The notes: generated from the sequence alone by a model not told the origin. Counted from the stretch's first letter, positions 1 to 64,000 are shown. The stretch is DNA of 64,000 bases from an uncultured Gammaproteobacteria bacterium (GCA_964465375.1 CAYXIJ010000004.1:29642-93641), one strand, 5' to 3'. Program-made: numbers and translations.

Positions 1-706
1 TGACGCTGCGATCAAGTTGATCGCTAAAAAACTGACTTAGGGTTGTCAAATCATTGCTTACCCTATCCCTGACGTTTGCTAATTCGATCGGGCGCTTGGT
101 GAGGTGATTCCAAACCCAACGGGGATGCATTGCGATATCAAGCAAACTCATCAATGTCAGACGCGGAGGAACAGTCATCCCAGTATCAAGATCACGCTCA
201 CGGTTCCCCGCTGTGGGCACATCTACAGTAAGTGCGAGCGCGGCATAGCCTGCATCTTTGCACCTCCGGATGAATTCACGATCTATACCCCGGTCCTTAA
301 ATACGTAGATCTGAAATAGCTTAGGTCCCTTGAACACCTCGGCAACCTCTTCAATGCTAGCTGTCGAAATGCTTGATAGAGAGTACAGCGTACCTTCATC
401 TGCCGCGGCTCGTGCAACCGCACATTCACCCTCATGATGAAACAAGCGATTCATGGCAGTTGGTGAACAAAAAACTGGCCAATCGATAGACTGACCAAAT
501 ACCGATGTTGATAAATCGATCTTGCTCACGTCGACCAGATAGCGTGGCACAAGTTCGTAGGCATCAAATGCCTGCGTATTCCGATTCATGGTCCACTCGT
601 CGCCTGCCGCACCATCAATGTAATGAAACATTGGAGCCGGTAGTCGTTTCGAGGCCCTCTCGCGCAGGCGTGCAATGTTGTAGCAACGATTTAGTTTTCG
701 GCTCAT
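1..706 (-). CDS. FMN-dependent alpha-hydroxy-acid dehydrogenase (L-lactate dehydrogenase / glycolate oxidase family). Only the 5' part is present; the gene runs off the window start
   Basis: Absent from the ORF track because there is no stop inside the window. My own minus-strand translation from the ATG at 704-706 gives MSRKLNRCYNIARLRERASKRLPAPMFHYIDGAAGDEWTMNRN...KLFQIYVFKDRG...ALALTVDVPTAGNRERD. This is colinear with the N-terminal half of LldD-type flavoenzymes. Confidence 0.8.
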   Translation of the reverse strand, partial: MSRKLNRCYNIARLRERASKRLPAPMFHYIDGAAGDEWTMNRNTQAFDAYELVPRYLVDVSKIDLSTSVFGQSIDWPVFCSPTAMNRLFHHEGECAVARAAADEGTLYSLSSISTASIEEVAEVFKGPKLFQIYVFKDRGIDREFIRRCKDAGYAALALTVDVPTAGNRERDLDTGMTVPPRLTLMSLLDIAMHPRWVWNHLTKRPIELANVRDRVSNDLTTLSQFFSDQLDRSV

Positions 707-724
707 GGTAAAGAGAGATCTCAG

Positions 725-955
725 TCAGATCACGTGACGCTTTCCCTCAGCAAGCCCTCTCACTGCCAGGCTGGCGATTTCGTTAAGCTCCGTCTCGCCT
801 TCCCGGAAATGCACGATAATTTGCTCTCGCATGGGTGGACTCCAGAAACGACTCATATGGTCAAGAGTTGCATCTGCGGCCTGCTTTTTACTAGGGTCAT
901 ACTGAAAATTAACCGCTATCTGGTTCGCCATGCGAACAAGTTTGCTTACATCCAT
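725..955 (-). CDS. fdsD: NAD-dependent formate dehydrogenase delta subunit
   Basis: 76 aa protein with LVRMANQI..F and HMSRFWSPPMR motifs typical of FdsD. It starts 7 nt downstream of the fdsA stop. Confidence 0.8.
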   Translation of the reverse strand: MDVSKLVRMANQIAVNFQYDPSKKQAADATLDHMSRFWSPPMREQIIVHFREGETELNEIASLAVRGLAEGKRHVI

Positions 956-962
956 AATAGTG

Positions 963-3839
963 CTAACTCACTACTTTCTCAGAGCTATTCTGTGCCTGCT
1001 GCAGGAGGTCGATTTGCTCTTTCTCAAATTTTTCAAAATGCTCCTGCCAGTCAGAAAATCGCGTCACTTTCTGAGCCTGCACTGCAGTGACCTTATATTC
1101 GGGGCAATTAGTTGCCCAGTCCGAGTTATCTGTAGTCACTACATTAGCACCCGAGAAAGGATGGTGAAATGTAGTATAGACGACACCTGGCTGCACCCGC
1201 TCAGTAATCACAGCGCGTAGCACAGTCTCTCCAGCGCGGCTCTTCAGTCCCACCCAATCACCGGCCTCAATTCCACGCTGTTCTGCATCATGGGGATGGA
1301 TTTCCAGCACATCTTCATCATGCCACTTGAGGTTTTCAGTGCGGCGCGTCTGGGCACCTACATTGTACTGACTGAGTATCCGGCCCGTGGTCAGTAACAA
1401 TGGATACTTGCTGGTGGTGCGCTCATCTGTTGCCACAAATGGTGTAACTCGAAACAGCCCTTTGCCCCTCACAAATTCATCTACATGCATTGTAGGAGTA
1501 CCCTCAACCGCCTGCTCATTGCAAGGCCATTGAATACTTCCGAGCCTATCTAATTTTTTAAAGCTCACACCAGAAAATGTAGGCGTGAGTCTCGCAATCT
1601 CATCCATAATTTCACTAGGGTGACTGTAATTCATCGGATAGCCCATCGCATTGGATAGGGCCTGTGTTGCCTCCCAATCCTCCAGCCCTGCCATTGGCTC
1701 CATAACCTTGCGTACTGGAGAAATGCGACGCTCTGCATTCGTGAAAGTACCATTCTTCTCAAGAAAAGATGAACCAGGTAGAAAAACATGCGCAAACTTA
1801 GCGGTCTCATTCAAGAATAGATCCTGAACAATCATGCATTCCAGTGATGACAATGCCTTTTCCACGTGCTGGGTATCAGGATCTGACTGGGCTACGTCCT
1901 CGCCTTGCACATAGAGGCCTTTAAATTGTCCACTGACAGCAGCATCAAACATATTTGGGATGCGGTAGCCTGGTTCTGACAACAATTCCACATTCCATTC
2001 GTCTTCAAATAACTTGCGTACAGATGGATCAGAGATATGTCGGTAACCGGGAAGTTCGTGGGGAAAGGAACCCATATCGCAGGAACCCTGCACGTTATTC
2101 TGACCTCGCAAAGGATTCACGCCGACACCTTCACGGCCTAGATTGCCCGTCGCCATTGCGAGATTAGCAATACCCATAACCATAGTAGACCCTTGGCTGT
2201 GCTCAGAAACACCGAGACCGTAATAAATAGCGGCGTTAGGCGCAGCTGCAAATAACCGGACTGCCTGACGCACTTTTTCAGCAGTAACACCAGTGTGCGA
2301 TTCCATTGATTCTGGTGAATTTTCGTCATCAAGAATAAATTTACGCCAATTCTTGTAAGCGACTTCCTCGCAACGAGCACGTATAAATGCCTCATCTTCC
2401 AGGCCCTCACTCAAAACTGTATGAGCCATAGCATTGATCAAGGCAACGTTGGTACCGGGTAATAATCCAAGAAAATATTCTGCCTCAATATGAGGTGATC
2501 TCACCATATCAATGGCGCGTGGGTCTATAACAATTAGCCTTGCGCCTTCCCTGAGCCTTCGTTTCATCTGGGAAGCAAAAACTGGATGGGCTTCTGTGGG
2601 ATTTGCTCCAATCAACATGATGACATCAGCCTTCATTACAGAGTCGAAAGCCTGAGTGCCGGCAGATTCACCCATTGTAGACTTTAATCCGTAGCCAGTC
2701 GGAGAATGACAAACGCGCGCACAGGTATCAACATTGTTATTACCGAATGCAGTACGCACTAGTTTCTGTACTAAGTAAGTCTCTTCATTGGTGCACCGAG
2801 ATGAAGTGATGCCACCAATTGCTCCTTGGCCATATTTTTTTTGAATCTTTTTAAGTTTTTCTGCCGCGAACCCGATGGCTTCATCCCAAGAAACTTCCCG
2901 CCAAGGCCCACGAATACTTTCACGAACCATGGGCGTTGTGATTCGATCCTTATGAGTAGCATAACCAAAAGCAAAACGGCCTTTTACGCAAGAATGGCCA
3001 TGATTGGCATGCCCATCCTTATTGGGAACCATGCGTGTAAGTTCTTCGCCTTTCATTTCCGCTCTAAAAGAACAGCCCACACCACAATATGCACAGGTAG
3101 TAATTACATGGTGCTCTGGTTGCCCTTTTTCTATGAGAGTATTTTCCGTTAGTGTTGCTGTTGGGCAGGCCTGCACACAAGCTCCACAGGATACGCATTC
3201 AGAATCGAGAAAAGACTGGTTCTGACTTGCCGCAACTTTAGATTCAAAGCCTCGGCCATCGATAGTAAGTGCGAACGTACCCTGAACCTCTTCGCAGGCC
3301 CGCACACACCGTGAACACACTATGCACTTGGAGGGATCAAAAGTGAAATAGGGGTTGCTGTTATCTTTTTCCGTATCTAAGTGATTGCTTCCCTCATAGC
3401 CATAACGTACATTCCTGAGGCCTACGGCACCGGCCATATCTTGAAGTTCGCAGTCACCATTCGTAGGACAAGTCAGGCAATCTAGAGGGTGATCCGATAT
3501 ATAAAGCTCCATAACATTTCTACGAACGTCAGCAAGACGCGGACTTTGGGTAGTCACTGTCATACCCTCTGCTACCGCCGTGGTGCAGGAAGCAGGTAAA
3601 CCCTTTTTATTCTGTATCTCGACCAAACAAAGCCGACAAGACCCAAAAGGCTCCAGCATGTCAGATGCACATAGTTTCGGTATATTAATGCCGTCAAGTG
3701 CAGCAGCTCTAAGCACGGTGGTACCGTCAGGTACGGTAACTTGCTTGCCGTCAATCGTGAGGGTTACATTCTTGTCTGATGTAATTTCTGGCGTACCAAA
3801 ATCGGTTGCTCGCCTATAATATTTATAAACTGTACTCAT
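963..3839 (-). CDS. fdsA: NAD-dependent formate dehydrogenase alpha (molybdopterin, Fe-S) subunit
   Basis: Fe-S Cys motifs are present (CRLCLVEI, CLTCPTNGDCE, CIVCSRCVRACEE, CVSCGACVQACPT, CAYCGVGCSF), followed by a molybdopterin oxidoreductase core. I trimmed the start from 3929 to the ATG at 3839 (MSTVYKYYRR), which forms an ATGA overlap with the fdsB stop. Confidence 0.92.
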   Translation of the reverse strand: MSTVYKYYRRATDFGTPEITSDKNVTLTIDGKQVTVPDGTTVLRAAALDGINIPKLCASDMLEPFGSCRLCLVEIQNKKGLPASCTTAVAEGMTVTTQSPRLADVRRNVMELYISDHPLDCLTCPTNGDCELQDMAGAVGLRNVRYGYEGSNHLDTEKDNSNPYFTFDPSKCIVCSRCVRACEEVQGTFALTIDGRGFESKVAASQNQSFLDSECVSCGACVQACPTATLTENTLIEKGQPEHHVITTCAYCGVGCSFRAEMKGEELTRMVPNKDGHANHGHSCVKGRFAFGYATHKDRITTPMVRESIRGPWREVSWDEAIGFAAEKLKKIQKKYGQGAIGGITSSRCTNEETYLVQKLVRTAFGNNNVDTCARVCHSPTGYGLKSTMGESAGTQAFDSVMKADVIMLIGANPTEAHPVFASQMKRRLREGARLIVIDPRAIDMVRSPHIEAEYFLGLLPGTNVALINAMAHTVLSEGLEDEAFIRARCEEVAYKNWRKFILDDENSPESMESHTGVTAEKVRQAVRLFAAAPNAAIYYGLGVSEHSQGSTMVMGIANLAMATGNLGREGVGVNPLRGQNNVQGSCDMGSFPHELPGYRHISDPSVRKLFEDEWNVELLSEPGYRIPNMFDAAVSGQFKGLYVQGEDVAQSDPDTQHVEKALSSLECMIVQDLFLNETAKFAHVFLPGSSFLEKNGTFTNAERRISPVRKVMEPMAGLEDWEATQALSNAMGYPMNYSHPSEIMDEIARLTPTFSGVSFKKLDRLGSIQWPCNEQAVEGTPTMHVDEFVRGKGLFRVTPFVATDERTTSKYPLLLTTGRILSQYNVGAQTRRTENLKWHDEDVLEIHPHDAEQRGIEAGDWVGLKSRAGETVLRAVITERVQPGVVYTTFHHPFSGANVVTTDNSDWATNCPEYKVTAVQAQKVTRFSDWQEHFEKFEKEQIDLLQQAQNSSEKVVS

Positions 3840-5398
3840 ATCCTCTTGGGATTGTGGGCTTTCATATCCTCTGAGAAATGGTCCAGTACACTGATCACTG
3901 GAAAGGGTGCCATCCCTCCCAAAGCACATAAAGATCCTTCTACCATCGTGTCACAAAGATCCCTTAGTAGTTCAATATTCGTGTGTTCATTCTCTCCATT
4001 TCTAATTTTATCAATAACTTCTACACCGCGAACGGAACCAATTCTGCAGGGCGTACACTTGCCACAGGACTCGATCGCGCAGAATTCCATAGCAAACCGG
4101 GCCTGCTCTCCCATATCCGTACTATCATCAAACACCACTAGACCTCCGTGACCAATCATTGCACCGATTTCAGCGAATGCTTCGTAGTCAAGCGGAGTTT
4201 TAAACTGCGACGGGTGCAAATAGGCACCAAGCGGACCACCAGCTTGCACAGCTCGTATGGGTCGGCCTGTAGCTGTGCCACCGCCAAACTCTTCAAGAAA
4301 TTGCCCTAATGGCTGACCAAAAGCTATCTCAACCAAGCCAGCCCGCTCTATGTTACCTGAAAGCTGAACTGTTAATGTACCCCGAGACCTCCCACTGCCA
4401 TAATTCTTATAATAATCTGCACCCTTGGCTAGAATAATTGGCACAGACGCCAGGGTAATTACATTATTCACAACTGTAGGCGCCCCAAAGAGCCCTTTGA
4501 TAGCAGGTAACGGCGGCCGAAACCTAATCTGGCCGCGCTTACCCTCTAAGCTCTCCAGCATAGAGGTCTCTTCGCCGCATATGTAAGCACCAGCAGCCTC
4601 ACGAACCTCCAAATGAAAGGTCTTAGAGCTACCCGCCACATCCTTTCCAAGGTAGCCAGCGGAATAGGCAATTTTGATCGCCTTGGTCATAACCTCAATA
4701 GCAAGTGGGTACTCAGATCTCAAATAAATGTAGCCTTGGGTTGCGCCAACAGCCAGACCAGCTATGCTCATACCTTCAATGAGAACGAATGGATCGCTCT
4801 CCATTATCATTCGATCAGCAAAAGTACCCGAGTCACCCTCATCAGCATTACACGTAATATATTTCTGTTCTGCGGGTGTCTCTAGCACAGTTTTCCATTT
4901 AACCCCAGTTGGAAAAGCCGCACCACCGCGGCCACGCAAACCCGATTCAGTCACGGTACTAATAATCTTATTGCCAGTCATCCCGACTGCTTTCTCAAGA
5001 CCCTTATATCCACCGTATGTCTCGTAGTCTTCTAATGAAAGTGGTTCCGTAATCCCGACTCGACGAAATGTGAGGCGAGACTGTGCTGCCAGGTAAGGGA
5101 TGGATTCCGTAGAACCTAGGGATTTCGGGTGGTCGTTACTGTTTAAAAAATCTGCGGCAAACAACCCAGGAACGTCGTCAGGCTCTACAGGACCATAGGC
5201 AAAACGTTCTCCTTCTCTCTCTACCTCAACCAACGGCTCCAGCCAATACAGGCCACGGGAACCATTGCGAACGATCTCTATAGAGGCCTTGGACGTAGCT
5301 GCCAAACGAGAAATCCCCTCTGCCACAGCATCGGCACCCATGGACCGAGCAGTAGTGTCGGCCGGCACAAACACCTTGAAAATACTATGCTTTGTCAT
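3836..5398 (-). CDS. fdsB: NAD-dependent formate dehydrogenase beta subunit (NuoF-like NAD/FMN/4Fe-4S)
   Basis: Contains the GRGGAAFPTG FMN/NADH motif and the ESCGKCTPCR 4Fe-4S motif. I trimmed the start to the ATG at 5398 (MTKHSIFKVF), which overlaps the fdsG 3' end by 14 nt. Confidence 0.9.
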   Translation of the reverse strand: MTKHSIFKVFVPADTTARSMGADAVAEGISRLAATSKASIEIVRNGSRGLYWLEPLVEVEREGERFAYGPVEPDDVPGLFAADFLNSNDHPKSLGSTESIPYLAAQSRLTFRRVGITEPLSLEDYETYGGYKGLEKAVGMTGNKIISTVTESGLRGRGGAAFPTGVKWKTVLETPAEQKYITCNADEGDSGTFADRMIMESDPFVLIEGMSIAGLAVGATQGYIYLRSEYPLAIEVMTKAIKIAYSAGYLGKDVAGSSKTFHLEVREAAGAYICGEETSMLESLEGKRGQIRFRPPLPAIKGLFGAPTVVNNVITLASVPIILAKGADYYKNYGSGRSRGTLTVQLSGNIERAGLVEIAFGQPLGQFLEEFGGGTATGRPIRAVQAGGPLGAYLHPSQFKTPLDYEAFAEIGAMIGHGGLVVFDDSTDMGEQARFAMEFCAIESCGKCTPCRIGSVRGVEVIDKIRNGENEHTNIELLRDLCDTMVEGSLCALGGMAPFPVISVLDHFSEDMKAHNPKRI

Positions 5399-5882
5399 GC
5401 TCTGGCTCTGACTCCCCAGTAAGGAGTTTATCCAAGCGCTCTGGCGTAACCCTTCCATGTACCGTCTTGTCTATCATTATCGAGGGAGAGCATGCGCAAT
5501 TACCAAGACAATATATTGGCTCTAAGCTATAACGCCCATCTTGGGTTGTGCCATGAAAGCTCACACCCAATGATTGCTTAACATGTGACTCAAGAGTCCG
5601 GGCACCCATGGATTGGCAAGCTTCAGCTCTGCAAATATAAAGTGTGTGTTTGCCTGGCGGGGATGTACGAAAAAAATGATAGAAACTAATTACCCCATGC
5701 ACTTCGGCGCGCGACAGGTTTAAGGCCTGCGCAACAATAGGGATCGCATATTCTGGTATAAATCCCAGTTGGTCTTGGATCGCGTGCAGAACAGGTAGAA
5801 GCGGGCCAGGGCGACTGGCCTCACGTTCTAGGATTGCGAATATACGCTGATTTTCCTCCGCGCTTTCCTGGTTATCATTCAC
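5385..5882 (-). CDS. fdsG: NAD-dependent formate dehydrogenase gamma subunit (NuoE-like 2Fe-2S)
   Basis: NuoE-type cysteine pattern (CRAEACQ ... CLGNCACSP). It is the first gene of the fds cluster. Confidence 0.85.
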   Translation of the reverse strand: MNDNQESAEENQRIFAILEREASRPGPLLPVLHAIQDQLGFIPEYAIPIVAQALNLSRAEVHGVISFYHFFRTSPPGKHTLYICRAEACQSMGARTLESHVKQSLGVSFHGTTQDGRYSLEPIYCLGNCACSPSIMIDKTVHGRVTPERLDKLLTGESEPEHDKA

Positions 5883-5956
5883 AATTACGGTTCCAAGAAA
5901 AACAGGCCGTGATTGTACCTTTCCACCAGAAAACAGGCGATCCGCAACCGCTGCGC

Positions 5957-7402
5957 TTATAGGCGAAAGTCCAATGGTGGCAGGCGTTCCCCCAATAATG
6001 ATCTATACTGAAAATCCACGCCTCGTCGCTGGATCAGCTCCTCGCGCGCATCTTCGATCAAGGCAGAGTTAGACAGTAGATCAATGGTAGTAGTAGCAAG
6101 TGTCCGAGCCGCCACCATCATGCCCTTAGTTCCAATACTCGTACCACCCGCGGCAATAGCCTGCCAGCTGTGCCCAACCGTGCCGGGAACCCATGTTGCC
6201 ACTCGCAAACCTACCGTAGGAACAACCCAACTGATATCACCTACATCAGTTGAACCAAGTCCGTGTTGAAGCTCGAAATCCTGCACTCGGTTCTGTTCAC
6301 CCACCATTGCATCCGGCTCTACAAAAGAAAGATATAACTGCTCAGCAAAACGCTGCTCAGTTGGATTATAGGTAATACCTCCAACCTTACGTAAATTACT
6401 GTCCATCACCCTTGAAAGTACCGCATTAGGTAAAACACTGTGATTACCATGTATGATTTCGTAATCAAGACGCGTTTCTGTTCCTTCTGCCGCTCCTTGT
6501 GCAGCTGCCAGCACGCGAATCCATAAACTTTCTACCTGAGCTGCGTTACTACCTCGAACGTAGTAGAAAACTTCTGAATAATCCGGAACAACGTTTGGTG
6601 CATTGCCACCAGCAGTAATTACATAATGGATACGCGCCGTGCTCGGGATATGTTCACGCATGAGATTGACCATATAGTTCATAGCCTCCACACCGTCTAA
6701 CGCCGAACGGCCCACTTGCGGTGCAGAAGAAGCGTGACTAGACAGCCCATAAAATCTAAATTTTGCAGAACGATTAGCGAGTGATGTTTGTGGGCTGGCA
6801 TCGTTCTCATCAGAGGGATGCCAGTGCAATACCACATCTACGTCATCAAATAGTCCTTCTCGCACCATATAGACCTTCCCTGAACCACCCTCCTCAGCTG
6901 GAGTACCGTAATACCGAATGGTTCCTGGTGTAGCTGTGGAAGAGAGCCATTCCTTAGCTGCTATAGCTGCAGCAGCTGAACCAACACCAAAAAGATGATG
7001 GCCACAGGCATGACCAGCAGCCTGTTCAGCCAATGGATCGCGCAAGGGACTAACCGCCTGGGAAATGCCTGGCAACGCGTCAAATTCTCCCAATAATGCT
7101 ACTACCGGATGACCGCTACCATAGCTAGCAACAAAGGCCGTGGGAATTCCTGCAACACCCGCCTCGATCTCAAAACCTTCTAAACTAAGCGTTTCTTGAA
7201 GAAGACGTGAGCTCTCAAACTCTAAGTAACCCAACTCTGCCAATCGATATATCTCAAGGGCAATGCTTTCATAGTTTTCCTCAGCAGACTCCAGCACTCG
7301 GGCAGAATCAAGATGGATCTCGTCCGAGGCTCCTCTTGCGACGCCCCAAATGAAAAAGGATATTGCGCTAAGCGCCATTACCCCTGATGTTATTTTAGTC
7401 AT
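5957..7402 (-). CDS. Secreted M20-family amidohydrolase (AbgB-like)
   Basis: N-terminal signal-like segment, the HACGHHLFG metal-binding motif, and M20 dimerisation-domain length. Its start forms an ATGA overlap with the upstream ORF stop. Confidence 0.8.
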   Translation of the reverse strand: MTKITSGVMALSAISFFIWGVARGASDEIHLDSARVLESAEENYESIALEIYRLAELGYLEFESSRLLQETLSLEGFEIEAGVAGIPTAFVASYGSGHPVVALLGEFDALPGISQAVSPLRDPLAEQAAGHACGHHLFGVGSAAAAIAAKEWLSSTATPGTIRYYGTPAEEGGSGKVYMVREGLFDDVDVVLHWHPSDENDASPQTSLANRSAKFRFYGLSSHASSAPQVGRSALDGVEAMNYMVNLMREHIPSTARIHYVITAGGNAPNVVPDYSEVFYYVRGSNAAQVESLWIRVLAAAQGAAEGTETRLDYEIIHGNHSVLPNAVLSRVMDSNLRKVGGITYNPTEQRFAEQLYLSFVEPDAMVGEQNRVQDFELQHGLGSTDVGDISWVVPTVGLRVATWVPGTVGHSWQAIAAGGTSIGTKGMMVAARTLATTTIDLLSNSALIEDAREELIQRRGVDFQYRSLLGERLPPLDFRL

Positions 7403-7770
7403 TGCTTTGCTCCAGGATTAGGGAACGAATCGGTATCCTCATCCCCCTCCCGGGGATTCAGACATTGGAAATCTTTCTCCACAAGAACTACCAGTTGCTT
7501 ATCCTTACTCAATGGTAACTGAAAACTGATAGAAACCTGGTCTACTTGATTCCATTGATCTACCTTATGACTAGGAAGCGCTATCTGGATACAGTGGTTC
7601 TTGTAACTAGCTTGGGCCGGTTCACTAGGGACAACATCGAGCCGATAACTTAAATGATCCTCAGGTGAAAACTCTAAAGTATCTTCAAGATATCCGTACT
7701 TGGTAATTTGAGTGAGTTCGGCCTGAGAAACCCGAACACGCAGCGAGTTACCGCGAATTCTTAGCTTCAT
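7399..7770 (-). CDS. Hypothetical protein (123 aa), translationally coupled to the M20 hydrolase gene
   Basis: Clean ORF with a 4-nt overlap onto the downstream gene. I cannot name a family with confidence. Confidence 0.55.
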   Translation of the reverse strand: MKLRIRGNSLRVRVSQAELTQITKYGYLEDTLEFSPEDHLSYRLDVVPSEPAQASYKNHCIQIALPSHKVDQWNQVDQVSISFQLPLSKDKQLVVLVEKDFQCLNPREGDEDTDSFPNPGAKQ

Positions 7771-7932
7771 CTCTTAGGCTTCCCCTGGTAATCTACTGCA
7801 AACAAGTTACCCAGTCTCATCGAGTTAAATGCCAAAGAGGTGATTCTTAAGCCTTTGCCATATAATCGCAACTGCATCGGTCAATAAATCGATTACCAGT
7901 AACAGGAATGCTTAGCTTGAGGGGCTTGTCAC

Positions 7933-9399
7933 ATGACGGGTAAGTGCGTCGGCATCAGTGGCCTTGCGGTCTATGTGCCACCTTATCGGGTTGATCTTGA
8001 GCGGTGGTGTGATTGGACCAAGAAGCCGTGGGATAAAACCTGCGCTGTAGTAGGACGTAGCTTCCGAATGCGTGGCCCCCACCAGAGTGTCTACACAATG
8101 GCGGCCACTGCTGTCATGCGCCTGATAGAAAATTATCAAATTGACCCCAACCGGGTAAGATTTTTAGGATTTGGTACTGAATCTAGTACCGACAACTCGG
8201 CGGGAGCCGTTATCATTAAAGGAATGCTGGACGAGGCTCTTCAGGCAAAAGGCCTTCAGCCACTTAATCGAAATTGTGAGGTTCCCGAGATAAAACATGC
8301 TTGTCTCGGTGGCATCTACGCCTTAAAACACGGCTTGCGCTATCTGGCGCTCGAAGAGGAAGATTCCTGTGCAATAGTAGTAAGCGCAGACATTGCCGAG
8401 TACGCTCGTGGGAGCTCAGGAGAGCCTACACAAGGAGCTGGCGCAGTAGCTATGCTGCTCGAGCAAAAACCAAAAATGTTGGCGGTTGAGTTAAAACATA
8501 TTGGCTCTGCCTCTGCATACCGAGCCGTTGATTTCCGTAAACCCGTATTGCGAAATATCATTCGGGGTACACTCAATTGCCATTTCCAAGACTTGCCCGT
8601 GTTTAACGGAAAATACTCCATTACCTGCTATCTGGACGAAACGCTGCATGCACTACAAGACATGTTGCGTCGCATGAGGAAAAATCCCTCTGATTATTAC
8701 CGCAGCCTAAGCGCAGTCTTTATGCATCGGCCCTATCACCGAATGCCAATAACTTCCTTTGCTATGAGCTATCTTTTTGGACTAGCCAGAAATGGAGAAA
8801 CAGGGGAAAAAGAGCTTGCCAAACACTGCGGCCGCGCTTCCATAAATGTGGATGAAATAATTAGAGAAATGCGCTCGACACCAGATATTCTGCAATTAGT
8901 CAAGAATCGAAACATTGATGATGATGTATACCCGTTAAGTATTCAACTACTTAAGAATTTCTGCGATAGTGATTTTTTTGAAGGTGCTGTGGCCCCAAAA
9001 ATGGCCTTGGGGTCTGAAGCTATGAAGGACATCGGTAATGTTTACTGTGCAGCTTTGCCAGCTTGGATAGCTGCGGGATTAGAAGATGCTCTTGTACAAA
9101 AACGAGACATTACTGGAGAACAAATACTTGCTGTTGGCTACGGAAGTGGAGATGCAGCAGAAGCAATCCCTATGGTAGTCATGAAGGGCTGGAAAAAAGC
9201 TGCTGCTCAAATAGGTTTTAATCTCTCCCTCCAGCCCCAGCAGAATCTCACCCAAATGCAGTACGAAAGCCTTCACGATACCGGTGACGCGCAAGGGCTA
9301 GAGAGCCCAAATGAAGGATTTATTGTAGACTCAATTGGATCCAGCGAACATCCAGGCTTCAGCGATGAAGGTATTGAGTATTACAAGTTTGTTCGCTAA
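7933..9399 (+). CDS. mvaS: Hydroxymethylglutaryl-CoA synthase family protein
   Basis: HMGS/thiolase-fold catalytic motifs GTESSTDNS (Glu) and IKHACLGG (Cys). The mevalonate-pathway context supports the call. Confidence 0.85.
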   Translation: MTGKCVGISGLAVYVPPYRVDLERWCDWTKKPWDKTCAVVGRSFRMRGPHQSVYTMAATAVMRLIENYQIDPNRVRFLGFGTESSTDNSAGAVIIKGMLDEALQAKGLQPLNRNCEVPEIKHACLGGIYALKHGLRYLALEEEDSCAIVVSADIAEYARGSSGEPTQGAGAVAMLLEQKPKMLAVELKHIGSASAYRAVDFRKPVLRNIIRGTLNCHFQDLPVFNGKYSITCYLDETLHALQDMLRRMRKNPSDYYRSLSAVFMHRPYHRMPITSFAMSYLFGLARNGETGEKELAKHCGRASINVDEIIREMRSTPDILQLVKNRNIDDDVYPLSIQLLKNFCDSDFFEGAVAPKMALGSEAMKDIGNVYCAALPAWIAAGLEDALVQKRDITGEQILAVGYGSGDAAEAIPMVVMKGWKKAAAQIGFNLSLQPQQNLTQMQYESLHDTGDAQGLESPNEGFIVDSIGSSEHPGFSDEGIEYYKFVR

Positions 9400-9496
9400 A
9401 AAAATTCTTTTCGTTTAATCTTGCGACCTCTTAGTGCGTGAGGAATAATCAACACATTAGCGCACCAATAACACGCGCTGTAAATGCCGATTCCCT

Positions 9497-10069
9497 CTAC
9501 CCAGCATGAAGCCCAAGAATCACGCTTAAGTGATTACTCCTTATATTGGCCCATTCCATTTTGAACCAAGGTGTGAATTTCTGGGGCTGCTCAGCAAGTT
9601 CGGCTTCCAGTTCTCTGATCCCAAGAAATCGCCAATCCGCCACCTCTTTACTATTAGCATCCACTCTGCCTTCAAAAAGCCCGTAATAGACCCAACAAAG
9701 TTCATGCTCTGCCCCCACACCACCATACTGGGCGTGGTACTGAAATTTATATAAAAAAACCAATGGACAATTAAAACCTAACTCCTGGGCTAAACGTCGA
9801 GTAACTGCGGCCTCCATGGATTCACCGTACCTGGGATGGGAACAGCACGCATTTGACCAATAGTTAGGCCATAGTAATTTTTCTGCGCTACGTTTTTGAA
9901 TCAATACTTCATTATTAGCGTTAAATATGAATATAGAAAAAGCTCGGTGAAGTATGCCGTTACCAATATGGCAATCACCCTTGCTTTTATAGCCGATTTC
10001 CCTGTCCCTCTCGTCTACTATAATAAGCTCCTCATTAGAGCTACACACAATCTCCCTATGAGCCATCAA
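9497..10069 (-). CDS. idi: Isopentenyl-diphosphate delta-isomerase, type 1 (Nudix)
   Basis: NACCSHP catalytic Cys motif and the EHELCWVY Glu motif. It overlaps the 3' end of the HMGR-MVK gene. Confidence 0.9.
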   Translation of the reverse strand: MMAHREIVCSSNEELIIVDERDREIGYKSKGDCHIGNGILHRAFSIFIFNANNEVLIQKRSAEKLLWPNYWSNACCSHPRYGESMEAAVTRRLAQELGFNCPLVFLYKFQYHAQYGGVGAEHELCWVYYGLFEGRVDANSKEVADWRFLGIRELEAELAEQPQKFTPWFKMEWANIRSNHLSVILGLHAG

Positions 10070-12332
10070 GTGTCACTCCCAGATTTACTGAAATTGCTTG
10101 AAACCCAGCATCCTGGATAGCATTAATTACGGGCTCAGTTGCGCCATTACAAATAGCGATAATCGACCCTCCTCCCCCTCCTCCAGTCAGTTTTGCACCA
10201 AGAGCACCATTTTTTCGTGCTATTTCTACTAGTTGTTCAAGTTCTGGTGTTGATACCTGGAGAGCATTCAGCATCCCGTGGTTAATATTCATCAGCTCAC
10301 CCAATGCCTCGATATCTTCATCTTGAATCGCCTTCACGGCACTTAATACTAGTGTGTCAATCTCATCAAAAATACGCTCATAAAGTTTTTTGTCCTGTCG
10401 CCATGCTTCACGAACCCGACCCACAGTTTTAGCCGTTAAACCCTCGCGGCCAGTGATTCCGATAACAGCCGGGATCGGTTTGCGGATATTTAGAGGCTCA
10501 ACTAACGGAGGATCTCCAGGCCGAAATACGAGGGGCTTTGCATAACAGGCTAACGTGTTGTCTAGGCCACTTGGATTTCCATGGGCAATTTTTTCCGATT
10601 CATACGCCAACTGATTCACATCTTCGTTAGAGAGCCCTATCCGATAATGTCGATCAAGTGCTCGCACTATCGCAACGGCAATCGCAGCAGAACCACCTAA
10701 TCCCATACTACGAGGTACATCTGGAAATACCTCAATGCACATGCCACGATTACTCAAACCAAGCCTATCAAGTATCACACCAGCAGGCCGCTCAAAAGAA
10801 CGTCGCTCCGCAAAATTTCCTGCCAACTCATACTCAACGCCCCACCTGGGAATCATAAGCAAAATCCCCTCTTCTCGATCTTCTACAAGGGCCTTTACGG
10901 TGATGGGTATAGGCGTGGCAATTGCATGACGCCCATAAACAACTGAATGCTCTCCAAGCAGAACCACCTTGCCGTAGCCAGTGCCCATTGCAGATTCATT
11001 TGGATCTGCTTGTTTATCTAATCCATCAATTCTAAGTTCATTCCTTTTTAGCTCATCAGCAATTTCCTGGGCTTTCCAGATTTTAACGTCACCACTCTGA
11101 ATAACACGATCTAAAACTTCATCAAAAATTTCTTCTGACACACCAGCAGCTGTAACCACGCTGCGTGCGTGTAATGTCATATGACCCTTCTGGATACCTT
11201 CGGTTGCCAAAGCCCGAATTGCCGCAAAATTTTGTGCGAGACCTACAGACGCCATTACCTTTGCTAATTCAGTGGCTGAACCCACATCAAGCAAATTTAG
11301 ATTAAGAGATACCGTCGGATTGGAATCGATTGGAGCGCCCACTATCCCCACTTTAATAGGTAGCTCAATGGCGCCGCAAAGATTTCCATCCTCATCTGAC
11401 CACCATCGGGTAAGAGAAGTGTACCTACCCCCCCTTGCCGCATACGCATGAGCACCGGCCTCAATAGCCCGCCAGTCATTACCAGTGGCAATAGCAAGGG
11501 GATCGATCCCATTCATAATACCCTTATTGTGAGTAGCAGCCCTGTATGGATCTACTGAAGCAAAATCAGCTGCAACAATAATGCCGTCACGTGCTTGTTC
11601 TCCGGTATAACCGCGACCAGCTAATTCCTTCAACTCAATCTTGCAACTTGCGCGCACTAATGAGCGATCAGTTAGATTGGAAAGGATGCGCAAAAATACC
11701 TCTCCACCTGTAATCGATTCTATTAAAGGTGCTACACCCTCACACATCCCATTAACCAAGTTGGCGCCCATGGCATCTCGGGTATCTACCAACAGATGAA
11801 TAACTAGTGTCCTGCGACCGGTGGAAGGAAGCGGATGAACAAACATTTCGATATCTCTAGCGCCTCCGCCTCGAGCTACCATATTAGGGTGGAAGCTATT
11901 AGCTAAATTCAAAATTTCTTGTGTCCGCTCTTTAATCTTCTGCTTGGCACTCTCGATATTTGGTACATCGACCATTTGAATCTGCCCAATCAGAATAGGG
12001 TCGGTAGCTTCAGCCTGAAACCCATCGCATTTCCTAATAAGCTTGGAAGCAGCGCCCAATGCAGCCACGATAGAAGGCTCTTCAACCACCATAGGCACTA
12101 TGTATTGCTTGTTATTTACAAGAAGATTCATGCCTAGCCCAAGAGGTAACCCCATAACACCAACTACGTTCTCTATCATTCTGTCAGCCGCCGCCAAATC
12201 CAGCGTATGACGCCCAGAAGATAACGCACGAAAATCGGTTGCTGTTAATAAACCTCGGTCGCGCACAATCTTGACTCGTTCTTCTACGCTTAGCTTGTAG
12301 AACTCTGGAATTCTTAAGCCACTCTCGTCCAC
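10056..12332 (-). CDS. Bifunctional fusion of class II HMG-CoA reductase (aa 1 to about 428) and mevalonate kinase (aa about 451-758)
   Basis: One uninterrupted 758-aa ORF. The N-terminal part carries VVEEPSIVAA, ATHNKGIMNGID, TGNDWRAIEAGAHAYA and QKGHMTLHARS. Glu85, Lys270, Asp286 and His384 sit at almost the same positions as the catalytic residues I recall for the Pseudomonas mevalonii enzyme. The C-terminal part carries GHMP motifs GKVVLLGEHSVVYG, GLGGSAAIAVA and KLTGGGGGGS. The GTG start at 12332 is preceded by an AAGGAG Shine-Dalgarno sequence. Confidence 0.9.
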   Translation of the reverse strand: MDESGLRIPEFYKLSVEERVKIVRDRGLLTATDFRALSSGRHTLDLAAADRMIENVVGVMGLPLGLGMNLLVNNKQYIVPMVVEEPSIVAALGAASKLIRKCDGFQAEATDPILIGQIQMVDVPNIESAKQKIKERTQEILNLANSFHPNMVARGGGARDIEMFVHPLPSTGRRTLVIHLLVDTRDAMGANLVNGMCEGVAPLIESITGGEVFLRILSNLTDRSLVRASCKIELKELAGRGYTGEQARDGIIVAADFASVDPYRAATHNKGIMNGIDPLAIATGNDWRAIEAGAHAYAARGGRYTSLTRWWSDEDGNLCGAIELPIKVGIVGAPIDSNPTVSLNLNLLDVGSATELAKVMASVGLAQNFAAIRALATEGIQKGHMTLHARSVVTAAGVSEEIFDEVLDRVIQSGDVKIWKAQEIADELKRNELRIDGLDKQADPNESAMGTGYGKVVLLGEHSVVYGRHAIATPIPITVKALVEDREEGILLMIPRWGVEYELAGNFAERRSFERPAGVILDRLGLSNRGMCIEVFPDVPRSMGLGGSAAIAVAIVRALDRHYRIGLSNEDVNQLAYESEKIAHGNPSGLDNTLACYAKPLVFRPGDPPLVEPLNIRKPIPAVIGITGREGLTAKTVGRVREAWRQDKKLYERIFDEIDTLVLSAVKAIQDEDIEALGELMNINHGMLNALQVSTPELEQLVEIARKNGALGAKLTGGGGGGSIIAICNGATEPVINAIQDAGFQAISVNLGVTLDGS

Positions 12333-12341
12333 GGCTTCTCC

Positions 12342-13337
12342 TTAAATATGACCGTTAATACAGAGGCCCTGCTTATCAAGGCCAAAGTTGATAATTTTGT
12401 ACCGACTATTCTCCACCGTTCTCAAAAATGCTTTGAGCGCTCCAGCATCTGCCGAAAAAGCTAATCCTAGATCTCCTCCGCCCGCTCCACTTATCTTATA
12501 CGCCACATTATATTTCTTTGCCTCGCTGCCTATCGCCCTGTGTGCACGAGTTACTATATCAACACCCATAGCCTCACCTAACTCTCCCAGGCACTCCCCG
12601 TATTTAGTCAATGCACTAAGAAATGCTACACCATCATTTTCTGCTGTGGCAGCATGGCCAATTTTAGCCAAACAAGTCAGCTCCGTTAATTGCTTTGACG
12701 CCTGGGCTGGAAATGCATCTTGCCAAGCATTGAATCGCTTTAAAAAGTCTTTCGTCGATGCAGAGCTACCCACGCAAATACCCACGAATGCTACACCGCT
12801 TGGCAGCTGGATTGAATCAACTACAGGCGCAGAATCTTCTCGTAACTCAAAAGAAATCATCGAACCAAAAAGGCTAGCCGCCACATCGAGGCCACTGCCA
12901 AATCCGCCCTGTAAGTTCCGATGCCAACTAATAAGTTTTCTCAGGTCCTCGTCGTTTTTTTTGATACCACCTAAACCCGCGAAAGTACACCAAACTCCTG
13001 CCCACGCCGTGAGTGCCGCTGCGCTGGAACCGATCCCAAGCTTACCTAGCTCGCTGTATAACGCCCTAGAATCCAAATTCCCTCTCCAAGGATATTCCAA
13101 GCGACCATCATTAATTACCATGTCTACTAGGGATAGCCCAGATTCAGCCAATGAGTCAAATCTAAACTCCCGCAGTCTGGGAGCCCAGCTCCGAAGATGA
13201 CACAGGGTCTCGAAATTTTTGGAAATTTCGGCTCGACAGTAACGATCAACTGCTAGAACTAGCGCGGGCGCACCTTTGAGTACCGCATATTCACCTAGAA
13301 CGACAACTTTACCTGGGGCCCTTGCACTGACATTCAC
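12342..13337 (-). CDS. mvaK2: Phosphomevalonate kinase (GHMP family)
   Basis: Motifs APGKVVVLGEYAVL, GIGSSAAALTAW and KISGAGGGDLG. It lies between the MVD and HMGR-MVK genes and uses a GTG start. Confidence 0.85.
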   Translation of the reverse strand: MNVSARAPGKVVVLGEYAVLKGAPALVLAVDRYCRAEISKNFETLCHLRSWAPRLREFRFDSLAESGLSLVDMVINDGRLEYPWRGNLDSRALYSELGKLGIGSSAAALTAWAGVWCTFAGLGGIKKNDEDLRKLISWHRNLQGGFGSGLDVAASLFGSMISFELREDSAPVVDSIQLPSGVAFVGICVGSSASTKDFLKRFNAWQDAFPAQASKQLTELTCLAKIGHAATAENDGVAFLSALTKYGECLGELGEAMGVDIVTRAHRAIGSEAKKYNVAYKISGAGGGDLGLAFSADAGALKAFLRTVENSRYKIINFGLDKQGLCINGHI

Positions 13338-13340
13338 GAT

Positions 13341-14318
13341 TCAATCCCACTCTACCCCGGCTCCGAGTCCACTGCGAATCACTTCCTTCACTCCAGGTAC
13401 AGACTGAAGAACACCGGCTACGTACTGCACGGCAGAAGGCTCACAAACAGCTTTGACCTGCGGGCCAGCATCAATGGTGAAAAATACAGGAACACCATCC
13501 TGCTGCAGTTTCTGAATTGCATGAATGCACTCGACCGTAGCTCCATTCCAATACATTAGCGCTGGTTGAGTTGTCATGGCAACGGAGTGCATCTTCAGAC
13601 AATTAGACTGCGCTACGTCAGCAAGCATTTTAAAATCTCGATTCAAAATAGCACCCCGCCCCCGCTCTAAGTCTTTAGCGCTAGCATCCAACCAAGCCAC
13701 ATAATAAGGGGAGGTGGCCACAGATCTATTCATACCTTGTCGAGATCCTACTGCCTTTTCAGATCTATCTGTAAGCGCAATAACAACTCCAAGAGGCCAA
13801 GCAGACAATTCAAGCAATGGTTCCGCAAAGCTACCCTCCCCATCTCTGCTTTCATCCGCATGCATCTCGACGAATCCACCGAAAACGGAACGGGCGGCAG
13901 ATCCGGAACCTTGCCGTGCGATAATGCTTAATTCCCGAGGCGATACCTCTAACTTCAAAGCCACTGATGCAGCTGCCGCCAAGGCAGCAAACCCCGAGGC
14001 AGATGATGCCAATCCGGCTCCAAGAGGAAAATTATTCTTGCTAGTAACACTGGCGCAAGTTTTTATATCCGCACGTTCGCGTAAGATGTTTAAAAACTTC
14101 GAGATTCTAGGAACATATTCAGGCCGACTTTCCCCATCCAAAATAAGTTCATCTACTGAAAGACTTTCCTCAAAGGAAACAACAGTCTCCGAACAAAGCG
14201 CATCGAGGGTAATAGATATCGAGCCTACTGCAGGAATGTTCATATTTGAATCTGCCTTACCCCAATACTTGATCAAAGCGATATTGGCTCTTGCGGTCGC
14301 TTTAGACTGTGAATTCAT
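13341..14318 (-). CDS. mvaD: Diphosphomevalonate decarboxylase
   Basis: NIALIKYWGK and GLASSASGFAALA motifs. Its stop is 3 nt from the PMK start. Confidence 0.9.
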   Translation of the reverse strand: MNSQSKATARANIALIKYWGKADSNMNIPAVGSISITLDALCSETVVSFEESLSVDELILDGESRPEYVPRISKFLNILRERADIKTCASVTSKNNFPLGAGLASSASGFAALAAAASVALKLEVSPRELSIIARQGSGSAARSVFGGFVEMHADESRDGEGSFAEPLLELSAWPLGVVIALTDRSEKAVGSRQGMNRSVATSPYYVAWLDASAKDLERGRGAILNRDFKMLADVAQSNCLKMHSVAMTTQPALMYWNGATVECIHAIQKLQQDGVPVFFTIDAGPQVKAVCEPSAVQYVAGVLQSVPGVKEVIRSGLGAGVEWD

Positions 14319-14427
14319 AGTTAAGGATAATCGTAGCGCTTTATACAGGAATATTTAGAGCGCTCTTTCGATGGTACGATGGACAACCATGATAGCACGA
14401 CATCAAAAAATGCCCTTCGGACAGCGG

Positions 14428-15297
14428 ATGGATAACTATATTCAGCGGGTCGAAAAAAAACTAGTCGAAATTTTAGCTGATGAAAGTAGTGCCCCAACAC
14501 CACTTCAAGAAGCCATGAATTATGCAGTTTTTGGAGCCGGAAAACGGATTCGGCCATTGCTGAGCTATGCTAGTGGAGAACTTCTGGACCTAAAAGACAG
14601 TGTTATTGATGCAATTGCAGCTTCGATAGAATTGGTGCATACCTACTCTTTAGTTCATGATGACTTGCCGGCTATGGATAATGATGATCTTCGCCGCGGT
14701 CGTGCGGCGACTCATAGAGAATTTGATGAAGCCGTAGCGATTCTAGCTGGAGACGCCTTACAAACACTTGCCTTCTATTGCCTAACCTCTGATCCCGAGC
14801 TTTGCAAACAAACCAAAGCTCAGACAAAAATTATACACTGGCTAGCTAGAGCAGCCGGCCCACGCGGGATGGTTGGAGGGCAAACACTGGACATTTTAGT
14901 TGAGGGTAAGCAGGCTAATGAGACTTTGCTAAAAGATATCTATAAACGCAAAACTGGTGAACTCATTCGGGCTGCTATTATGATGCCGACCGAACTCACA
15001 AAAATTAGCACCCAAGAAAAACGTAGTCTCGATAAATTTGCACAAAACATTGGTCTTGCGTTTCAGATTCGAGATGATCTCCTAGAAGTAGAAGAAGACA
15101 CCATAACTCTCGGTAAAAGCGCCCAATCGGACAAGAAACAATTAAAAGCTACTTATCCATCTATGCTAGGTATTGAGCAAGCACATCAAAAGTTAAATGA
15201 AGTCTATGGTCTGGCGCTGGACGCACTGCAGACATTTGGCGATAGCTCGGAAAGCTTAATTAAATTATCCGAGCTTATTATCAGTCGAAAAAAATAG
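14428..15297 (+). CDS. ispA: Farnesyl diphosphate synthase / (2E,6E)-geranyltranstransferase
   Basis: First Asp-rich motif VHDDLPAMDNDDLRRG and second Asp-rich motif FQIRDDLLE. The start is uncertain. The ORF opens at 14371, and I chose the ATG at 14428 (MDNYIQRVEK) by length comparison with IspA. Confidence 0.88.
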   Translation: MDNYIQRVEKKLVEILADESSAPTPLQEAMNYAVFGAGKRIRPLLSYASGELLDLKDSVIDAIAASIELVHTYSLVHDDLPAMDNDDLRRGRAATHREFDEAVAILAGDALQTLAFYCLTSDPELCKQTKAQTKIIHWLARAAGPRGMVGGQTLDILVEGKQANETLLKDIYKRKTGELIRAAIMMPTELTKISTQEKRSLDKFAQNIGLAFQIRDDLLEVEEDTITLGKSAQSDKKQLKATYPSMLGIEQAHQKLNEVYGLALDALQTFGDSSESLIKLSELIISRKK

Positions 15298-15364
15298 AGC
15301 GCCTCTCTTTTACTTTATAATTCTAATAGAACAACAGCAATTTTAATAAAAATCTTTTTCGACT

Positions 15365-16603
15365 ATGTTTTTGATCGATCTTGGTATCTCCGCAACCGTC
15401 CGGACCCTTAATGCTGGGGGTGCCATGCTAAAAAAGTGGGGGCTTGCGACCCCAGACCTTAGTTTCAAAAAACTTGAATATCTGGCCAAAAAACGAACAG
15501 GGCTTTCTAATTTTGGTGACTGGGCATTCCAGAGGCCACTTGAAAAACTCATAGGGGCATATGAACAAGAAGCGAATCTAACTATGTTAGGCCGTATCAC
15601 TGTGCACGAACTCATTGCTAATGTCCTTATGAACCTTCTTTTATTAGAAGAAAAAAGACGATGCCAACCCAGCATAGAAGCCGAGCCGATTACTGATCCC
15701 GTTTTTATTATTGGCCTACCCCGGACCGGAACCACACTTCTTCATGGACTAATGGAGCAGGATACTAAAGTTAGGGTACCCCAAACTTGGGAGGTTATGT
15801 TTCCAGCAAACTGTTCAGGCAATACTGAAGAATCTAGCAACGCACGAGACCGTACCCGCAATCGTCTTAATTGGGCTAACCGGTTAGCACCTGGATTCAA
15901 GCGCATCCACAACATTGCGCCTGAACTCCCGCAAGAATGTATAGTTATAACTGCGCACGTCTTTCTTAGTACCCAGTTCCACACTGCGTGCAATGTTCCC
16001 TCCTATCAAGACTGGTTTGAACAAGAACCTCAAAAATTAGCATATGAATTCCACCATCGATTACTACAACATCTGCAAATCGGGCGCACCCCTCAACATT
16101 GGGTACTTAAAGCGCCTGGCCATCTATTCGCATTAGATGCCCTCCTAAAACGCTACCCAGACGCTAAAATTATTCAAACTCACAGAAACCCCCTACAAGT
16201 AATGCCCTCTATGGCTAGCCATGCTACCGTACTGAGACGTGCACTCAGTAACCAAGTTAACCCAAAAGAAGTAGCCCATGACTGGGCTATGCGTTGGAAT
16301 TTAGCTCTCGGAAAATTCTTGGGAGTTAGGGATCGATCACCCTCAGATCAATTCTTAGATGTGTACTACGACGATATTGAACGCGAACCACTGGAAACAA
16401 TTTATCGCATTTACGATTTTTTAGGATGGAAGATAGGGGATAGGGCCAATCAAGCTATGAAAATATTTTTAGATTCCAATCCAAAAAACAAGTATGGCGT
16501 ACATCGTTACTCACTCGGACAATATGGTTTGAGTCCAATGAGGGAACGGAAAAGATTCCGAGCCTATTGCGAACGTTTTTCTATTTCGACAACAGAGAAA
16601 TGA
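15365..16603 (+). CDS. Sulfotransferase family protein (PAPS-dependent type)
   Basis: 5'-phosphosulfate-binding loop GLPRTGTTLLH and 3'-phosphate-binding region IIQTHRNPL. It is 67 nt downstream of ispA on the same strand. Confidence 0.75.
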   Translation: MFLIDLGISATVRTLNAGGAMLKKWGLATPDLSFKKLEYLAKKRTGLSNFGDWAFQRPLEKLIGAYEQEANLTMLGRITVHELIANVLMNLLLLEEKRRCQPSIEAEPITDPVFIIGLPRTGTTLLHGLMEQDTKVRVPQTWEVMFPANCSGNTEESSNARDRTRNRLNWANRLAPGFKRIHNIAPELPQECIVITAHVFLSTQFHTACNVPSYQDWFEQEPQKLAYEFHHRLLQHLQIGRTPQHWVLKAPGHLFALDALLKRYPDAKIIQTHRNPLQVMPSMASHATVLRRALSNQVNPKEVAHDWAMRWNLALGKFLGVRDRSPSDQFLDVYYDDIEREPLETIYRIYDFLGWKIGDRANQAMKIFLDSNPKNKYGVHRYSLGQYGLSPMRERKRFRAYCERFSISTTEK

Positions 16604-16653
16604 CAGACACTGAAAATCAGGCTGGACAAACAGCCAGCTACCCAGTAGAGCCA

Positions 16654-18294
16654 TTATTTTTGAGGAAGATCCAAACGAAAATCAGCGAACTGCTCTCGGA
16701 GTTCTACCTTTGATACCTTGCCAGTTGCGGTGTGTGGAATTTCATCCACAAAAACTAGATCATCCGGAATCCAAAAATCTGCCACTTTCCCTTTAAATAA
16801 CCCCAGAATGGTGATTTTATCTGGGATGGCTCCTTCGTTCGGCACCACAACAAGCAAGGGTCGTTCTCCCCATTTCTGGTGGCCGACACCGATCACCGCT
16901 GCCTCTAAAACACCCGGGTGAGACACCGCAAGATTTTCAAGTTTGATGGAACTGATCCATTCGCCTCCAGACTTAATGACGTCTTTTGTGCGATCTGTGA
17001 TACCTAGATTGCCCTCCGGATCAATCGTGGCCACATCACCGGTGGAAAACCAACCATCAGCATCAAATGCATCATCAGATCCCTCGGAGCGGAAGTAATT
17101 GTCACAAACCCACCAACCTCGAACTTTGAGATCTCCGAAAGCTTTTCCATCCCATGGAAGCTCCTGGCCATCATCATCGACGATTTTCATTTCCACCCCG
17201 AAAGGCGCCTTACCCTGCTTGGCGCGAATCACATCGAGCTCAGAGTCTTCAAATCTTTCCATGGGCTTGCTAAGAGTATTGACTGATCCCAGTGGACTCA
17301 TTTCTGTCATTCCCCAAGCATGATGAGTATAGACGCCGTGTTTATCTTGGAATTCTTTCATTATAGATAGAGGGCATGCTGCACCCCCAACAACGGTACG
17401 CTCCAAAGAATCAACCGTGGTACCTGTTTCTTCGAGGTAAGACAAAAGTGCGAGCCAAACCGTGGGCACACCAAGTGCCACAGTAACGCTCTCGCCTTCA
17501 ATTAGGGCCTGAAGAGTCTTGCCATCCCCCATCTTTGGGCCAGGTAAAACCATCTTTGCGCCAGATATAAAGGCAGAATAAGGCGTACCCCAGGCGTTAA
17601 CATGAAACATGGGTACCACTGGAAGCACCGTGTCACGCCGACCCAAAGCTAGGGCATTACGTTGACAGGTTGCATACGCATGGAGCACCGTTGAACGATG
17701 ATCGTAAAGAACACCCTTTGGGTTCCCAGTGGTCCCAGAGGTGTAACACAATACGCTCGCAGTACCCTCATCTAAGACAGGCCACTCATAATCCTCAGAA
17801 ACCTCATGAAGAAGTGTTTCGTAACATTTAATTGATGGTAATGACGTCTGAGGCATTTTGTCTTCAGATGACAAGACAACGTAGGTTTCAATTTTAGGGA
17901 GCTGATCAGATAATTTTTCTACAAGTGGCAAAAAAACGGGATCAAAAAAAAGCGCTCGATCCCCTGCATGATTGAAAATGTACAAGAGTTGCTCGAAAAA
18001 GAGTCGTGGGTTGACAGTATGTAAAACATAACCGGCACAAGAAACCCCGTAATAAAGTTCAAGATGGCGAAAATCATTCCAAGCCAAGGTTGCAACACGG
18101 TCCCCTTCTGCCAGTCCAAGCTTATGCAGTACATTAGCCACCCGATGTGCCCTGCGAATGATATCCTTGTAGGAGCATCGGTGGAGAGAGTTTTCATCAG
18201 TAACAGAGACTACCTCTGTATCTCCGTATTGCCTGCCTGCAAACTTCATTATTTCTGTAATTAGCAGCGGGCTTCTCATCATCTGACCCTGCAT
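16654..18294 (-). CDS. AMP-dependent acyl-CoA synthetase (long-chain fatty acid-CoA ligase-like)
   Basis: [15 protein letters not shown]-binding motif and TGDVA...[15 protein letters not shown]. Confidence 0.88.
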
Positions 18295-18443
18295 ATCGCT
18301 CTCCTGCCTTAGTTAAGAGGGAAAATATACCTCCCACGCGCTGCACAGGGTAGCGAATAACGCAACATACTTCGCGAGCTAAGTTTATAAACCTGAAAAT
18401 TTAACTTGAGTCTGAGATTAAAAAAAGAGATAGTTTTCCCTTG

Positions 18444-18785
18444 ATGAATGAAAATTATATAGAGATAAGAAAAACGCTAATTGAAAAACGCGATGAACTG
18501 ACAGTGCGCCTAGAAAATATTAAAGAAAATATTACTGGGGGCCGAAGTGCTGACTCACAAGAACAAGCCCAAGAACTAGAAAATGCAGAGGTAGTTGATG
18601 CACTTGGCAACGAAGCCAGGCTCGAACTTAGCCAAATTGCGTGGGCTTTAGAGCAAATAAAAAATGGTAGTTTTGGTATATGTGTCAATTGCGATGAAGA
18701 GATTCCCATTGCTCGGCTTAAAGCACATCCATTTGCGGCCCTTTGTATTCGTTGTGCCACAGCAGCAGAGCAGAAAAATGGATAA
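18444..18785 (+). CDS. TraR/DksA-family C4 zinc-finger protein
   Basis: Coiled-coil N-terminus followed by CVNC-N17-CIRC. I prefer the ATG at 18444 over the TTG at 18441. Confidence 0.75.
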   Translation: MNENYIEIRKTLIEKRDELTVRLENIKENITGGRSADSQEQAQELENAEVVDALGNEARLELSQIAWALEQIKNGSFGICVNCDEEIPIARLKAHPFAALCIRCATAAEQKNG

Positions 18786-18799
18786 CCGCCACATTCCGT

Positions 18800-19789
18800 T
18801 CAAGGCAGAGGGTGCTGTTTAAGACTAGCGAGAAAAACCTCTGAATCCACGTTCGACCCAGATAACACAACACCTACGCACTCATGTTCGAATGTCGACC
18901 GGTTGAGCACGGCAGCAAGAGCCACAGCACCAGAAGGCTCAAGTACAAGCTTAAGATGCGTGGCAGCAAATGCTACAGCGTAACTGACTTGAGTGTCGTT
19001 GACCGTTACCCCACCACTCAATAGTTCCTGATTCAAAGCGAAGGTAATCAAACCAGGCACAGGCACCATAAGGGCATCACAAATTGTAGGGGGATGGCCC
19101 TGAACCATCTCCCTGTTCCCAGTCTCCAGCGAACGAGTCGTATCATCATAACCGTCAGGCTCAACGGCAAATACAGAACACTCGGGAAACTCCGCTTTCA
19201 GCGCAAGACCACAGCCCGCGCTTAGCCCACCCCCTCCGCAGGGCACGAAAACCTCGCCGAGCTGCAGTCCCCTAGCCCTAGTCCAATGTGCGAGTTCCAG
19301 TCCCACTGTACCTTGACCTGCAATGATGTCTGGATGATCAAACGCAGGAACTAATGCTAAACCACGTTTTTCAGCAATTTGCGAGGCTATGTACTCACGG
19401 TCCTCGGAATATCGATCATAAAATACAATCTCAGCACCCAAAGCTTGGGCATTGGCCATCTTGATCTTTGGCACATCCTTCGGCATAACAACTGTAGCCT
19501 TTATACCCAACCACTTGGCAGCTAACGCAACGCCTTGAGCATGGTTTCCAGAAGAAAATGCTACAACACCCGCTCGGCATTCATCAGGACTAAGTTGCAA
19601 AAGATGATTTAGTGCGCCGCGGATCTTGAAACTACCTCCGCGCTGCAAAGACTCAGCCTTGATAAGCACACGAGTACCGGCCCGCTCATTCAAAATACCT
19701 GACTCTAAAATAGGTGTCTCAATAACCCGATTTCTTAGACGGGTGACCGCCTCTTCCACATTTGACATTTTGGGTAACATCTTGGGCAT
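18800..19789 (-). CDS. PLP-dependent threonine/serine dehydratase family protein
   Basis: GGSFKIRGA PLP-lysine motif, SSGNHAQG and the Gly-rich loop PCGGGGLSAG. The start is ambiguous, with in-frame ATGs at 19789, 19780 and 19767. Confidence 0.85.
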   Translation of the reverse strand: MPKMLPKMSNVEEAVTRLRNRVIETPILESGILNERAGTRVLIKAESLQRGGSFKIRGALNHLLQLSPDECRAGVVAFSSGNHAQGVALAAKWLGIKATVVMPKDVPKIKMANAQALGAEIVFYDRYSEDREYIASQIAEKRGLALVPAFDHPDIIAGQGTVGLELAHWTRARGLQLGEVFVPCGGGGLSAGCGLALKAEFPECSVFAVEPDGYDDTTRSLETGNREMVQGHPPTICDALMVPVPGLITFALNQELLSGGVTVNDTQVSYAVAFAATHLKLVLEPSGAVALAAVLNRSTFEHECVGVVLSGSNVDSEVFLASLKQHPLP

Positions 19790-19806
19790 AGGAAACTCGG
19801 CGCAAC

Positions 19807-19835
19807 TTGCTATGGACCTAAGTCAGGATTATATT
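19807..19835 (+). promoter_or_regulatory. Sigma70-type promoter candidate for the B12 riboswitch and btuB transcript
   Basis: TTGCTA (19807-19812), a 17-nt spacer, then TATATT (19830-19835), about 10 nt before the riboswitch begins. Confidence 0.45.
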
Positions 19836-19844
19836 GCCTATTGA

Positions 19845-20035
19845 CGGTGCCCCGCTGAGGGTTTTAAAGGGAACACGGTAAGGCCTCAAGTCGATGCCGT
19901 GGCTGCACCCGCAACTGTAAGTGGCGAGCTCATCTTTCAACATCTGCCACTGGGCTACATAGCCTGGGAAGGCGAAGGGTTGAGCATGGAGCCGCAAGCC
20001 AGGAAACCTGCCGTCATGTCGTCCATCCGGGAGGC
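19845..20035 (+). promoter_or_regulatory. Cobalamin (B12) riboswitch
   Basis: The conserved blocks appear in canonical order: AAGGGAACACGGTAAG, GCTGCACCCGCAACTGTAAG, GCCACTGGG..CCTGGGAAGGCG, and the B12 box AAGCCAGGAAACCTGCC (19996-20012). It lies directly upstream of a TonB-dependent receptor gene. Confidence 0.9.
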
Positions 20036-20190
20036 GGGTTGACTCAACGGAGCGGTCTTTTACCGCAGCGGCGATGCTGAGAGAGCGGGTTACCGGCGTG
20101 TGATTCCAGAGACCATGCTGCAGCTCAAAAGGGCTAGTCGATAACTCGGTTCTCTAGTGTCTGGTGTCGTCACTACGGGAATACAGAGTC

Positions 20191-22113
20191 ATGTCTGTCA
20201 AAAGTCTAGCCCAACTTGGTGTTATTGCCTTGCTTGGTGTATTAACGGCATATCCCTCTAGTGCCCGATCACAGTCCGCTCGACCAGAAATTGAAGAAAT
20301 CGTTACCAGCGCTAGCTCCATACCCTTAGAGGCACGGAAAGTGGGCAGCTCTATTACTGTTATCACAGCGAAAGATCTCCAAGAACAAGGTATTCGATAC
20401 GCGGCTGATGCTCTACGCAACGTACCCGGAGTAGCTGTAAATCGCGCCGGATCATTCGGTAGCTTCACTCAGATCAGGCTACGCGGAACAGAGAGTAACC
20501 ACGTACTGGTTCTAATTGATGGAATCGAAGTAGCACCTGCCAACTCGGGAGAATTTGATTTTTCCACCTTGCTAACCGACAACATTGAACGCATCGAAAT
20601 CCTCCGTGGACCGCAGAGTGGGCTGTATGGGTCAAATGCACTAGCAGGTGTAATCAGTGTGACGACCCGTCAAAATCTTGAATATCCTGACCTGTCGGTC
20701 TCCCTTGAGCATGGATCGTTCAAAAGTTCGCAGTTGTCATTCAATGGAAGAGTCGCCAGTGACAGGAAAAGCGGCAATATCAGTGTCATCTATCGGGGCA
20801 CTGAAGGTGCAAATATTTCCCAATTGGGCGACGAAAAAGACGGTGACAAAAATCTTACGATTTCTGGTCACGGCGACCTCTTGCTCCACAAAAATCTCTG
20901 GTTGGACGGTTCCTACCGTTACGTCGAAAAGCATACTCAAACGGATGATTTTGACTTCACAGGAGGGCCTACCCAAGGTTGGTCCATCGATGGTCCAGGG
21001 CAATCAAATACCCGCGACGTTAATCTTGCAGCGAGGGCAACTTGGTTAAACAGAAAAGGTAATTGGTCTACTCAATTTAGTGCAGCCTACACTGAAGCAG
21101 AATTAGATGCAGATGGAAATTTTGGCCCTTTTGGCTCTAAAACATCAAGAACTAAATTTGCTCTACAAACGACGATGACTATGGATCAACCATCAGCGCA
21201 AATAACTCATTTTCTCACTGGGTTTGCCGAGCACGAGGAAGAAATTTTTCGCGATAGATTTCCTTCGGACCCTTCTCAATACCCCACACTTACCAGAATG
21301 CTTAATGGAATAGGAGTCGAATACCGTACTGAGTTCAGCCAGAAACTCTACCTATCAGCGGTACTGCGCCGTGACATAAATAAAGAATTTGACGATGCGA
21401 CAACCCACCGATTAACAGCTACCTACCTAGCTCATCAAAAACAAACACGCTTTCACACCAGCTACGGTACGGGAGTAACTAATCCTACCTTTGTCGAGCA
21501 ATTTGGATTTATACCGAAGATCTTTACCGGAAATCCCGATCTGAAGCCGGAAAAATCTACGGGCTGGGATGTAGGTATTGAACATAGCTTTTCTGAAGAT
21601 CGTGCATCCATTGATATCACATACTTCAGATCAAATTTACAAGACGAGATCAAAACTATTTTCCCCTCTGTCAGCAATGCTGCGGGGAAAAATCATAGGC
21701 GCGGTGTTGAGGTAAGTTTTTTAGGTAGACTTAACGAGCAAATCAACCTAAGTGGGTCTTATACCTATTTACACTCCAAGGACCTGGACGGAACTACCGA
21801 AATTCGTAGACCAAAACAAACAGCAAACGTGAGTTTCAATTATCGATTTCCCGGAGAGCGCACTAGAATTCATGCAAGCGCAATACACAACGGGAGTATG
21901 CTGGATTATGACTACAGAAAAGGCTATGTACCCGCTAAAAACCAGCTAGATAGTTACACGCTGATTAATCTTGGTGGCTCGATACTGCTAACAAAACGAT
22001 TAGAATTCTACGGATGGATAGAAAATTTGTTCGACCAGCAATACGAGGAAGTGCTGACCTATAACACCCCTGGTCGTGGATTTTACGCCGGAATTAGATT
22101 ATCGATAAACTGA
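20191..22113 (+). CDS. btuB: TonB-dependent receptor, vitamin B12 transporter-like
   Basis: Signal peptide and plug-domain motifs (ITVITAKDLQEQG, LRNVPGV, IEILRGPQSGLYGSNALAGVISV) followed by a beta-barrel. The riboswitch lies upstream. I trimmed the start to the ATG at 20191 (MSVKSLAQLG). Confidence 0.85.
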   Translation: MSVKSLAQLGVIALLGVLTAYPSSARSQSARPEIEEIVTSASSIPLEARKVGSSITVITAKDLQEQGIRYAADALRNVPGVAVNRAGSFGSFTQIRLRGTESNHVLVLIDGIEVAPANSGEFDFSTLLTDNIERIEILRGPQSGLYGSNALAGVISVTTRQNLEYPDLSVSLEHGSFKSSQLSFNGRVASDRKSGNISVIYRGTEGANISQLGDEKDGDKNLTISGHGDLLLHKNLWLDGSYRYVEKHTQTDDFDFTGGPTQGWSIDGPGQSNTRDVNLAARATWLNRKGNWSTQFSAAYTEAELDADGNFGPFGSKTSRTKFALQTTMTMDQPSAQITHFLTGFAEHEEEIFRDRFPSDPSQYPTLTRMLNGIGVEYRTEFSQKLYLSAVLRRDINKEFDDATTHRLTATYLAHQKQTRFHTSYGTGVTNPTFVEQFGFIPKIFTGNPDLKPEKSTGWDVGIEHSFSEDRASIDITYFRSNLQDEIKTIFPSVSNAAGKNHRRGVEVSFLGRLNEQINLSGSYTYLHSKDLDGTTEIRRPKQTANVSFNYRFPGERTRIHASAIHNGSMLDYDYRKGYVPAKNQLDSYTLINLGGSILLTKRLEFYGWIENLFDQQYEEVLTYNTPGRGFYAGIRLSIN

Positions 22114-22133
22114 TTTTAGGACTCATCCGCTAA

Positions 22134-23006
22134 GTGATCCCCATAGTACACAAGATCAGAACGATTGCATTGATCTGCGGATTATGGATCACAGCATGCC
22201 TCACCTTTGCCTCCGAAAAACCTAACCGGATAGTTTCTATAAACGTGTGTACCGATCATCTTTTGTTCATGCTGGTGGATCGTACGCGTATTGCATCACT
22301 AACCCATCTTGCTGGGGACCCATATAACTCCATGATAGTTGAAGAAGTCCAGGGCATACATTTGAATCGTGCTACTGCTGAAGAAGTTATCGCTCTTGCT
22401 CCCGACCTGGTAGTAGCGGGTGCTTTTAATTTTCGTCCCACGGTAACTACCCTTAGGAAATTGGGATATAGGGTGAAAGAGATTCAACTCGCCTCGAGTT
22501 TGCAAGATATCAAGACAAACCTCACTAGCTTAGGCCGAGCCGTCGATGAAATTGAAAGAGCAGAAGCATTAATCACCGTATTCAATCGGAGACTAAAACA
22601 CTTGACCTACCGAGACGAAAAAAAACCACTACTTTTTGCAAGGTACGAGGCTAATGGCTGGACGGTTGGTCAAAATACGCTGATTGCTGATGTGGCTTCA
22701 GCTGCCGGATTCGAAACTATAGGTGAGCAGCTGGGATTTACTGGAAGACGGTATCTCTCGCTAGAGCAACTTTTACTACTTCGGCCAGATCTCCTCGATC
22801 TAGGTTATAACTGGAAAGAATTACCGGCTCTGGCCTCAGAGAAATTTAAGCACCCTGCACTATCTGAGCTGCTAAAAAACACTGCGCTAGTAAAAATACC
22901 AAATCCAGCGTGGGCCTGCGGGTCTCCCTATACCCTAGGAGCCCTAGCCAAACTGAGGCGTGCTAGGGATCAACTGGATCTTTTGGGACTACGGAATACA
23001 TTGTGA
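22134..23006 (+). CDS. btuF: Periplasmic Fe/B12-type ABC substrate-binding protein (BtuF-like)
   Basis: Signal peptide plus class III SBP length. It sits between btuB and a FecCD permease gene and uses a GTG start. Confidence 0.7.
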   Translation: MIPIVHKIRTIALICGLWITACLTFASEKPNRIVSINVCTDHLLFMLVDRTRIASLTHLAGDPYNSMIVEEVQGIHLNRATAEEVIALAPDLVVAGAFNFRPTVTTLRKLGYRVKEIQLASSLQDIKTNLTSLGRAVDEIERAEALITVFNRRLKHLTYRDEKKPLLFARYEANGWTVGQNTLIADVASAAGFETIGEQLGFTGRRYLSLEQLLLLRPDLLDLGYNWKELPALASEKFKHPALSELLKNTALVKIPNPAWACGSPYTLGALAKLRRARDQLDLLGLRNTL

Positions 23007-24004
23007 GAAACCTTCCATCCTATCCAGTATTAATAGCGGTTCTATTCACAACAACCTTACTTGCGTTTGTAACGTCAATATTAATAGGACCAACTGAGCT
23101 GGGTTTTAGAGATCTAGTAATAGCCATTTTTGGCGAAGACCCAAGAATGACTACAACGATCATAGGAGAAATTCGTTTGCCCCGAGCTATATTGGGTTTA
23201 CTGATCGGATCCACCCTCGGCCTGACCGGCGCATCCTTACAGGGCTATCTCCGGAATCCACTAGCAGAGCCCGGAGTAATCGGGATCTCAACAGCAGCGG
23301 CATTAGGTGCCGTGCTTGCCATCTACACTGGGTTGTCATCAAGTGTTCCGTTAGCGCTCCCTATTATGGCTATTGGGGGATCTTTGATCGCGGTTCTAGT
23401 ATTACGGGCATTAGCAGGAAGCGGGAGTATTCTCACTCTAATTCTGGCAGGAGTTGCAATTTCCAGTCTTTGCGGAGCTTTAACGTCTTTAGCTTTGAAC
23501 CTTTCTCCCAATCCCTTTGCATCACTTGAAATTGTTTTCTGGCTGCTAGGATCAATCACCGACCGGAGCATGAATCATGTCTGGCTAGCAGCTCCTTTCA
23601 TACTCTCAGGTTGGGTATTACTCGTATTGAGCGCCCGAGCCCTGGACATTCTAAGCCTCGGAGAGGAAACAGCAATCAGCCTAGGCATCAATCTGGAGCG
23701 AACACAGTTATTTATTATCTTTGGTACCGCGATCAGTGTAGGTGCAGCTACAGCAGTTTCTGGTGTTATCGGGTTTGTTGGTCTCGTCGTTCCTCACATA
23801 CTGCGCCCCTGGGTCAACTATTCCCCCAGCCGCCTATTGCCCGCCAGTGCCCTTGGGGGTGCCACGCTTCTTTTGTCTGCGGATGTGCTAGTTCGATTAA
23901 TTACTCCTGGCACAGAATTAAAGCTTGGCGTGGTCACTGCTTTTTTTGGGGCACCTTTTTTCCTGCACCTCATACTTAAAACCAAAGCTACCTTTAATAC
24001 ATGA
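23003..24004 (+). CDS. btuC: FecCD-family ABC permease (BtuC-like)
   Basis: Polytopic membrane protein with the GVIGFVGLVVPHILR FecCD signature. It has 4-nt overlaps with both neighbours. Confidence 0.85.
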   Translation: MRNLPSYPVLIAVLFTTTLLAFVTSILIGPTELGFRDLVIAIFGEDPRMTTTIIGEIRLPRAILGLLIGSTLGLTGASLQGYLRNPLAEPGVIGISTAAALGAVLAIYTGLSSSVPLALPIMAIGGSLIAVLVLRALAGSGSILTLILAGVAISSLCGALTSLALNLSPNPFASLEIVFWLLGSITDRSMNHVWLAAPFILSGWVLLVLSARALDILSLGEETAISLGINLERTQLFIIFGTAISVGAATAVSGVIGFVGLVVPHILRPWVNYSPSRLLPASALGGATLLLSADVLVRLITPGTELKLGVVTAFFGAPFFLHLILKTKATFNT

Positions 24005-24771
24005 GCCTTAAAGCAAAAAACATCTGTGTTTTTATACACAAACGAAAAATCATAGATGGAGTCTCTATAGAACTCGAACGTGGTAGTTTGATCGGATTGA
24101 TAGGTCCCAATGGGGCTGGAAAATCATCCCTCCTGAAAACCCTTGCAGGGGTGCAAAACCACACCACAGGCGAAATCTTGATTAATGGAAGGCTAGCCGA
24201 ACAATTTTCCGCTGAAGCGCGGGCGCGCACTGTTGCCTACCTGCCACAAAACCGGCGAATAGAATGGCAACTGCCTGCCCGAACTTTAGTAATGCTTGGT
24301 CGCTTCCCGCACCGGCAAGCATTTAAAGCCCCGTCTGCTGCATGTGAAGCTGCAGTAGATCGCGCTCTTTCAGCAGTAAACGCCACGGAATTCTCAAAGC
24401 GCAGCGTGACAATGCTATCTCAGGGAGAAAGCGCACGAGTCTTTCTCGCTCGGGCGCTCGCTGTAGAGGCTCCTTTTTTATTGGTGGATGAACCTACGGC
24501 TGATATGGACCCTTATCACCAGATTCATGTTATGGAGATTCTCAAAAATGTAGCAAAAAGTGGTGTCAGCATTTTAGTTGTCCTCCACGATCTAACGCTC
24601 GCAGCCCGATTCATGGATAAACTTCTACTAATGAAACAAGGACAAATAGTTGATAGCGGTGCCCCCAAGGAAATCCTGACTGCGGAAAATCTAGAGCACG
24701 TATATGGTATCTCGGCGCTGAATGGGAAGGAGGGAGACAGGGCCTATATTATTCCATGGAGCCGAGTGTAA
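24001..24771 (+). CDS. btuD: ABC transporter ATP-binding protein (BtuD/FecE-like)
   Basis: Walker A GPNGAGKSS, signature LSQGE, Walker B LLVDEP. Confidence 0.85.
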   Translation: MSLKAKNICVFIHKRKIIDGVSIELERGSLIGLIGPNGAGKSSLLKTLAGVQNHTTGEILINGRLAEQFSAEARARTVAYLPQNRRIEWQLPARTLVMLGRFPHRQAFKAPSAACEAAVDRALSAVNATEFSKRSVTMLSQGESARVFLARALAVEAPFLLVDEPTADMDPYHQIHVMEILKNVAKSGVSILVVLHDLTLAARFMDKLLLMKQGQIVDSGAPKEILTAENLEHVYGISALNGKEGDRAYIIPWSRV

Positions 24772-24784
24772 AACCAAAACTACT

Positions 24785-25765
24785 CTAGTTCTCGTTGTCG
24801 CATACATTTACCTCAACAACTAAGTGCACAATTCTCTGATCAGCCGGCATGAGATCCTTGTAACTATCGGGTGACTTTGGGTAATGGGTAACTAGCGAAA
24901 CAATAGCTGAATATATATTGGGCCCAACAGCCCATACGTGCAGATCAGTGACCCGATTATCATCATGGGATTCGATGCTTTGTTTGATCATATCCCTTAG
25001 ATCCTCGGGGCCTTCCCGGTCAAGTAAAATCGAGGCTGTGCTACGAAGAAGCCCAAAAGACCAACGCGCAACCAACACTGCGCCGATAATTCCCATAGCA
25101 GGATCTGCCCATATTAGACCAAAATATTTCGCAGCAAGAAGTGCAAAAATTGCCAGAAAAGAGGTCAGAGCATCCGCCAGAACGTGCAAATAAGCAGACA
25201 GCAAATTGTGATCATGGTGAATTTGATGATTGAAAGTAGAAGCTGAGCCCTGGTCGTAAACATTTGCCCCGCTGCCAATTTCTGGATTTCCCTCGTGATC
25301 TGCATGGCTATGGTGGCCGAGAATAAAAACTGACGCCCCATTTACAATTAATCCCAATACAGCTACAAAAATCGCCTGATCAAAGGCTATTGCCACAGGC
25401 AAACGCAAACGGGAAAAGCTCTCCCAGACCATCACAAAGGCAAAACCAGACAACAGAATGGCACCGACAAAACCACCCAATGTATTCACCTTGCCAGTGC
25501 CGAAAGTGAAGTGCTCATCACGCGCATGACGCCGAGCGTAAACATATGCAAACGCGTTGATACTAAGTGCGGCAGTATGTGAGCCCATATGTAACCCGTC
25601 AGCCAGAAGTGCCATAGATCCAAAAATGACACCGGAAATAACCTCAACTATCATCATTAGCCCGGTAATGATGATCACAATAAAAGTACGGACCTCACCG
25701 GGGCGTTTTTGCTCCTGGCCAAAAGAGTGAGACTTTCTCCACTGATCAAGGTTATCTGTGTGCAT
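24785..25765 (-). CDS. Cation diffusion facilitator (CDF) metal efflux transporter with a His-rich loop
   Basis: Six predicted TM segments, the YLHVLADALTSF motif and the His-rich segment HHSHADHEGN...HQIHHDHN. It resembles DmeF/CzcD-type exporters. Confidence 0.85.
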   Translation of the reverse strand: MHTDNLDQWRKSHSFGQEQKRPGEVRTFIVIIITGLMMIVEVISGVIFGSMALLADGLHMGSHTAALSINAFAYVYARRHARDEHFTFGTGKVNTLGGFVGAILLSGFAFVMVWESFSRLRLPVAIAFDQAIFVAVLGLIVNGASVFILGHHSHADHEGNPEIGSGANVYDQGSASTFNHQIHHDHNLLSAYLHVLADALTSFLAIFALLAAKYFGLIWADPAMGIIGAVLVARWSFGLLRSTASILLDREGPEDLRDMIKQSIESHDDNRVTDLHVWAVGPNIYSAIVSLVTHYPKSPDSYKDLMPADQRIVHLVVEVNVCDNEN

Positions 25766-25924
25766 AAAGTTAACTAGTTTCCCTGGCCCTTTAGTTCACA
25801 AATGTACGTGTATACGGTAGCTGGGAACAGGCCGGAGTTGAATCAAAAGTTTATAATTGACCATATCTAGCTTATCACTAGAGAGGGCTGCGGAAACTTT
25901 GCGGCCCTCTGAAAAATAAGTCTT

Positions 25925-27457
25925 ATGAAACATACCACCCCAGAACAATCCATACCGAACCGGGATACGTCACCGGCTTTAGTCACCTTAAATAGAGTGG
26001 ATGTCGCAATCGCAGGAAATACGATACTCCGAAATCTAAATTGGAATCTTCAGCGTGGCCAACACTGGGCCATTGTGGGTGCAAATGGGAGCGGAAAAAC
26101 CAGCTTCTTAAAACTTATTTCGGGCACACTTTGGCCCACCCCTGAAAATGGAAAAAGGCGATACAACTTCGGCTCAGGGCTTCAAACAGATGCGATTGAG
26201 GCCCTGCATAAAATCACTCTGGTCGGCCACGAATTACAGGATCACTATATTCGATTGGACTGGAACTTCAGTGCGGTCGAGGTGGTACTGAGCGGAATCT
26301 TTCGTACCAATATTCCCCGGCGGCGTGCAAACAAAAAGGAAGGCTCCCAAGCCAGAAATCTCCTGAAAAAATTCCACCTGGATCATCTCGCTGACCGGCG
26401 CTTTCTCGAACTATCCCGGGGAGAGCAACGAAGAGTGCTTATTGCTCGGGCCCTGGCCTTCAAACCTCAAATACTGCTCCTAGACGAGCCTTCTGCCGGC
26501 CTAGATCATAGCGCACGAAAAACGCTAAATGACACTATTGATGACATTTCTCGACACACTACGATCATTTTTTCGAGTCACCATTCTTATGATATGCCCT
26601 TGTGCGTCAACAAAATGTTATATATCGAAAGGGGACAAATATCCGAAAAAAAACTTGGAAAACAAACTAGGGGCGCCTCAAGCTTACCTGATCTTGATGG
26701 CACACAAGAGACCCCCGAGAAAACTCTAGTCACCGATACCCGCAATATTGCGGAACCTGAAGTTCTCATCGAGATTGATAACGCCAATATCTGGATTGAA
26801 AAAAGAAAAATTATTTCAAGCCTTAATTGGCGACTTCTGGAAGGACAGCACTGGCATATTGCAGGCGCCAATGGCTCAGGAAAAACTACTTTTCTGCGTC
26901 TTCTGCACGGCCAGCTGCGCCCTGCCTTAACCGGTTCCATCCGCTGGGTTGGATTGGGTAATCCAAGCAATATCTGGGCATTGCGACGCCTAGTGGGTTG
27001 GGTATCACCGGAACTTCAGGCAGATTACCTATACGCCGCAACTGTTCGAGACTGTGTCGCGTCAGGAATCGACTCGAGTCTTGGGCTGGTAAGACCCATT
27101 AAACAAGAAGAGCAAGTACTGGTTACCAGTGTAGTGGAGGATCTGGAACTCCAGCAACTAGCCGAGCGCTCCATAAGAACGCTGTCTTACGGGCAGTTTA
27201 GACGCACATTGATCGCCAGAGCCTTGGTCAACCGACCTAAAATCCTTTTGCTAGACGAGCCCTGGGAGGGGCTCGACCCAGATGCTATAGAGTTACTGGG
27301 GGGGAAACTTCAGGACATCGCAGAACACGGCACACAGCTGATCTGCGCCTCACACCTAGACATTGCGCAAGGCTGGTTCACTCATCGACTCACACTCGAG
27401 AACGGACGTGCGCTTTTAGTGACTCCCCTGCAAGAGGGCGGGCAGTCCGAACAATAA
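25925..27457 (+). CDS. Soluble double-ATPase ABC protein, ModF-like
   Basis: Two complete nucleotide-binding domains (GANGSGKTS / LSRGEQRR / LLLDEP and GANGSGKTT / LSYGQFRR / LLLDEP) with no TM domain. The architecture and length resemble E. coli ModF. Confidence 0.75.
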   Translation: MKHTTPEQSIPNRDTSPALVTLNRVDVAIAGNTILRNLNWNLQRGQHWAIVGANGSGKTSFLKLISGTLWPTPENGKRRYNFGSGLQTDAIEALHKITLVGHELQDHYIRLDWNFSAVEVVLSGIFRTNIPRRRANKKEGSQARNLLKKFHLDHLADRRFLELSRGEQRRVLIARALAFKPQILLLDEPSAGLDHSARKTLNDTIDDISRHTTIIFSSHHSYDMPLCVNKMLYIERGQISEKKLGKQTRGASSLPDLDGTQETPEKTLVTDTRNIAEPEVLIEIDNANIWIEKRKIISSLNWRLLEGQHWHIAGANGSGKTTFLRLLHGQLRPALTGSIRWVGLGNPSNIWALRRLVGWVSPELQADYLYAATVRDCVASGIDSSLGLVRPIKQEEQVLVTSVVEDLELQQLAERSIRTLSYGQFRRTLIARALVNRPKILLLDEPWEGLDPDAIELLGGKLQDIAEHGTQLICASHLDIAQGWFTHRLTLENGRALLVTPLQEGGQSEQ

Positions 27458-27471
27458 TCATGAACTACTAC

Positions 27472-27873
27472 TCAGAAACTATTTCGCTGGTGAGAATGGA
27501 TTCTACGAACACCCCGAAGATTCATCCAATGCGCTACTGCTAAAAGCAGCCCCCCCAAAACGCTAACAAAAATTTCAATCTCCTCGGCCCAATGGCCATG
27601 ACCCACAAACGCAACTACTAAAACCACAATCCCGCCCAGACCAAGGCTAACGAGATTACCCTTACGATGAATGCGATACCCAAAATAGAACCCGGCCAAA
27701 CTGGTAGGTACTGCCAGACCCAACATCCAACCGTGAAAATGGGCATCGTCACCCAGGCTTAGGGCAGCGACCGGCAGTACTGCTACAAGCAACGGAATTG
27801 CCAGACAGTGGACGATACATATACCAGACAACGTAATAGCTATCCGGTCAAAATAGTGGGAAATGCTCATCAT
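27472..27873 (-). CDS. MerC-domain small membrane protein
   Basis: Four hydrophobic helices and an N-terminal SGICIVHC motif as in the MerC family. Confidence 0.6.
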   Translation of the reverse strand: MMSISHYFDRIAITLSGICIVHCLAIPLLVAVLPVAALSLGDDAHFHGWMLGLAVPTSLAGFYFGYRIHRKGNLVSLGLGGIVVLVVAFVGHGHWAEEIEIFVSVLGGLLLAVAHWMNLRGVRRIHSHQRNSF

Positions 27874-27916
27874 TCAAAGGGGATGTTAACATTGATCTGC
27901 TGCCTACAACCTAAGT

Positions 27917-28687
27917 TTGAATGCCATGGATTTACTAGACAAAGTAATTGTAATCACTGGTGCTGCCCGAGGACTAGGTGCTGCTATTGCTCAACAAATC
28001 GCAGCCAAGGGCGGAAAACTGGCGCTCGTGGACCTTGATGAGAAAGACCTCAAGGCCACTCAGTCCAAATGTGAAAAACTGGGCGTGACCGCCCGCACCT
28101 ATAAGGCTGATGTAACAGACGAGCATCAAGTAACTACGCTCTATGAGAGCGTTGCAAATGAGTTCGGGCGATTGGATGCGAGTATCAATAATGCAGGCAT
28201 ACTTCGTGACGGCCTGCTCGTCAAAACAAAAGAATCTGAAATCACTGATAAACTTAGCCTTGAACACTGGCAAGCAGTTATTGATGTCAACCTCACTGGT
28301 GTTTTTCTCTGCGGGCGAGAAGCAGCAACTCAAATGATTCTCGGTGGTCGGGGCGGTTGCATTATCAACATGGCCAGCATATCCCGAGCAGGCAATTTTG
28401 GGCAAAGCAACTACGCGGCCACCAAGGCTGGGGTTTGTGCGCTCACGGTGGTTTGGGCTAAGGAGCTGGCCCGTCACGACATTCGCGTAAATGCCATTGC
28501 ACCGGGCACTATCAAGACTGAGATGACGGCTAGCATGCGTCCAGAAATGCTGGAAAAAATGGTGGCGGGGGTGCCGCTTCGGCGCTTAGGTAGGCCAGAC
28601 GAGATTGCCCACACCGCAATCTACATTCTTGAAAACAATTATGTAGACGGACGAGTCATTGAAATTGACGGGGGACTGCGCCTTTAG
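27917..28687 (+). CDS. SDR-family oxidoreductase (FabG-like)
   Basis: ITGAARGLG cofactor motif and NYAATKAG catalytic YxxxK. Confidence 0.88.
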   Translation: MNAMDLLDKVIVITGAARGLGAAIAQQIAAKGGKLALVDLDEKDLKATQSKCEKLGVTARTYKADVTDEHQVTTLYESVANEFGRLDASINNAGILRDGLLVKTKESEITDKLSLEHWQAVIDVNLTGVFLCGREAATQMILGGRGGCIINMASISRAGNFGQSNYAATKAGVCALTVVWAKELARHDIRVNAIAPGTIKTEMTASMRPEMLEKMVAGVPLRRLGRPDEIAHTAIYILENNYVDGRVIEIDGGLRL

Positions 28688-28703
28688 CTGAGATGCGTGG
28701 TCC

Positions 28704-28737
28704 GCGCCGCCCCTGCTGAAATCAGCAAAAGCGGCGC
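28704..28737. terminator. GC-rich extended hairpin between convergent genes (possible bidirectional terminator)
   Basis: GCGCCGC (28704-28710) pairs with GCGGCGC (28731-28737), with an inner TGCTG/CAGCA stem. There is no clear U-tract on either side, so confidence is modest. Confidence 0.35.
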
Positions 28738-28774
28738 TAGATCACGAGTGCCTGTAGCCCTTAGCCACGGCTAC

Positions 28775-30073
28775 CTATAGGTTATAGCCCTGCTCGTCAT
28801 GGAGTACGAGATCAAGCCCTTCCTGCTCTTCCTGCTCGCCTACACGAAGGCCAATCACTGAATCAAGCACCTTGAGAATGATGAAACTAACCACACCACA
28901 GTAGACAACTGTCGCTACAACACCAACGACTTGCTTGCCAACCTGGGAGGCAATGGTTAGGCCCTCACCAAGACCCGCACCTCCGAGCCCAGCATCTACG
29001 AATACGCCCGTTAAGAGTGCGCCAATCACCCCGCCAACACCATGCACACCAAAGGCATCCAGAGAGTCATCATAGCCAAAGGCGCGCTTCGCCTTAACCA
29101 CAGCAAGATAGCACCCTAGGCCAGATGCGACGCCAATTGCGAGAGCGCCCATGGGTCCAACAAAACCCGACGCTGGAGTGATTGCGACCAACCCTGCCAC
29201 TGCACCAGAAACCAAACCCAGTGCACTTGGCTTGCCATGGCTCTTCCATTCAAGAAACATCCAGGTCAAAGCCGCAGCCGCTGTCGCAACCTGTGTAACG
29301 ACCATGGCCATTCCGGCCACCCCATCCGCAGCCAGTTCACTGCCTGCATTGAAACCAAACCAGCCTACCCACAACATGGCAGCCCCGACCATGGTCAATA
29401 CCAAGTTGCTCGGCTTCATGGGTGACTGTGGATAACCAGCCCTCTTTCCTAGCACGATAGCTGCTACCAAGCCTGCTATGCCTGCGTTGATGTGGACCAC
29501 AGTTCCTCCGGCGAAATCGAGTACGCCCATTTCACCTAGCCATCCACCGCCCCAGACCCAGTGGCACACTGGCCCATATACCAGCGTCACCCACAGCCCC
29601 ATAAACCACAACATGGCTGAGAATTTCATGCGCTCTGCGAATGCACCAACGATGAGGGCCGGCGTAATCACGGCAAACGTTAATTGAAACATGGAAAATA
29701 CGGATTCTGGGATGGTGCCACTCAACGTGTCGACACCTACGCCAGCCATAAAAGCCTTCCCGAGACCACCTACATAGGCCGAGCCATCTCCGAAAGCCAG
29801 GCTATAGACATATAGCACCCAAAGTACGGTCATGAGACAACAGATCGTGAAACACTGCATCATGACCGAAAGCGCATTCTTGGCTCTCACCATGCCCGCA
29901 TAAAAAAGCGATAGCCCGGGTATAGTCATAAATAACACCAGGGCTGTCGATGTGAGCATCCATGCAGTGTCCCCCGAGTCCAGTGCATCCTGAGCAACGG
30001 CAAGACCAGGTGTAACCAAAGCCACGACCGCATACATACCGGCCAGAACGTGTTTCGAAATTTTGTTCTGCAT
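28775..30073 (-). CDS. amtB: Ammonium transporter
   Basis: GAFAERMKF, VHINAGIAGL and DDSLDAFGVHGVGGVIGALLTG motifs. I trimmed the start from 30205 to the ATG at 30073 (MQNKISKHV), just downstream of the glnK stop. Confidence 0.92.
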   Translation of the reverse strand: MQNKISKHVLAGMYAVVALVTPGLAVAQDALDSGDTAWMLTSTALVLFMTIPGLSLFYAGMVRAKNALSVMMQCFTICCLMTVLWVLYVYSLAFGDGSAYVGGLGKAFMAGVGVDTLSGTIPESVFSMFQLTFAVITPALIVGAFAERMKFSAMLWFMGLWVTLVYGPVCHWVWGGGWLGEMGVLDFAGGTVVHINAGIAGLVAAIVLGKRAGYPQSPMKPSNLVLTMVGAAMLWVGWFGFNAGSELAADGVAGMAMVVTQVATAAAALTWMFLEWKSHGKPSALGLVSGAVAGLVAITPASGFVGPMGALAIGVASGLGCYLAVVKAKRAFGYDDSLDAFGVHGVGGVIGALLTGVFVDAGLGGAGLGEGLTIASQVGKQVVGVVATVVYCGVVSFIILKVLDSVIGLRVGEQEEQEGLDLVLHDEQGYNL

Positions 30074-30095
30074 CTTTTTTCTCCTCTTCATTGAT

Positions 30096-31099
<1,004 letters not shown>

Positions 31100-31153
31100 C
31101 GCTAAAATCTCCTCATGCCAGTTCTTGTGATTGAGTAGTACACAACTTCTACA

Positions 31154-31169
31154 TGCAGAATTCGTGCCA
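31154..31169 (-). promoter_or_regulatory. Sigma54 (-24/-12) promoter
   Basis: The minus strand reads TGGCAC-GAATT-CTGCA (consensus TGGCAC-N5-TTGCA), about 55 nt upstream of the porin ATG. Confidence 0.7.
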
Positions 31170-31240
31170 ACTATTTTTGGCTTAATTTCAGGCCTGAAAA
31201 AATATTATTTGGTAAAAAACGCACCGTTAGCAAGCACCCC

Positions 31241-31257
31241 TGCACTGATATGGAGCA
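31241..31257. promoter_or_regulatory. NtrC-type enhancer site candidate
   Basis: TGCACTGATATGGAGCA compared with the consensus TGCACCA-N3-TGGTGCA. It lies about 80 nt upstream of the sigma54 promoter. Confidence 0.45.
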
Positions 31258-31425
31258 ACCCGCTGATGGCACCTCAGGAAACATAAATGAACAGCTAATG
31301 AGGCAACTACCAAAAGCAAGTGTTGGCAAAAATGTCTCTTTAATAGTTCAAAATCAGCAGTTTTTGAGCTCTTTTCTTAATTTTGAAATCGGCCCCTGAC
31401 CGCCTTTGGGACGCTTTGGAGGTTG

Positions 31426-31743
31426 TTATTCTTCGGGTCCGATCGTAAGAGCCATTCCATCAAGTTCAGCACTCACTTCTACCTGACAACTCAGGCGAGA
31501 CCGGGCCTCATTGAAGCCGGTTAGACTCTGCAGTAAGTCCCGCTCTTCTCCTGCAGGAGGCTGGAGACGGGAGAACCAATCTGGGTCTATATAAACATGA
31601 CATGTGGCGCAAGCACAAAGCCCTCCGCATATAGCCTCAACACTGTTGTCTAGCTCACGAATGTTTTCCATCACAGAGATCCCGGCATGGGCGTCCACCG
31701 ATAAAATCTGCCCTTCCCGATTTGTGACAACGAGTTTAATCAT
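31426..31743 (-). CDS. 2Fe-2S ferredoxin (adrenodoxin/putidaredoxin type)
   Basis: CGGLCACATCHV plus the distal Cys in RLSCQV. I trimmed the start to MIKLVVTNREGQ. Confidence 0.85.
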   Translation of the reverse strand: MIKLVVTNREGQILSVDAHAGISVMENIRELDNSVEAICGGLCACATCHVYIDPDWFSRLQPPAGEERDLLQSLTGFNEARSRLSCQVEVSAELDGMALTIGPEE

Positions 31744-31840
31744 GCGAGTGTGTTTGGATTTGAGCAATAGACCTGAGGCGCGCACTATAGCAGAAACATA
31801 TCAATATCCCGCATTGTGTGGGCAAATTAAAATTGCAACC

Positions 31841-32572
31841 ATGAGTCGATACCGAAATCCATTGTTCCTGGCAACTTTTATCCTCGGGCTAATACTCGTC
31901 AGTGTATTTTTACCGGTGCGAGACTGGCTCACCACAGGGATTATCTGGATTAACGCCAACCACTCGGCGGCGTGGGTAATTTTTATCCTAACCTATGCCC
32001 TTGCCCCCATTTTCCTGATTCCAGGAACCATCCTGACCCTTGCGGCCGGATTCGCATTCGGTCTCCCCATGGGTGTGCTCCTTGTTTCTATTGGCAGCTT
32101 GCTCGGTGCTGTAAATGCTTTTTTAATCGGGCGGTTTTTTGCTCGGGATTGGGTGTCCCGGTATTTAGCAAGAACCCCTACGTTTAACGCATTGGATAAT
32201 GCAACACATGACCGCGGGTTCTTGATTGTTCTACTGACAAGGCTCTCTCCGTTGATTCCTTTTAATGTGCTGAACTATATCCTTGGCCTGACAAAAGTAG
32301 GCCTCAAGGATTACTGTCTAGCAACATGGATTGGAATGTTGCCTGCCACCCTTTCATATACATATGCCGGGTCAGTAACCAAAGACATTTTTGCAATTAC
32401 GGCTGATGCACCTCAGAAAAGTACGGCTGACTATGCTTTACTCTTAATGGGGCTTGTTTCCACCATTGCATTAGTAATTTTCCTCGCTCAAAAATCAAAA
32501 AGAATTTTGAATGAGCACTTGCAACACCACACACAAAATCGGGAACGTTTTGAACGGAAAAACTCTTACTAA
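31841..32572 (+). CDS. TVP38/TMEM64 (DedA-related) family membrane protein
   Basis: Polytopic protein with the LLTRLSPLIPFNVLNYILGLT signature. I trimmed the start to the ATG at 31841 (MSRYRNPLF), because the track ORF begins inside the ferredoxin gene. Confidence 0.8.
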   Translation: MSRYRNPLFLATFILGLILVSVFLPVRDWLTTGIIWINANHSAAWVIFILTYALAPIFLIPGTILTLAAGFAFGLPMGVLLVSIGSLLGAVNAFLIGRFFARDWVSRYLARTPTFNALDNATHDRGFLIVLLTRLSPLIPFNVLNYILGLTKVGLKDYCLATWIGMLPATLSYTYAGSVTKDIFAITADAPQKSTADYALLLMGLVSTIALVIFLAQKSKRILNEHLQHHTQNRERFERKNSY

Positions 32573-32651
32573 GCTACCCTAAAAGAAGTCGAAAGAGCCT
32601 TGTCTTTTGAACAATCCAGAGGCTCAAGTAGGAAAAATTCCTGTCACCAAA

Positions 32652-32687
32652 ACCCAAGCTAGTTCATAATGACAGATAAGCTTGGGT
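32652..32687. other. Perfect 9-bp inverted repeat (hairpin) in an intergenic region
   Basis: ACCCAAGCT (32652-32660) and AGCTTGGGT (32679-32687) with an 18-nt loop. There is no U-tract on the plus strand and only TTTGG on the minus strand. Confidence 0.3.
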
Positions 32688-32785
32688 ACCATGCGACGGC
32701 ACTTGCAATGCAATGCGGGTAGTTGGGGGGTACCGGATGCCTCCGTTACAATATGATTCAATGGCCGAATGTCAAGGAGGAGTTC

Positions 32786-33361
32786 ATGGCTTTTCGTTTT
32801 AAGCTTGTGATTTTTATAACGATAGGGGCACTAGGTGTCAGCTACATCGCCCAAGCCGCCGAGTGGAGTACTATCAGAAGCTCCAGTTCCGTGACCTTTG
32901 TTGCAACCCAGGAAGGATCCCAATTTCAAGGTTTGTTTGAAACATTTTCTGCAGAGGTTGATTTCGATACCGCTGACCCGAACAGTGGTCAAATCATTGG
33001 TGTTGTAGAGCCTGCGTCCGTGAATACAGGGGATGCTGAGCGAGACGCAACACTCTTAGATCGGGATTGGTTCGATCCAAGTAACTACCCAGAATCCAAG
33101 TTTGAATCTGAACGAATTGAAGTAATGAAGGACGGAAGCTACCGTGCTCATGCTCAGCTGACACTCCGTGGCGTTACTAACCCTGTAGTCATGGACTTCA
33201 CCTTTGACAGCTCTGAGGTCAGCGGTATCAATCAGGGAAACCTGTCTGGAACGGTAAAAATAAATCGTCTAGATTTTGGTGTAGGTCAGGGTTTCTGGGC
33301 AGACACATCATGGGTTGCTAATGAAGTCAACGTAAGGGTAAATCTAAGTTTAGAGCAATAA
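32786..33361 (+). CDS. YceI-family (polyisoprenoid-binding) periplasmic protein
   Basis: Signal peptide and YceI-like lipocalin-length protein (ATQEGSQFQG..F.....DF). I trimmed the start to MAFRFKLVIF, which is preceded by GGAGG. Confidence 0.75.
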   Translation: MAFRFKLVIFITIGALGVSYIAQAAEWSTIRSSSSVTFVATQEGSQFQGLFETFSAEVDFDTADPNSGQIIGVVEPASVNTGDAERDATLLDRDWFDPSNYPESKFESERIEVMKDGSYRAHAQLTLRGVTNPVVMDFTFDSSEVSGINQGNLSGTVKINRLDFGVGQGFWADTSWVANEVNVRVNLSLEQ

Positions 33362-33391
33362 CACCACCTCTAGACCAAACAGGAAGTATTC

Positions 33392-36300
33392 TCAGACATC
33401 AAAAGCTGGCTTAATTCGCGCTCTATCCATAGACCAACCTTCTGGCAATATATCCTCCAGAATCAAGTAAAGGCATGGCACCAAGAATAACGTCATCAAG
33501 GTAGCGAACAGCACGCCCCACCCGAGGGAAATGGACATGGGCACAACGAAAGCTGTATTTGGATTGTTCGATAACATCAAAGGAACTAAGCCGACGAAGG
33601 TAGTCACTGAGGTCAGAAAAATAGGCCGAAACCTCACTATTCCGGCCTGCACCGCCGCTTCATGGATGGTTGCACCCTGTCTGCGCAAACCGTTCATGTA
33701 ATGCACCAGTACAAGACTTGCATTCACCACCACGCCGGAAAGAGCAATCATTCCTAATACCGAGGCCATAACTACCGGCCATCCCATGATTGCGTGCCCT
33801 ATCAGAGCGCCGACGGCCCCAAACGGTATCACGCTCATGATCACGAAAGGTTGAACATAAGATTTCAGTGGAATTGCCAATAAAGCAAACATAATCATAA
33901 GGGCCAGGGGTACAAGCGACGCAAGCCCTGAAAACGCCTCCGTGCCCTCTTCCTGTTCCCCTCCCAGGTAATAGCTCATTCCTCGGTAGTCTGACAGAAT
34001 AGACGGCAACGCCTCAGCCTCTAAAGAATCGAGGATCAGCCCGGGGGTCGTTACACTACGGTCAACATCTGCGGTTACAGTGACCACGCGTTGCCGGTCA
34101 ATACGCCTTATGGTCGAAAAACCCGTACCGAAATCCACCTCAGCTACTGCCGCAAAAGGTACCTCGGAGCCAGTTGCGGTTCGAATTCGCATATCCTCAA
34201 GGTCCCCGAGAGACCTTCTCTCGGATTCAGGATAACGGACCATAACCCTGACATCCTCAGTACCGCGCTGGATCCTCTGGGCCTCCTCACCATAAAAGGC
34301 CTGACGGACCTGACGCGCCAAGTCGTTTAAGGTTAGCCCTAGATGGCGTGCTTCAGGGCGTAATGACAATTTCACTTCCTGCTTGCCAGAGCGAAACGAA
34401 TCCGAGATATCCGCAACACCACCGAATCTGCTCAGCTCAGCCCGAATTCTCGCAGCGGCCTCGCCCAGCTCGCCCACATCGCGCCCCCGGAGATTAATGG
34501 AGATCGCCTCACCAGTATTGAATGCAACCGCGGAATATCTGAGTTCCACCACGTCCGCTACCTGGCCGGCAAGATCACGCCAACGTGATGCGACTTCTAA
34601 GGAACCGATGTCGCGCTCAGCGACCGGAACCAAAGCCATGGACACTTCGGCAAGATGACTGACCCCGGGCACCAAAAAGGATCCTCTTGGACCTCCGCCA
34701 CTTCGCCCGGCAGCCCTGCCAATCGAGGTTAGAATATGGGTAACAACACTTGGCTCACCCGGGTCTTCACTGTCTAGCTGTGCTTTAAGCTGCAATGCCG
34801 CCCGCTCAATTTGTTCCGCGGCCCGCACAGTTTCCTCTATAGGAATCCCCTCCGGCATGGTAAGGCTCGCATATATGCGGTTACCCTCAATCGGGGGCAT
34901 AAACTGGAAGCTAATGCGCCCGCTAAAAAGCACCGCTAGCATCAGCATTGTCACACCTAACCCCATAGCCAATGCTGCATATCGCCATCCCAATACCTTT
35001 TTCAAAAACTCTCCATATCGCTGTTCAGCAAAACGTTCTAACCCTTCCCCCAACCTGCCCTGAAACCGGGTCCATTTCTCAACGAAAGGTTTTTGCTTGC
35101 CGTGAGAATTCTCACGTTTTCGATGGGCAAGATGCGACGGCAAAATCAATAGGCACTCGATAACGCTGAATATCAGACAAATAACAACGATCTGACCGAT
35201 AATAGAAAAGAAAGCTCCCATGCGTCCCGGCGTAAAGATGAGAGGTATAAAGGCTGCCATAGTGGTTAGGACCCCGAAAACCACAGGAACTAACATTTCG
35301 TGTGCACCATTAATCGCGGCGGTGCGTTGATCTTCCCCGCCACGCTCGTGCGCATATACACGCTCCCCCACCACAATGGCATCGTCTACGACGATGCCGA
35401 GCACCAACATAAATGCGGTGGTGGCGAGCATGCTCATCGTAATCCCAAAGAAATCAAACGTCATGATCCCGCCAAGCAACGCAATCGGAATACCTGCAGC
35501 AACCCACATTGCTAAACGAAATTGGAGGGGCAGGGTAAGCGCTAACAATACGAGTACCAGTCCCCCCAGGGCCACACCAAGCATTGTGTTGATTGCCTCG
35601 CTCACATCCTCAGATTCATCCAGCCAAATAGCCAACTCGATGCCCTCAGGTACCTGGTGTCGAGCCTCTTCAAGATAAGTCTTCCCCTTCTCTGAAACAG
35701 CCCTACCGTCTTCACTTGTAATCCGATATACCTTAACCACCGCAGCTGGCCGGCCATCCAACCGCACCCGAAGATCACCCTCTTCAAACCCGTCAATCAC
35801 CCGGGCAATCTCGCCAAGAGTAACCGCTGTGCCATCTGCCCGGGTCACAATAACGATGCGCTCAAATTCACTGCCCTCATACGCCTGCCCCTTTGTTCGC
35901 AACAAGATCTCGCCGCCCCCGGTCTTGATAGAACCACCTGGTAGATCGAGCGAAGAACGCCTCACCGCATTCGCCACTGCCTGCAACGTAAGTCCGTAGC
36001 GCCGTAGTGCTTGCTCCGAGACCTCGATTGAAATCTCGTCCGGGCGTACATACTCCACCGCTACCTGGGAAATACCGTCTATAGCAACAAGGTCTTCCCT
36101 CATATCCATTGCCAGCTGTTTGAGAGTGCGCTCATCAGCCTCTCCCGAAATAACGATATGCAGCACCTGATTCAAAACTGTTAATTCGGAAATAATCGGC
36201 CGCTCCGTCTCTTCCGGAAACGTATTAATGCTATCCACCTTGCTTTTTATTTCGTTGAGCGCTTGAGGAATATCGGACCCAAGGTCAATTTCCAGAGTAA

Positions 36301-36574
36301 CGGTACAGTTCCCCTCCCTTGCTCTGGATGTCATCCTGAAAATACTTTCCGCGCTTTCTAGTGCTTCCTCAATTCGAAAACAAACACCCTCCTCTACTTC
36401 CTCGGGCGCGGCCCCCAGATAAGGAACACTGACCTGCACGATCCCCAACTCCACATCAGGAAACTGCTCCTGGTTGAGTTGTGCCAGCGACATCAGGCCG
36501 CCGCCAACTAAAATCAACATAAGCAAATTAGATGCAACCGGGTTATCAACAAACCAAGCGATAATCGATTTCAT
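33392..36574 (-). CDS. RND efflux transporter permease (AcrB family)
   Basis: 1060 aa protein with 12-TM RND architecture and two large periplasmic loops. Confidence 0.92.
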   Translation of the reverse strand: MKSIIAWFVDNPVASNLLMLILVGGGLMSLAQLNQEQFPDVELGIVQVSVPYLGAAPEEVEEGVCFRIEEALESAESIFRMTSRAREGNCTVTLEIDLGSDIPQALNEIKSKVDSINTFPEETERPIISELTVLNQVLHIVISGEADERTLKQLAMDMREDLVAIDGISQVAVEYVRPDEISIEVSEQALRRYGLTLQAVANAVRRSSLDLPGGSIKTGGGEILLRTKGQAYEGSEFERIVIVTRADGTAVTLGEIARVIDGFEEGDLRVRLDGRPAAVVKVYRITSEDGRAVSEKGKTYLEEARHQVPEGIELAIWLDESEDVSEAINTMLGVALGGLVLVLLALTLPLQFRLAMWVAAGIPIALLGGIMTFDFFGITMSMLATTAFMLVLGIVVDDAIVVGERVYAHERGGEDQRTAAINGAHEMLVPVVFGVLTTMAAFIPLIFTPGRMGAFFSIIGQIVVICLIFSVIECLLILPSHLAHRKRENSHGKQKPFVEKWTRFQGRLGEGLERFAEQRYGEFLKKVLGWRYAALAMGLGVTMLMLAVLFSGRISFQFMPPIEGNRIYASLTMPEGIPIEETVRAAEQIERAALQLKAQLDSEDPGEPSVVTHILTSIGRAAGRSGGGPRGSFLVPGVSHLAEVSMALVPVAERDIGSLEVASRWRDLAGQVADVVELRYSAVAFNTGEAISINLRGRDVGELGEAAARIRAELSRFGGVADISDSFRSGKQEVKLSLRPEARHLGLTLNDLARQVRQAFYGEEAQRIQRGTEDVRVMVRYPESERRSLGDLEDMRIRTATGSEVPFAAVAEVDFGTGFSTIRRIDRQRVVTVTADVDRSVTTPGLILDSLEAEALPSILSDYRGMSYYLGGEQEEGTEAFSGLASLVPLALMIMFALLAIPLKSYVQPFVIMSVIPFGAVGALIGHAIMGWPVVMASVLGMIALSGVVVNASLVLVHYMNGLRRQGATIHEAAVQAGIVRFRPIFLTSVTTFVGLVPLMLSNNPNTAFVVPMSISLGWGVLFATLMTLFLVPCLYLILEDILPEGWSMDRARIKPAFDV

Positions 36575-36579
36575 GGGTC

Positions 36580-37734
36580 TCAGTACTCTGTGGTGTCAGG
36601 ATAGACTGGGCTAACCAACATGCCGCTCACTACTGTTTGCAGGGGCGAGATACACACCACCTCCCCCTTGCTCAGCCCTTCAACGATATAAACCTCATCA
36701 CGGTAAATCCGCAGGATTTCGACTGTGCGATACTGGAGCTGCCGATCTTCGTCCATCACAAGAACTTGATTGTCATTTCGTAACGCAGAACGCGGCAAGA
36801 CGGTGATATTGTCTACCAGGCGGCCCTCAATCTCTGCCTGCACGAATAAACCCACTGGTGGAGGCATTGTGTTCCCGTCCTCACCTGCTCGAATACGTGC
36901 AACCGCATGCACCATACGGCTGGCGGCATCTATTTCGGCCTCAGTACGAACAATCCTACCAAGCCATCGCTGCTCTGCCCCTGCAAAGCTGGCAGAAAGA
37001 GTTACCACAGGAGCATCTCCATCTAATTCGCCTCGTTGTGTCAATGGCACGCTGAGATATGCTAACTGTCTATCTGCAACAGGAAGGCGCACTTCCACAT
37101 AATCCGACCCGTAGACACTCGCAACTGATGTGCCACGACTCACAAACTGCCCCACATCTACACGTTCATTTCTTACAAGCCCCGCAAAGGGAGCTCGGAT
37201 CTGTGTGCGCGTTAGATCCCGTTCTGCCTGCTCTAAAACCACGCGCGCATCTCTCAGTGTCGCTTTCGTCACATTTGCTGTTCTAGTGGCATTCTCCAAG
37301 TCCGACTGACTGATAAGTTTCTCTGACTCCAATTCGATCGCGCGGGTCAGATTGAATTGGGCTAGTTGGTCTTCTGCCTCCGCACGACTGATACTTGCCT
37401 CGGCTCGGTCCACTGAATTCTGGTAGTCGCGATCATCCACCCTAAGAAGCAGCTCTCCCTGCTCAAAATATCCGCCTGAAACCAGATTCGGGGAAACCCA
37501 GACAACCGTGCCGGAAACCTCAGGAACTAAATCCGTTTCGGTTCTTGGCGCAACTGAACCTTGGGCATGTACAGCCATACGAACCATCTCCGGGAGAGCC
37601 TGAACCACGCGAACTGCTGTCGGCACAGGATCTGGCTGCGCCGGTCGTAACCGCTGACTGGTAGCCAGCAATGTAACTGTGCCCAAAAAAGCGACTGCCA
37701 AAATGACAACAGGGATAATGACTTTGGCCTTCAT
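36580..37734 (-). CDS. RND efflux periplasmic adaptor (MFP/HlyD family)
   Basis: Membrane anchor, coiled-coil hairpin and beta-barrel domains. It lies directly upstream of the RND pump gene. Confidence 0.88.
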   Translation of the reverse strand: MKAKVIIPVVILAVAFLGTVTLLATSQRLRPAQPDPVPTAVRVVQALPEMVRMAVHAQGSVAPRTETDLVPEVSGTVVWVSPNLVSGGYFEQGELLLRVDDRDYQNSVDRAEASISRAEAEDQLAQFNLTRAIELESEKLISQSDLENATRTANVTKATLRDARVVLEQAERDLTRTQIRAPFAGLVRNERVDVGQFVSRGTSVASVYGSDYVEVRLPVADRQLAYLSVPLTQRGELDGDAPVVTLSASFAGAEQRWLGRIVRTEAEIDAASRMVHAVARIRAGEDGNTMPPPVGLFVQAEIEGRLVDNITVLPRSALRNDNQVLVMDEDRQLQYRTVEILRIYRDEVYIVEGLSKGEVVCISPLQTVVSGMLVSPVYPDTTEY

Positions 37735-38438
37735 GCTGGTCCTTCGTTGCTTTGGTTGTCAGCTTTGCTGAGGAACTGATTAAGACTGCCCCCAAAAACA
37801 CCCACCAATTTTTGTACGCCTTCACTGAGGTCTTCCAAGTCTTTTCGATCTAAGGCACCCTGCATGCTACTGGCGATATTTGAAACCAGCTGGAGATCAA
37901 GGGCAGGTATAAGCCCCGTAGCCTCAATCCGCGGTAACATTTGCATCCTCAGTCCATTGGTGATCAATCGCAAAACTAACCGGTCTGAGCCTATGAAGAA
38001 CAGCCTCAAAAGCTTCCGAAAAATCTGGCCTTGCTTCTCCTGGCTTGCCGTCTGAAGTTCCCCCAAAACCGTCTTTACTTCAATAATTTCGGTTTCACTG
38101 GCTCTTTGAAGGAAGGATTGAGCAGCAAAACCAGCAAGCAGACTAAGCAACTCCATGACCTCTTCAACTAATACTGGGTCTGGTAACCGGTTCAAATCCA
38201 ACAACGGCCCTAAAACATCTAGTGTGCACTCCTCCACGGCAATTACACGGGCACCGCCCGGCTGTATCGATGCGATACCGAGTTGATCCAACTTTTTAAA
38301 CGCTTCGCGGACTGTTCCGCGGCTAGTTTCAAAACGCGCAGCCACATCACGCTCTGACGGCAGGCGCTCACCGGGCCGGTACTGTCCCCGGAGTATTTCG
38401 TCCTGGAGTACCAAGGCTACTTCCTCTGTTCTGGACAT
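37731..38438 (-). CDS. GntR-family (FadR-subfamily-like) transcriptional regulator
   Basis: Winged-HTH LPSERDVAARFETSRGTVREAFKKL plus an all-helical C-terminal domain. It overlaps the MFP gene by 4 nt. I trimmed the start to the ATG at 38438 (MSRTEEV). Confidence 0.85.
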   Translation of the reverse strand: MSRTEEVALVLQDEILRGQYRPGERLPSERDVAARFETSRGTVREAFKKLDQLGIASIQPGGARVIAVEECTLDVLGPLLDLNRLPDPVLVEEVMELLSLLAGFAAQSFLQRASETEIIEVKTVLGELQTASQEKQGQIFRKLLRLFFIGSDRLVLRLITNGLRMQMLPRIEATGLIPALDLQLVSNIASSMQGALDRKDLEDLSEGVQKLVGVFGGSLNQFLSKADNQSNEGPA

Positions 38439-38466
38439 GTTCAATACCAACCTTCAACCCAATGCT

Positions 38467-38507
38467 GTAGGACCAAATTGGCCTTACCTTAATGGTAGGA
38501 CCAAATT
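38467..38507. promoter_or_regulatory. Duplicated putative GntR operator
   Basis: An identical 13-mer GTAGGACCAAATT occurs at 38467-38479 and 38495-38507, a 28-nt period. The second copy contains TGGTAGGACCA, which fits the GntR-family pattern TGGT-N3-ACCA. That copy abuts a minus-strand TATAAT at 38505-38510. Confidence 0.55.
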
Positions 38508-38525
38508 ATATTTGATTCCCCCTGT

Positions 38526-38562
38526 CAAAACAACAAAAAGGTCCCGGGGAATGTGGGCCTTT
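38526..38562 (-). terminator. Rho-independent terminator with no annotated upstream gene
   Basis: The minus strand reads AAAGGCCC-acattcccc-GGGACCTTT followed by TTGTTGTTTTG. The stem spans 38537-38562 and the U-tract 38526-38536. Confidence 0.5.
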
Positions 38563-38860
38563 ATTGGTTTATCGGGCAAATGTTTTATATTTTTTGCTGA
38601 ATGTATTTAGAAATTACCAGTAGTCAGCATGCTGGAAAATTTCGCCACCTCCCAGTCGATCAAATTTCAGCCCTTTAGCTAAGCCGTTACTAATGTCATG
38701 GGGTAATATTAAACAAATACTATGATGGGGTTATCAGTGGATAAAAGCAGGATTATTGGTTTGTCGTTTTCCGGCAAAATTCTTGTTTCGCAGTTCAGAA
38801 AGAATCGCAGATGTTTTTGTCGCCCGTGCCAACGAAAACCACTTGGCAAAAGGACTAGCC

Positions 38861-39943
38861 ATGGATAATCAACTGCAGCGTCTCACCGGCCTTATCAAGC
38901 TCCCCTGGCTTGACCTCATTCCAATCTGGTTACAAGCGCTATGTATTGCAGGGCTGTTCCTGGTCCTGGCCTGGGTCATCGAGAAATTCGTAGTCGCTGC
39001 AACAGCCCGAATGGTACGTAGCACAAAAACCGACATTGATGATCAGTTGATTGAAAGCCTGAGGCGACCCCTTTTCTTAAGCGTCTTCTTTGTCGGTCTG
39101 GTTGCGGCTACACAATTGCTGGCATTGCCAGATACCCTCACACGCATCACTTTGGCAAGCCTTGGAACCATAGCAACAATCGTGTGGCTGGGATTCCTGG
39201 TTCGTCTCGCAAGCCTGACACTTGGCATCATTAGCAAGCTCAGAGGTAGCTACGAATTTGTTCAGCCCTCAACGCTACCTTTGTTTGATAACACGGCCAA
39301 AATCATTCTATTCCTAGGGGCAATCTACTTCATTTTTCTGGCTTGGGGTATTGATGTCAGTGCCTTGGTGGCTTCCGCGGGAATTGTCGGCCTTGCACTT
39401 AGTTTCGCAGCAAGAGATGCACTTTCCAATATCTTCGGTGGCATGTCTATTCTGGCAGACCGTCCATATCTGGTGGGTGATTACATTAACTTGGATTCCG
39501 GTGAACGTGGGCAGGTCACTCACATAGGACTACGTAGTACACGCATGCTAACCAGGGACGACGTGGAAATCAGTGTCCCCAACAGTGTTATGGGTAACGC
39601 TAAGATTATCAATGAAAGCGGTGGGCCATACGAAAAATTCCGTGTACGAATCAAGGTCAGTGTCGCCTACGGAAGTGACGTGGACCAAGTGGAGGCAGTC
39701 TTAATTGAATCAGCCGAACAACACCCGGAAGTCTGCAAAAAACCGGAGCCCCGGGTGAGATTCAGGTCTTTCGGTAGCTCCAGCATTGATTTTGAGCTTT
39801 TGGCCTGGGTCGAGCAACCAGTACATAAAGGACGATTGGAGCACGAACTGAATTGTGGTATTTATAAAGCATTCACACGCGAGAAAATAGAAATACCATT
39901 TCCGCAACAAGACGTACACATTAAAACTGAGCGGGGCGAATGA
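38861..39943 (+). CDS. Small-conductance mechanosensitive channel (MscS family)
   Basis: TM helices followed by ALSNIFGGMSILADRPYLVGDYI. I trimmed the start to the ATG at 38861 (MDNQLQRL). Confidence 0.88.
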   Translation: MDNQLQRLTGLIKLPWLDLIPIWLQALCIAGLFLVLAWVIEKFVVAATARMVRSTKTDIDDQLIESLRRPLFLSVFFVGLVAATQLLALPDTLTRITLASLGTIATIVWLGFLVRLASLTLGIISKLRGSYEFVQPSTLPLFDNTAKIILFLGAIYFIFLAWGIDVSALVASAGIVGLALSFAARDALSNIFGGMSILADRPYLVGDYINLDSGERGQVTHIGLRSTRMLTRDDVEISVPNSVMGNAKIINESGGPYEKFRVRIKVSVAYGSDVDQVEAVLIESAEQHPEVCKKPEPRVRFRSFGSSSIDFELLAWVEQPVHKGRLEHELNCGIYKAFTREKIEIPFPQQDVHIKTERGE

Positions 39944-40047
39944 AGTGGAATTACTGATCAAAATTTGCATCTGACCAGGTTTTGTGCGATCTCCACGGCT
40001 CCCGCTTAAAGACGACTAACTTACAGTATTCCTTTACAATTCATCGC

Positions 40048-40314
40048 ATGAAAATTTGTCATAACCACAACCTGAATCGCACGCTGGATGGGGAAAGGTT
40101 ATTTGGGATACGGGTCAGCCTAGACGATAGTGACCCTTTTGGTCGCCTGCTTGGGGCTGATTGGCGGCGATTCCATTGGTATAAAACAGCAAAGCAAAGA
40201 GATTATGCCTTAAAGGAAATGAGTAGAGAGCATGTCTACTCTCGGCGTGGTGACCGCCCAATAATCATTCTTGAACCGGTAGCTCGCTCCAGTAACTCGG
40301 GTTCAACCCAATGA
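40048..40314 (+). CDS. Hypothetical small protein (about 88 aa), start uncertain
   Basis: The ORF is open from the TTG at 39982, and the first ATG at 40048 has no clear Shine-Dalgarno sequence. The product is charged and soluble (WRRFHWYKTAKQRDYALKEMSREHVYSRRGDRP). I recognise no family. Confidence 0.4.
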   Translation: MKICHNHNLNRTLDGERLFGIRVSLDDSDPFGRLLGADWRRFHWYKTAKQRDYALKEMSREHVYSRRGDRPIIILEPVARSSNSGSTQ

Positions 40315-40397
40315 ACTCGTTATAATGCCTGCCCCCTCGCGGATAACCCTGTGTACAGATCAGGGGGAGTGTTACATTTTTGTTGGAGAAGTAAAAA

Positions 40398-41762
40398 ATG
40401 CTTGATCTGATGAAGATTGCCCGAACTGAGGCCAGCGGTGGCGACTTGTTTAATGCCCTACAAGGCCTGTTCGAGTCCTCAGATGTTCGACCGACAGATT
40501 ATCCGGATGCAGTAATCTGGCAGGGGGGCCATCATGACGGGACAGTCAACCCGATCGCTCACTCGCTCACGGATGCGTACGCACTCCTTGGAACCATAGC
40601 TGCCATCGACGTTCTTGGCTTACCCTATTATGCGGTTCCCATGTGGGCCCAATATCGCCACGATATGGCGCTCGCCCCCCTCAGCTGGTTTGGCAATATG
40701 CCTTGTATCTCCATTAAGTGGTCGACTGCCGGTGATGCATACGTTAACGATGCCGGCGGTAACAAAGTGGTAGTGATGGGCAAATCAGGCAATGCGCCCC
40801 TTAGAACACAAGCGGGCGTTTATTGCAACGTGCGTCCCTACGGCCCAATAACTGTTGTACGCTGTATGCCATGTCTCCCATATTCTCAAGACAAATCTGT
40901 CTTTGACGTGAATTCAAAGACCGGCATTATTCATAGTGAAATGAATACCCCGGGTGTGCAGATGGCCTACGCCAACCGTCATTTTTTGAAAATGGTGCAT
41001 GAAACCGGCAGCCTCGGTCGAGTTGCCTTCAAGCCAACGCAGGCACAGGAAGACGGAATCAATTCAGGGTTACTTTCTTGGATGCTGGAGGGCACGCAGT
41101 TCAAAGTCGGGCGAAAGTACGCTGTAGATGGCTATATGGAACATCGAAAGCTTGTTGATCGAATTGTCGACTTACTCCCTGGTGACTTCAAAAATGGAAT
41201 GGAAAACTGGGGTGGACAGATTGAACAACACATTGCTGACACCAACTACGGAATCCTGATCTGGGATCTTATTCAAAAACAGGATGTTATTATTCTCACA
41301 ACGGATCTGGACGGTGACCGATTGACTGACCTCCTCGCAGATGTATCCGATCCACTGCGAATGTTTGGACAAATGGTGCTCAACCACATAGACACAGAGG
41401 TCGAAGATCTTTGGGGTGACATGGGCTATACAACAGGCAACGGCCGTGATATGACATCAGTCATGCACCGCATGCAGGGGCCTCCAATCCATGAGCAGAC
41501 CCTTGGGTCTGCAGATGCCATGCTTTTAAGGCTGCTTGATGGCGATGAATCAATGGGGGGAACAAAACGCCCCTACGACCCGCGCATCCATTTCGTCCTC
41601 ATACGTGATGCCTATAAAGACGCTAACCCTGACAACAAAAAACTTCATACCTGGCTGGATAAAGCGCTCACAATTTTTGATGATGTGTATGCTGGAGAAC
41701 GACCAGGATTTCTGGAGGGCTACACCCAACTCAAAAATTCAATTAAAGCCTGGGGTACTTGA
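40398..41762 (+). CDS. Hypothetical cytoplasmic protein (454 aa), family not recognised
   Basis: Long clean ORF with a GGAGAA Shine-Dalgarno sequence 8 nt upstream of the ATG. It has no signal peptide or TM segment and no motif I can assign. Confidence 0.75.
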   Translation: MLDLMKIARTEASGGDLFNALQGLFESSDVRPTDYPDAVIWQGGHHDGTVNPIAHSLTDAYALLGTIAAIDVLGLPYYAVPMWAQYRHDMALAPLSWFGNMPCISIKWSTAGDAYVNDAGGNKVVVMGKSGNAPLRTQAGVYCNVRPYGPITVVRCMPCLPYSQDKSVFDVNSKTGIIHSEMNTPGVQMAYANRHFLKMVHETGSLGRVAFKPTQAQEDGINSGLLSWMLEGTQFKVGRKYAVDGYMEHRKLVDRIVDLLPGDFKNGMENWGGQIEQHIADTNYGILIWDLIQKQDVIILTTDLDGDRLTDLLADVSDPLRMFGQMVLNHIDTEVEDLWGDMGYTTGNGRDMTSVMHRMQGPPIHEQTLGSADAMLLRLLDGDESMGGTKRPYDPRIHFVLIRDAYKDANPDNKKLHTWLDKALTIFDDVYAGERPGFLEGYTQLKNSIKAWGT

Positions 41763-41797
41763 TCACCGTGAGTATTGTTCCGAGAAAATAGTGGTCA

Positions 41798-41817
41798 CTT
41801 TGCCCAGAAGGGCAAGG
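41798..41817. terminator. Hairpin between convergent genes (possible terminator)
   Basis: CTTTGCCC-AGAA-GGGCAAGG forms an 8-bp stem (one G-U pair) with a tetraloop. There is no strong U-tract. Confidence 0.3.
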
Positions 41818-41827
41818 GTTGAAACTC

Positions 41828-42070
41828 TCAGCCCGCTGCGACTGGCGGAAAAAACAGAACGACATCACCAGAGGAGAGCGGTGAGTCCCAGCCCGCAAGT
41901 TCATCGTTGATCGCTACTTTACAGCGCTCCATTGGATCGACGAAATCATGCCGCTGCGATAATTCAGAGAAAAGCTGACTAGCAGTCTCAGCGGAGGTGC
42001 TAATCGTCTCACTTTCTTTGCCAGCTAGCTCCCTAAATAAAGCAAAATACTGGATTGTTACACCAATCAT
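41828..42070 (-). CDS. moaD: Molybdopterin synthase sulfur-carrier subunit MoaD-like
   Basis: 80 aa protein of beta-grasp length, colinear with E. coli MoaD up to GDVVLFFPPVAAG. The C-terminus is Ala-Gly rather than Gly-Gly. Confidence 0.75.
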   Translation of the reverse strand: MIGVTIQYFALFRELAGKESETISTSAETASQLFSELSQRHDFVDPMERCKVAINDELAGWDSPLSSGDVVLFFPPVAAG

Positions 42071-42078
42071 CCCGCTAA

Positions 42079-42555
42079 CTATTCCCCAAAATCCTGTTTT
42101 CCACCTGCCTTAGAAATTAGCCTAACATCACTAATTCGTATTTGATGCGATAACGCCTTACACATATCGTAAACAGTCAACGCTGCCACAGCTGCACCCG
42201 TGAGTGCTTCCATCTCAACCCCTGTTTTGTGTGTGGCTCGAACTGAACAATCGATTGTAAGTTTATCCCCCCCAATCCATTCAAAAGAAATTCTGCAATC
42301 TTCCAAGGGAATGGGATGGCAAAAAGGCAGAAGACTGTGAGTTTGTTTAGCTGCCTGAACTCCTGCAATGATTGCCGTATCTAGCACAGGACCCTTCTTT
42401 GTGTGAAGCGTTTCCTGACGATCAGCCAGATGATCTCTAGAAAATTCTTCAGGAAAAACCACCGTTGCCCGGGCAACGGCTGTCCGCCGTGTCACTGCTT
42501 TGTCACTTACATCCACCATCGTTGGAAGATTTTCCTTATCTACATGACTAAGCAT
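42079..42555 (-). CDS. moaC: Cyclic pyranopterin monophosphate synthase
   Basis: TGVEMEALTGAAVAALTVYDMCKA motif. It overlaps the moaA stop by 1 nt. Confidence 0.92.
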   Translation of the reverse strand: MLSHVDKENLPTMVDVSDKAVTRRTAVARATVVFPEEFSRDHLADRQETLHTKKGPVLDTAIIAGVQAAKQTHSLLPFCHPIPLEDCRISFEWIGGDKLTIDCSVRATHKTGVEMEALTGAAVAALTVYDMCKALSHQIRISDVRLISKAGGKQDFGE

Positions 42556-43601
42556 TAGCCGCCCATTCTGTACATTTCTATTCTCGATTTTTTTATTTCA
42601 TCCATGTTTTTCTCTCTAAATTCGCTGTATCTATCTCCGCGTTGCCGCCAAATATTTTGCAACAACCCAACCAGATCAGCATCACTTGCTCCAGCTCGCA
42701 AAGGTTCACGAAGATTAGTGCCTTCTGTTGCGAACAAACACGTGTACATAGTGCCGTCAGCTGAAAGGCGGGCACGATGACAATCACCACAGAATGGTTC
42801 GCTTACCGAGGAAATAAAACCAACTTCTCCCTTCCCGTCTTTAAAAGCATAGCGCCTAGCTACTTCACCACGATAATTGGGCTCTAAGGATCTCAGTGGC
42901 CACCGAGCACTGATCAGATCAAGAACAGTCTTCGAAGGCACAACCTCATCAAGGTGCCAGCCGTTTAGCGTACCCACATCCATATATTCGATAAAGCGCA
43001 CTATCACGGATGTACCACGAAAATACTCCAAAAGATCCAAGACAGTTCGTTCGCTCTTGCCCTTTTGAACAACCACATTAACTTTTATCGGATCCAATCC
43101 CACATCATGTGCCGCCTTAATTCCTTCAAGTACGACTTCCAACTCACCACGTTCACCGCTCATCTCTCGAAAAACAATCGGGTCGAGGCTGTCCAAACTA
43201 ACTGTGAAGCGCCTTAATCCAGCAGCCTTCAATTCAGAAACGTGGCCTGCAAGAAGAGTTCCATTCGTGGTTAGGGCAAGATCTTTTAGTCCCGGCAAAT
43301 CAGAGAGAGTAGCAACAATCTCAGCAATGTCACGCCGTAATAATGGCTCCCCACCAGTCAGGCGAAGCTTGTTGACCCCAAGCTGCACGAAAAGGCCCGC
43401 AATACGTCTCAATTCTCCGGGAGTCAACCATTGCTGCCTGGGAAGAAATGCATAATCAGAGTCGTAAATTTCTGCGGGCATACAATAAGGGCATCGAAAA
43501 TTGCAGCGATCCACAACGGAGATCCGTAAATCCCGCAACGGCCTCCCTAGAGTATCCTTCACTACACTTGCAGCTCGCCATTCTGTAACTCTACTCGACA
43601 T
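42555..43601 (-). CDS. moaA: GTP 3',8-cyclase (radical SAM)
   Basis: DRCNFRCPYCMP radical-SAM cluster, GGEPLLR and the C-terminal CGDCHRARLSADG cluster. I chose the ATG at 43601, preceded by AAGAGGA, over the TTG at 43604. Confidence 0.93.
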   Translation of the reverse strand: MSSRVTEWRAASVVKDTLGRPLRDLRISVVDRCNFRCPYCMPAEIYDSDYAFLPRQQWLTPGELRRIAGLFVQLGVNKLRLTGGEPLLRRDIAEIVATLSDLPGLKDLALTTNGTLLAGHVSELKAAGLRRFTVSLDSLDPIVFREMSGERGELEVVLEGIKAAHDVGLDPIKVNVVVQKGKSERTVLDLLEYFRGTSVIVRFIEYMDVGTLNGWHLDEVVPSKTVLDLISARWPLRSLEPNYRGEVARRYAFKDGKGEVGFISSVSEPFCGDCHRARLSADGTMYTCLFATEGTNLREPLRAGASDADLVGLLQNIWRQRGDRYSEFREKNMDEIKKSRIEMYRMGG

Positions 43602-43885
43602 CAAGTCCTCTTTATTTTCCAGCTATCACTACACCGCCCTAGGGACACAATGCTAGCATTGGTATACTAACGTTTATAGGCATGCCTTCACTGAGATATA
43701 GCATACAACCAACGGCTCCCTAAGTTTCAACGCCGCACCACGTGTGCCTACGCAGGCAGGTATTAACTGTAGGTTAAAACATGTGCGCAAAGTCGATTAC
43801 CAAAACTAGCGAATCTTCACGCGTTTTTTAGATGTCGCAATGAAAACTACCTTAGAACCATTAAGGCCATCAGCTACTTGATACT

Positions 43886-44632
43886 ATGATTCCGCAATCA
43901 ATCGTCGATTTCTTTCATGTTAACCAAAATGCACTCTGGCTAACAACACTCATTTTGGATCTTTCCCTAACCCTTGTAATGTACCGGGTGTTTGGTCGTA
44001 TCGGGCTTACCGCCGCTATAGTGCTAGCGATACTACTTGCAAATCTGCAGGGGCCAAAACTCACTGAAATTTTTGGTATGGAAACTAGCTTGGGCGTAAT
44101 TTTTTATTCCACTATTTTCTTTGCCACTGACGTGCTCAGTGAAAAATATGGACGCCAAGTCGCAGGAAAAACAGTATTAATGGGGTTTGGTGTTAGTGCA
44201 ATCATCGTCCTGATGATGAGTATGAGCTTGCTCTATCTGCCATCCACCCAACCTAATACTGCTGAGTTTTCTTTGGAAATTCACCAGGCATTCGAGAGCA
44301 TTCTCGACTTTACGCCACGCTTTGTTGCCGGCTCATTGCTTGCCTATCTTGTTAGTCAGAGTTTTGATGTCTGGCTATTCCATAAAATTAAATCATATAC
44401 CGACGGACGACATCTCTGGATCCGGAATAATCTATCGACAATGACCTCCCAAGCATTAGACACGACCATTTACTCATTGGTAGTTTGGTGGGGCATAGTG
44501 GATCTAACAACTGCCATTGAACTTGGGTTAGTGAAATACGGTTTCAAGATTTTTATTGCGGCCTTTGACACACCCTTTATCTACTGGGCCCGGAGCTGGA
44601 ATGTACCATTTACTTCAGAAAAACCAGGATAA
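43886..44632 (+). CDS. yhhQ: VUT-family queuosine-precursor transporter (YhhQ/DUF165-like)
   Basis: Polytopic protein colinear with YhhQ motifs (FFATDVLSEKYG; AYLVSQSFDVWLFHKIK; WIRNNLSTMTSQALDTTIY; KIFIAAFDTPF). Confidence 0.7.
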   Translation: MIPQSIVDFFHVNQNALWLTTLILDLSLTLVMYRVFGRIGLTAAIVLAILLANLQGPKLTEIFGMETSLGVIFYSTIFFATDVLSEKYGRQVAGKTVLMGFGVSAIIVLMMSMSLLYLPSTQPNTAEFSLEIHQAFESILDFTPRFVAGSLLAYLVSQSFDVWLFHKIKSYTDGRHLWIRNNLSTMTSQALDTTIYSLVVWWGIVDLTTAIELGLVKYGFKIFIAAFDTPFIYWARSWNVPFTSEKPG

Positions 44633-44760
44633 GCAACGGTACCCAAGTGTAAGAAAAAGACTTAATTAATTAGCGAATATTGCCTACTTAAATATCAAAA
44701 AAATTATTGTTATATTGATGTAATGTTAAAATACACGGACCTTTAGGAAAAAAAGAGAAA

Positions 44761-46026
44761 ATGAATAGGAGTACCCTAGGGCCACTTGGCGTGCCGCGAA
44801 ACACAAAAGATCAGCACCGCAAACCAACCGCAACACGAAAAAATAGCCCGACTGCACTGGATAGATGGCTTCTGAGCCAAATTGAAAAGCGTCTGGTTAA
44901 TACTCCTTTGCGCATTCAGCTTTGGGATCAATCCACTATGTCCGCCAACATCCCTACGGTGAAAGTCCATGATCGCGGTGCATTGATCGGACTCATTTGT
45001 AATCCGGAACTGGAGTTTGGCGATCTCTACAGCTCAGGACGAATCGAGTTTTTGGGGAACTTTGACGAACTAATGGAAAGTGCCTACAACTACGTTAAGG
45101 ACACTACAACATTCGCTAGACTTATTAGGCGTTTACGCAGACTTGCGGCACCAGATTTAGCACAATCCCGCCGCAATATTCACCATCATTATGATATTGG
45201 TAATGACTTCTACAAACTTTGGCTCGACGAAGAGGCAATGCAATATACCTGCGCCTACTATCCAAGCGATTCCATGGATCTAGAAGCTGCACAACAGGAA
45301 AAAATGCATCATGTTTGCAGGAAGCTCTGGCTGAAGCCGGGTGATACGGTAGTAGAGGCAGGTTGTGGCTGGGGTGGTTTCGCGTTGTTCATGGCACAAC
45401 ACTACGGAGTAAATGTGCGTGCATTTAACATTTCTCATGAACAAATTCTTCATGCCCGCGAATGGGCAAAACAAAAAAATTTGAGCGATCGGGTGGAATT
45501 TGTTGAGGATGATTACCGTAATGTTGATGGACAATACGATGTTTTTGTTTCGATTGGAATGCTAGAACATGTGGGACGAGCAAACTACCAAGAACTTGGA
45601 AAAATCATGAAGCAGTCACTCAGACAAACTGGTAGAGGTCTGGTTCACAGCATTGGGCGTGATAAAGAAATTCCATTTAATCCCTGGATAGCTAAGCGTA
45701 TTTTTCCTGGTGCCTATCCTCCAACATTAAAAGAAATGACAAGCCTCTTCGAAAATAGTGATCTTTCGGTTTTGGATGTTGAAAATCTTCGCCTTCACTA
45801 TGCGAAAACCCTGAAAGGATGGCTGGATCGCTATGAGGAAAATATGGATGAAGTTCGGCGCATGTTCGATGACAATTTCGTCCGAGCCTGGCGTCTTTAT
45901 CTTGCTGGCTCTAGGGGAGCTTTTAAGGCCGGGTCTCTGCAACTTTTTCAAATTTTGTTCACACGTTCGGGTTTTAACGAAATACCAGCCACACGGGCAA
46001 GAATCTATCCTAATAGCTATGAATAA
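44761..46026 (+). CDS. Cyclopropane-fatty-acyl-phospholipid synthase family SAM-dependent methyltransferase
   Basis: VVEAGCGWGGFALFMA SAM motif I and CMAS-family length and layout, with a basic extension of about 40 aa at the N-terminus. Confidence 0.85.
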   Translation: MNRSTLGPLGVPRNTKDQHRKPTATRKNSPTALDRWLLSQIEKRLVNTPLRIQLWDQSTMSANIPTVKVHDRGALIGLICNPELEFGDLYSSGRIEFLGNFDELMESAYNYVKDTTTFARLIRRLRRLAAPDLAQSRRNIHHHYDIGNDFYKLWLDEEAMQYTCAYYPSDSMDLEAAQQEKMHHVCRKLWLKPGDTVVEAGCGWGGFALFMAQHYGVNVRAFNISHEQILHAREWAKQKNLSDRVEFVEDDYRNVDGQYDVFVSIGMLEHVGRANYQELGKIMKQSLRQTGRGLVHSIGRDKEIPFNPWIAKRIFPGAYPPTLKEMTSLFENSDLSVLDVENLRLHYAKTLKGWLDRYEENMDEVRRMFDDNFVRAWRLYLAGSRGAFKAGSLQLFQILFTRSGFNEIPATRARIYPNSYE

Positions 46027-46043
46027 AAAACTAACCAAGACTT

Positions 46044-47069
46044 ATGCGCCACTATGACGTCATTATCGTAGGGGGTGGGCCAGCAGGTTCTACATGCGCA
46101 GCCCGGTTAAGGGCTTCTGGCTTGAAAGTCACTGTACTGGATCTGGCGGAATTTCCACGACTTAAACTATGTGCCGGATGGGTAACCCCAGAAGTACTAG
46201 ATGACCTGAATATAGAACCTAAACATTACCCGCATCGACTAAACACTTTTGAAAAACTTAGAATTCACATAAAAGGACTAACATTTAATGTCAGGACCAC
46301 ACAACACTCAATCCGGAGATTTGAATTTGATAACTTTCTCCTTAACCGCTGTGGCGCGGATATCTTCAAGCACAATGTAAAAAACATTCAAAGACAAAAT
46401 GGAAAATATCTTGTTGATGATAAATTCAGCGGAGATTTCCTTATTGGCGCTGGGGGAACACGCTGCCCAGTTTATCGCACCTTTTTCCGAACTCTTAATC
46501 CTCGCGCCAAGGATAAACAAATTGTTGCTTACGAACTTGAGTTCCCGTACGAGTGGAGTGACCCACGGTGTCATCTTTGGTTCATTGAAAATAATCTTCC
46601 GGGATATTCATGGTATGTCCCTAAAAAAAATGGGTACTTGAATTGCGGTATTGGTGGATTTGCCGACAAAATAAAATCCAACGGAGATGATATAAAAAAA
46701 CACTGGGAACAATTGGTTCATAAACTGGAAAATCTTTCCATGGTTACGAGCTGGCAATCAGAAGAAGCTCACGGATATAGCTACTTCATGCGTAGCAACG
46801 TAGATACCCTGCGTTCTGATAATGCTTTCATCATCGGGGACGCTGCAGGTTTAGCAACCCTTGACCTAGGAGAAGGAATTGGACCAGCGGTTCAAAGCGC
46901 TCATCTAGCTGCGGATGCAATTGTGGATGGAAAAGAATATTCGCTTAATGCGATACACGCTTATAGCCCCATAAAACCGTGGCTCAGAAAATGGCTTGAG
47001 GGTCGATTAACAAAAAAAATGCTACATAAAAAAAGACACGAGGAGAACAATTCTATTGTTGCTCACTGA
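46044..47069 (+). CDS. FAD-dependent oxidoreductase, geranylgeranyl-reductase-like family
   Basis: YDVIIVGGGPAGSTCA dinucleotide fold and FIIGDAAG. It starts 17 nt after the methyltransferase gene. Confidence 0.8.
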   Translation: MRHYDVIIVGGGPAGSTCAARLRASGLKVTVLDLAEFPRLKLCAGWVTPEVLDDLNIEPKHYPHRLNTFEKLRIHIKGLTFNVRTTQHSIRRFEFDNFLLNRCGADIFKHNVKNIQRQNGKYLVDDKFSGDFLIGAGGTRCPVYRTFFRTLNPRAKDKQIVAYELEFPYEWSDPRCHLWFIENNLPGYSWYVPKKNGYLNCGIGGFADKIKSNGDDIKKHWEQLVHKLENLSMVTSWQSEEAHGYSYFMRSNVDTLRSDNAFIIGDAAGLATLDLGEGIGPAVQSAHLAADAIVDGKEYSLNAIHAYSPIKPWLRKWLEGRLTKKMLHKKRHEENNSIVAH

Positions 47070-48781
47070 GCTTGCTTGTTTGAGAGGGAGGTAAGCGCCT
47101 GTTTTTCGATTTTAGCCCAACTATCACGAAGCGTTACAGTACGGTTAAATACAGGTTGGCCCGGCTCAGAATGGATGGTGTCTACACAAAAATAACCGAG
47201 TCTCTCAAATTGAAAATTGTCACCAATATTTGCTTCTGAAAGGCCCTGTTCTAGAACAGCCTCCTTGACCACTTCCACGGAACGCGAATTTAAGCTATCC
47301 GAAAACGGAACATCCCCCTGGTCTGGGTTAGGGCTTAAAAAGAGACGATCATATAAGCGAACCTCAAGATGCTCTGCATGCCTAGCTGATACCCAGTGAA
47401 TTGTCCCCTTGACCTTTCTTTGATTGGTGCCGTCTCCACTTCTTGTATCCGGATCATAAGTGCACCGAAGAGCAACAATATCGCCGGAAGAATCCTTTAT
47501 GATTTCTTCGCACCGAATAATATATGCATAACGTAGCCTAACTTCACCACCCGGCCTCAAGCGATAAAATTTCCCGGGGGGGTCTTCCATGAAATCATTC
47601 TTTTCTATATAGATTTCCCGACTGAAGGGAATTTTACGAGAACCAAGCTCTGGACGATTGGGGTGATTAGCAGCATCTAGCAATTCCCCTTCGCCCTCAG
47701 CGTAGTTCTCTATGATCAACTTCAAAGGATCCAGCACGGCAAAACGACGTTGTGAATTTTCGTTAAGTTTCTCGCGGACACAAAACTCTAGAGAACCTAG
47801 CTGAATAACATTTTCCTTCTTCGTAATCCCGACACGCTTTGAAAAATCTCTAATTGCGGAGGGTGGATAACCTCGTCTCCGCATACCAGAAAGTGTCGGC
47901 ATACGCGGATCGTCCCAGCCTTCAACATATCCTTCATCCACAAGCCTTTTAAGTCGACGTTTGCTCATAATGGTGAACATAAGATTCAGCCGAGAAAACT
48001 CGATCTGCTGGGGTTGATTAGTGATAGAGCACTGAGCAACAAACCATTCGTAAAGCGGGCGATGATCTTCGAACTCTAAACTACATAGAGAATGAGTGGT
48101 GCCCTCTAGTACATCAGAGAGAGTATGAGCAAAGTCATACAACGGGTATATACACCACTGTTCGCCTGTTTTTTGATGAGATACTTTTCGTATGCGGTAT
48201 AAAGTCGGATCCCGCAAATTCATATTAGGCGAAGCCATATCAATTTTCGCTCGCAGTACACATTGCCCTTCATCAAACTCACCCTTACGCATAGCCTCAA
48301 AAAGCATTAGATTACTTTCTATAGAACGCGTTCGATCGGGGCTCTCAGTTCCCGGTCTAGTAAGAGTTCCGCGATGCGCACGAATCTGCTCAGCTGACGA
48401 GTCATCAACGTATGCCTTACCCTGCTTTATAAGCTCAACAGCAAATTCATAGATCTGCTGGAAATAATCAGACGCATGCGTTAATGCAGCCCAGTCGTAA
48501 CCCAACCAGCTTATATCCTTACGAATTGCTTCAATGAATTCAGAATCCTCTTTCTCTGGATTAGTATCATCGAAACGCAAATAGCATTTTCCATTGAATT
48601 CTGCAGCAATATCAAATGATAGGCAGGCTGCCTTCGCGTGCCCAATATGAAGATAACCATTGGGTTCAGGCGGAAATCGTGTTTGTACACGACCACCGTT
48701 TTTCAATGCAGCAACGTCCGTAGCCACAATTTGCCGGACGAAATCTTTACCAACAGTACTTTGTGTACCCATAGCACCCAT
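47063..48781 (-). CDS. glnS: Glutamine--tRNA ligase
   Basis: PEPNGYLHIGHAKA (HIGH) and TIMSKRRL (KMSKS-type) motifs. The alternative start is 48772. Confidence 0.95.
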   Translation of the reverse strand: MGAMGTQSTVGKDFVRQIVATDVAALKNGGRVQTRFPPEPNGYLHIGHAKAACLSFDIAAEFNGKCYLRFDDTNPEKEDSEFIEAIRKDISWLGYDWAALTHASDYFQQIYEFAVELIKQGKAYVDDSSAEQIRAHRGTLTRPGTESPDRTRSIESNLMLFEAMRKGEFDEGQCVLRAKIDMASPNMNLRDPTLYRIRKVSHQKTGEQWCIYPLYDFAHTLSDVLEGTTHSLCSLEFEDHRPLYEWFVAQCSITNQPQQIEFSRLNLMFTIMSKRRLKRLVDEGYVEGWDDPRMPTLSGMRRRGYPPSAIRDFSKRVGITKKENVIQLGSLEFCVREKLNENSQRRFAVLDPLKLIIENYAEGEGELLDAANHPNRPELGSRKIPFSREIYIEKNDFMEDPPGKFYRLRPGGEVRLRYAYIIRCEEIIKDSSGDIVALRCTYDPDTRSGDGTNQRKVKGTIHWVSARHAEHLEVRLYDRLFLSPNPDQGDVPFSDSLNSRSVEVVKEAVLEQGLSEANIGDNFQFERLGYFCVDTIHSEPGQPVFNRTVTLRDSWAKIEKQALTSLSNKQAQ

Positions 48782-48829
48782 TGTCCTTCATGCGCGCCTT
48801 ATTTTGTAGAATTCTTGCGCTACTGTGAC

Positions 48830-48855
48830 AAAAATCCTGAAAAAAATCTCAGGAT
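48830..48855 (-). terminator. Rho-independent terminator candidate downstream of the MATE gene
   Basis: The minus strand reads ATCCTGA-gatttttt-TCAGGAT followed by TTTTG. A TTGTCA-17 nt-TACAAA promoter-like pair for glnS follows at 48803-48831. Confidence 0.45.
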
Positions 48856-48975
48856 CAATGCTCAAGACCCTTAAAAAATCTGGTAGTTTAATCGAGGTCT
48901 TTTCTACGCAACATCTTTTAAAGCCTGAGCCTGACTATGGTCGACCCGCACAAACTTTGGTATTTCCTTTTCTCG

Positions 48976-50370
48976 CTAGGGTACAAATGTCTCCGTAGCA
49001 GCGTCACCCCTAGATATTACTGGCAATCTTCGCGGCAACAATTTGAGCTCCCTACGCAACCACATAAACGATGCAATTCCAAGTAACAGATGGGAGATGG
49101 CATTGGCCCAAAATATCCCACTAAGACCCAAAGTTGCCGATAGCAGCCAGGCTAAGGGAACATAAATCAGAAACATTTTTACAAAACTTAGCACTGCAGC
49201 TGGCATTGGGCGACCAAAAGCATTGAAACTAGAAAGCGCTACCATCATGACCCCAAAACCGCCTAAAGTAAAAGATACGATCCTGAAATAGGCAGATGCC
49301 GTATCAATAACCATTGGGTCATCACTAAAAAAAGTGCTGAGTGGTTGCGCAAACACAAACAAAAAAACCGCTGCTATCAATCCATAAGTGACACAGAAGC
49401 GATTAGACAAATGAACAGCCTGATTGACTCGGCTTATCTTGCCAGCACCAAAATTTTGGCCCACAAAGGGCCCTAGTGAGGACGATAAGGCAAAAATAAC
49501 AATCAATACGAATGACTCAACGCGTGACGCTACACCAAAACCCGCAACCGCAAAGGGTCCGAACCCCGCTACCAGCGCAGTAATGATGCCTATCGTAATA
49601 GGTGTGAGCAAATTGGTTGCAATTGCTGGTAATCCAATGTGGAGTAATCGCTGCCATGAGTCCCAAAGTTTCTCAAATTTTAAATGGCGAACATGAATCA
49701 AACGCTCACGGCGCGCCAAAATCGCAGTTGATGCTACAAGAGTTATTCCATTAGCAACAACCGTAGCGATTGCCGCGCCCTTTAACTCTAGGCGCGGAAA
49801 GCCCGCCAATCCAAAAATGAGCAACGGGTCCAAAATCACATTGATCGCAGCTGATATGCTTAAAATTATAGCTGGGACCATCGCATCCCCTGTGGCACGA
49901 ATCGCGAAATTTCCTAGCATTGGAACAATAGAGAAAACGGCACACAGAAAATAAATCTCCATATATTCTCGAATGAGGGGCAGGGTACGTTCATCTGCAC
50001 CTAACCCTTGGAAGACAGGTACAATCGTTGCAAGACCTAGCATGGTCAAAGCTACTCCCAACACAGTGCCTAACAGTAAAGCATGTGTGGTAATGCGCTG
50101 TACGGTGTCTCTGTCTCCACTACCTAACAATCGCGAGATTACTGAAGAGACGCCGATCCCAAGGCCTAAGCCTACAGAGATCATTGCGAAAGACACAGGA
50201 AAAGTAAATCCCATGGCAGCCAAGGGTAAAGTACCCAACTGGCTCACAAAATAAGTGTCAGCAACGCTAAAGGAATTAAGTGCAACAAATCCCACTGCCA
50301 TGGGTACAGCTAATCCACGCAAGTGCGTGCCAACATCTCCCGTGGCTAAACGAGCTAAATTAGACGACAC
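48976..50370 (-). CDS. MATE-family efflux transporter
   Basis: 464 aa protein with 12 TM segments and MATE-like repeats. It uses a GTG start. Confidence 0.88.
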   Translation of the reverse strand: MSSNLARLATGDVGTHLRGLAVPMAVGFVALNSFSVADTYFVSQLGTLPLAAMGFTFPVSFAMISVGLGLGIGVSSVISRLLGSGDRDTVQRITTHALLLGTVLGVALTMLGLATIVPVFQGLGADERTLPLIREYMEIYFLCAVFSIVPMLGNFAIRATGDAMVPAIILSISAAINVILDPLLIFGLAGFPRLELKGAAIATVVANGITLVASTAILARRERLIHVRHLKFEKLWDSWQRLLHIGLPAIATNLLTPITIGIITALVAGFGPFAVAGFGVASRVESFVLIVIFALSSSLGPFVGQNFGAGKISRVNQAVHLSNRFCVTYGLIAAVFLFVFAQPLSTFFSDDPMVIDTASAYFRIVSFTLGGFGVMMVALSSFNAFGRPMPAAVLSFVKMFLIYVPLAWLLSATLGLSGIFWANAISHLLLGIASFMWLRRELKLLPRRLPVISRGDAATETFVP

Positions 50371-50411
50371 TCGGAAAACTTCTGATGATCATTAGCAGAA
50401 GCGTAGAATAG

Positions 50412-50564
50412 CCTAAGTGTGGCATGCTCTGCATCCAGGCCCTGGCCGGCTATATGCACCCCGGTAAGCCCCAGGACGGTGTCAGGCTCCGTGCGGCAGA
50501 GCTGATGGGCAAGCACTACGGGCTTTTCACCAAAAAGCGATCTATTCTTCTACAAGCTTGGTAA
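50412..50564 (+). pseudogene. Possible relic of a phage terminase small-subunit gene (C-terminal fragment only)
   Basis: Short frame, below the track cutoff, giving ..MLCIQALAGYMHPGKPQDGVRLRAAELMGKHYGLFTKKRSILLQAW*. The RLRAAELMGKHYGLFT block resembles the conserved ..AAELLGKxxGLF.. C-terminal block I recall in terminase small subunits. The segment is locally GC-rich and lies in an intergenic region otherwise flanked by minus-strand genes. Confidence 0.3.
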
Positions 50565-50631
50565 CCCGTTCCTTTTTTTATCTTTGCTCATCTAGGCCGT
50601 GTCGTACGCTTTTCCTTTGCAAAACAACATG

Positions 50632-51339
50632 TCAATAAATTGGATCTAGCAGGTATATGAAACTGCGGCAGGCGGGGCGACGACCCCCGTATCTTCTTCG
50701 GTCCCAACTCTGATAACGAGAATCAATCAGCGCCTGTAAACTTGGGGCACGGAATAATTCGTCTGATACCTCCACTACCTCTGGCTCGACAATGTCTCCG
50801 CTAGGTTCCACGCCGAAACAAATCAAAACGCGACCTTCCAACCCTAGCCATATAGCTTCCCTCGGGTAACTTGGTGTCGCCATGACTGCGGGAATAATGC
50901 TGCGCGTATTCTCAGCCCCTGCAAGCACTTCCTCCAAGGCCCCGCTGGCGGTAATTTCCTCTTCACTCATTCGGGAACACCACCATCCTCCGACTAGCAT
51001 ACGCATTCGCCACTCACCACCCAGGGCCGTCCGACTCAAATCGCCCTTAAACTCACGTCCGGTCCGTGAGTCTTCAAAAACAAGATCGCCATCTTGTATT
51101 TGCCAACGAGAAAGTGGCGCCCATGGACGAGCTTTATCTTCGCTAGGTCGAGCTTGCCGAGTTGTGCCATCAGGATCAAAACGAAATTGCAAACGCTCAT
51201 CCCCAAAAGCAGGATCGCCATACAACACACAACTCCACGCACCCAGATAATCCACAGTGCCATCGAGCCCTTGTGCCGAACTATGCAAACTATGCAAAAT
51301 TAACAATGAGAAAAAGAGTAACGAGGTGCAAAATCGCAT
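50632..51339 (-). CDS. Secreted protein with a TonB-C-terminal-like domain
   Basis: Signal peptide. The C-terminal TPSYPREAIWLGLEGRVLICFGVEPSGDIVEPEVV matches the TonB_C pattern (P.YP..A...G.EG.V.v.F.V...G.V). Confidence 0.65.
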   Translation of the reverse strand: MRFCTSLLFFSLLILHSLHSSAQGLDGTVDYLGAWSCVLYGDPAFGDERLQFRFDPDGTTRQARPSEDKARPWAPLSRWQIQDGDLVFEDSRTGREFKGDLSRTALGGEWRMRMLVGGWWCSRMSEEEITASGALEEVLAGAENTRSIIPAVMATPSYPREAIWLGLEGRVLICFGVEPSGDIVEPEVVEVSDELFRAPSLQALIDSRYQSWDRRRYGGRRPACRSFIYLLDPIY

Positions 51340-51346
51340 ACGGGTA

Positions 51347-51832
51347 CTACTGGTGGTCCTCCATAATAACCCGGGGCCTAAAGCTTACTTCATTGATCAT
51401 GCCTTTTATTTGTTTCACCTGACGGGACCTCGGATTTATAGACGCAGCGGTATCAACATCAAATGTGGCTTCAGAGTACAAACCTTTAAGCAGGTAAGCA
51501 TAAGCCCTGTTGCTATAGGCTCGCCAATTACCGCCTACTAGAGCAAGTGATTCATTACAGAATTCAATCGCTACATCTACCTCCCCCTTCGCCGCATGAG
51601 CAGCGCAAAGATTGGAGTATGCAGATGCTCGATCTTCTGGAGACGTCATAAAGCGCTCCATTCCAAGATGCGTCAATCGAATACCCTCATCGTACTGGCC
51701 CATGGTAATAGCCCATGATCCTTGTGAAAGGTACTCGTTACCAGATCCCACAATCGTACGATTGTCCGTTTGAGTCCATAGGGGATCCATTAACAAGAAA
51801 ACAATAATTCCGACGAAAAATGAATAACCCAT
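51347..51832 (-). CDS. Tetratricopeptide-repeat protein with an N-terminal anchor or signal
   Basis: Hydrophobic N-terminus and TPR-like A/Y/L periodicity (AYSNLCAAHAAKGEVDVAIEFCNESL, AYSNRAYAYLLKGLYSEA). Confidence 0.65.
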   Translation of the reverse strand: MGYSFFVGIIVFLLMDPLWTQTDNRTIVGSGNEYLSQGSWAITMGQYDEGIRLTHLGMERFMTSPEDRASAYSNLCAAHAAKGEVDVAIEFCNESLALVGGNWRAYSNRAYAYLLKGLYSEATFDVDTAASINPRSRQVKQIKGMINEVSFRPRVIMEDHQ

Positions 51833-51940
51833 GCACCGCCCCCAGTTCGTTTAGTATAACACCGACGGGAACACTGATAGGCAAGATTTTTTCTATTAAA
51901 TCATATTAAAAACAATTATTTATAGATAATTTTCACAACC

Positions 51941-52924
51941 ATGAAAGCAATCGAAATTACAAAATTTGGAGGCCCCTCTGTATTAAAATTGACTGAGAGG
52001 CCAATCCCGGAACCAAAATCAGGTGAGGTACTGATTAAAGTAGCCGCGGCAGGAGTGAATAGGCCGGATAGCTTACAACGTCAGGGGCAGCATCCGCCTC
52101 CACCGGGTGCCTCGGATATCCCGGGCCTAGACGTAGCAGGGCAAGTCATTGATCTAGGGGAAGGTGTTACAGAGCTATACAAAGGTCAACACGTGTGTGC
52201 GCTCTTAGAAGGTGGGGGTTACGCAGAATACTGCACTGCGCAATGGGGTCAGTGTATTCCAGTCCCAGATGGCATGGACCTAATCACAGCAGCTGCAATT
52301 CCTGAGACCTATTTCACAGTTTGGACTAACGTCTTTGAACGCGGGCGCTTGAGTGCAGACGAAATATTTCTTGTGCACGGAGGTGCCAGTGGCATTGGTA
52401 CCACTGCCATTCAACTAGCAGTAGCCCACGGAGCACGTGTATTTTCCACGGCAGGCAAACAAGAAAAAAATTTTTTGTGTGAGCAACTTGGCGCAGAAAA
52501 ATCCTTTAACTACCGGCAAACTGATTTCAGGAAAGAATTGCTTTCATATCTTGGTGGGACCAAGGTTAACCTTATTCTAGATATTGTTGGCGGCTCCAGC
52601 TTTGAAGATAATCTCTCGCTTCTTGACAAAGAGGGCAGGCTAGTCATCGTTGCATTACTAGGTGGAGCCAATAGCCAAATAGACCTTTCACTGATCATGG
52701 CAAAACACCTCACCATCACTGGTTCTAGGCTTCGGCACCGAAAGCCCGAAGAAAAAAGAAGAATTGCGAGAACGTTGCGAAAAAAAGTCTGGCCCCTGCT
52801 TGAGGCAGGAACAATCAAGCCAATTATTCAGGCGACGTACCCACTCGAAGAAGCGCACAAGGCCCACTCGGTAATGGACTCTGATGGAACAATGGGTAAG
52901 CTTGTCCTGTTAATAGATTTGTAA
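51941..52924 (+). CDS. NAD(P)H:quinone oxidoreductase (MDR superfamily, Qor/PIG3-like)
   Basis: MDR fold with LVHGGASGIGTTAIQLA and no structural-zinc cysteines. Confidence 0.85.
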   Translation: MKAIEITKFGGPSVLKLTERPIPEPKSGEVLIKVAAAGVNRPDSLQRQGQHPPPPGASDIPGLDVAGQVIDLGEGVTELYKGQHVCALLEGGGYAEYCTAQWGQCIPVPDGMDLITAAAIPETYFTVWTNVFERGRLSADEIFLVHGGASGIGTTAIQLAVAHGARVFSTAGKQEKNFLCEQLGAEKSFNYRQTDFRKELLSYLGGTKVNLILDIVGGSSFEDNLSLLDKEGRLVIVALLGGANSQIDLSLIMAKHLTITGSRLRHRKPEEKRRIARTLRKKVWPLLEAGTIKPIIQATYPLEEAHKAHSVMDSDGTMGKLVLLIDL

Positions 52925-52936
52925 GGAACACCTGTA

Positions 52937-54136
52937 GTGACCGAAGTTTCTGAAGCTGAATCATTGATCTTGGAGTGCGTCCCTACGCTTGGTACGCTAA
53001 CCATATCACTAGCTGACGCACTCGGGGCTGTACTGCGTCAAGACGTTTTCGCTGATCGTGATCACCCCCCATTCCACCGAGTAACGATGGATGGCATAGC
53101 AATCGCCTATCAGGACTGGGGAGCTGGAAAGAGCACTTATCAAATCTTAGGTACCCAAGGGGCGGGTATGCTCCCGATGAAACTCACAGAAACCGGTCAG
53201 TGTGTTGAAATAATGACTGGGGCCGCCTTGCCGGAAGGCGCTGACACTGTGGTTCCGATTGAACGAGTCAAAATAAAAGGCAACAAAGCCAAAATTGATC
53301 GTGATACATCAATAGCTGAACGACAATTTATCCATTCCCGTGGCTCGGATCGTGTTGCAGGAAGTCAACTAATTCATGCAGGATCCCGAATCGGTCCAAA
53401 AGAGATGGCTGTACTTGCCAGCGCCGGCTATGCGCAAATAACGGTCTCTAGATTGGCTAAAGTTGCTGTAATCTCGACTGGAGATGAGTTGGTAGGCGTG
53501 GAAGAGCCCATACAACCGTATCAGATACGATCAACTAATGGTCGAGCGATAGAAGCAAGTCTTGCCCAACATCAGCTAGCTCAAGCCACTCGGGTCCGAT
53601 TAAAGGATGAACGGACAAAAATGCTTAGCTCTATTCGTGCACTACACCACGACAATGATTTTCTAATCTTAAGTGGTGGAGTTTCTATGGGAAAATACGA
53701 TTTTGTGCCAGCAGTATTAGAGGACCTTGGGGTAAATCTTGTCTTTCATCGTATTGAGCAGCACCCTGGACGCCCCATGTGGTTCGGTGTAAGTGATGAA
53801 AATAAGCCAGTTTTTGCTCTACCTGGAAATCCAGTGTCGACGCTTGTCTGTCTAACGCGCTACGTACTTCCTGCACTACGTCAAGCATTAGGACTAAAAC
53901 CCATTAATCATCAAATGGTGACCTTAGGGGAGGATGTAAAGTTTTCTGCAAACCTCACGTACTTTCTACCTGTAAAGTTAAATCTATCGAATAAAGGCTT
54001 GGGAGCTGCCTTACCAAGGCCCACGAATACCTCAGGTGACTTCCTTTCCCTTGCAGATACCGACGGATTCGTCCAGCTGCCCAAAGGGCAAAGCCATTTC
54101 AAAAAAGATACGGCTTCAGTTTTTTTTCAATGGTAG
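52937..54136 (+). CDS. moeA: Molybdopterin molybdotransferase
   Basis: MoeA layout with PPFHRVTMDGIAI, the MoCF-binding domain (VISTGDELV; LILSGGVSMGKYD) and the C-terminal domain. It uses a GTG start. Confidence 0.88.
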   Translation: MTEVSEAESLILECVPTLGTLTISLADALGAVLRQDVFADRDHPPFHRVTMDGIAIAYQDWGAGKSTYQILGTQGAGMLPMKLTETGQCVEIMTGAALPEGADTVVPIERVKIKGNKAKIDRDTSIAERQFIHSRGSDRVAGSQLIHAGSRIGPKEMAVLASAGYAQITVSRLAKVAVISTGDELVGVEEPIQPYQIRSTNGRAIEASLAQHQLAQATRVRLKDERTKMLSSIRALHHDNDFLILSGGVSMGKYDFVPAVLEDLGVNLVFHRIEQHPGRPMWFGVSDENKPVFALPGNPVSTLVCLTRYVLPALRQALGLKPINHQMVTLGEDVKFSANLTYFLPVKLNLSNKGLGAALPRPTNTSGDFLSLADTDGFVQLPKGQSHFKKDTASVFFQW

Positions 54137-54193
54137 AAGGAACCACAAACACGCCGCAAAGTAACTGAGGGACAAAGCGCAATTAGTCCCAAT

Positions 54194-55267
54194 TTAACCA
54201 TTCGTTAGTATCCCGCCTGTTCCGCCATTTAGAGTTGCCTGAATCTCAGCAAGCAACGCGAGTGCAATAGATTCAGGCGAATCAGCTCCGATGTCTAGGC
54301 CCACGGGGCCTCTGATTCTGCCCTTAAGCCCCTCGCCAACGTCGCCAAGCTCATCTAGCATCCGATCCCGCCGTGCCTTTGGCCCAAGTACACCGAGATA
54401 GGCCGCTTTTATTGTGGATACCTTCTTGAGATAAATCTTATCTGTAGCTAAGTGGTGGCTCATTATGATGACAGCATCAAACTTGCTTAAATTGAGCTCA
54501 ACATCTAGAACTTGGGGATCAACGAGCATCACCTGATCTGCCTGAGAAAAAACGCCCTTCTCTAAATAAGCAGGACGATGATCGACAACAGTAACTAGCC
54601 ACCCCAACTCGGCTGCCATATTAACCACCGGGACCGAATCCAATCCAGCGCCCAGAACCAACAAATTGGGCACAGTTGAAACTGGAGCGTAAAGAACAAG
54701 TAGCCCATTTTCCTGAGTTTTACAATGTGCCTCTCCCGAGCCATACACAACCTCACACTGGCTTGCCATCATTTCGGCAATTTCTTCACCAATATGCCAG
54801 CATTCAATGTGATTTGGCTCCCAGATAAGAGTTGCGCCCGCGAGAATACGTGGATTATCACTCCCTATAACCGTAGCTACAGCTGCAGGACGATTTGCAA
54901 GCAGCCGTTCCGAAATGCCAGCAAAGGGTTGGTAGTTTTCTGTAGCGCTTAATGGCTGGAGAAAAACCCGAATGAGTCCATTGCAGCCGACACCGAGTCC
55001 CCAAAGATCGTCGGCCTCGTCCCTCATATCGTAGGTCACCGCCTCGGGCCTTCTAGAGGCAAGAACAGACCCAGCGCGTTCGGCCAAATCACCCTCCAAA
55101 CAACCGCCGCTTACAAGTCCCTGATAGTCTCCATTGGCCGCTATCACAATCTGATGCCCGGCTTTAGTATAAGTTGATCCAACTGTTTCATATACAGTTG
55201 CCAACACCATAGACTCACCAGCACCTTGCCACGCCTCAAAACTGTGTATTGTTCGTCTTATGCTCAT
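54194..55267 (-). CDS. XdhC/CoxI-family molybdoenzyme maturation factor
   Basis: N-terminal XdhC_CoxI region and a C-terminal Rossmann-like region (LLVLGAGLDSVPV). I trimmed the start to the ATG at 55267 (MSIRRTIH); the ORF is open to 55372. Confidence 0.8.
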   Translation of the reverse strand: MSIRRTIHSFEAWQGAGESMVLATVYETVGSTYTKAGHQIVIAANGDYQGLVSGGCLEGDLAERAGSVLASRRPEAVTYDMRDEADDLWGLGVGCNGLIRVFLQPLSATENYQPFAGISERLLANRPAAVATVIGSDNPRILAGATLIWEPNHIECWHIGEEIAEMMASQCEVVYGSGEAHCKTQENGLLVLYAPVSTVPNLLVLGAGLDSVPVVNMAAELGWLVTVVDHRPAYLEKGVFSQADQVMLVDPQVLDVELNLSKFDAVIIMSHHLATDKIYLKKVSTIKAAYLGVLGPKARRDRMLDELGDVGEGLKGRIRGPVGLDIGADSPESIALALLAEIQATLNGGTGGILTNG

Positions 55268-55443
55268 ACAGAGGAATGGAGCATAACAGCAACCGTTATT
55301 ACGTGGACTATTCGGTATTGCAGAATGGAGCTTTAAGCAAGGCTTGAAGGATTTTTTTGTTGCGCCAGTCAATTTCCAGCCTTAGACTGCCATCCCCCTG
55401 CCAGTTAGCACATTGGTAGCACATAAAATGAAAGGAAAAACAC

Positions 55444-56022
55444 ATGAATCAGCCCAGTAGAAAAGATGCTGAGCAAGCTGTAAGAACCCTATTGGACTGG
55501 GCAGGAGATGACCCAGATCGAGAGGGCCTAAAAGACACGCCTGGCCGAGTAGTCCGTGCTTTCGAAGACTGGTTTAGTGGCTATAGAGAGGATCCGATCG
55601 ACTTCCTTCGACGCACCTTTTACCAAGTTGATGGATATGACGAGATGATTGTACTGCGGGATATTACTTTTGAATCCCACTGCGAGCATCATATGGCACC
55701 AATAATCGGTAAGGCTCACATAGGCTATCTACCGAATAAGAATGTGGTGGGCATTAGCAAGCTTGCAAGAGTGGTAGAGACTTTCTCTCGGAGGTTGCAG
55801 GTGCAAGAAACCATGACTGCTCAAATAGCAAACTGCATCCAAGATGTCCTGGAGCCTAAAGGTGTCGGCGTCGTGGTTGAGGGCTCTCACCAATGCATGA
55901 CTACACGGGGTATCCATAAGGAGGGGGTTGCCATGATCACAAGTCGTCTATTGGGGGACTTCCGTTCTGATCCGCGTACCCGTTCAGAATTTTTAAACAT
56001 CATCGGCCGCCTCAACAGTTAG
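55444..56022 (+). CDS. folE: GTP cyclohydrolase I
   Basis: [11 protein letters not shown] and [10 protein letters not shown] motifs. Confidence 0.93.
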
Positions 56023-56303
56023 ACAATCCAAAACTCCACTCTTGAAGCTGCACTTCATTCTCTGGGATCAGGTCAGGCTTAGTATTGAGGCGGTTGCAAG
56101 GGCCCCTCTTTTCGGGCTAGGCAAATCTCCAGACTAATCCCAATTTTTGGGCTTCCTATTTGGTCGACTTGCAAAATATTTCACCAAAAAATATTGTCAA
56201 CACTGGCTCACGAGCAAGCGAGTAGCGCCATGTGTCTCATTTTCATTGACAAGCCAGTCTAGCGCGTGGCTACATCAAGCCCCAGTCAGCTCTGGAGATA
56301 AAG

Positions 56304-56984
56304 ATGGGGGAACTCGACCTAGGGCCCGTTTGGCTCAGCGTGCAGCTAGCTACGGTGACCGTGGTCGTACTTCTGGTAGTAGGCACGCCTCTCGCCTGGT
56401 GGCTAGCTTTCACTCGGTTACGCGCCCGCGCCTTGGTAGAAGCCTTGGTAGCACTTCCACTAGTACTCCCCCCCACTGTACTGGGCTTCTATCTTTTGAT
56501 TCTATTGGGGCCTGCGGGACCAATTGGCCGGTTTTGGGTGCAAATCACTGACACAACTCTAACCTTTTCGTTTTCAGGCCTGGTCATTGCTTCAGTACTT
56601 TATTCACTCCCCTTTACCGTCCAGCCATTACAAAATGCATTTGAAGCGATGGGGAACGGTCCATTAGAGACTGCCGCAACTTTGCGTGCTTCGCCTCTAG
56701 ACGCTTTCTTCAGTGTGGCCTCCCCTATAGCTATGCGGGCCTATATATCGGCTGTGGTGCTTAGTTTTGCTCATACTTTAGGAGAGTTTGGTGCCGTACT
56801 TATGGTTGGTGGCAACATTCCCGGGACAACCAAAGTGATCTCAATCGCAATCTACGAACATGTAGAAACTCTTAATTACGCACAGGCTCATACACTTTCT
56901 GCTGGCCTTTTGGCTTTCTCCTTCATCACATTGCTCGGAGTTTACATAATCAACCGGCGTAATCTGCTAAATCGCGCACCATGA
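56304..56984 (+). CDS. modB: Molybdate ABC transporter permease
   Basis: Five or six TM segments and the EAA-type loop LETAATLRASPLDAFFSV. It overlaps modC by 4 nt, and GGAG lies upstream of the ATG. Confidence 0.88.
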   Translation: MGELDLGPVWLSVQLATVTVVVLLVVGTPLAWWLAFTRLRARALVEALVALPLVLPPTVLGFYLLILLGPAGPIGRFWVQITDTTLTFSFSGLVIASVLYSLPFTVQPLQNAFEAMGNGPLETAATLRASPLDAFFSVASPIAMRAYISAVVLSFAHTLGEFGAVLMVGGNIPGTTKVISIAIYEHVETLNYAQAHTLSAGLLAFSFITLLGVYIINRRNLLNRAP

Positions 56985-58072
56985 CCAACCTCACCCTCAC
57001 AGTAAAGTTTAAAAAAGGTGATTTTTCTCTATTTGTGGAAGAAAACATTCCTCTCGAAAACGTCACAGCACTTTTTGGAGAGAGTGGAAGCGGCAAAACT
57101 ACCCTACTCAGAATTATTGCCGGGCTAGAAAAAAAAGCATGGGGTAAAGTAGCCCTTGGAAAAGCTTGCTGGCAAAATAATGAAACAAAAATTTTTTTGC
57201 CTCCCCACAAACGAAGCGTAGGTTACGTATTTCAAGACAATCGTCTATTCAATCATTTGAATGTTGAAGGAAATTTAAGGTTTGGACACAACAGATCAGA
57301 AGTAAAGAATAGGGTGCGTTTTGAGGACGTCGTAGACGCCCTGGATTTAAGCGATCTACTTTTAAGAACACCTCATTCCCTTTCTGGCGGAGAAAAACAA
57401 TTAGTATCTATAGGTAGGGCACTTCTAAGTAGCCCCGAACTACTCCTCATGGACGAACCCTTATCGGCCTTAGATGCAAAAAGGAAGGCCGAAGTTATAC
57501 CTTACATCGAACAGCTTCCCTCTAACTTTTCTATACCTGTGCTCTACGTTACGCACAACCTAGAAGAAGTTACGCGACTAGCCCCCAACATGCTGCTCCT
57601 CTCTGAGGGAAAAATTGCGGGTAAAGGAAAGGTAGAAAATTTACTTGAGCGAATTGATCTTTGGTCGGTTACTGGACGCTTGGCGGCTGGCTCCGTATTG
57701 AATGCCAAAGTAAAAACACATCTTTTGGATTGGGGCGCGACTGTCCTAACAGTTGCAGACCATGAATTACGGATTCCGGCCATAAATGCTTCCCCAGGAA
57801 CACTTGTAAGGCTGAGGGTCCAAGCCAAGGACGTAGCTTTGGCTACACAAAAACCGGTGGGCTTAAGTATCCGAAATATTTTATCAGCCCAGATCCTCTC
57901 GATTGATATAGAGGAAGATGTTTTTGCTGAGGTGCTGCTAGACATCGGGGGAACAAATTTAAGGGCTCGCGTAACCCGAGAAGCGATAGATGATCTCAAA
58001 TTGACTACTGGCCGAAAAGTATATGCACTAATTAAAAGTGTCGTATTTGAAGGACAATTATTTGCAAAATGA
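56981..58072 (+). CDS. modC: Molybdate ABC transporter ATP-binding protein with a C-terminal TOBE/Mop domain
   Basis: GESGSGKTT, LSGGEKQ and LLMDEP motifs, plus a C-terminal regulatory domain of about 130 aa. Confidence 0.88.
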   Translation: MTNLTLTVKFKKGDFSLFVEENIPLENVTALFGESGSGKTTLLRIIAGLEKKAWGKVALGKACWQNNETKIFLPPHKRSVGYVFQDNRLFNHLNVEGNLRFGHNRSEVKNRVRFEDVVDALDLSDLLLRTPHSLSGGEKQLVSIGRALLSSPELLLMDEPLSALDAKRKAEVIPYIEQLPSNFSIPVLYVTHNLEEVTRLAPNMLLLSEGKIAGKGKVENLLERIDLWSVTGRLAAGSVLNAKVKTHLLDWGATVLTVADHELRIPAINASPGTLVRLRVQAKDVALATQKPVGLSIRNILSAQILSIDIEEDVFAEVLLDIGGTNLRARVTREAIDDLKLTTGRKVYALIKSVVFEGQLFAK

Positions 58073-58108
58073 TTCTCAAAACACCGCCATCATAGGTGGT
58101 TAAATCGA

Positions 58109-59428
58109 CTACATCAGTAAATGTGGAAGAAAAAGTGTTATGGGAGGTAATAAAATTAGTAAAGCCACGCGCACCACGCCGGAGGCTAGAAATGGCATCA
58201 CTCCCTTAAAAGTCTCCCTCATAGGCACATTTGGGGCGTGGTGATTGATAATTAAGACATTGATTCCTACTGGTGGCGTAATAAGGCCCGCCTCCACCAC
58301 GATAAGCGTAAGGATACCAAACCACAATTTAAGGTCGTTCTCAGGCATACCAAAATCTAGCCCAGCCATAATAGGCCAAAAAATTGGAATGGTAAGAAAT
58401 ATCATTGCTAGGCTGTCCATCAAGCACCCTAGCACTAAATAAATTAATAAAAAAAGAACCAAGATTGTGTAGGGATTTAAGCCACTTCCTACAGCCAGTT
58501 CCGAAAGAAGATCTGCTACACCAGTAAGCGCCATAAAAATGTTCAGGAAATCGGCACCGAGAAGAATTAGAAAAATCATCCCAGTCATCTTTGCGGTGTT
58601 CTTAATACAATCAAACAAGATTTTTATGTCAAATCCTACTTTCCACATCGCAAGCAGTGCTGCACCAAAAGCTCCTACTGCCGCTCCTTCGGTTGGATCA
58701 AAAAGTCCGAAGTAAATTCCACCAATAACCACTATAAATAGTAAAAGAGTAGGCCAAGTTTCAAGAATTGCGTTCCATCTCTGGCTAGCGTCTGCGCGAG
58801 CACCTAAAGGTCCTGATTCTGGTGAAAGTCGTACCCAAATAGCGATTGCCATTAGGTAGCCGACCGCACCAATGATTCCAGGAATCAGTGCGGCCTGAAA
58901 TACCTGAACGATATTGGCCTGAACAGAAATTGCGTAAATGATGAGCGCTACTGAAGGTGGAATAAGAATTCCAAGGGTGCCACCTGCTGCTAAAGTTCCG
59001 GTGGCCAAACTACCTGAGTAGCGGTAGCGCTCAAGCTCAGGTAATGCCACCCTCGCCATGGTCCCCGCTGTCGCTAGGGATGAGCCGCAAATAGCGCCGA
59101 AAGCTCCGCAACCCCCCACAGCAGCCATAGCAACTCCACCACGCCGGTGACCTAAAAATGTATTCGCTGCCTCAAATAAGGATCTACTCAAGCCAGACCT
59201 CGATGCAAATTCACCCATGAGCAAAAACATTGGGATTACAGAAAAATCATAGGAATTAAAACGCCAAAACGCAGCTGTCTTCATGTAATTAATCACTGGA
59301 TCAATGCCGGACAGCGATGCATAACCCACGATTCCTACCGTCATCATCGCAATGCCAACCGGTATGCGGATGATTAATAAAATCACTAGTGCAACCAAGC
59401 CGATAACAGCTATTTCAAGGCCGGTCAT
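58109..59428 (-). CDS. dctM: TRAP transporter large permease subunit
   Basis: DctM-like polytopic protein. I trimmed the start to the ATG at 59428 (MTGLEIAVIG), which forms an ATGA overlap with the dctQ stop. Confidence 0.9.
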   Translation of the reverse strand: MTGLEIAVIGLVALVILLIIRIPVGIAMMTVGIVGYASLSGIDPVINYMKTAAFWRFNSYDFSVIPMFLLMGEFASRSGLSRSLFEAANTFLGHRRGGVAMAAVGGCGAFGAICGSSLATAGTMARVALPELERYRYSGSLATGTLAAGGTLGILIPPSVALIIYAISVQANIVQVFQAALIPGIIGAVGYLMAIAIWVRLSPESGPLGARADASQRWNAILETWPTLLLFIVVIGGIYFGLFDPTEGAAVGAFGAALLAMWKVGFDIKILFDCIKNTAKMTGMIFLILLGADFLNIFMALTGVADLLSELAVGSGLNPYTILVLFLLIYLVLGCLMDSLAMIFLTIPIFWPIMAGLDFGMPENDLKLWFGILTLIVVEAGLITPPVGINVLIINHHAPNVPMRETFKGVMPFLASGVVRVALLILLPPITLFLPHLLM

Positions 59429-59928
59429 GAAGAGGAATCCCAAGGAATACGCGATGCTCTATACAGGCAACACAAAGAAAGCAGGCCAAATGACAAAATA
59501 GCGAATGGGTAGGCTAACCACAAAGGTACCCCTAGAATCATTGAGATATCCCAGTATCGCACCGTATCAATAAAACCAAAAATCATTCTCCAGACAAAGA
59601 GCGCTGAAAGTACACAAAAAAGAAGTGCTGCAAACATGTCCATGCACACCTGAACTGCGTGAGGCATGCGAGCAATAAAAATGTCTACAGCCACATTTCC
59701 GCGCTGCAAATAGCAGTGCGGCAAGAAAAGAAAAATAGAAATTGCTGAACCTAGGCCAACAATCTCGAAATCACCCGGCACGGGCCTAGAAAAGAGCGCT
59801 CTACCTAAAATACTGACTACCACCAATATGGTCATTGAAAACATCAGGAGTCCGCCAACATTTGCAAACCATCCGGCAAACCGATGCAACAACCGACCAA
59901 AGCTGTCACGAAGTTCCATGTCTGTCAT
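59425..59928 (-). CDS. dctQ: TRAP transporter small permease subunit
   Basis: 167 aa protein with four TM segments, immediately upstream of dctM. Confidence 0.85.
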   Translation of the reverse strand: MTDMELRDSFGRLLHRFAGWFANVGGLLMFSMTILVVVSILGRALFSRPVPGDFEIVGLGSAISIFLFLPHCYLQRGNVAVDIFIARMPHAVQVCMDMFAALLFCVLSALFVWRMIFGFIDTVRYWDISMILGVPLWLAYPFAILSFGLLSLCCLYRASRIPWDSSS

Positions 59929-60024
59929 TGATTATGTTTTCCTACAATCACAAGTAGCTGCTATCCGAAACTATATGACCGCATCAAAGGATATCCTGTC
60001 GATAAACACTCAAAATCACAATTC

Positions 60025-60912
60025 CTAAGTGCCGAAACTATACAGGCGATCAGGATTATCCACTAAAACCGCCTGCTGTGTGGCCTCTTCAGGCATAAAT
60101 AATGGAATGAGATCAACGAGATGCCCATCATTCGGCATGTGCCGCTTGATATTTGGATGGGGCCAATCAGTTCCCCACAATATTCGATCCAATGCTACTT
60201 CTAGTAACGCCTGCGCAAATGGTACAGCATCGGTGAAAGGTGGCCCGCCGGTAGAAACGCGCTCTGCACCACAGATTTTTACCCAACAGTTATCCATATG
60301 GGCAACCTCAAGCAAGAGACGGAACGGCTCTTGGGCCAAGCCATCCCCTGTCGGTACGCGGCCCATGTGATCTATGATGAACGGTACTGGCAGCTTCTTG
60401 AGTAAATCATGAAAATCCAGCAGATCAACCGCATCAAAATGCAGCACAACGTGCCAATCGAACACCTTAATCCTCTGGACCACATTGTGAAACACTTTTA
60501 AATCGGGAACACCTCCCAAATGCTTAACGAAATTGAAACGCACACCGCGAATTCCAGCAGCATTTAGTGCTTCAAAATCATGATCCGTAAATTTAGCGTC
60601 GACGTTGGCAACGCCTCGATATTTGCCCCCACTCTGAGCGATGGCATCCAAGATGACTGCATTGTCGCTACCATGACAACTTGCGTTAACCAAAACAGCT
60701 CTCTCCAGTCCTAAGATCGCCTGTAGCTCTTTGAAGCGCTCAAGTGGTGCGTCAGGTGGGGTATAGCTACGATTAGGCGCATAAGGATATTTGTCTCCTG
60801 GCCCAAAAATATGACAATGGGAATCGCAAGCATTTGCTGGTGCAATGTAATTAGGGCGTAGCGTATTTGGATCCGGGGCCTTACATACAGGTATTTCTTT
60901 CATTTTTCCCAT
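60025..60912 (-). CDS. Amidohydrolase-2 family protein (LigI-type lactonase-like)
   Basis: CDSHCHIFGP metal-site motif and a TIM-barrel hydrolase layout ending in WGTDWPHP. The start could be 60912 or 60903. Confidence 0.75.
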   Translation of the reverse strand: MGKMKEIPVCKAPDPNTLRPNYIAPANACDSHCHIFGPGDKYPYAPNRSYTPPDAPLERFKELQAILGLERAVLVNASCHGSDNAVILDAIAQSGGKYRGVANVDAKFTDHDFEALNAAGIRGVRFNFVKHLGGVPDLKVFHNVVQRIKVFDWHVVLHFDAVDLLDFHDLLKKLPVPFIIDHMGRVPTGDGLAQEPFRLLLEVAHMDNCWVKICGAERVSTGGPPFTDAVPFAQALLEVALDRILWGTDWPHPNIKRHMPNDGHLVDLIPLFMPEEATQQAVLVDNPDRLYSFGT

Positions 60913-61070
60913 CTTGTATTGACCTTTCCTCAAGCCCCACCCATCAGAACTCACAAGGAACTATTCATTGGAGTGAGTGGTATCATGCGTTGATAATATA
61001 ATGAGGGTAACACAGACTGAACTATAGTCAGGGACGCTCTAGTAGATAAATCAGCACGAAGAAACCTCTT

Positions 61071-62507
61071 ATGGCCGAACAAACTGACACAATTGAACTA
61101 CAAAAAAATTTCGCGCTGCTAATCGACGGGAAACTAGTAGAGACCAAAAATTTCCTTCAGGTTATCAATCCAGCTACCGAAAAAGTTTTTGCTCATTGTC
61201 CTGTGGCGGATCAAACCCATCTGAACGCCTCAGTGTCCGCTGCGCGCCGAGCATTAGACGCCTGGAGCTCAAAGTCTTACGAAGACCGTGCGGGCTATAT
61301 CCAACAGCTTGCCATGCTGCTGCGGGAGCACAAGGATTTTTTGGCGTCCCTACTGACACAAGAACAAGGTAAGCCACTCAGTCAATCTGTTGCTGAAATT
61401 GATCGTGGCGCAAGTCAGTCAGAAGGAATTGCAGGGATTGAGATTCCAGTCGAGACCCTAGTGGATGATGAAGAAAAATATATTGAGCTGCAATATCGGC
61501 CCCTTGGCGTAGTAGGCATTATCACACCCTGGAATGCCCCAGTTAATCTTGCCCTAGGTCCCCTAGTTTCGGCTCTCTATACTGGCAACACGGTCATTTT
61601 GAAGCCGTCACCTTACACTCCACTGACTACGCTCAAGATGGGGGAGTTGATGCAGAAAATCTTCCCGGCGGGTGTCATTAATTTTCTAGCAGGAGGGGAT
61701 GAACTGGGCCATGAAATGACCAAACATCCGGAAATAAACAAAATATCCTTCACCGGCTCAGTCGAAACAGGAAAAAAAGTAATGGCCAGCGCGGCGGGCA
61801 CTCTTAAGCGTGTGACCTTAGAACTCGGGGGCAATGATCCCGCTATCATCCTAGAAGACGTCGATCCAGAAGCAGTTGCCAAGAAAATTTTCTTTGCTGC
61901 CTTCGTGAATAGTGGTCAGGTCTGTATGGCGGTTAAAAGAATTTATACCCACGAGAAAATCTACGAGGAATTTTGCAGCGCACTAACCAAAGAAGCGAAA
62001 AATGCCAAATATGGCAACGGTCTTGACCCAGAAAACCACCTTGGTCCCATCCAGAACAAAATGCAATTTAACAAGGTCGTGGGGATACTGGAGGATACCA
62101 AAAAAACTGGTGCACGTTTTCTGTCTGGCGGCACATTACCGGACATACCCGGTTACTTCTTTCCGCCTACCCTTGTGACTGATATCGATGAAGATAGCCG
62201 TTTGGTTCGAGAGGAACAATTTGGACCTATTGTCCCGATTCTCAAATATAAAGATGTTGAGGACGCTATTCTTCGCGCTAACAATACTCCCTACGGGCTC
62301 AGCGGATCAGTGTGGTCAAGTGACCGGGAACGAGCAACCAAAATTGCGAAGCGGCTAAGGGTCGGTACAGCCTGGGTTAACCAGCACCGGGCTACATCTG
62401 CTTATGTTCCATTTGGGGGTGCCAAGGAATCGGGCATCGGACGACAATACTCGATCTTAGGACTTAAGGGCTACATGGAACCTGAAGTACTAAGTATCGT
62501 TAAATAA
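61071..62507 (+). CDS. NAD(P)-dependent aldehyde dehydrogenase
   Basis: LELGGNDP and NSGQVCMAVKR (catalytic Cys) motifs plus FTGSVETGKKV. Confidence 0.92.
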   Translation: MAEQTDTIELQKNFALLIDGKLVETKNFLQVINPATEKVFAHCPVADQTHLNASVSAARRALDAWSSKSYEDRAGYIQQLAMLLREHKDFLASLLTQEQGKPLSQSVAEIDRGASQSEGIAGIEIPVETLVDDEEKYIELQYRPLGVVGIITPWNAPVNLALGPLVSALYTGNTVILKPSPYTPLTTLKMGELMQKIFPAGVINFLAGGDELGHEMTKHPEINKISFTGSVETGKKVMASAAGTLKRVTLELGGNDPAIILEDVDPEAVAKKIFFAAFVNSGQVCMAVKRIYTHEKIYEEFCSALTKEAKNAKYGNGLDPENHLGPIQNKMQFNKVVGILEDTKKTGARFLSGGTLPDIPGYFFPPTLVTDIDEDSRLVREEQFGPIVPILKYKDVEDAILRANNTPYGLSGSVWSSDRERATKIAKRLRVGTAWVNQHRATSAYVPFGGAKESGIGRQYSILGLKGYMEPEVLSIVK

Positions 62508-62598
62508 TTACCCGAATTACATAATGCTTTCTTTCAAAGCCATTATTTGCAAAAAACCTGTCACTAAGCAACAAATTTTTGAAAGGTAAAAAACAGCT

Positions 62599-63789
62599 CT
62601 ACTCATCGGGGGTTGAAGAGCGCAACGTCTCTGGTACCAGAAAAAGTAACACGAAAGCACCAACGATGCCCGTGGCCGAAACCACGAAGCTAGCTGCTGC
62701 TAAGCTAGCCATTTCCACCAGTACGCTAGCCAGCAAAGGTCCACCAGCCCAGCCCACGTCGCTGACCAGTCGCCAAACTCCCAAAAACTGCCCGCGCTGA
62801 TCTGAAGGCGCAAGATCGGAACCAATAATCATAACGATTCCTGTACTCACTCCATTGGCAAAGCCCAACAATAGAGTCGCACCAAGCAATGAATAAAAAC
62901 CTTGGGCTAAGGGAAGAATCGAAAGCCCTATAGCAAAAAGAACCATACTTGGCACGCCTGTCCATTTGCGTCCCCAACGATCAACCACAACACCTACGGG
63001 GTAGAAAAGCGACATGTCTACCGCGGCACCAAGTGAAAAAATAGCACCTACAGCAACAGCATCTAATCCAACCGCAACACCGAACAATGGAATCAGTAAG
63101 TTGCGGGTAGCCCTCATAAGCTGCAATGTAAGAGAGGAAAAACCAGCTGTAGCAAAAACTCCAGCGTAGTCTCGAACAATCCTGCCCGTGGTTGACAAGC
63201 TGACACCATGGTCGCCATGAGAAGGAGCAATATTGCGAGCAGAAAAGAAAACAAGAATCAACGCTGCCGCGGCACTAATAGCAGCAGCAAAAAAAGCTGA
63301 AGGGTATCCAAAAAACTCTGCAACAATACCGCCAGCTACGGGCCCAATAAATCCCCCCATCCGATTGACACCAGCCATGACGGCAATGGCCCGGCCACGT
63401 TCGGCAGATGGGCAAAAATCGGTGATATACGACAGTCGTCCCAACACCCAGGCAGTGGAGCCAGCACCAATGAGTATCGCAAACGCTGCTAGCATCCAGA
63501 GACCCGACATTACAGAGAGAGCTACGGTGCCAGTCAGAATGGAAACAAGACCGACCAACATTAGCGGTTTATCTCCAAAACGTGCGGCCAGCATGCCAGC
63601 AGGCACATCGAAAACAAGAATGCCAATACCATGCAAGCCCATAATTAGCGCAGCAAAGGCAGGGGCGCCACCGAGTTCCAATACATACAGCGGAAGCAAG
63701 ATCAGCATTGCCTGAGCACTCAGTGCCATCAGAAAGGATGGCACATAAATCGGAGCTAGCAACTGGTCGTAGGGAGATTTCAGAGGCAT
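62599..63789 (-). CDS. MFS transporter
   Basis: 396 aa protein with 12 TM segments and MFS loop motifs. Confidence 0.85.
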   Translation of the reverse strand: MPLKSPYDQLLAPIYVPSFLMALSAQAMLILLPLYVLELGGAPAFAALIMGLHGIGILVFDVPAGMLAARFGDKPLMLVGLVSILTGTVALSVMSGLWMLAAFAILIGAGSTAWVLGRLSYITDFCPSAERGRAIAVMAGVNRMGGFIGPVAGGIVAEFFGYPSAFFAAAISAAAALILVFFSARNIAPSHGDHGVSLSTTGRIVRDYAGVFATAGFSSLTLQLMRATRNLLIPLFGVAVGLDAVAVGAIFSLGAAVDMSLFYPVGVVVDRWGRKWTGVPSMVLFAIGLSILPLAQGFYSLLGATLLLGFANGVSTGIVMIIGSDLAPSDQRGQFLGVWRLVSDVGWAGGPLLASVLVEMASLAAASFVVSATGIVGAFVLLFLVPETLRSSTPDE

Positions 63790-63841
63790 CGCCTTTAACT
63801 TGCGGCCCTCGCCGTAAAGGCTAAAATGCCCGCGCTAACAT

Positions 63842-64000
63842 TTAGATGTTGTTCAAGATCGACAGCGCCGTTCCAGAGAATATCGCAGTCTTTTCTGATT
63901 CTGATATGTGTAATTCTTCAATAGAGCTGACAGCACGATCAATAGAGCCCAACAGATGTGGGAAATCGCTGCCCATTACCATGTGATTAACATCCACGAT
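63842..64000 (-). CDS. Amidohydrolase-family protein, C-terminal 52 aa only. The gene starts beyond the window end
   Basis: My own minus-strand translation gives IVDVNHMVMGSDFPHLLGSIDRAVSSIEELHISESEKTAIFSGTALSILNNI*, typical of an amidohydrolase-2 / ACMSD-like C-terminus (GSD.PH). Confidence 0.6.
   Translation of the reverse strand: MVDVNHMVMGSDFPHLLGSIDRAVSSIEELHISESEKTAIFSGTALSILNNI

Follow-up and report, generated by a model that had tools for sequence, protein, structure and literature searches.

The window, a stretch of 64,000 nucleotides from an uncultured Gammaproteobacteria bacterium, contains a compact group of genes in which one open reading frame (ORF) joins a class II HMG-CoA reductase (HMGR) domain to a mevalonate kinase (MVK) domain. 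The features of the locus are as follows.

7933..9399, plus strand: HMG-CoA synthase, divergent in sequence, 488 aa, convergent with the operon (Pfam HMG_CoA_synt_N and _C)
9497..10069, minus strand: type 1 IPP isomerase (IDI, NUDIX), last gene of the operon (NF002995, 159.8 bits against a cut-off of 127)
10056..12332, minus strand: whole fused gene hmgR::mvk, 758 codons plus TAG stop, GTG start
10056..10982, minus strand: MVK (GHMP) domain and stop codon, residues 451-758
10983..11048, minus strand: interdomain linker KRNELRIDGLDKQADPNESAMG, residues 429-450
11049..12332, minus strand: class II HMGR domain with its C-terminal flap (about 378-428), residues 1-428
12338..12343, minus strand: Shine-Dalgarno motif AAGGAG, read from the sequence, 5 nt 5' of the GTG start
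12342..13337, minus strand: divergent GHMP kinase 5' of the fusion, similar to phosphomevalonate kinase (PMK-like; about 70 bits on each of the PMK and MVK models, under both cut-offs)
13341..14318, minus strand: diphosphomevalonate decarboxylase (MDD), first gene of the operon (TIGR01240, 273.6 bits against 171; Pfam MVD-like_N and MDD_C)
14371..15297, plus strand: farnesyl diphosphate (FPP) synthase (NF045485, 329.6 bits against 275)

The operon runs in the order MDD, PMK-like kinase, HMGR::MVK and IDI, with HMG-CoA synthase and FPP synthase as flanks, and its genes are just 3 to 9 nt apart or overlap. The IDI ORF shares at most 14 nt with the 3' end of the fusion (start candidates TTG at 10069, ATG at 10066, and GTG at 10045), the AAGGAG motif of hmgR::mvk overlaps the TAA stop (12342-12344) of the preceding PMK-like gene, and the FPP synthase gene diverges from the operon across a 52-nt intergenic gap. 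The HMG-CoA synthase gene, which scores under the NCBIfam equivalog cut-offs, is kept beside the operon in loci L001, L018, L037-L044, and others. The PMK-like gene holds the same position in at least 40 related loci and is, by elimination, the candidate phosphomevalonate kinase. The strand of the fused gene, minus, had not been given in the preliminary description of this DNA. A profile scan of 39 window ORFs shows neither a separate MVK nor an HMG-CoA lyase, and the operon has no other candidate HMGR by profile scan. Promoter and terminator matches in 7700-15500 do not exceed chance counts, no tRNA gene was found across the window, and the Rfam scan of the window returned one cobalamin riboswitch and no other family.

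The ORF listing gives hmgR::mvk as a single ORF of 758 aa, and its translation has no internal stop. The protein is composed of a class II HMGR (residues 1-428), a linker (429-450), and a GHMP-type MVK (451-758). The preliminary description had recognised two complete enzymes in this ORF, joined by a 22-aa linker at residues 429-450 (nt 10983-11048); the linker lies exactly there, and both halves score above curated equivalog cut-offs. A join made by assembly or gene calling between two genes, which the same description had proposed to exclude by assembly support across the junction, is so improbable as to be negligible. The identical 758-aa protein occurs on four contigs, for example on a 148-kb Logan assembly of SRR8062339 in which the gene order is also the same, and its 90% cluster has full-length members from JGI, NCBI, ENA, and Logan. 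A partial protein from another JGI contig (P0123) covers the HMGR/MVK junction, and hundreds of homologues, closed chromosomes included, have indels solely in multiples of three. We found no support for an artefact, although search output can contain false fusions, as seen for Firmicutes matches that the search tool had joined and that are separate genes.

The N-terminal half matches the Pfam family HMG-CoA_red over residues 16-389 (E 8.7e-107, 357.8 bits, model positions 2-368 of 368). It belongs to class II HMGR by the equivalog cut-off of TIGR00532 (404.7 bits against 259.95, residues 7-389, model 23-395 of 395), whereas the class I model TIGR00533 reaches just 45 bits against a cut-off of 442. 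Its build is that of class II, being soluble, about 428 aa long, equipped with a C-terminal flap, and free of the N-terminal membrane domain that is a trait of class I. The motifs EEPSIVAA (84-91), ATHNKGI (266-272), GNDWRA (284-289), and GHMTLHA (383-389) have the spacing from which a full-length class II enzyme had been recognised before, and the alignment with solved enzymes is collinear: residues 6-428 correspond to 5-425 of the 429-aa Delftia acidovorans enzyme (PDB ID 6dio), and residues 7-422 with 6-419 of the Pseudomonas mevalonii enzyme (PDB ID 1qax). The catalytic residues E85, K270, N274, D286, and H384 are the counterparts of P. mevalonii E83, K267, N271, D283, and H381, whose roles are well established. 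The predicted activity of this half is the NAD(P)H-dependent reduction of HMG-CoA to mevalonate.

The C-terminal half carries the Pfam domains GHMP_kinases_N (520-597) and GHMP_kinases_C (665-740). The mevalonate kinase model TIGR00549 matches residues 454-726 with 232.7 bits against an equivalog cut-off of 163.05 (model 3-275 of 276), in line with the earlier reading of a complete GHMP MVK; a second MVK model, NF003036, gives 186.6 and stays under its stricter cut-off of 403. All three motifs are present, GKVVLLGEH (I, with K455), MGLGGSAA (II, with S548), and KLTGGGGGG (III, 714-722), as is the catalytic segment E580...S588-G-L-D591, in which S588 and D591 are part of PSGLDN. Across the family alignment, neither these motifs nor the catalytic Lys, Glu, Ser, and Asp vary; the rat MVK counterparts of these four residues are presumably K13, E193, S146, and D204. 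The top solved relatives are the MVKs of Leishmania major (PDB ID 2hfs, E 1.9e-42) and Staphylococcus aureus (PDB ID 2x7i). PMK models reach at most 61 bits on this half, and the neighbouring GHMP gene would take the PMK role, which indirectly supports C5 phosphorylation of mevalonate, rather than PMK or other GHMP activity, as the predicted function.

It is very unlikely that one half is catalytically dead or regulatory, for example a kinase-like sensor controlling the reductase. Degenerate members may exist, as in P0145, a distant homologue in which the flap His and further HMGR motifs are gone. Against this, an alignment of 16 diverse fusions (the window protein plus 15 homologues at 32-62% identity to the query) shows no variation at any catalytic or motif position of either half, so that the loss of catalytic residues, named earlier as a finding that would overturn the assignment, is not seen. 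The two halves can be aligned over their whole length with solved HMGR and MVK enzymes, respectively, both pass their equivalog cut-offs, and the operon offers no other candidate for either activity.

A degradative reductase in a locus that catabolises mevalonate is an even more remote prospect. The NCBI and NCBIfam family name, 'hydroxymethylglutaryl-CoA reductase, degradative', would suggest it, and the catabolic P. mevalonii enzyme is among the closest solved relatives. However, the operon and its flanks encode biosynthetic enzymes (HMG-CoA synthase, PMK-like kinase, MDD, IDI, and FPP synthase), and a mevalonate-consuming kinase would compete with oxidation. The P. mevalonii mvaAB-type system combines a linked HMG-CoA lyase with an NAD-specific Asp at the 2'-OH site; no lyase turned up among the 39 window ORFs scanned, and the window protein lacks the Asp. 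The NADH preference is set by this Asp (D146 in P. mevalonii, D154 in R. pomeroyi; PMC12292504), whose position is taken by His148 in the window protein and by Asp in one of the 16 family members. His148 and the surrounding biosynthetic operon argue for a biosynthetic rather than an NAD-specific degradative HMGR half.

The linker varies in length and sequence among homologues, from 10 to more than 60 residues, and the distance from R390 (the Arg of GHMxLHAR) to K455 (the MVK Lys) spans 43-107 residues. Met449 is invariant in the near clade only. An internal translation start at this residue was considered and dropped, with Met at this position in 8 of 48 lineages, no Shine-Dalgarno motif 5' of Met449, and none conserved in the other lineages; Met449 is probably a relic of the former mvk start codon.

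The AlphaFold2 model used here is a monomer built on an alignment of diverse homologues, with a mean pLDDT of 84.5, a pTM of 0.54, and values below 50 for linker residues 433-443; an earlier run on close homologues (mean pLDDT 65.7, pTM 0.45) was discarded. This pTM is as expected for two domains with a flexible link, and the interdomain geometry carries no confident prediction. The HMGR active sites sit at the dimer interface, beyond the reach of a monomer model. In a comparison with the PDB, the predicted HMGR fold resembles P. mevalonii HMGR (TM 0.85-0.91), matching flap-containing chains over 425 columns, and the predicted kinase fold resembles MVK structures (TM 0.79-0.88); no PDB chain in this comparison spans both halves.

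The architecture for which a domain search had been suggested earlier, HMG-CoA_red and GHMP_kinases_N/C in one protein, is common in public data. The near clade alone contains more than 120 clusters at 90% identity, all of 756-762 aa except one 639-aa entry and including contigs of 1.5-5.45 Mb, and about 18 of the 50% cluster representatives are intact full-length fusions. In a genome scan with ORF check, 51 of the 80 species genomes most similar to the query have a single uninterrupted fusion ORF. With these numbers, and with Pfam domains already precomputed, the rarity implied by the preliminary description was overstated. According to the records, the carriers belong to the Gammaproteobacteria, Acidobacteriota, Calditrichota, Actinomycetota, Balneolaceae, Myxococcota, Methylomirabilota, and others, with Cryobacterium psychrotolerans CGMCC 1.5382 (Actinomycetota) as a cultured example. 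On plasmids, a tblastn search of PLSDB gave 61 HMGR-only records and no record with 80% or more of the query covered. Apparent fusions in Virgibacillus, Oceanobacillus, Paucisalibacillus, and one Myxococcales MAG (query residues 7-729 matched) are separate adjacent genes by ORF check; the three named genera thus manage with hmgR and mvk side by side and unfused.

The order MDD, PMK, HMGR::MVK, and IDI is found in most of the 51 fused loci with flanking sequence. The window protein shares this operon and the HMGR-linker-MVK order and branches within the fused clade. In neighbour-joining trees, all fusions except L050 fall into one bipartition, for the HMGR domains in 197 of 200 bootstraps and for the MVK domains in 162 of 200, and the distances between pairs of HMGR domains track those between the MVK domains (r = 0.90). 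As all but one fusion form a single clade in the trees of both halves, one old fusion that spread with its operon is suggested to underlie the main clade; these are rough trees, and the single origin is bounded by their sampling of the 80 genomes most similar to the query. An Ignavibacteriaceae fusion stands apart from the main clade, and HMGR-MVK fusions appear to have arisen at least twice. Among the 51 clade genomes, we saw no reversion to split genes. One candidate for a natural split, the 312-aa kinase-only protein P0130 from a close cluster, was rejected; it comes from a frameshift-ridden long-read contig with the reductase in fragments.

We consider, with a probability of roughly 85%, that HMGR::MVK serves mevalonate-dependent biosynthesis as one genuinely bifunctional enzyme. 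Its HMGR half would consume two NAD(P)H in reducing (S)-HMG-CoA to (R)-mevalonate, via Glu85, Lys270, Asp286, and the flap residue His384. A flexible linker of about 20 residues would connect the MVK domain straight to where the mobile flap ends, and the MVK half would use ATP to phosphorylate the C5 position of mevalonate, Asp591 acting as the base and Lys455, Glu580, and Ser548 lying in the phosphate/Mg site. The putative pathway leads from HMG-CoA synthase over HMGR::MVK, the PMK-like kinase, diphosphomevalonate decarboxylase, and IPP isomerase to FPP synthase. The fusion would ensure 1:1 expression of both activities, placed side by side, and the kinase, driven by ATP, probably draws the class II reductase reaction, which is freely reversible, toward synthesis; true substrate channelling is possible. 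For the main clade, the rough trees suggest a fusion that probably arose once, when the stop codon separating neighbouring hmgR and mvk genes was lost, and was then inherited and horizontally spread along with the operon. What the sequences show is the architecture, the completeness of both halves, the residue conservation, the operon context, the distribution, and a single main clade; activity, cofactor use, and any kinetic advantage are predictions for every member.

Operon adjacency may by itself account for the fusion. A stop loss may have given both activities on one chain with no kinetic benefit beyond co-expression, a near-neutral by-product that we regard as a serious contender, although short of an even chance. 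The tight spacing of the genes favours it, as do the adjacent unfused pairs in Bacillaceae, the HMGR-MVK-IDI triple fusions from the same operon (P0133, P0135, and L041), and fusions of a PMK-like kinase with HMGR exactly in operon order. Because the same reductase is also fused with other neighbours, namely, IDI, the PMK-like kinase, a polyprenyl synthase, and a squalene/phytoene synthase, the fusion need not reflect a benefit specific to the mevalonate hand-over, and the neighbour-gene fusions, including that with the non-consecutive IDI, argue partly that adjacency alone can generate such proteins. On the other hand, the absence of reversion in the 51 clade genomes, where the sole apparent split is the P0130 contig, and the long retention across phyla suggest at least weak selection.

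Another reading is dedicated channelling, in which mevalonate passes to the tethered kinase at flap opening without equilibrating with the cytosol, the flap and the kinase perhaps being conformationally coupled. The two steps are consecutive, the kinase is joined directly to the end of the mobile flap bearing the catalytic His384, the fusion is retained down to 32% identity to the window protein with halves that co-evolve (r = 0.90), and besides the repeated origin of HMGR-MVK fusions, an MVK-HMGR fusion in reverse order also exists. We nevertheless hold channelling to be doubtful: the unconserved linker, predicted to be disordered, is more suggestive of a loose tether than of a fixed tunnel, the AlphaFold2 model has no confident interdomain interface, and non-consecutive partners such as IDI are fused too. 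More speculative is a mechanical or kinetic coupling of flap opening and product release to phosphorylation through the kinase on the flap, which we think improbable. A reversible class II HMGR would thereby become an 'HMG-CoA to mevalonate 5-phosphate synthase' that is irreversible in effect and channels its substrate for real. The HMGR-MVK-IDI and PMK-HMGR fusions in relatives hint that it could also seed a larger metabolon of the mevalonate pathway.

A bifunctional biosynthetic enzyme would matter for annotation. Databases name the protein 'HMG-CoA reductase (degradative)' only, and because these sources name the fusion as a reductase alone, pathway reconstruction may score mevalonate kinase as missing in many Gammaproteobacteria, Acidobacteriota, Calditrichota, and other uncultured lineages, while the 'degradative' label may lead to the reductase being misread as catabolic. 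The reductase and kinase steps are control points in engineered mevalonate pathways, for which a compact natural fusion could be used as it stands, above all if its kinase draws the reversible reductase reaction forward, and the protein would offer a clean system on whether fusing consecutive enzymes yields channelling. Since the fusion and its operon have apparently moved together among at least eight bacterial groups, the fusion could also mark horizontal transfer of the mevalonate pathway among bacteria.

Full-text searches of open-access literature found no description of a natural HMGR-MVK fusion, in agreement with the preliminary description, which knew of none that had been characterised, and we found no solved structure. 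A widely annotated and characterised bifunctional family had been expected to remove the novelty; the architecture is indeed common and annotated by Pfam, but not as a named or characterised bifunctional family. The novelty of HMGR::MVK is real though modest; the protein is a variant, so far uncharacterised, of known enzymes.

Compared with stand-alone enzymes, the HMGR half is collinear over about 420 residues, flap included, with the D. acidovorans and P. mevalonii HMGRs (6dio and 1qax), which are 46-50% identical in structural alignments and have the identical catalytic Glu, Lys, Asn, Asp, and His. These enzymes stop at the flap (428-429 aa), whereas the window chain runs on into the kinase, and both carry the NADH-determining Asp where the window protein has His148. 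P. mevalonii HMGR is catabolic and paired with HMG-CoA lyase. The MVKs of L. major, S. aureus, and Methanosarcina mazei (2hfs, 2x7i, and 6mde) share the three GHMP motifs, the catalytic Lys, Glu, Ser, and Asp, and the length of about 300 residues with the kinase half, yet are about 27-30% identical to it; unlike them, the kinase half has no free N-terminus and begins a few residues past Met449.

MvaE of Enterococcus faecalis, reportedly an acetoacetyl-CoA thiolase/class II HMGR (Hedl et al. 2002, reference 27 in PMC13370337), is likewise a natural bacterial fusion that contains a class II HMGR and acts in mevalonate biosynthesis. Its HMGR half, solved as 7m1z and 7m3h, is homologous to the HMGR half of the window protein (E 5e-82). 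The HMGR is C-terminal and its partner a thiolase in MvaE, whereas in the window protein it is N-terminal, the partner is a GHMP kinase, and a thiolase domain is absent, which sets the protein apart from MvaE-type fusions. The steps fused in HMGR::MVK are consecutive; those in MvaE are not, because HMG-CoA synthase acts between them. MvaE, unlike HMGR::MVK, is a characterised enzyme. The preliminary description knew of no bacterial mevalonate-pathway fusion other than MvaE; sequence databases contain others, but to our knowledge MvaE is the only characterised one.

Coupling of an unfavourable early mevalonate step to the next one, pulling flux, has a precedent in the archaeal complex of thiolase, HMG-CoA synthase, and DUF35, for which Vögeli et al. 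(2018) reportedly showed channelling experimentally. That complex is non-covalent, made of separate proteins, and concerns other steps, and for HMGR::MVK channelling is a hypothesis. IspDF, a bifunctional enzyme of the MEP pathway (PMC13001223), differs from HMGR::MVK in pathway, folds, and the non-consecutive steps that it joins, but is, like it, a widespread natural fusion of two isoprenoid-precursor enzymes from adjacent genes.

The HMGR-MVK fusion, composed of an HMG-CoA reductase (HMGR, residues 1-428), a linker, and a mevalonate kinase (MVK, residues 451-758), is listed as a single minus-strand ORF at 10056..12332 with 758 codons, a GTG start, and a TAG stop. Its translation is uninterrupted with zero internal stops, in line with the preliminary description of one 758-aa ORF carrying both enzymes, a description that names no strand. 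The GTG start is credible because an AAGGAG motif lies 5 nt 5' of it, where it overlaps the TAA that terminates the gene before it. The HMGR motifs quoted earlier were all recovered with the spacing described, and the linker was located where it had been placed.

Residues 84-91, HMGR motif EEPSIVAA
Residues 266-272, HMGR motif ATHNKGI
Residues 284-289, HMGR motif GNDWRA
Residues 383-389, HMGR motif GHMTLHA
Residues 429-450 (nt 10983-11048, minus strand), linker KRNELRIDGLDKQADPNESAMG

The Pfam search of the fusion yields HMG-CoA_red at residues 16-389 (E 8.7e-107), GHMP_kinases_N at 520-597, and GHMP_kinases_C at 665-740. Among the NCBIfam models, the class II HMGR model TIGR00532 matches residues 7-389 with 404.7 bits, where 260 are required, and the MVK model TIGR00549 matches residues 454-726 with 232.7 bits, where 163 are required, with far lower scores for the galactokinase, homoserine kinase, and phosphomevalonate kinase (PMK) models. 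In the alignment to the solved structure, residues 5-425 of the Delftia acidovorans HMGR (429 aa) are collinear with fusion residues 6-428, and residues 6-419 of the Pseudomonas mevalonii HMGR (428 aa) align with fusion residues 7-422. These alignments run nearly end to end, and the reductase half is therefore complete, including the C-terminal flap, the subdomain with the catalytic His384. Whole mevalonate kinases align with fusion residues about 447-750, the best being 2hfs from L. major (E 1.9e-42), alongside 2x7i from S. aureus.

Residue conservation was checked on an alignment of 16 diverse fusions, which are only 32-62% identical to the window protein. The HMGR catalytic residues E85, K270, N274, D286, and H384 (Glu, Lys, Asn, Asp, and His) are invariant, as are K455, E461/H462, S548, E580, S588, D591, T633, and K714 of the kinase. 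Motif III, rich in Gly, is also conserved; the columns that were checked contain a single substitution there, of Thr by Ser at T716. The earlier reading of a full-length class II HMGR up to about residue 428, followed by a complete GHMP mevalonate kinase, thus holds, with neither half lacking its catalytic residues, and the identification as class II HMGR, linker, and MVK is supported by these sequence comparisons.

The AlphaFold model built from the same alignment has a mean pLDDT of 84.5, with low confidence at residues 1-4, at 42-67, and at 433-443 in the linker. The pTM is only 0.54, a value to be expected of two domains that have no fixed mutual orientation. Foldseek recovered the P. mevalonii HMGR at TM 0.85-0.91 and MVKs at TM 0.79-0.88 (target normalised). 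It found no PDB chain spanning both halves, the query-normalised TM never exceeding 0.50, and the sequence and Foldseek searches together found no PDB entry with the HMGR-MVK architecture.

An assembly artefact at the join was considered and rejected, as the identical 758-aa protein occurs on four contigs (50-200 kb for two of them, 0.2-1 Mb for the other two) and at least 120 clusters at 90% identity share the architecture. One identical copy, with the gene order around it unchanged, comes from SRR8062339, in a Logan assembly of 148 kb. The 90% cluster of the window protein has full-length members from JGI, NCBI, ENA, and Logan, and a partial member on another contig crosses the HMGR-MVK junction. 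All three Pfam domains are present in each of the best 120 clusters at 90% identity, whose identity to the query is 76-100%. Their lengths are 756-762 aa, with one exception at 639 aa, and contigs of 1.5, 2.4, and 5.45 Mb are among their sources. The sole kinase-only relative, the database homologue P0130, was rejected as a natural split, its contig being a long-read one ridden with frameshifts.

The fusion is the third of four genes in a tightly packed minus-strand group, which is flanked by two further genes.

7933-9399, plus strand, divergent HMG-CoA synthase (488 aa), flanking the operon
9497-10069, minus strand, type 1 IPP isomerase (IDI), operon gene 4, overlapping the fusion 3' end by up to 14 nt
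10056-12332, minus strand, HMGR-MVK fusion, operon gene 3
12342-13337, minus strand, divergent GHMP kinase, operon gene 2, PMK by elimination
13341-14318, minus strand, diphosphomevalonate decarboxylase (MDD), operon gene 1
14371-15297, plus strand, FPP synthase, flanking the operon

A scan of 39 window ORFs found neither a separate mvk nor an HMG-CoA lyase. The gene set of the operon and its flanks therefore describes a biosynthetic mevalonate pathway lacking only the thiolase. The "degradative" label in databases simply repeats how the class II model is named. The alignments and gene order show two intact catalytic machineries on one chain within a biosynthetic operon, and we put the probability that the fusion is a working bifunctional enzyme at 0.85.

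The GHMP kinase at 12342-13337 scores about 70 bits on PMK and MVK models alike, far short of all the curated cut-offs, and no Pfam model matches it at the gathering threshold. Its assignment as PMK comes solely from elimination and conserved position, and it may represent a divergent, unmodelled PMK lineage. The HMG-CoA synthase, with its unusual length of 488 aa, falls under all NCBIfam equivalog cut-offs (167 versus 360 bits for the bacterial model), and its counterparts adjoin the operon in related loci with 53-74% identity. The FPP synthase is followed directly, likewise on the plus strand, by a 412-aa sulfotransferase (15365-16603; Sulfotransfer_3, E 3.6e-43), a pairing kept in the identical Logan contig.

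The remaining window is ordinary chromosomal DNA, with formate-dehydrogenase-like genes, a B12 riboswitch and transporter, AmtB, AcrAB, GlnRS, and molybdenum-cofactor genes. The NAD-linked formate-dehydrogenase-like cluster (963-5882, minus strand) encodes a 988-aa molybdopterin subunit with Fe-S domains, a Nuo51-like FMN subunit, and a 2Fe-2S thioredoxin-like subunit. A cobalamin riboswitch (19828-20029, plus strand, 114.6 bits) is followed at 20164-24771 by genes for a TonB-dependent receptor, a periplasmic binding protein, a FecCD permease, and an ABC ATPase, which together form a standard B12 uptake operon. MoaA, MoeA, and XdhC-like molybdenum-cofactor genes and a ModC-like ABC ATPase are found at 42555-58072.

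When 1.84 billion representatives of 50% clusters were searched exhaustively, about 18 of them proved to be fusions that are intact and full-length, with 36-62% identity. In the genome scan, which used one genome per GTDB species, ORF continuity was checked for the best 80 loci, 51 of which are single-ORF fusions. This check is needed to read the coverage values, as the locus finder merges neighbouring hmgR and mvk genes into one long match. Four Bacillaceae loci and one Myxococcales locus were rejected in this way as adjacent separate genes; in L052, L055, L057, and L058 (Oceanobacillus, Paucisalibacillus, and Virgibacillus) and in L062, hmgR and mvk lie on the same strand about 60-200 nt apart as separate ORFs. 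Gammaproteobacterial carriers are Rhodanobacteraceae, Nevskia, Woeseiaceae, and Pseudomonadales MAGs. Candidatus Rariloculaceae also carry the fusion and provide the closest genome among the scanned species representatives (74% identity). These representatives do not include the species of the window, which is most likely a gammaproteobacterium close to Candidatus Rariloculales. Further carriers belong to Acidobacteriota, Calditrichota, Balneolaceae, Ignavibacteriaceae, Myxococcales, Methylomirabilota, and Nakamurella, and a cultured one is the actinobacterium Cryobacterium psychrotolerans CGMCC 1.5382 (NZ_FNFU01000005.1, about 55607-57897), in which both halves score over the cut-offs. OZ253541.1 and OY762279.1 are further examples of genomes with the fusion. 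No plasmid copy was found in PLSDB. The rarity implied by the preliminary description was overstated, given the 51 species loci and at least 120 clusters at 90% identity.

The order MDD, PMK, fusion, IDI is repeated in most clade loci with available flanks. Neighbour-joining trees favour a single main clade. For HMGR, 197 of 200 bootstraps split all fusions except the Ignavibacteriaceae locus L050 from the unfused reductases nearest to them, and the equivalent split from unfused kinases is found in 162 of 200 for MVK. The pairwise HMGR and MVK distances of 47 fusions correlate with r = 0.90. These data suggest that the main fusion arose once, long ago, and then spread both vertically and horizontally with the operon, a provisional conclusion because the trees are simple and the sample was selected by similarity. 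L050, with its different operon order (fusion, MDD, PMK), is provisionally a second, independent fusion. We regard the fusion as real, old, widespread, and under-annotated.

Several homologues have other architectures. A Woeseiaceae MAG (L041, 7980-10796) encodes HMGR, MVK, and a type 1 IPP isomerase (NUDIX) in one ORF, and the metagenomic representatives P0133 (952 aa) and P0135 (928 aa) are likewise HMGR-MVK-IDI fusions. Since the window IDI ORF overlaps the fusion 3' end by up to 14 nt, a small indel removing the stop and joining the frames could create such a triple fusion. The domain order is reversed in P0153 (MVK-HMGR), and a PMK-like GHMP kinase is joined to HMGR in P0162, P0167, and P0197. 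HMGR is also found with a polyprenyl synthase (P0169), a squalene/phytoene synthase (P0168 and P0174, the latter with an extra epimerase domain), and a squalene-hopene-cyclase-like domain (P0178). The fused homologue P0145 (763 aa) has lost the flap His, with GHMxLH replaced by RPRDSAQRA, and has other HMGR motifs altered and the kinase motifs intact, a pattern that could come from degeneration of the reductase domain or from poor assembly.

In the fusion, the reductase half would yield (R)-mevalonate, which the tethered kinase would then phosphorylate, the single chain setting a 1:1 stoichiometry and the proximity of the two activities. Class II HMGR is reversible: that of P. mevalonii works catabolically, and assays in both directions have been published (PMC12292504). 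The attached ATP-driven kinase should therefore draw the reaction towards synthesis. HMGR dimers or hexamers and MVK dimers could become cross-linked through the fusion as higher assemblies. The preference for NADH is enforced by an Asp (D146 in P. mevalonii, which corresponds to R. pomeroyi D154), and mutation of R. pomeroyi D154 to Lys gave dual cofactor use (PMC12292504). The window protein has His148 at this position, where only one of the 16 aligned family members has Asp, tentatively pointing to NADPH or dual cofactor use.

Strict channelling of mevalonate as the reason for the fusion could draw on the attachment of the kinase straight to the end of the flap subdomain, which has to move in every catalytic cycle and carries His384, but the linker, with its predicted disorder, differs among homologues in both length and sequence, which suits a loose tether better than a fixed tunnel. 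The triple fusions, the reverse-order fusion, and the joining of HMGR elsewhere to a PMK-like kinase, polyprenyl and squalene/phytoene synthases, or a cyclase-like domain indicate that adjacency by itself is able to produce fusions. To judge from these architectures, tight gene packing clearly generates fusions of HMGR with whatever neighbour is present, which makes strict channelling improbable and leaves adjacency and co-expression as a somewhat better, though still doubtful, explanation.

In the open-access full-text literature we found no account of a natural HMGR-MVK fusion. Databases name the protein only "hydroxymethylglutaryl-CoA reductase" or "hydroxymethylglutaryl-CoA reductase, degradative". 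The fusion is useful for annotation, as an engineering part, and for tracing how the mevalonate pathway has been transferred. An analogous fusion in the MEP pathway is IspDF (PMC13001223). The closest characterised precedent is the E. faecalis MvaE protein (thiolase/HMGR), from which the fusion differs in the partner and in the opposite domain order, and the MvaE steps are non-consecutive. The two halves of the HMGR-MVK fusion are ordinary members of the class II HMGR and GHMP mevalonate kinase families, and, as far as found, the fusion is an uncharacterised bifunctional enzyme of the mevalonate pathway rather than a new kind of system.
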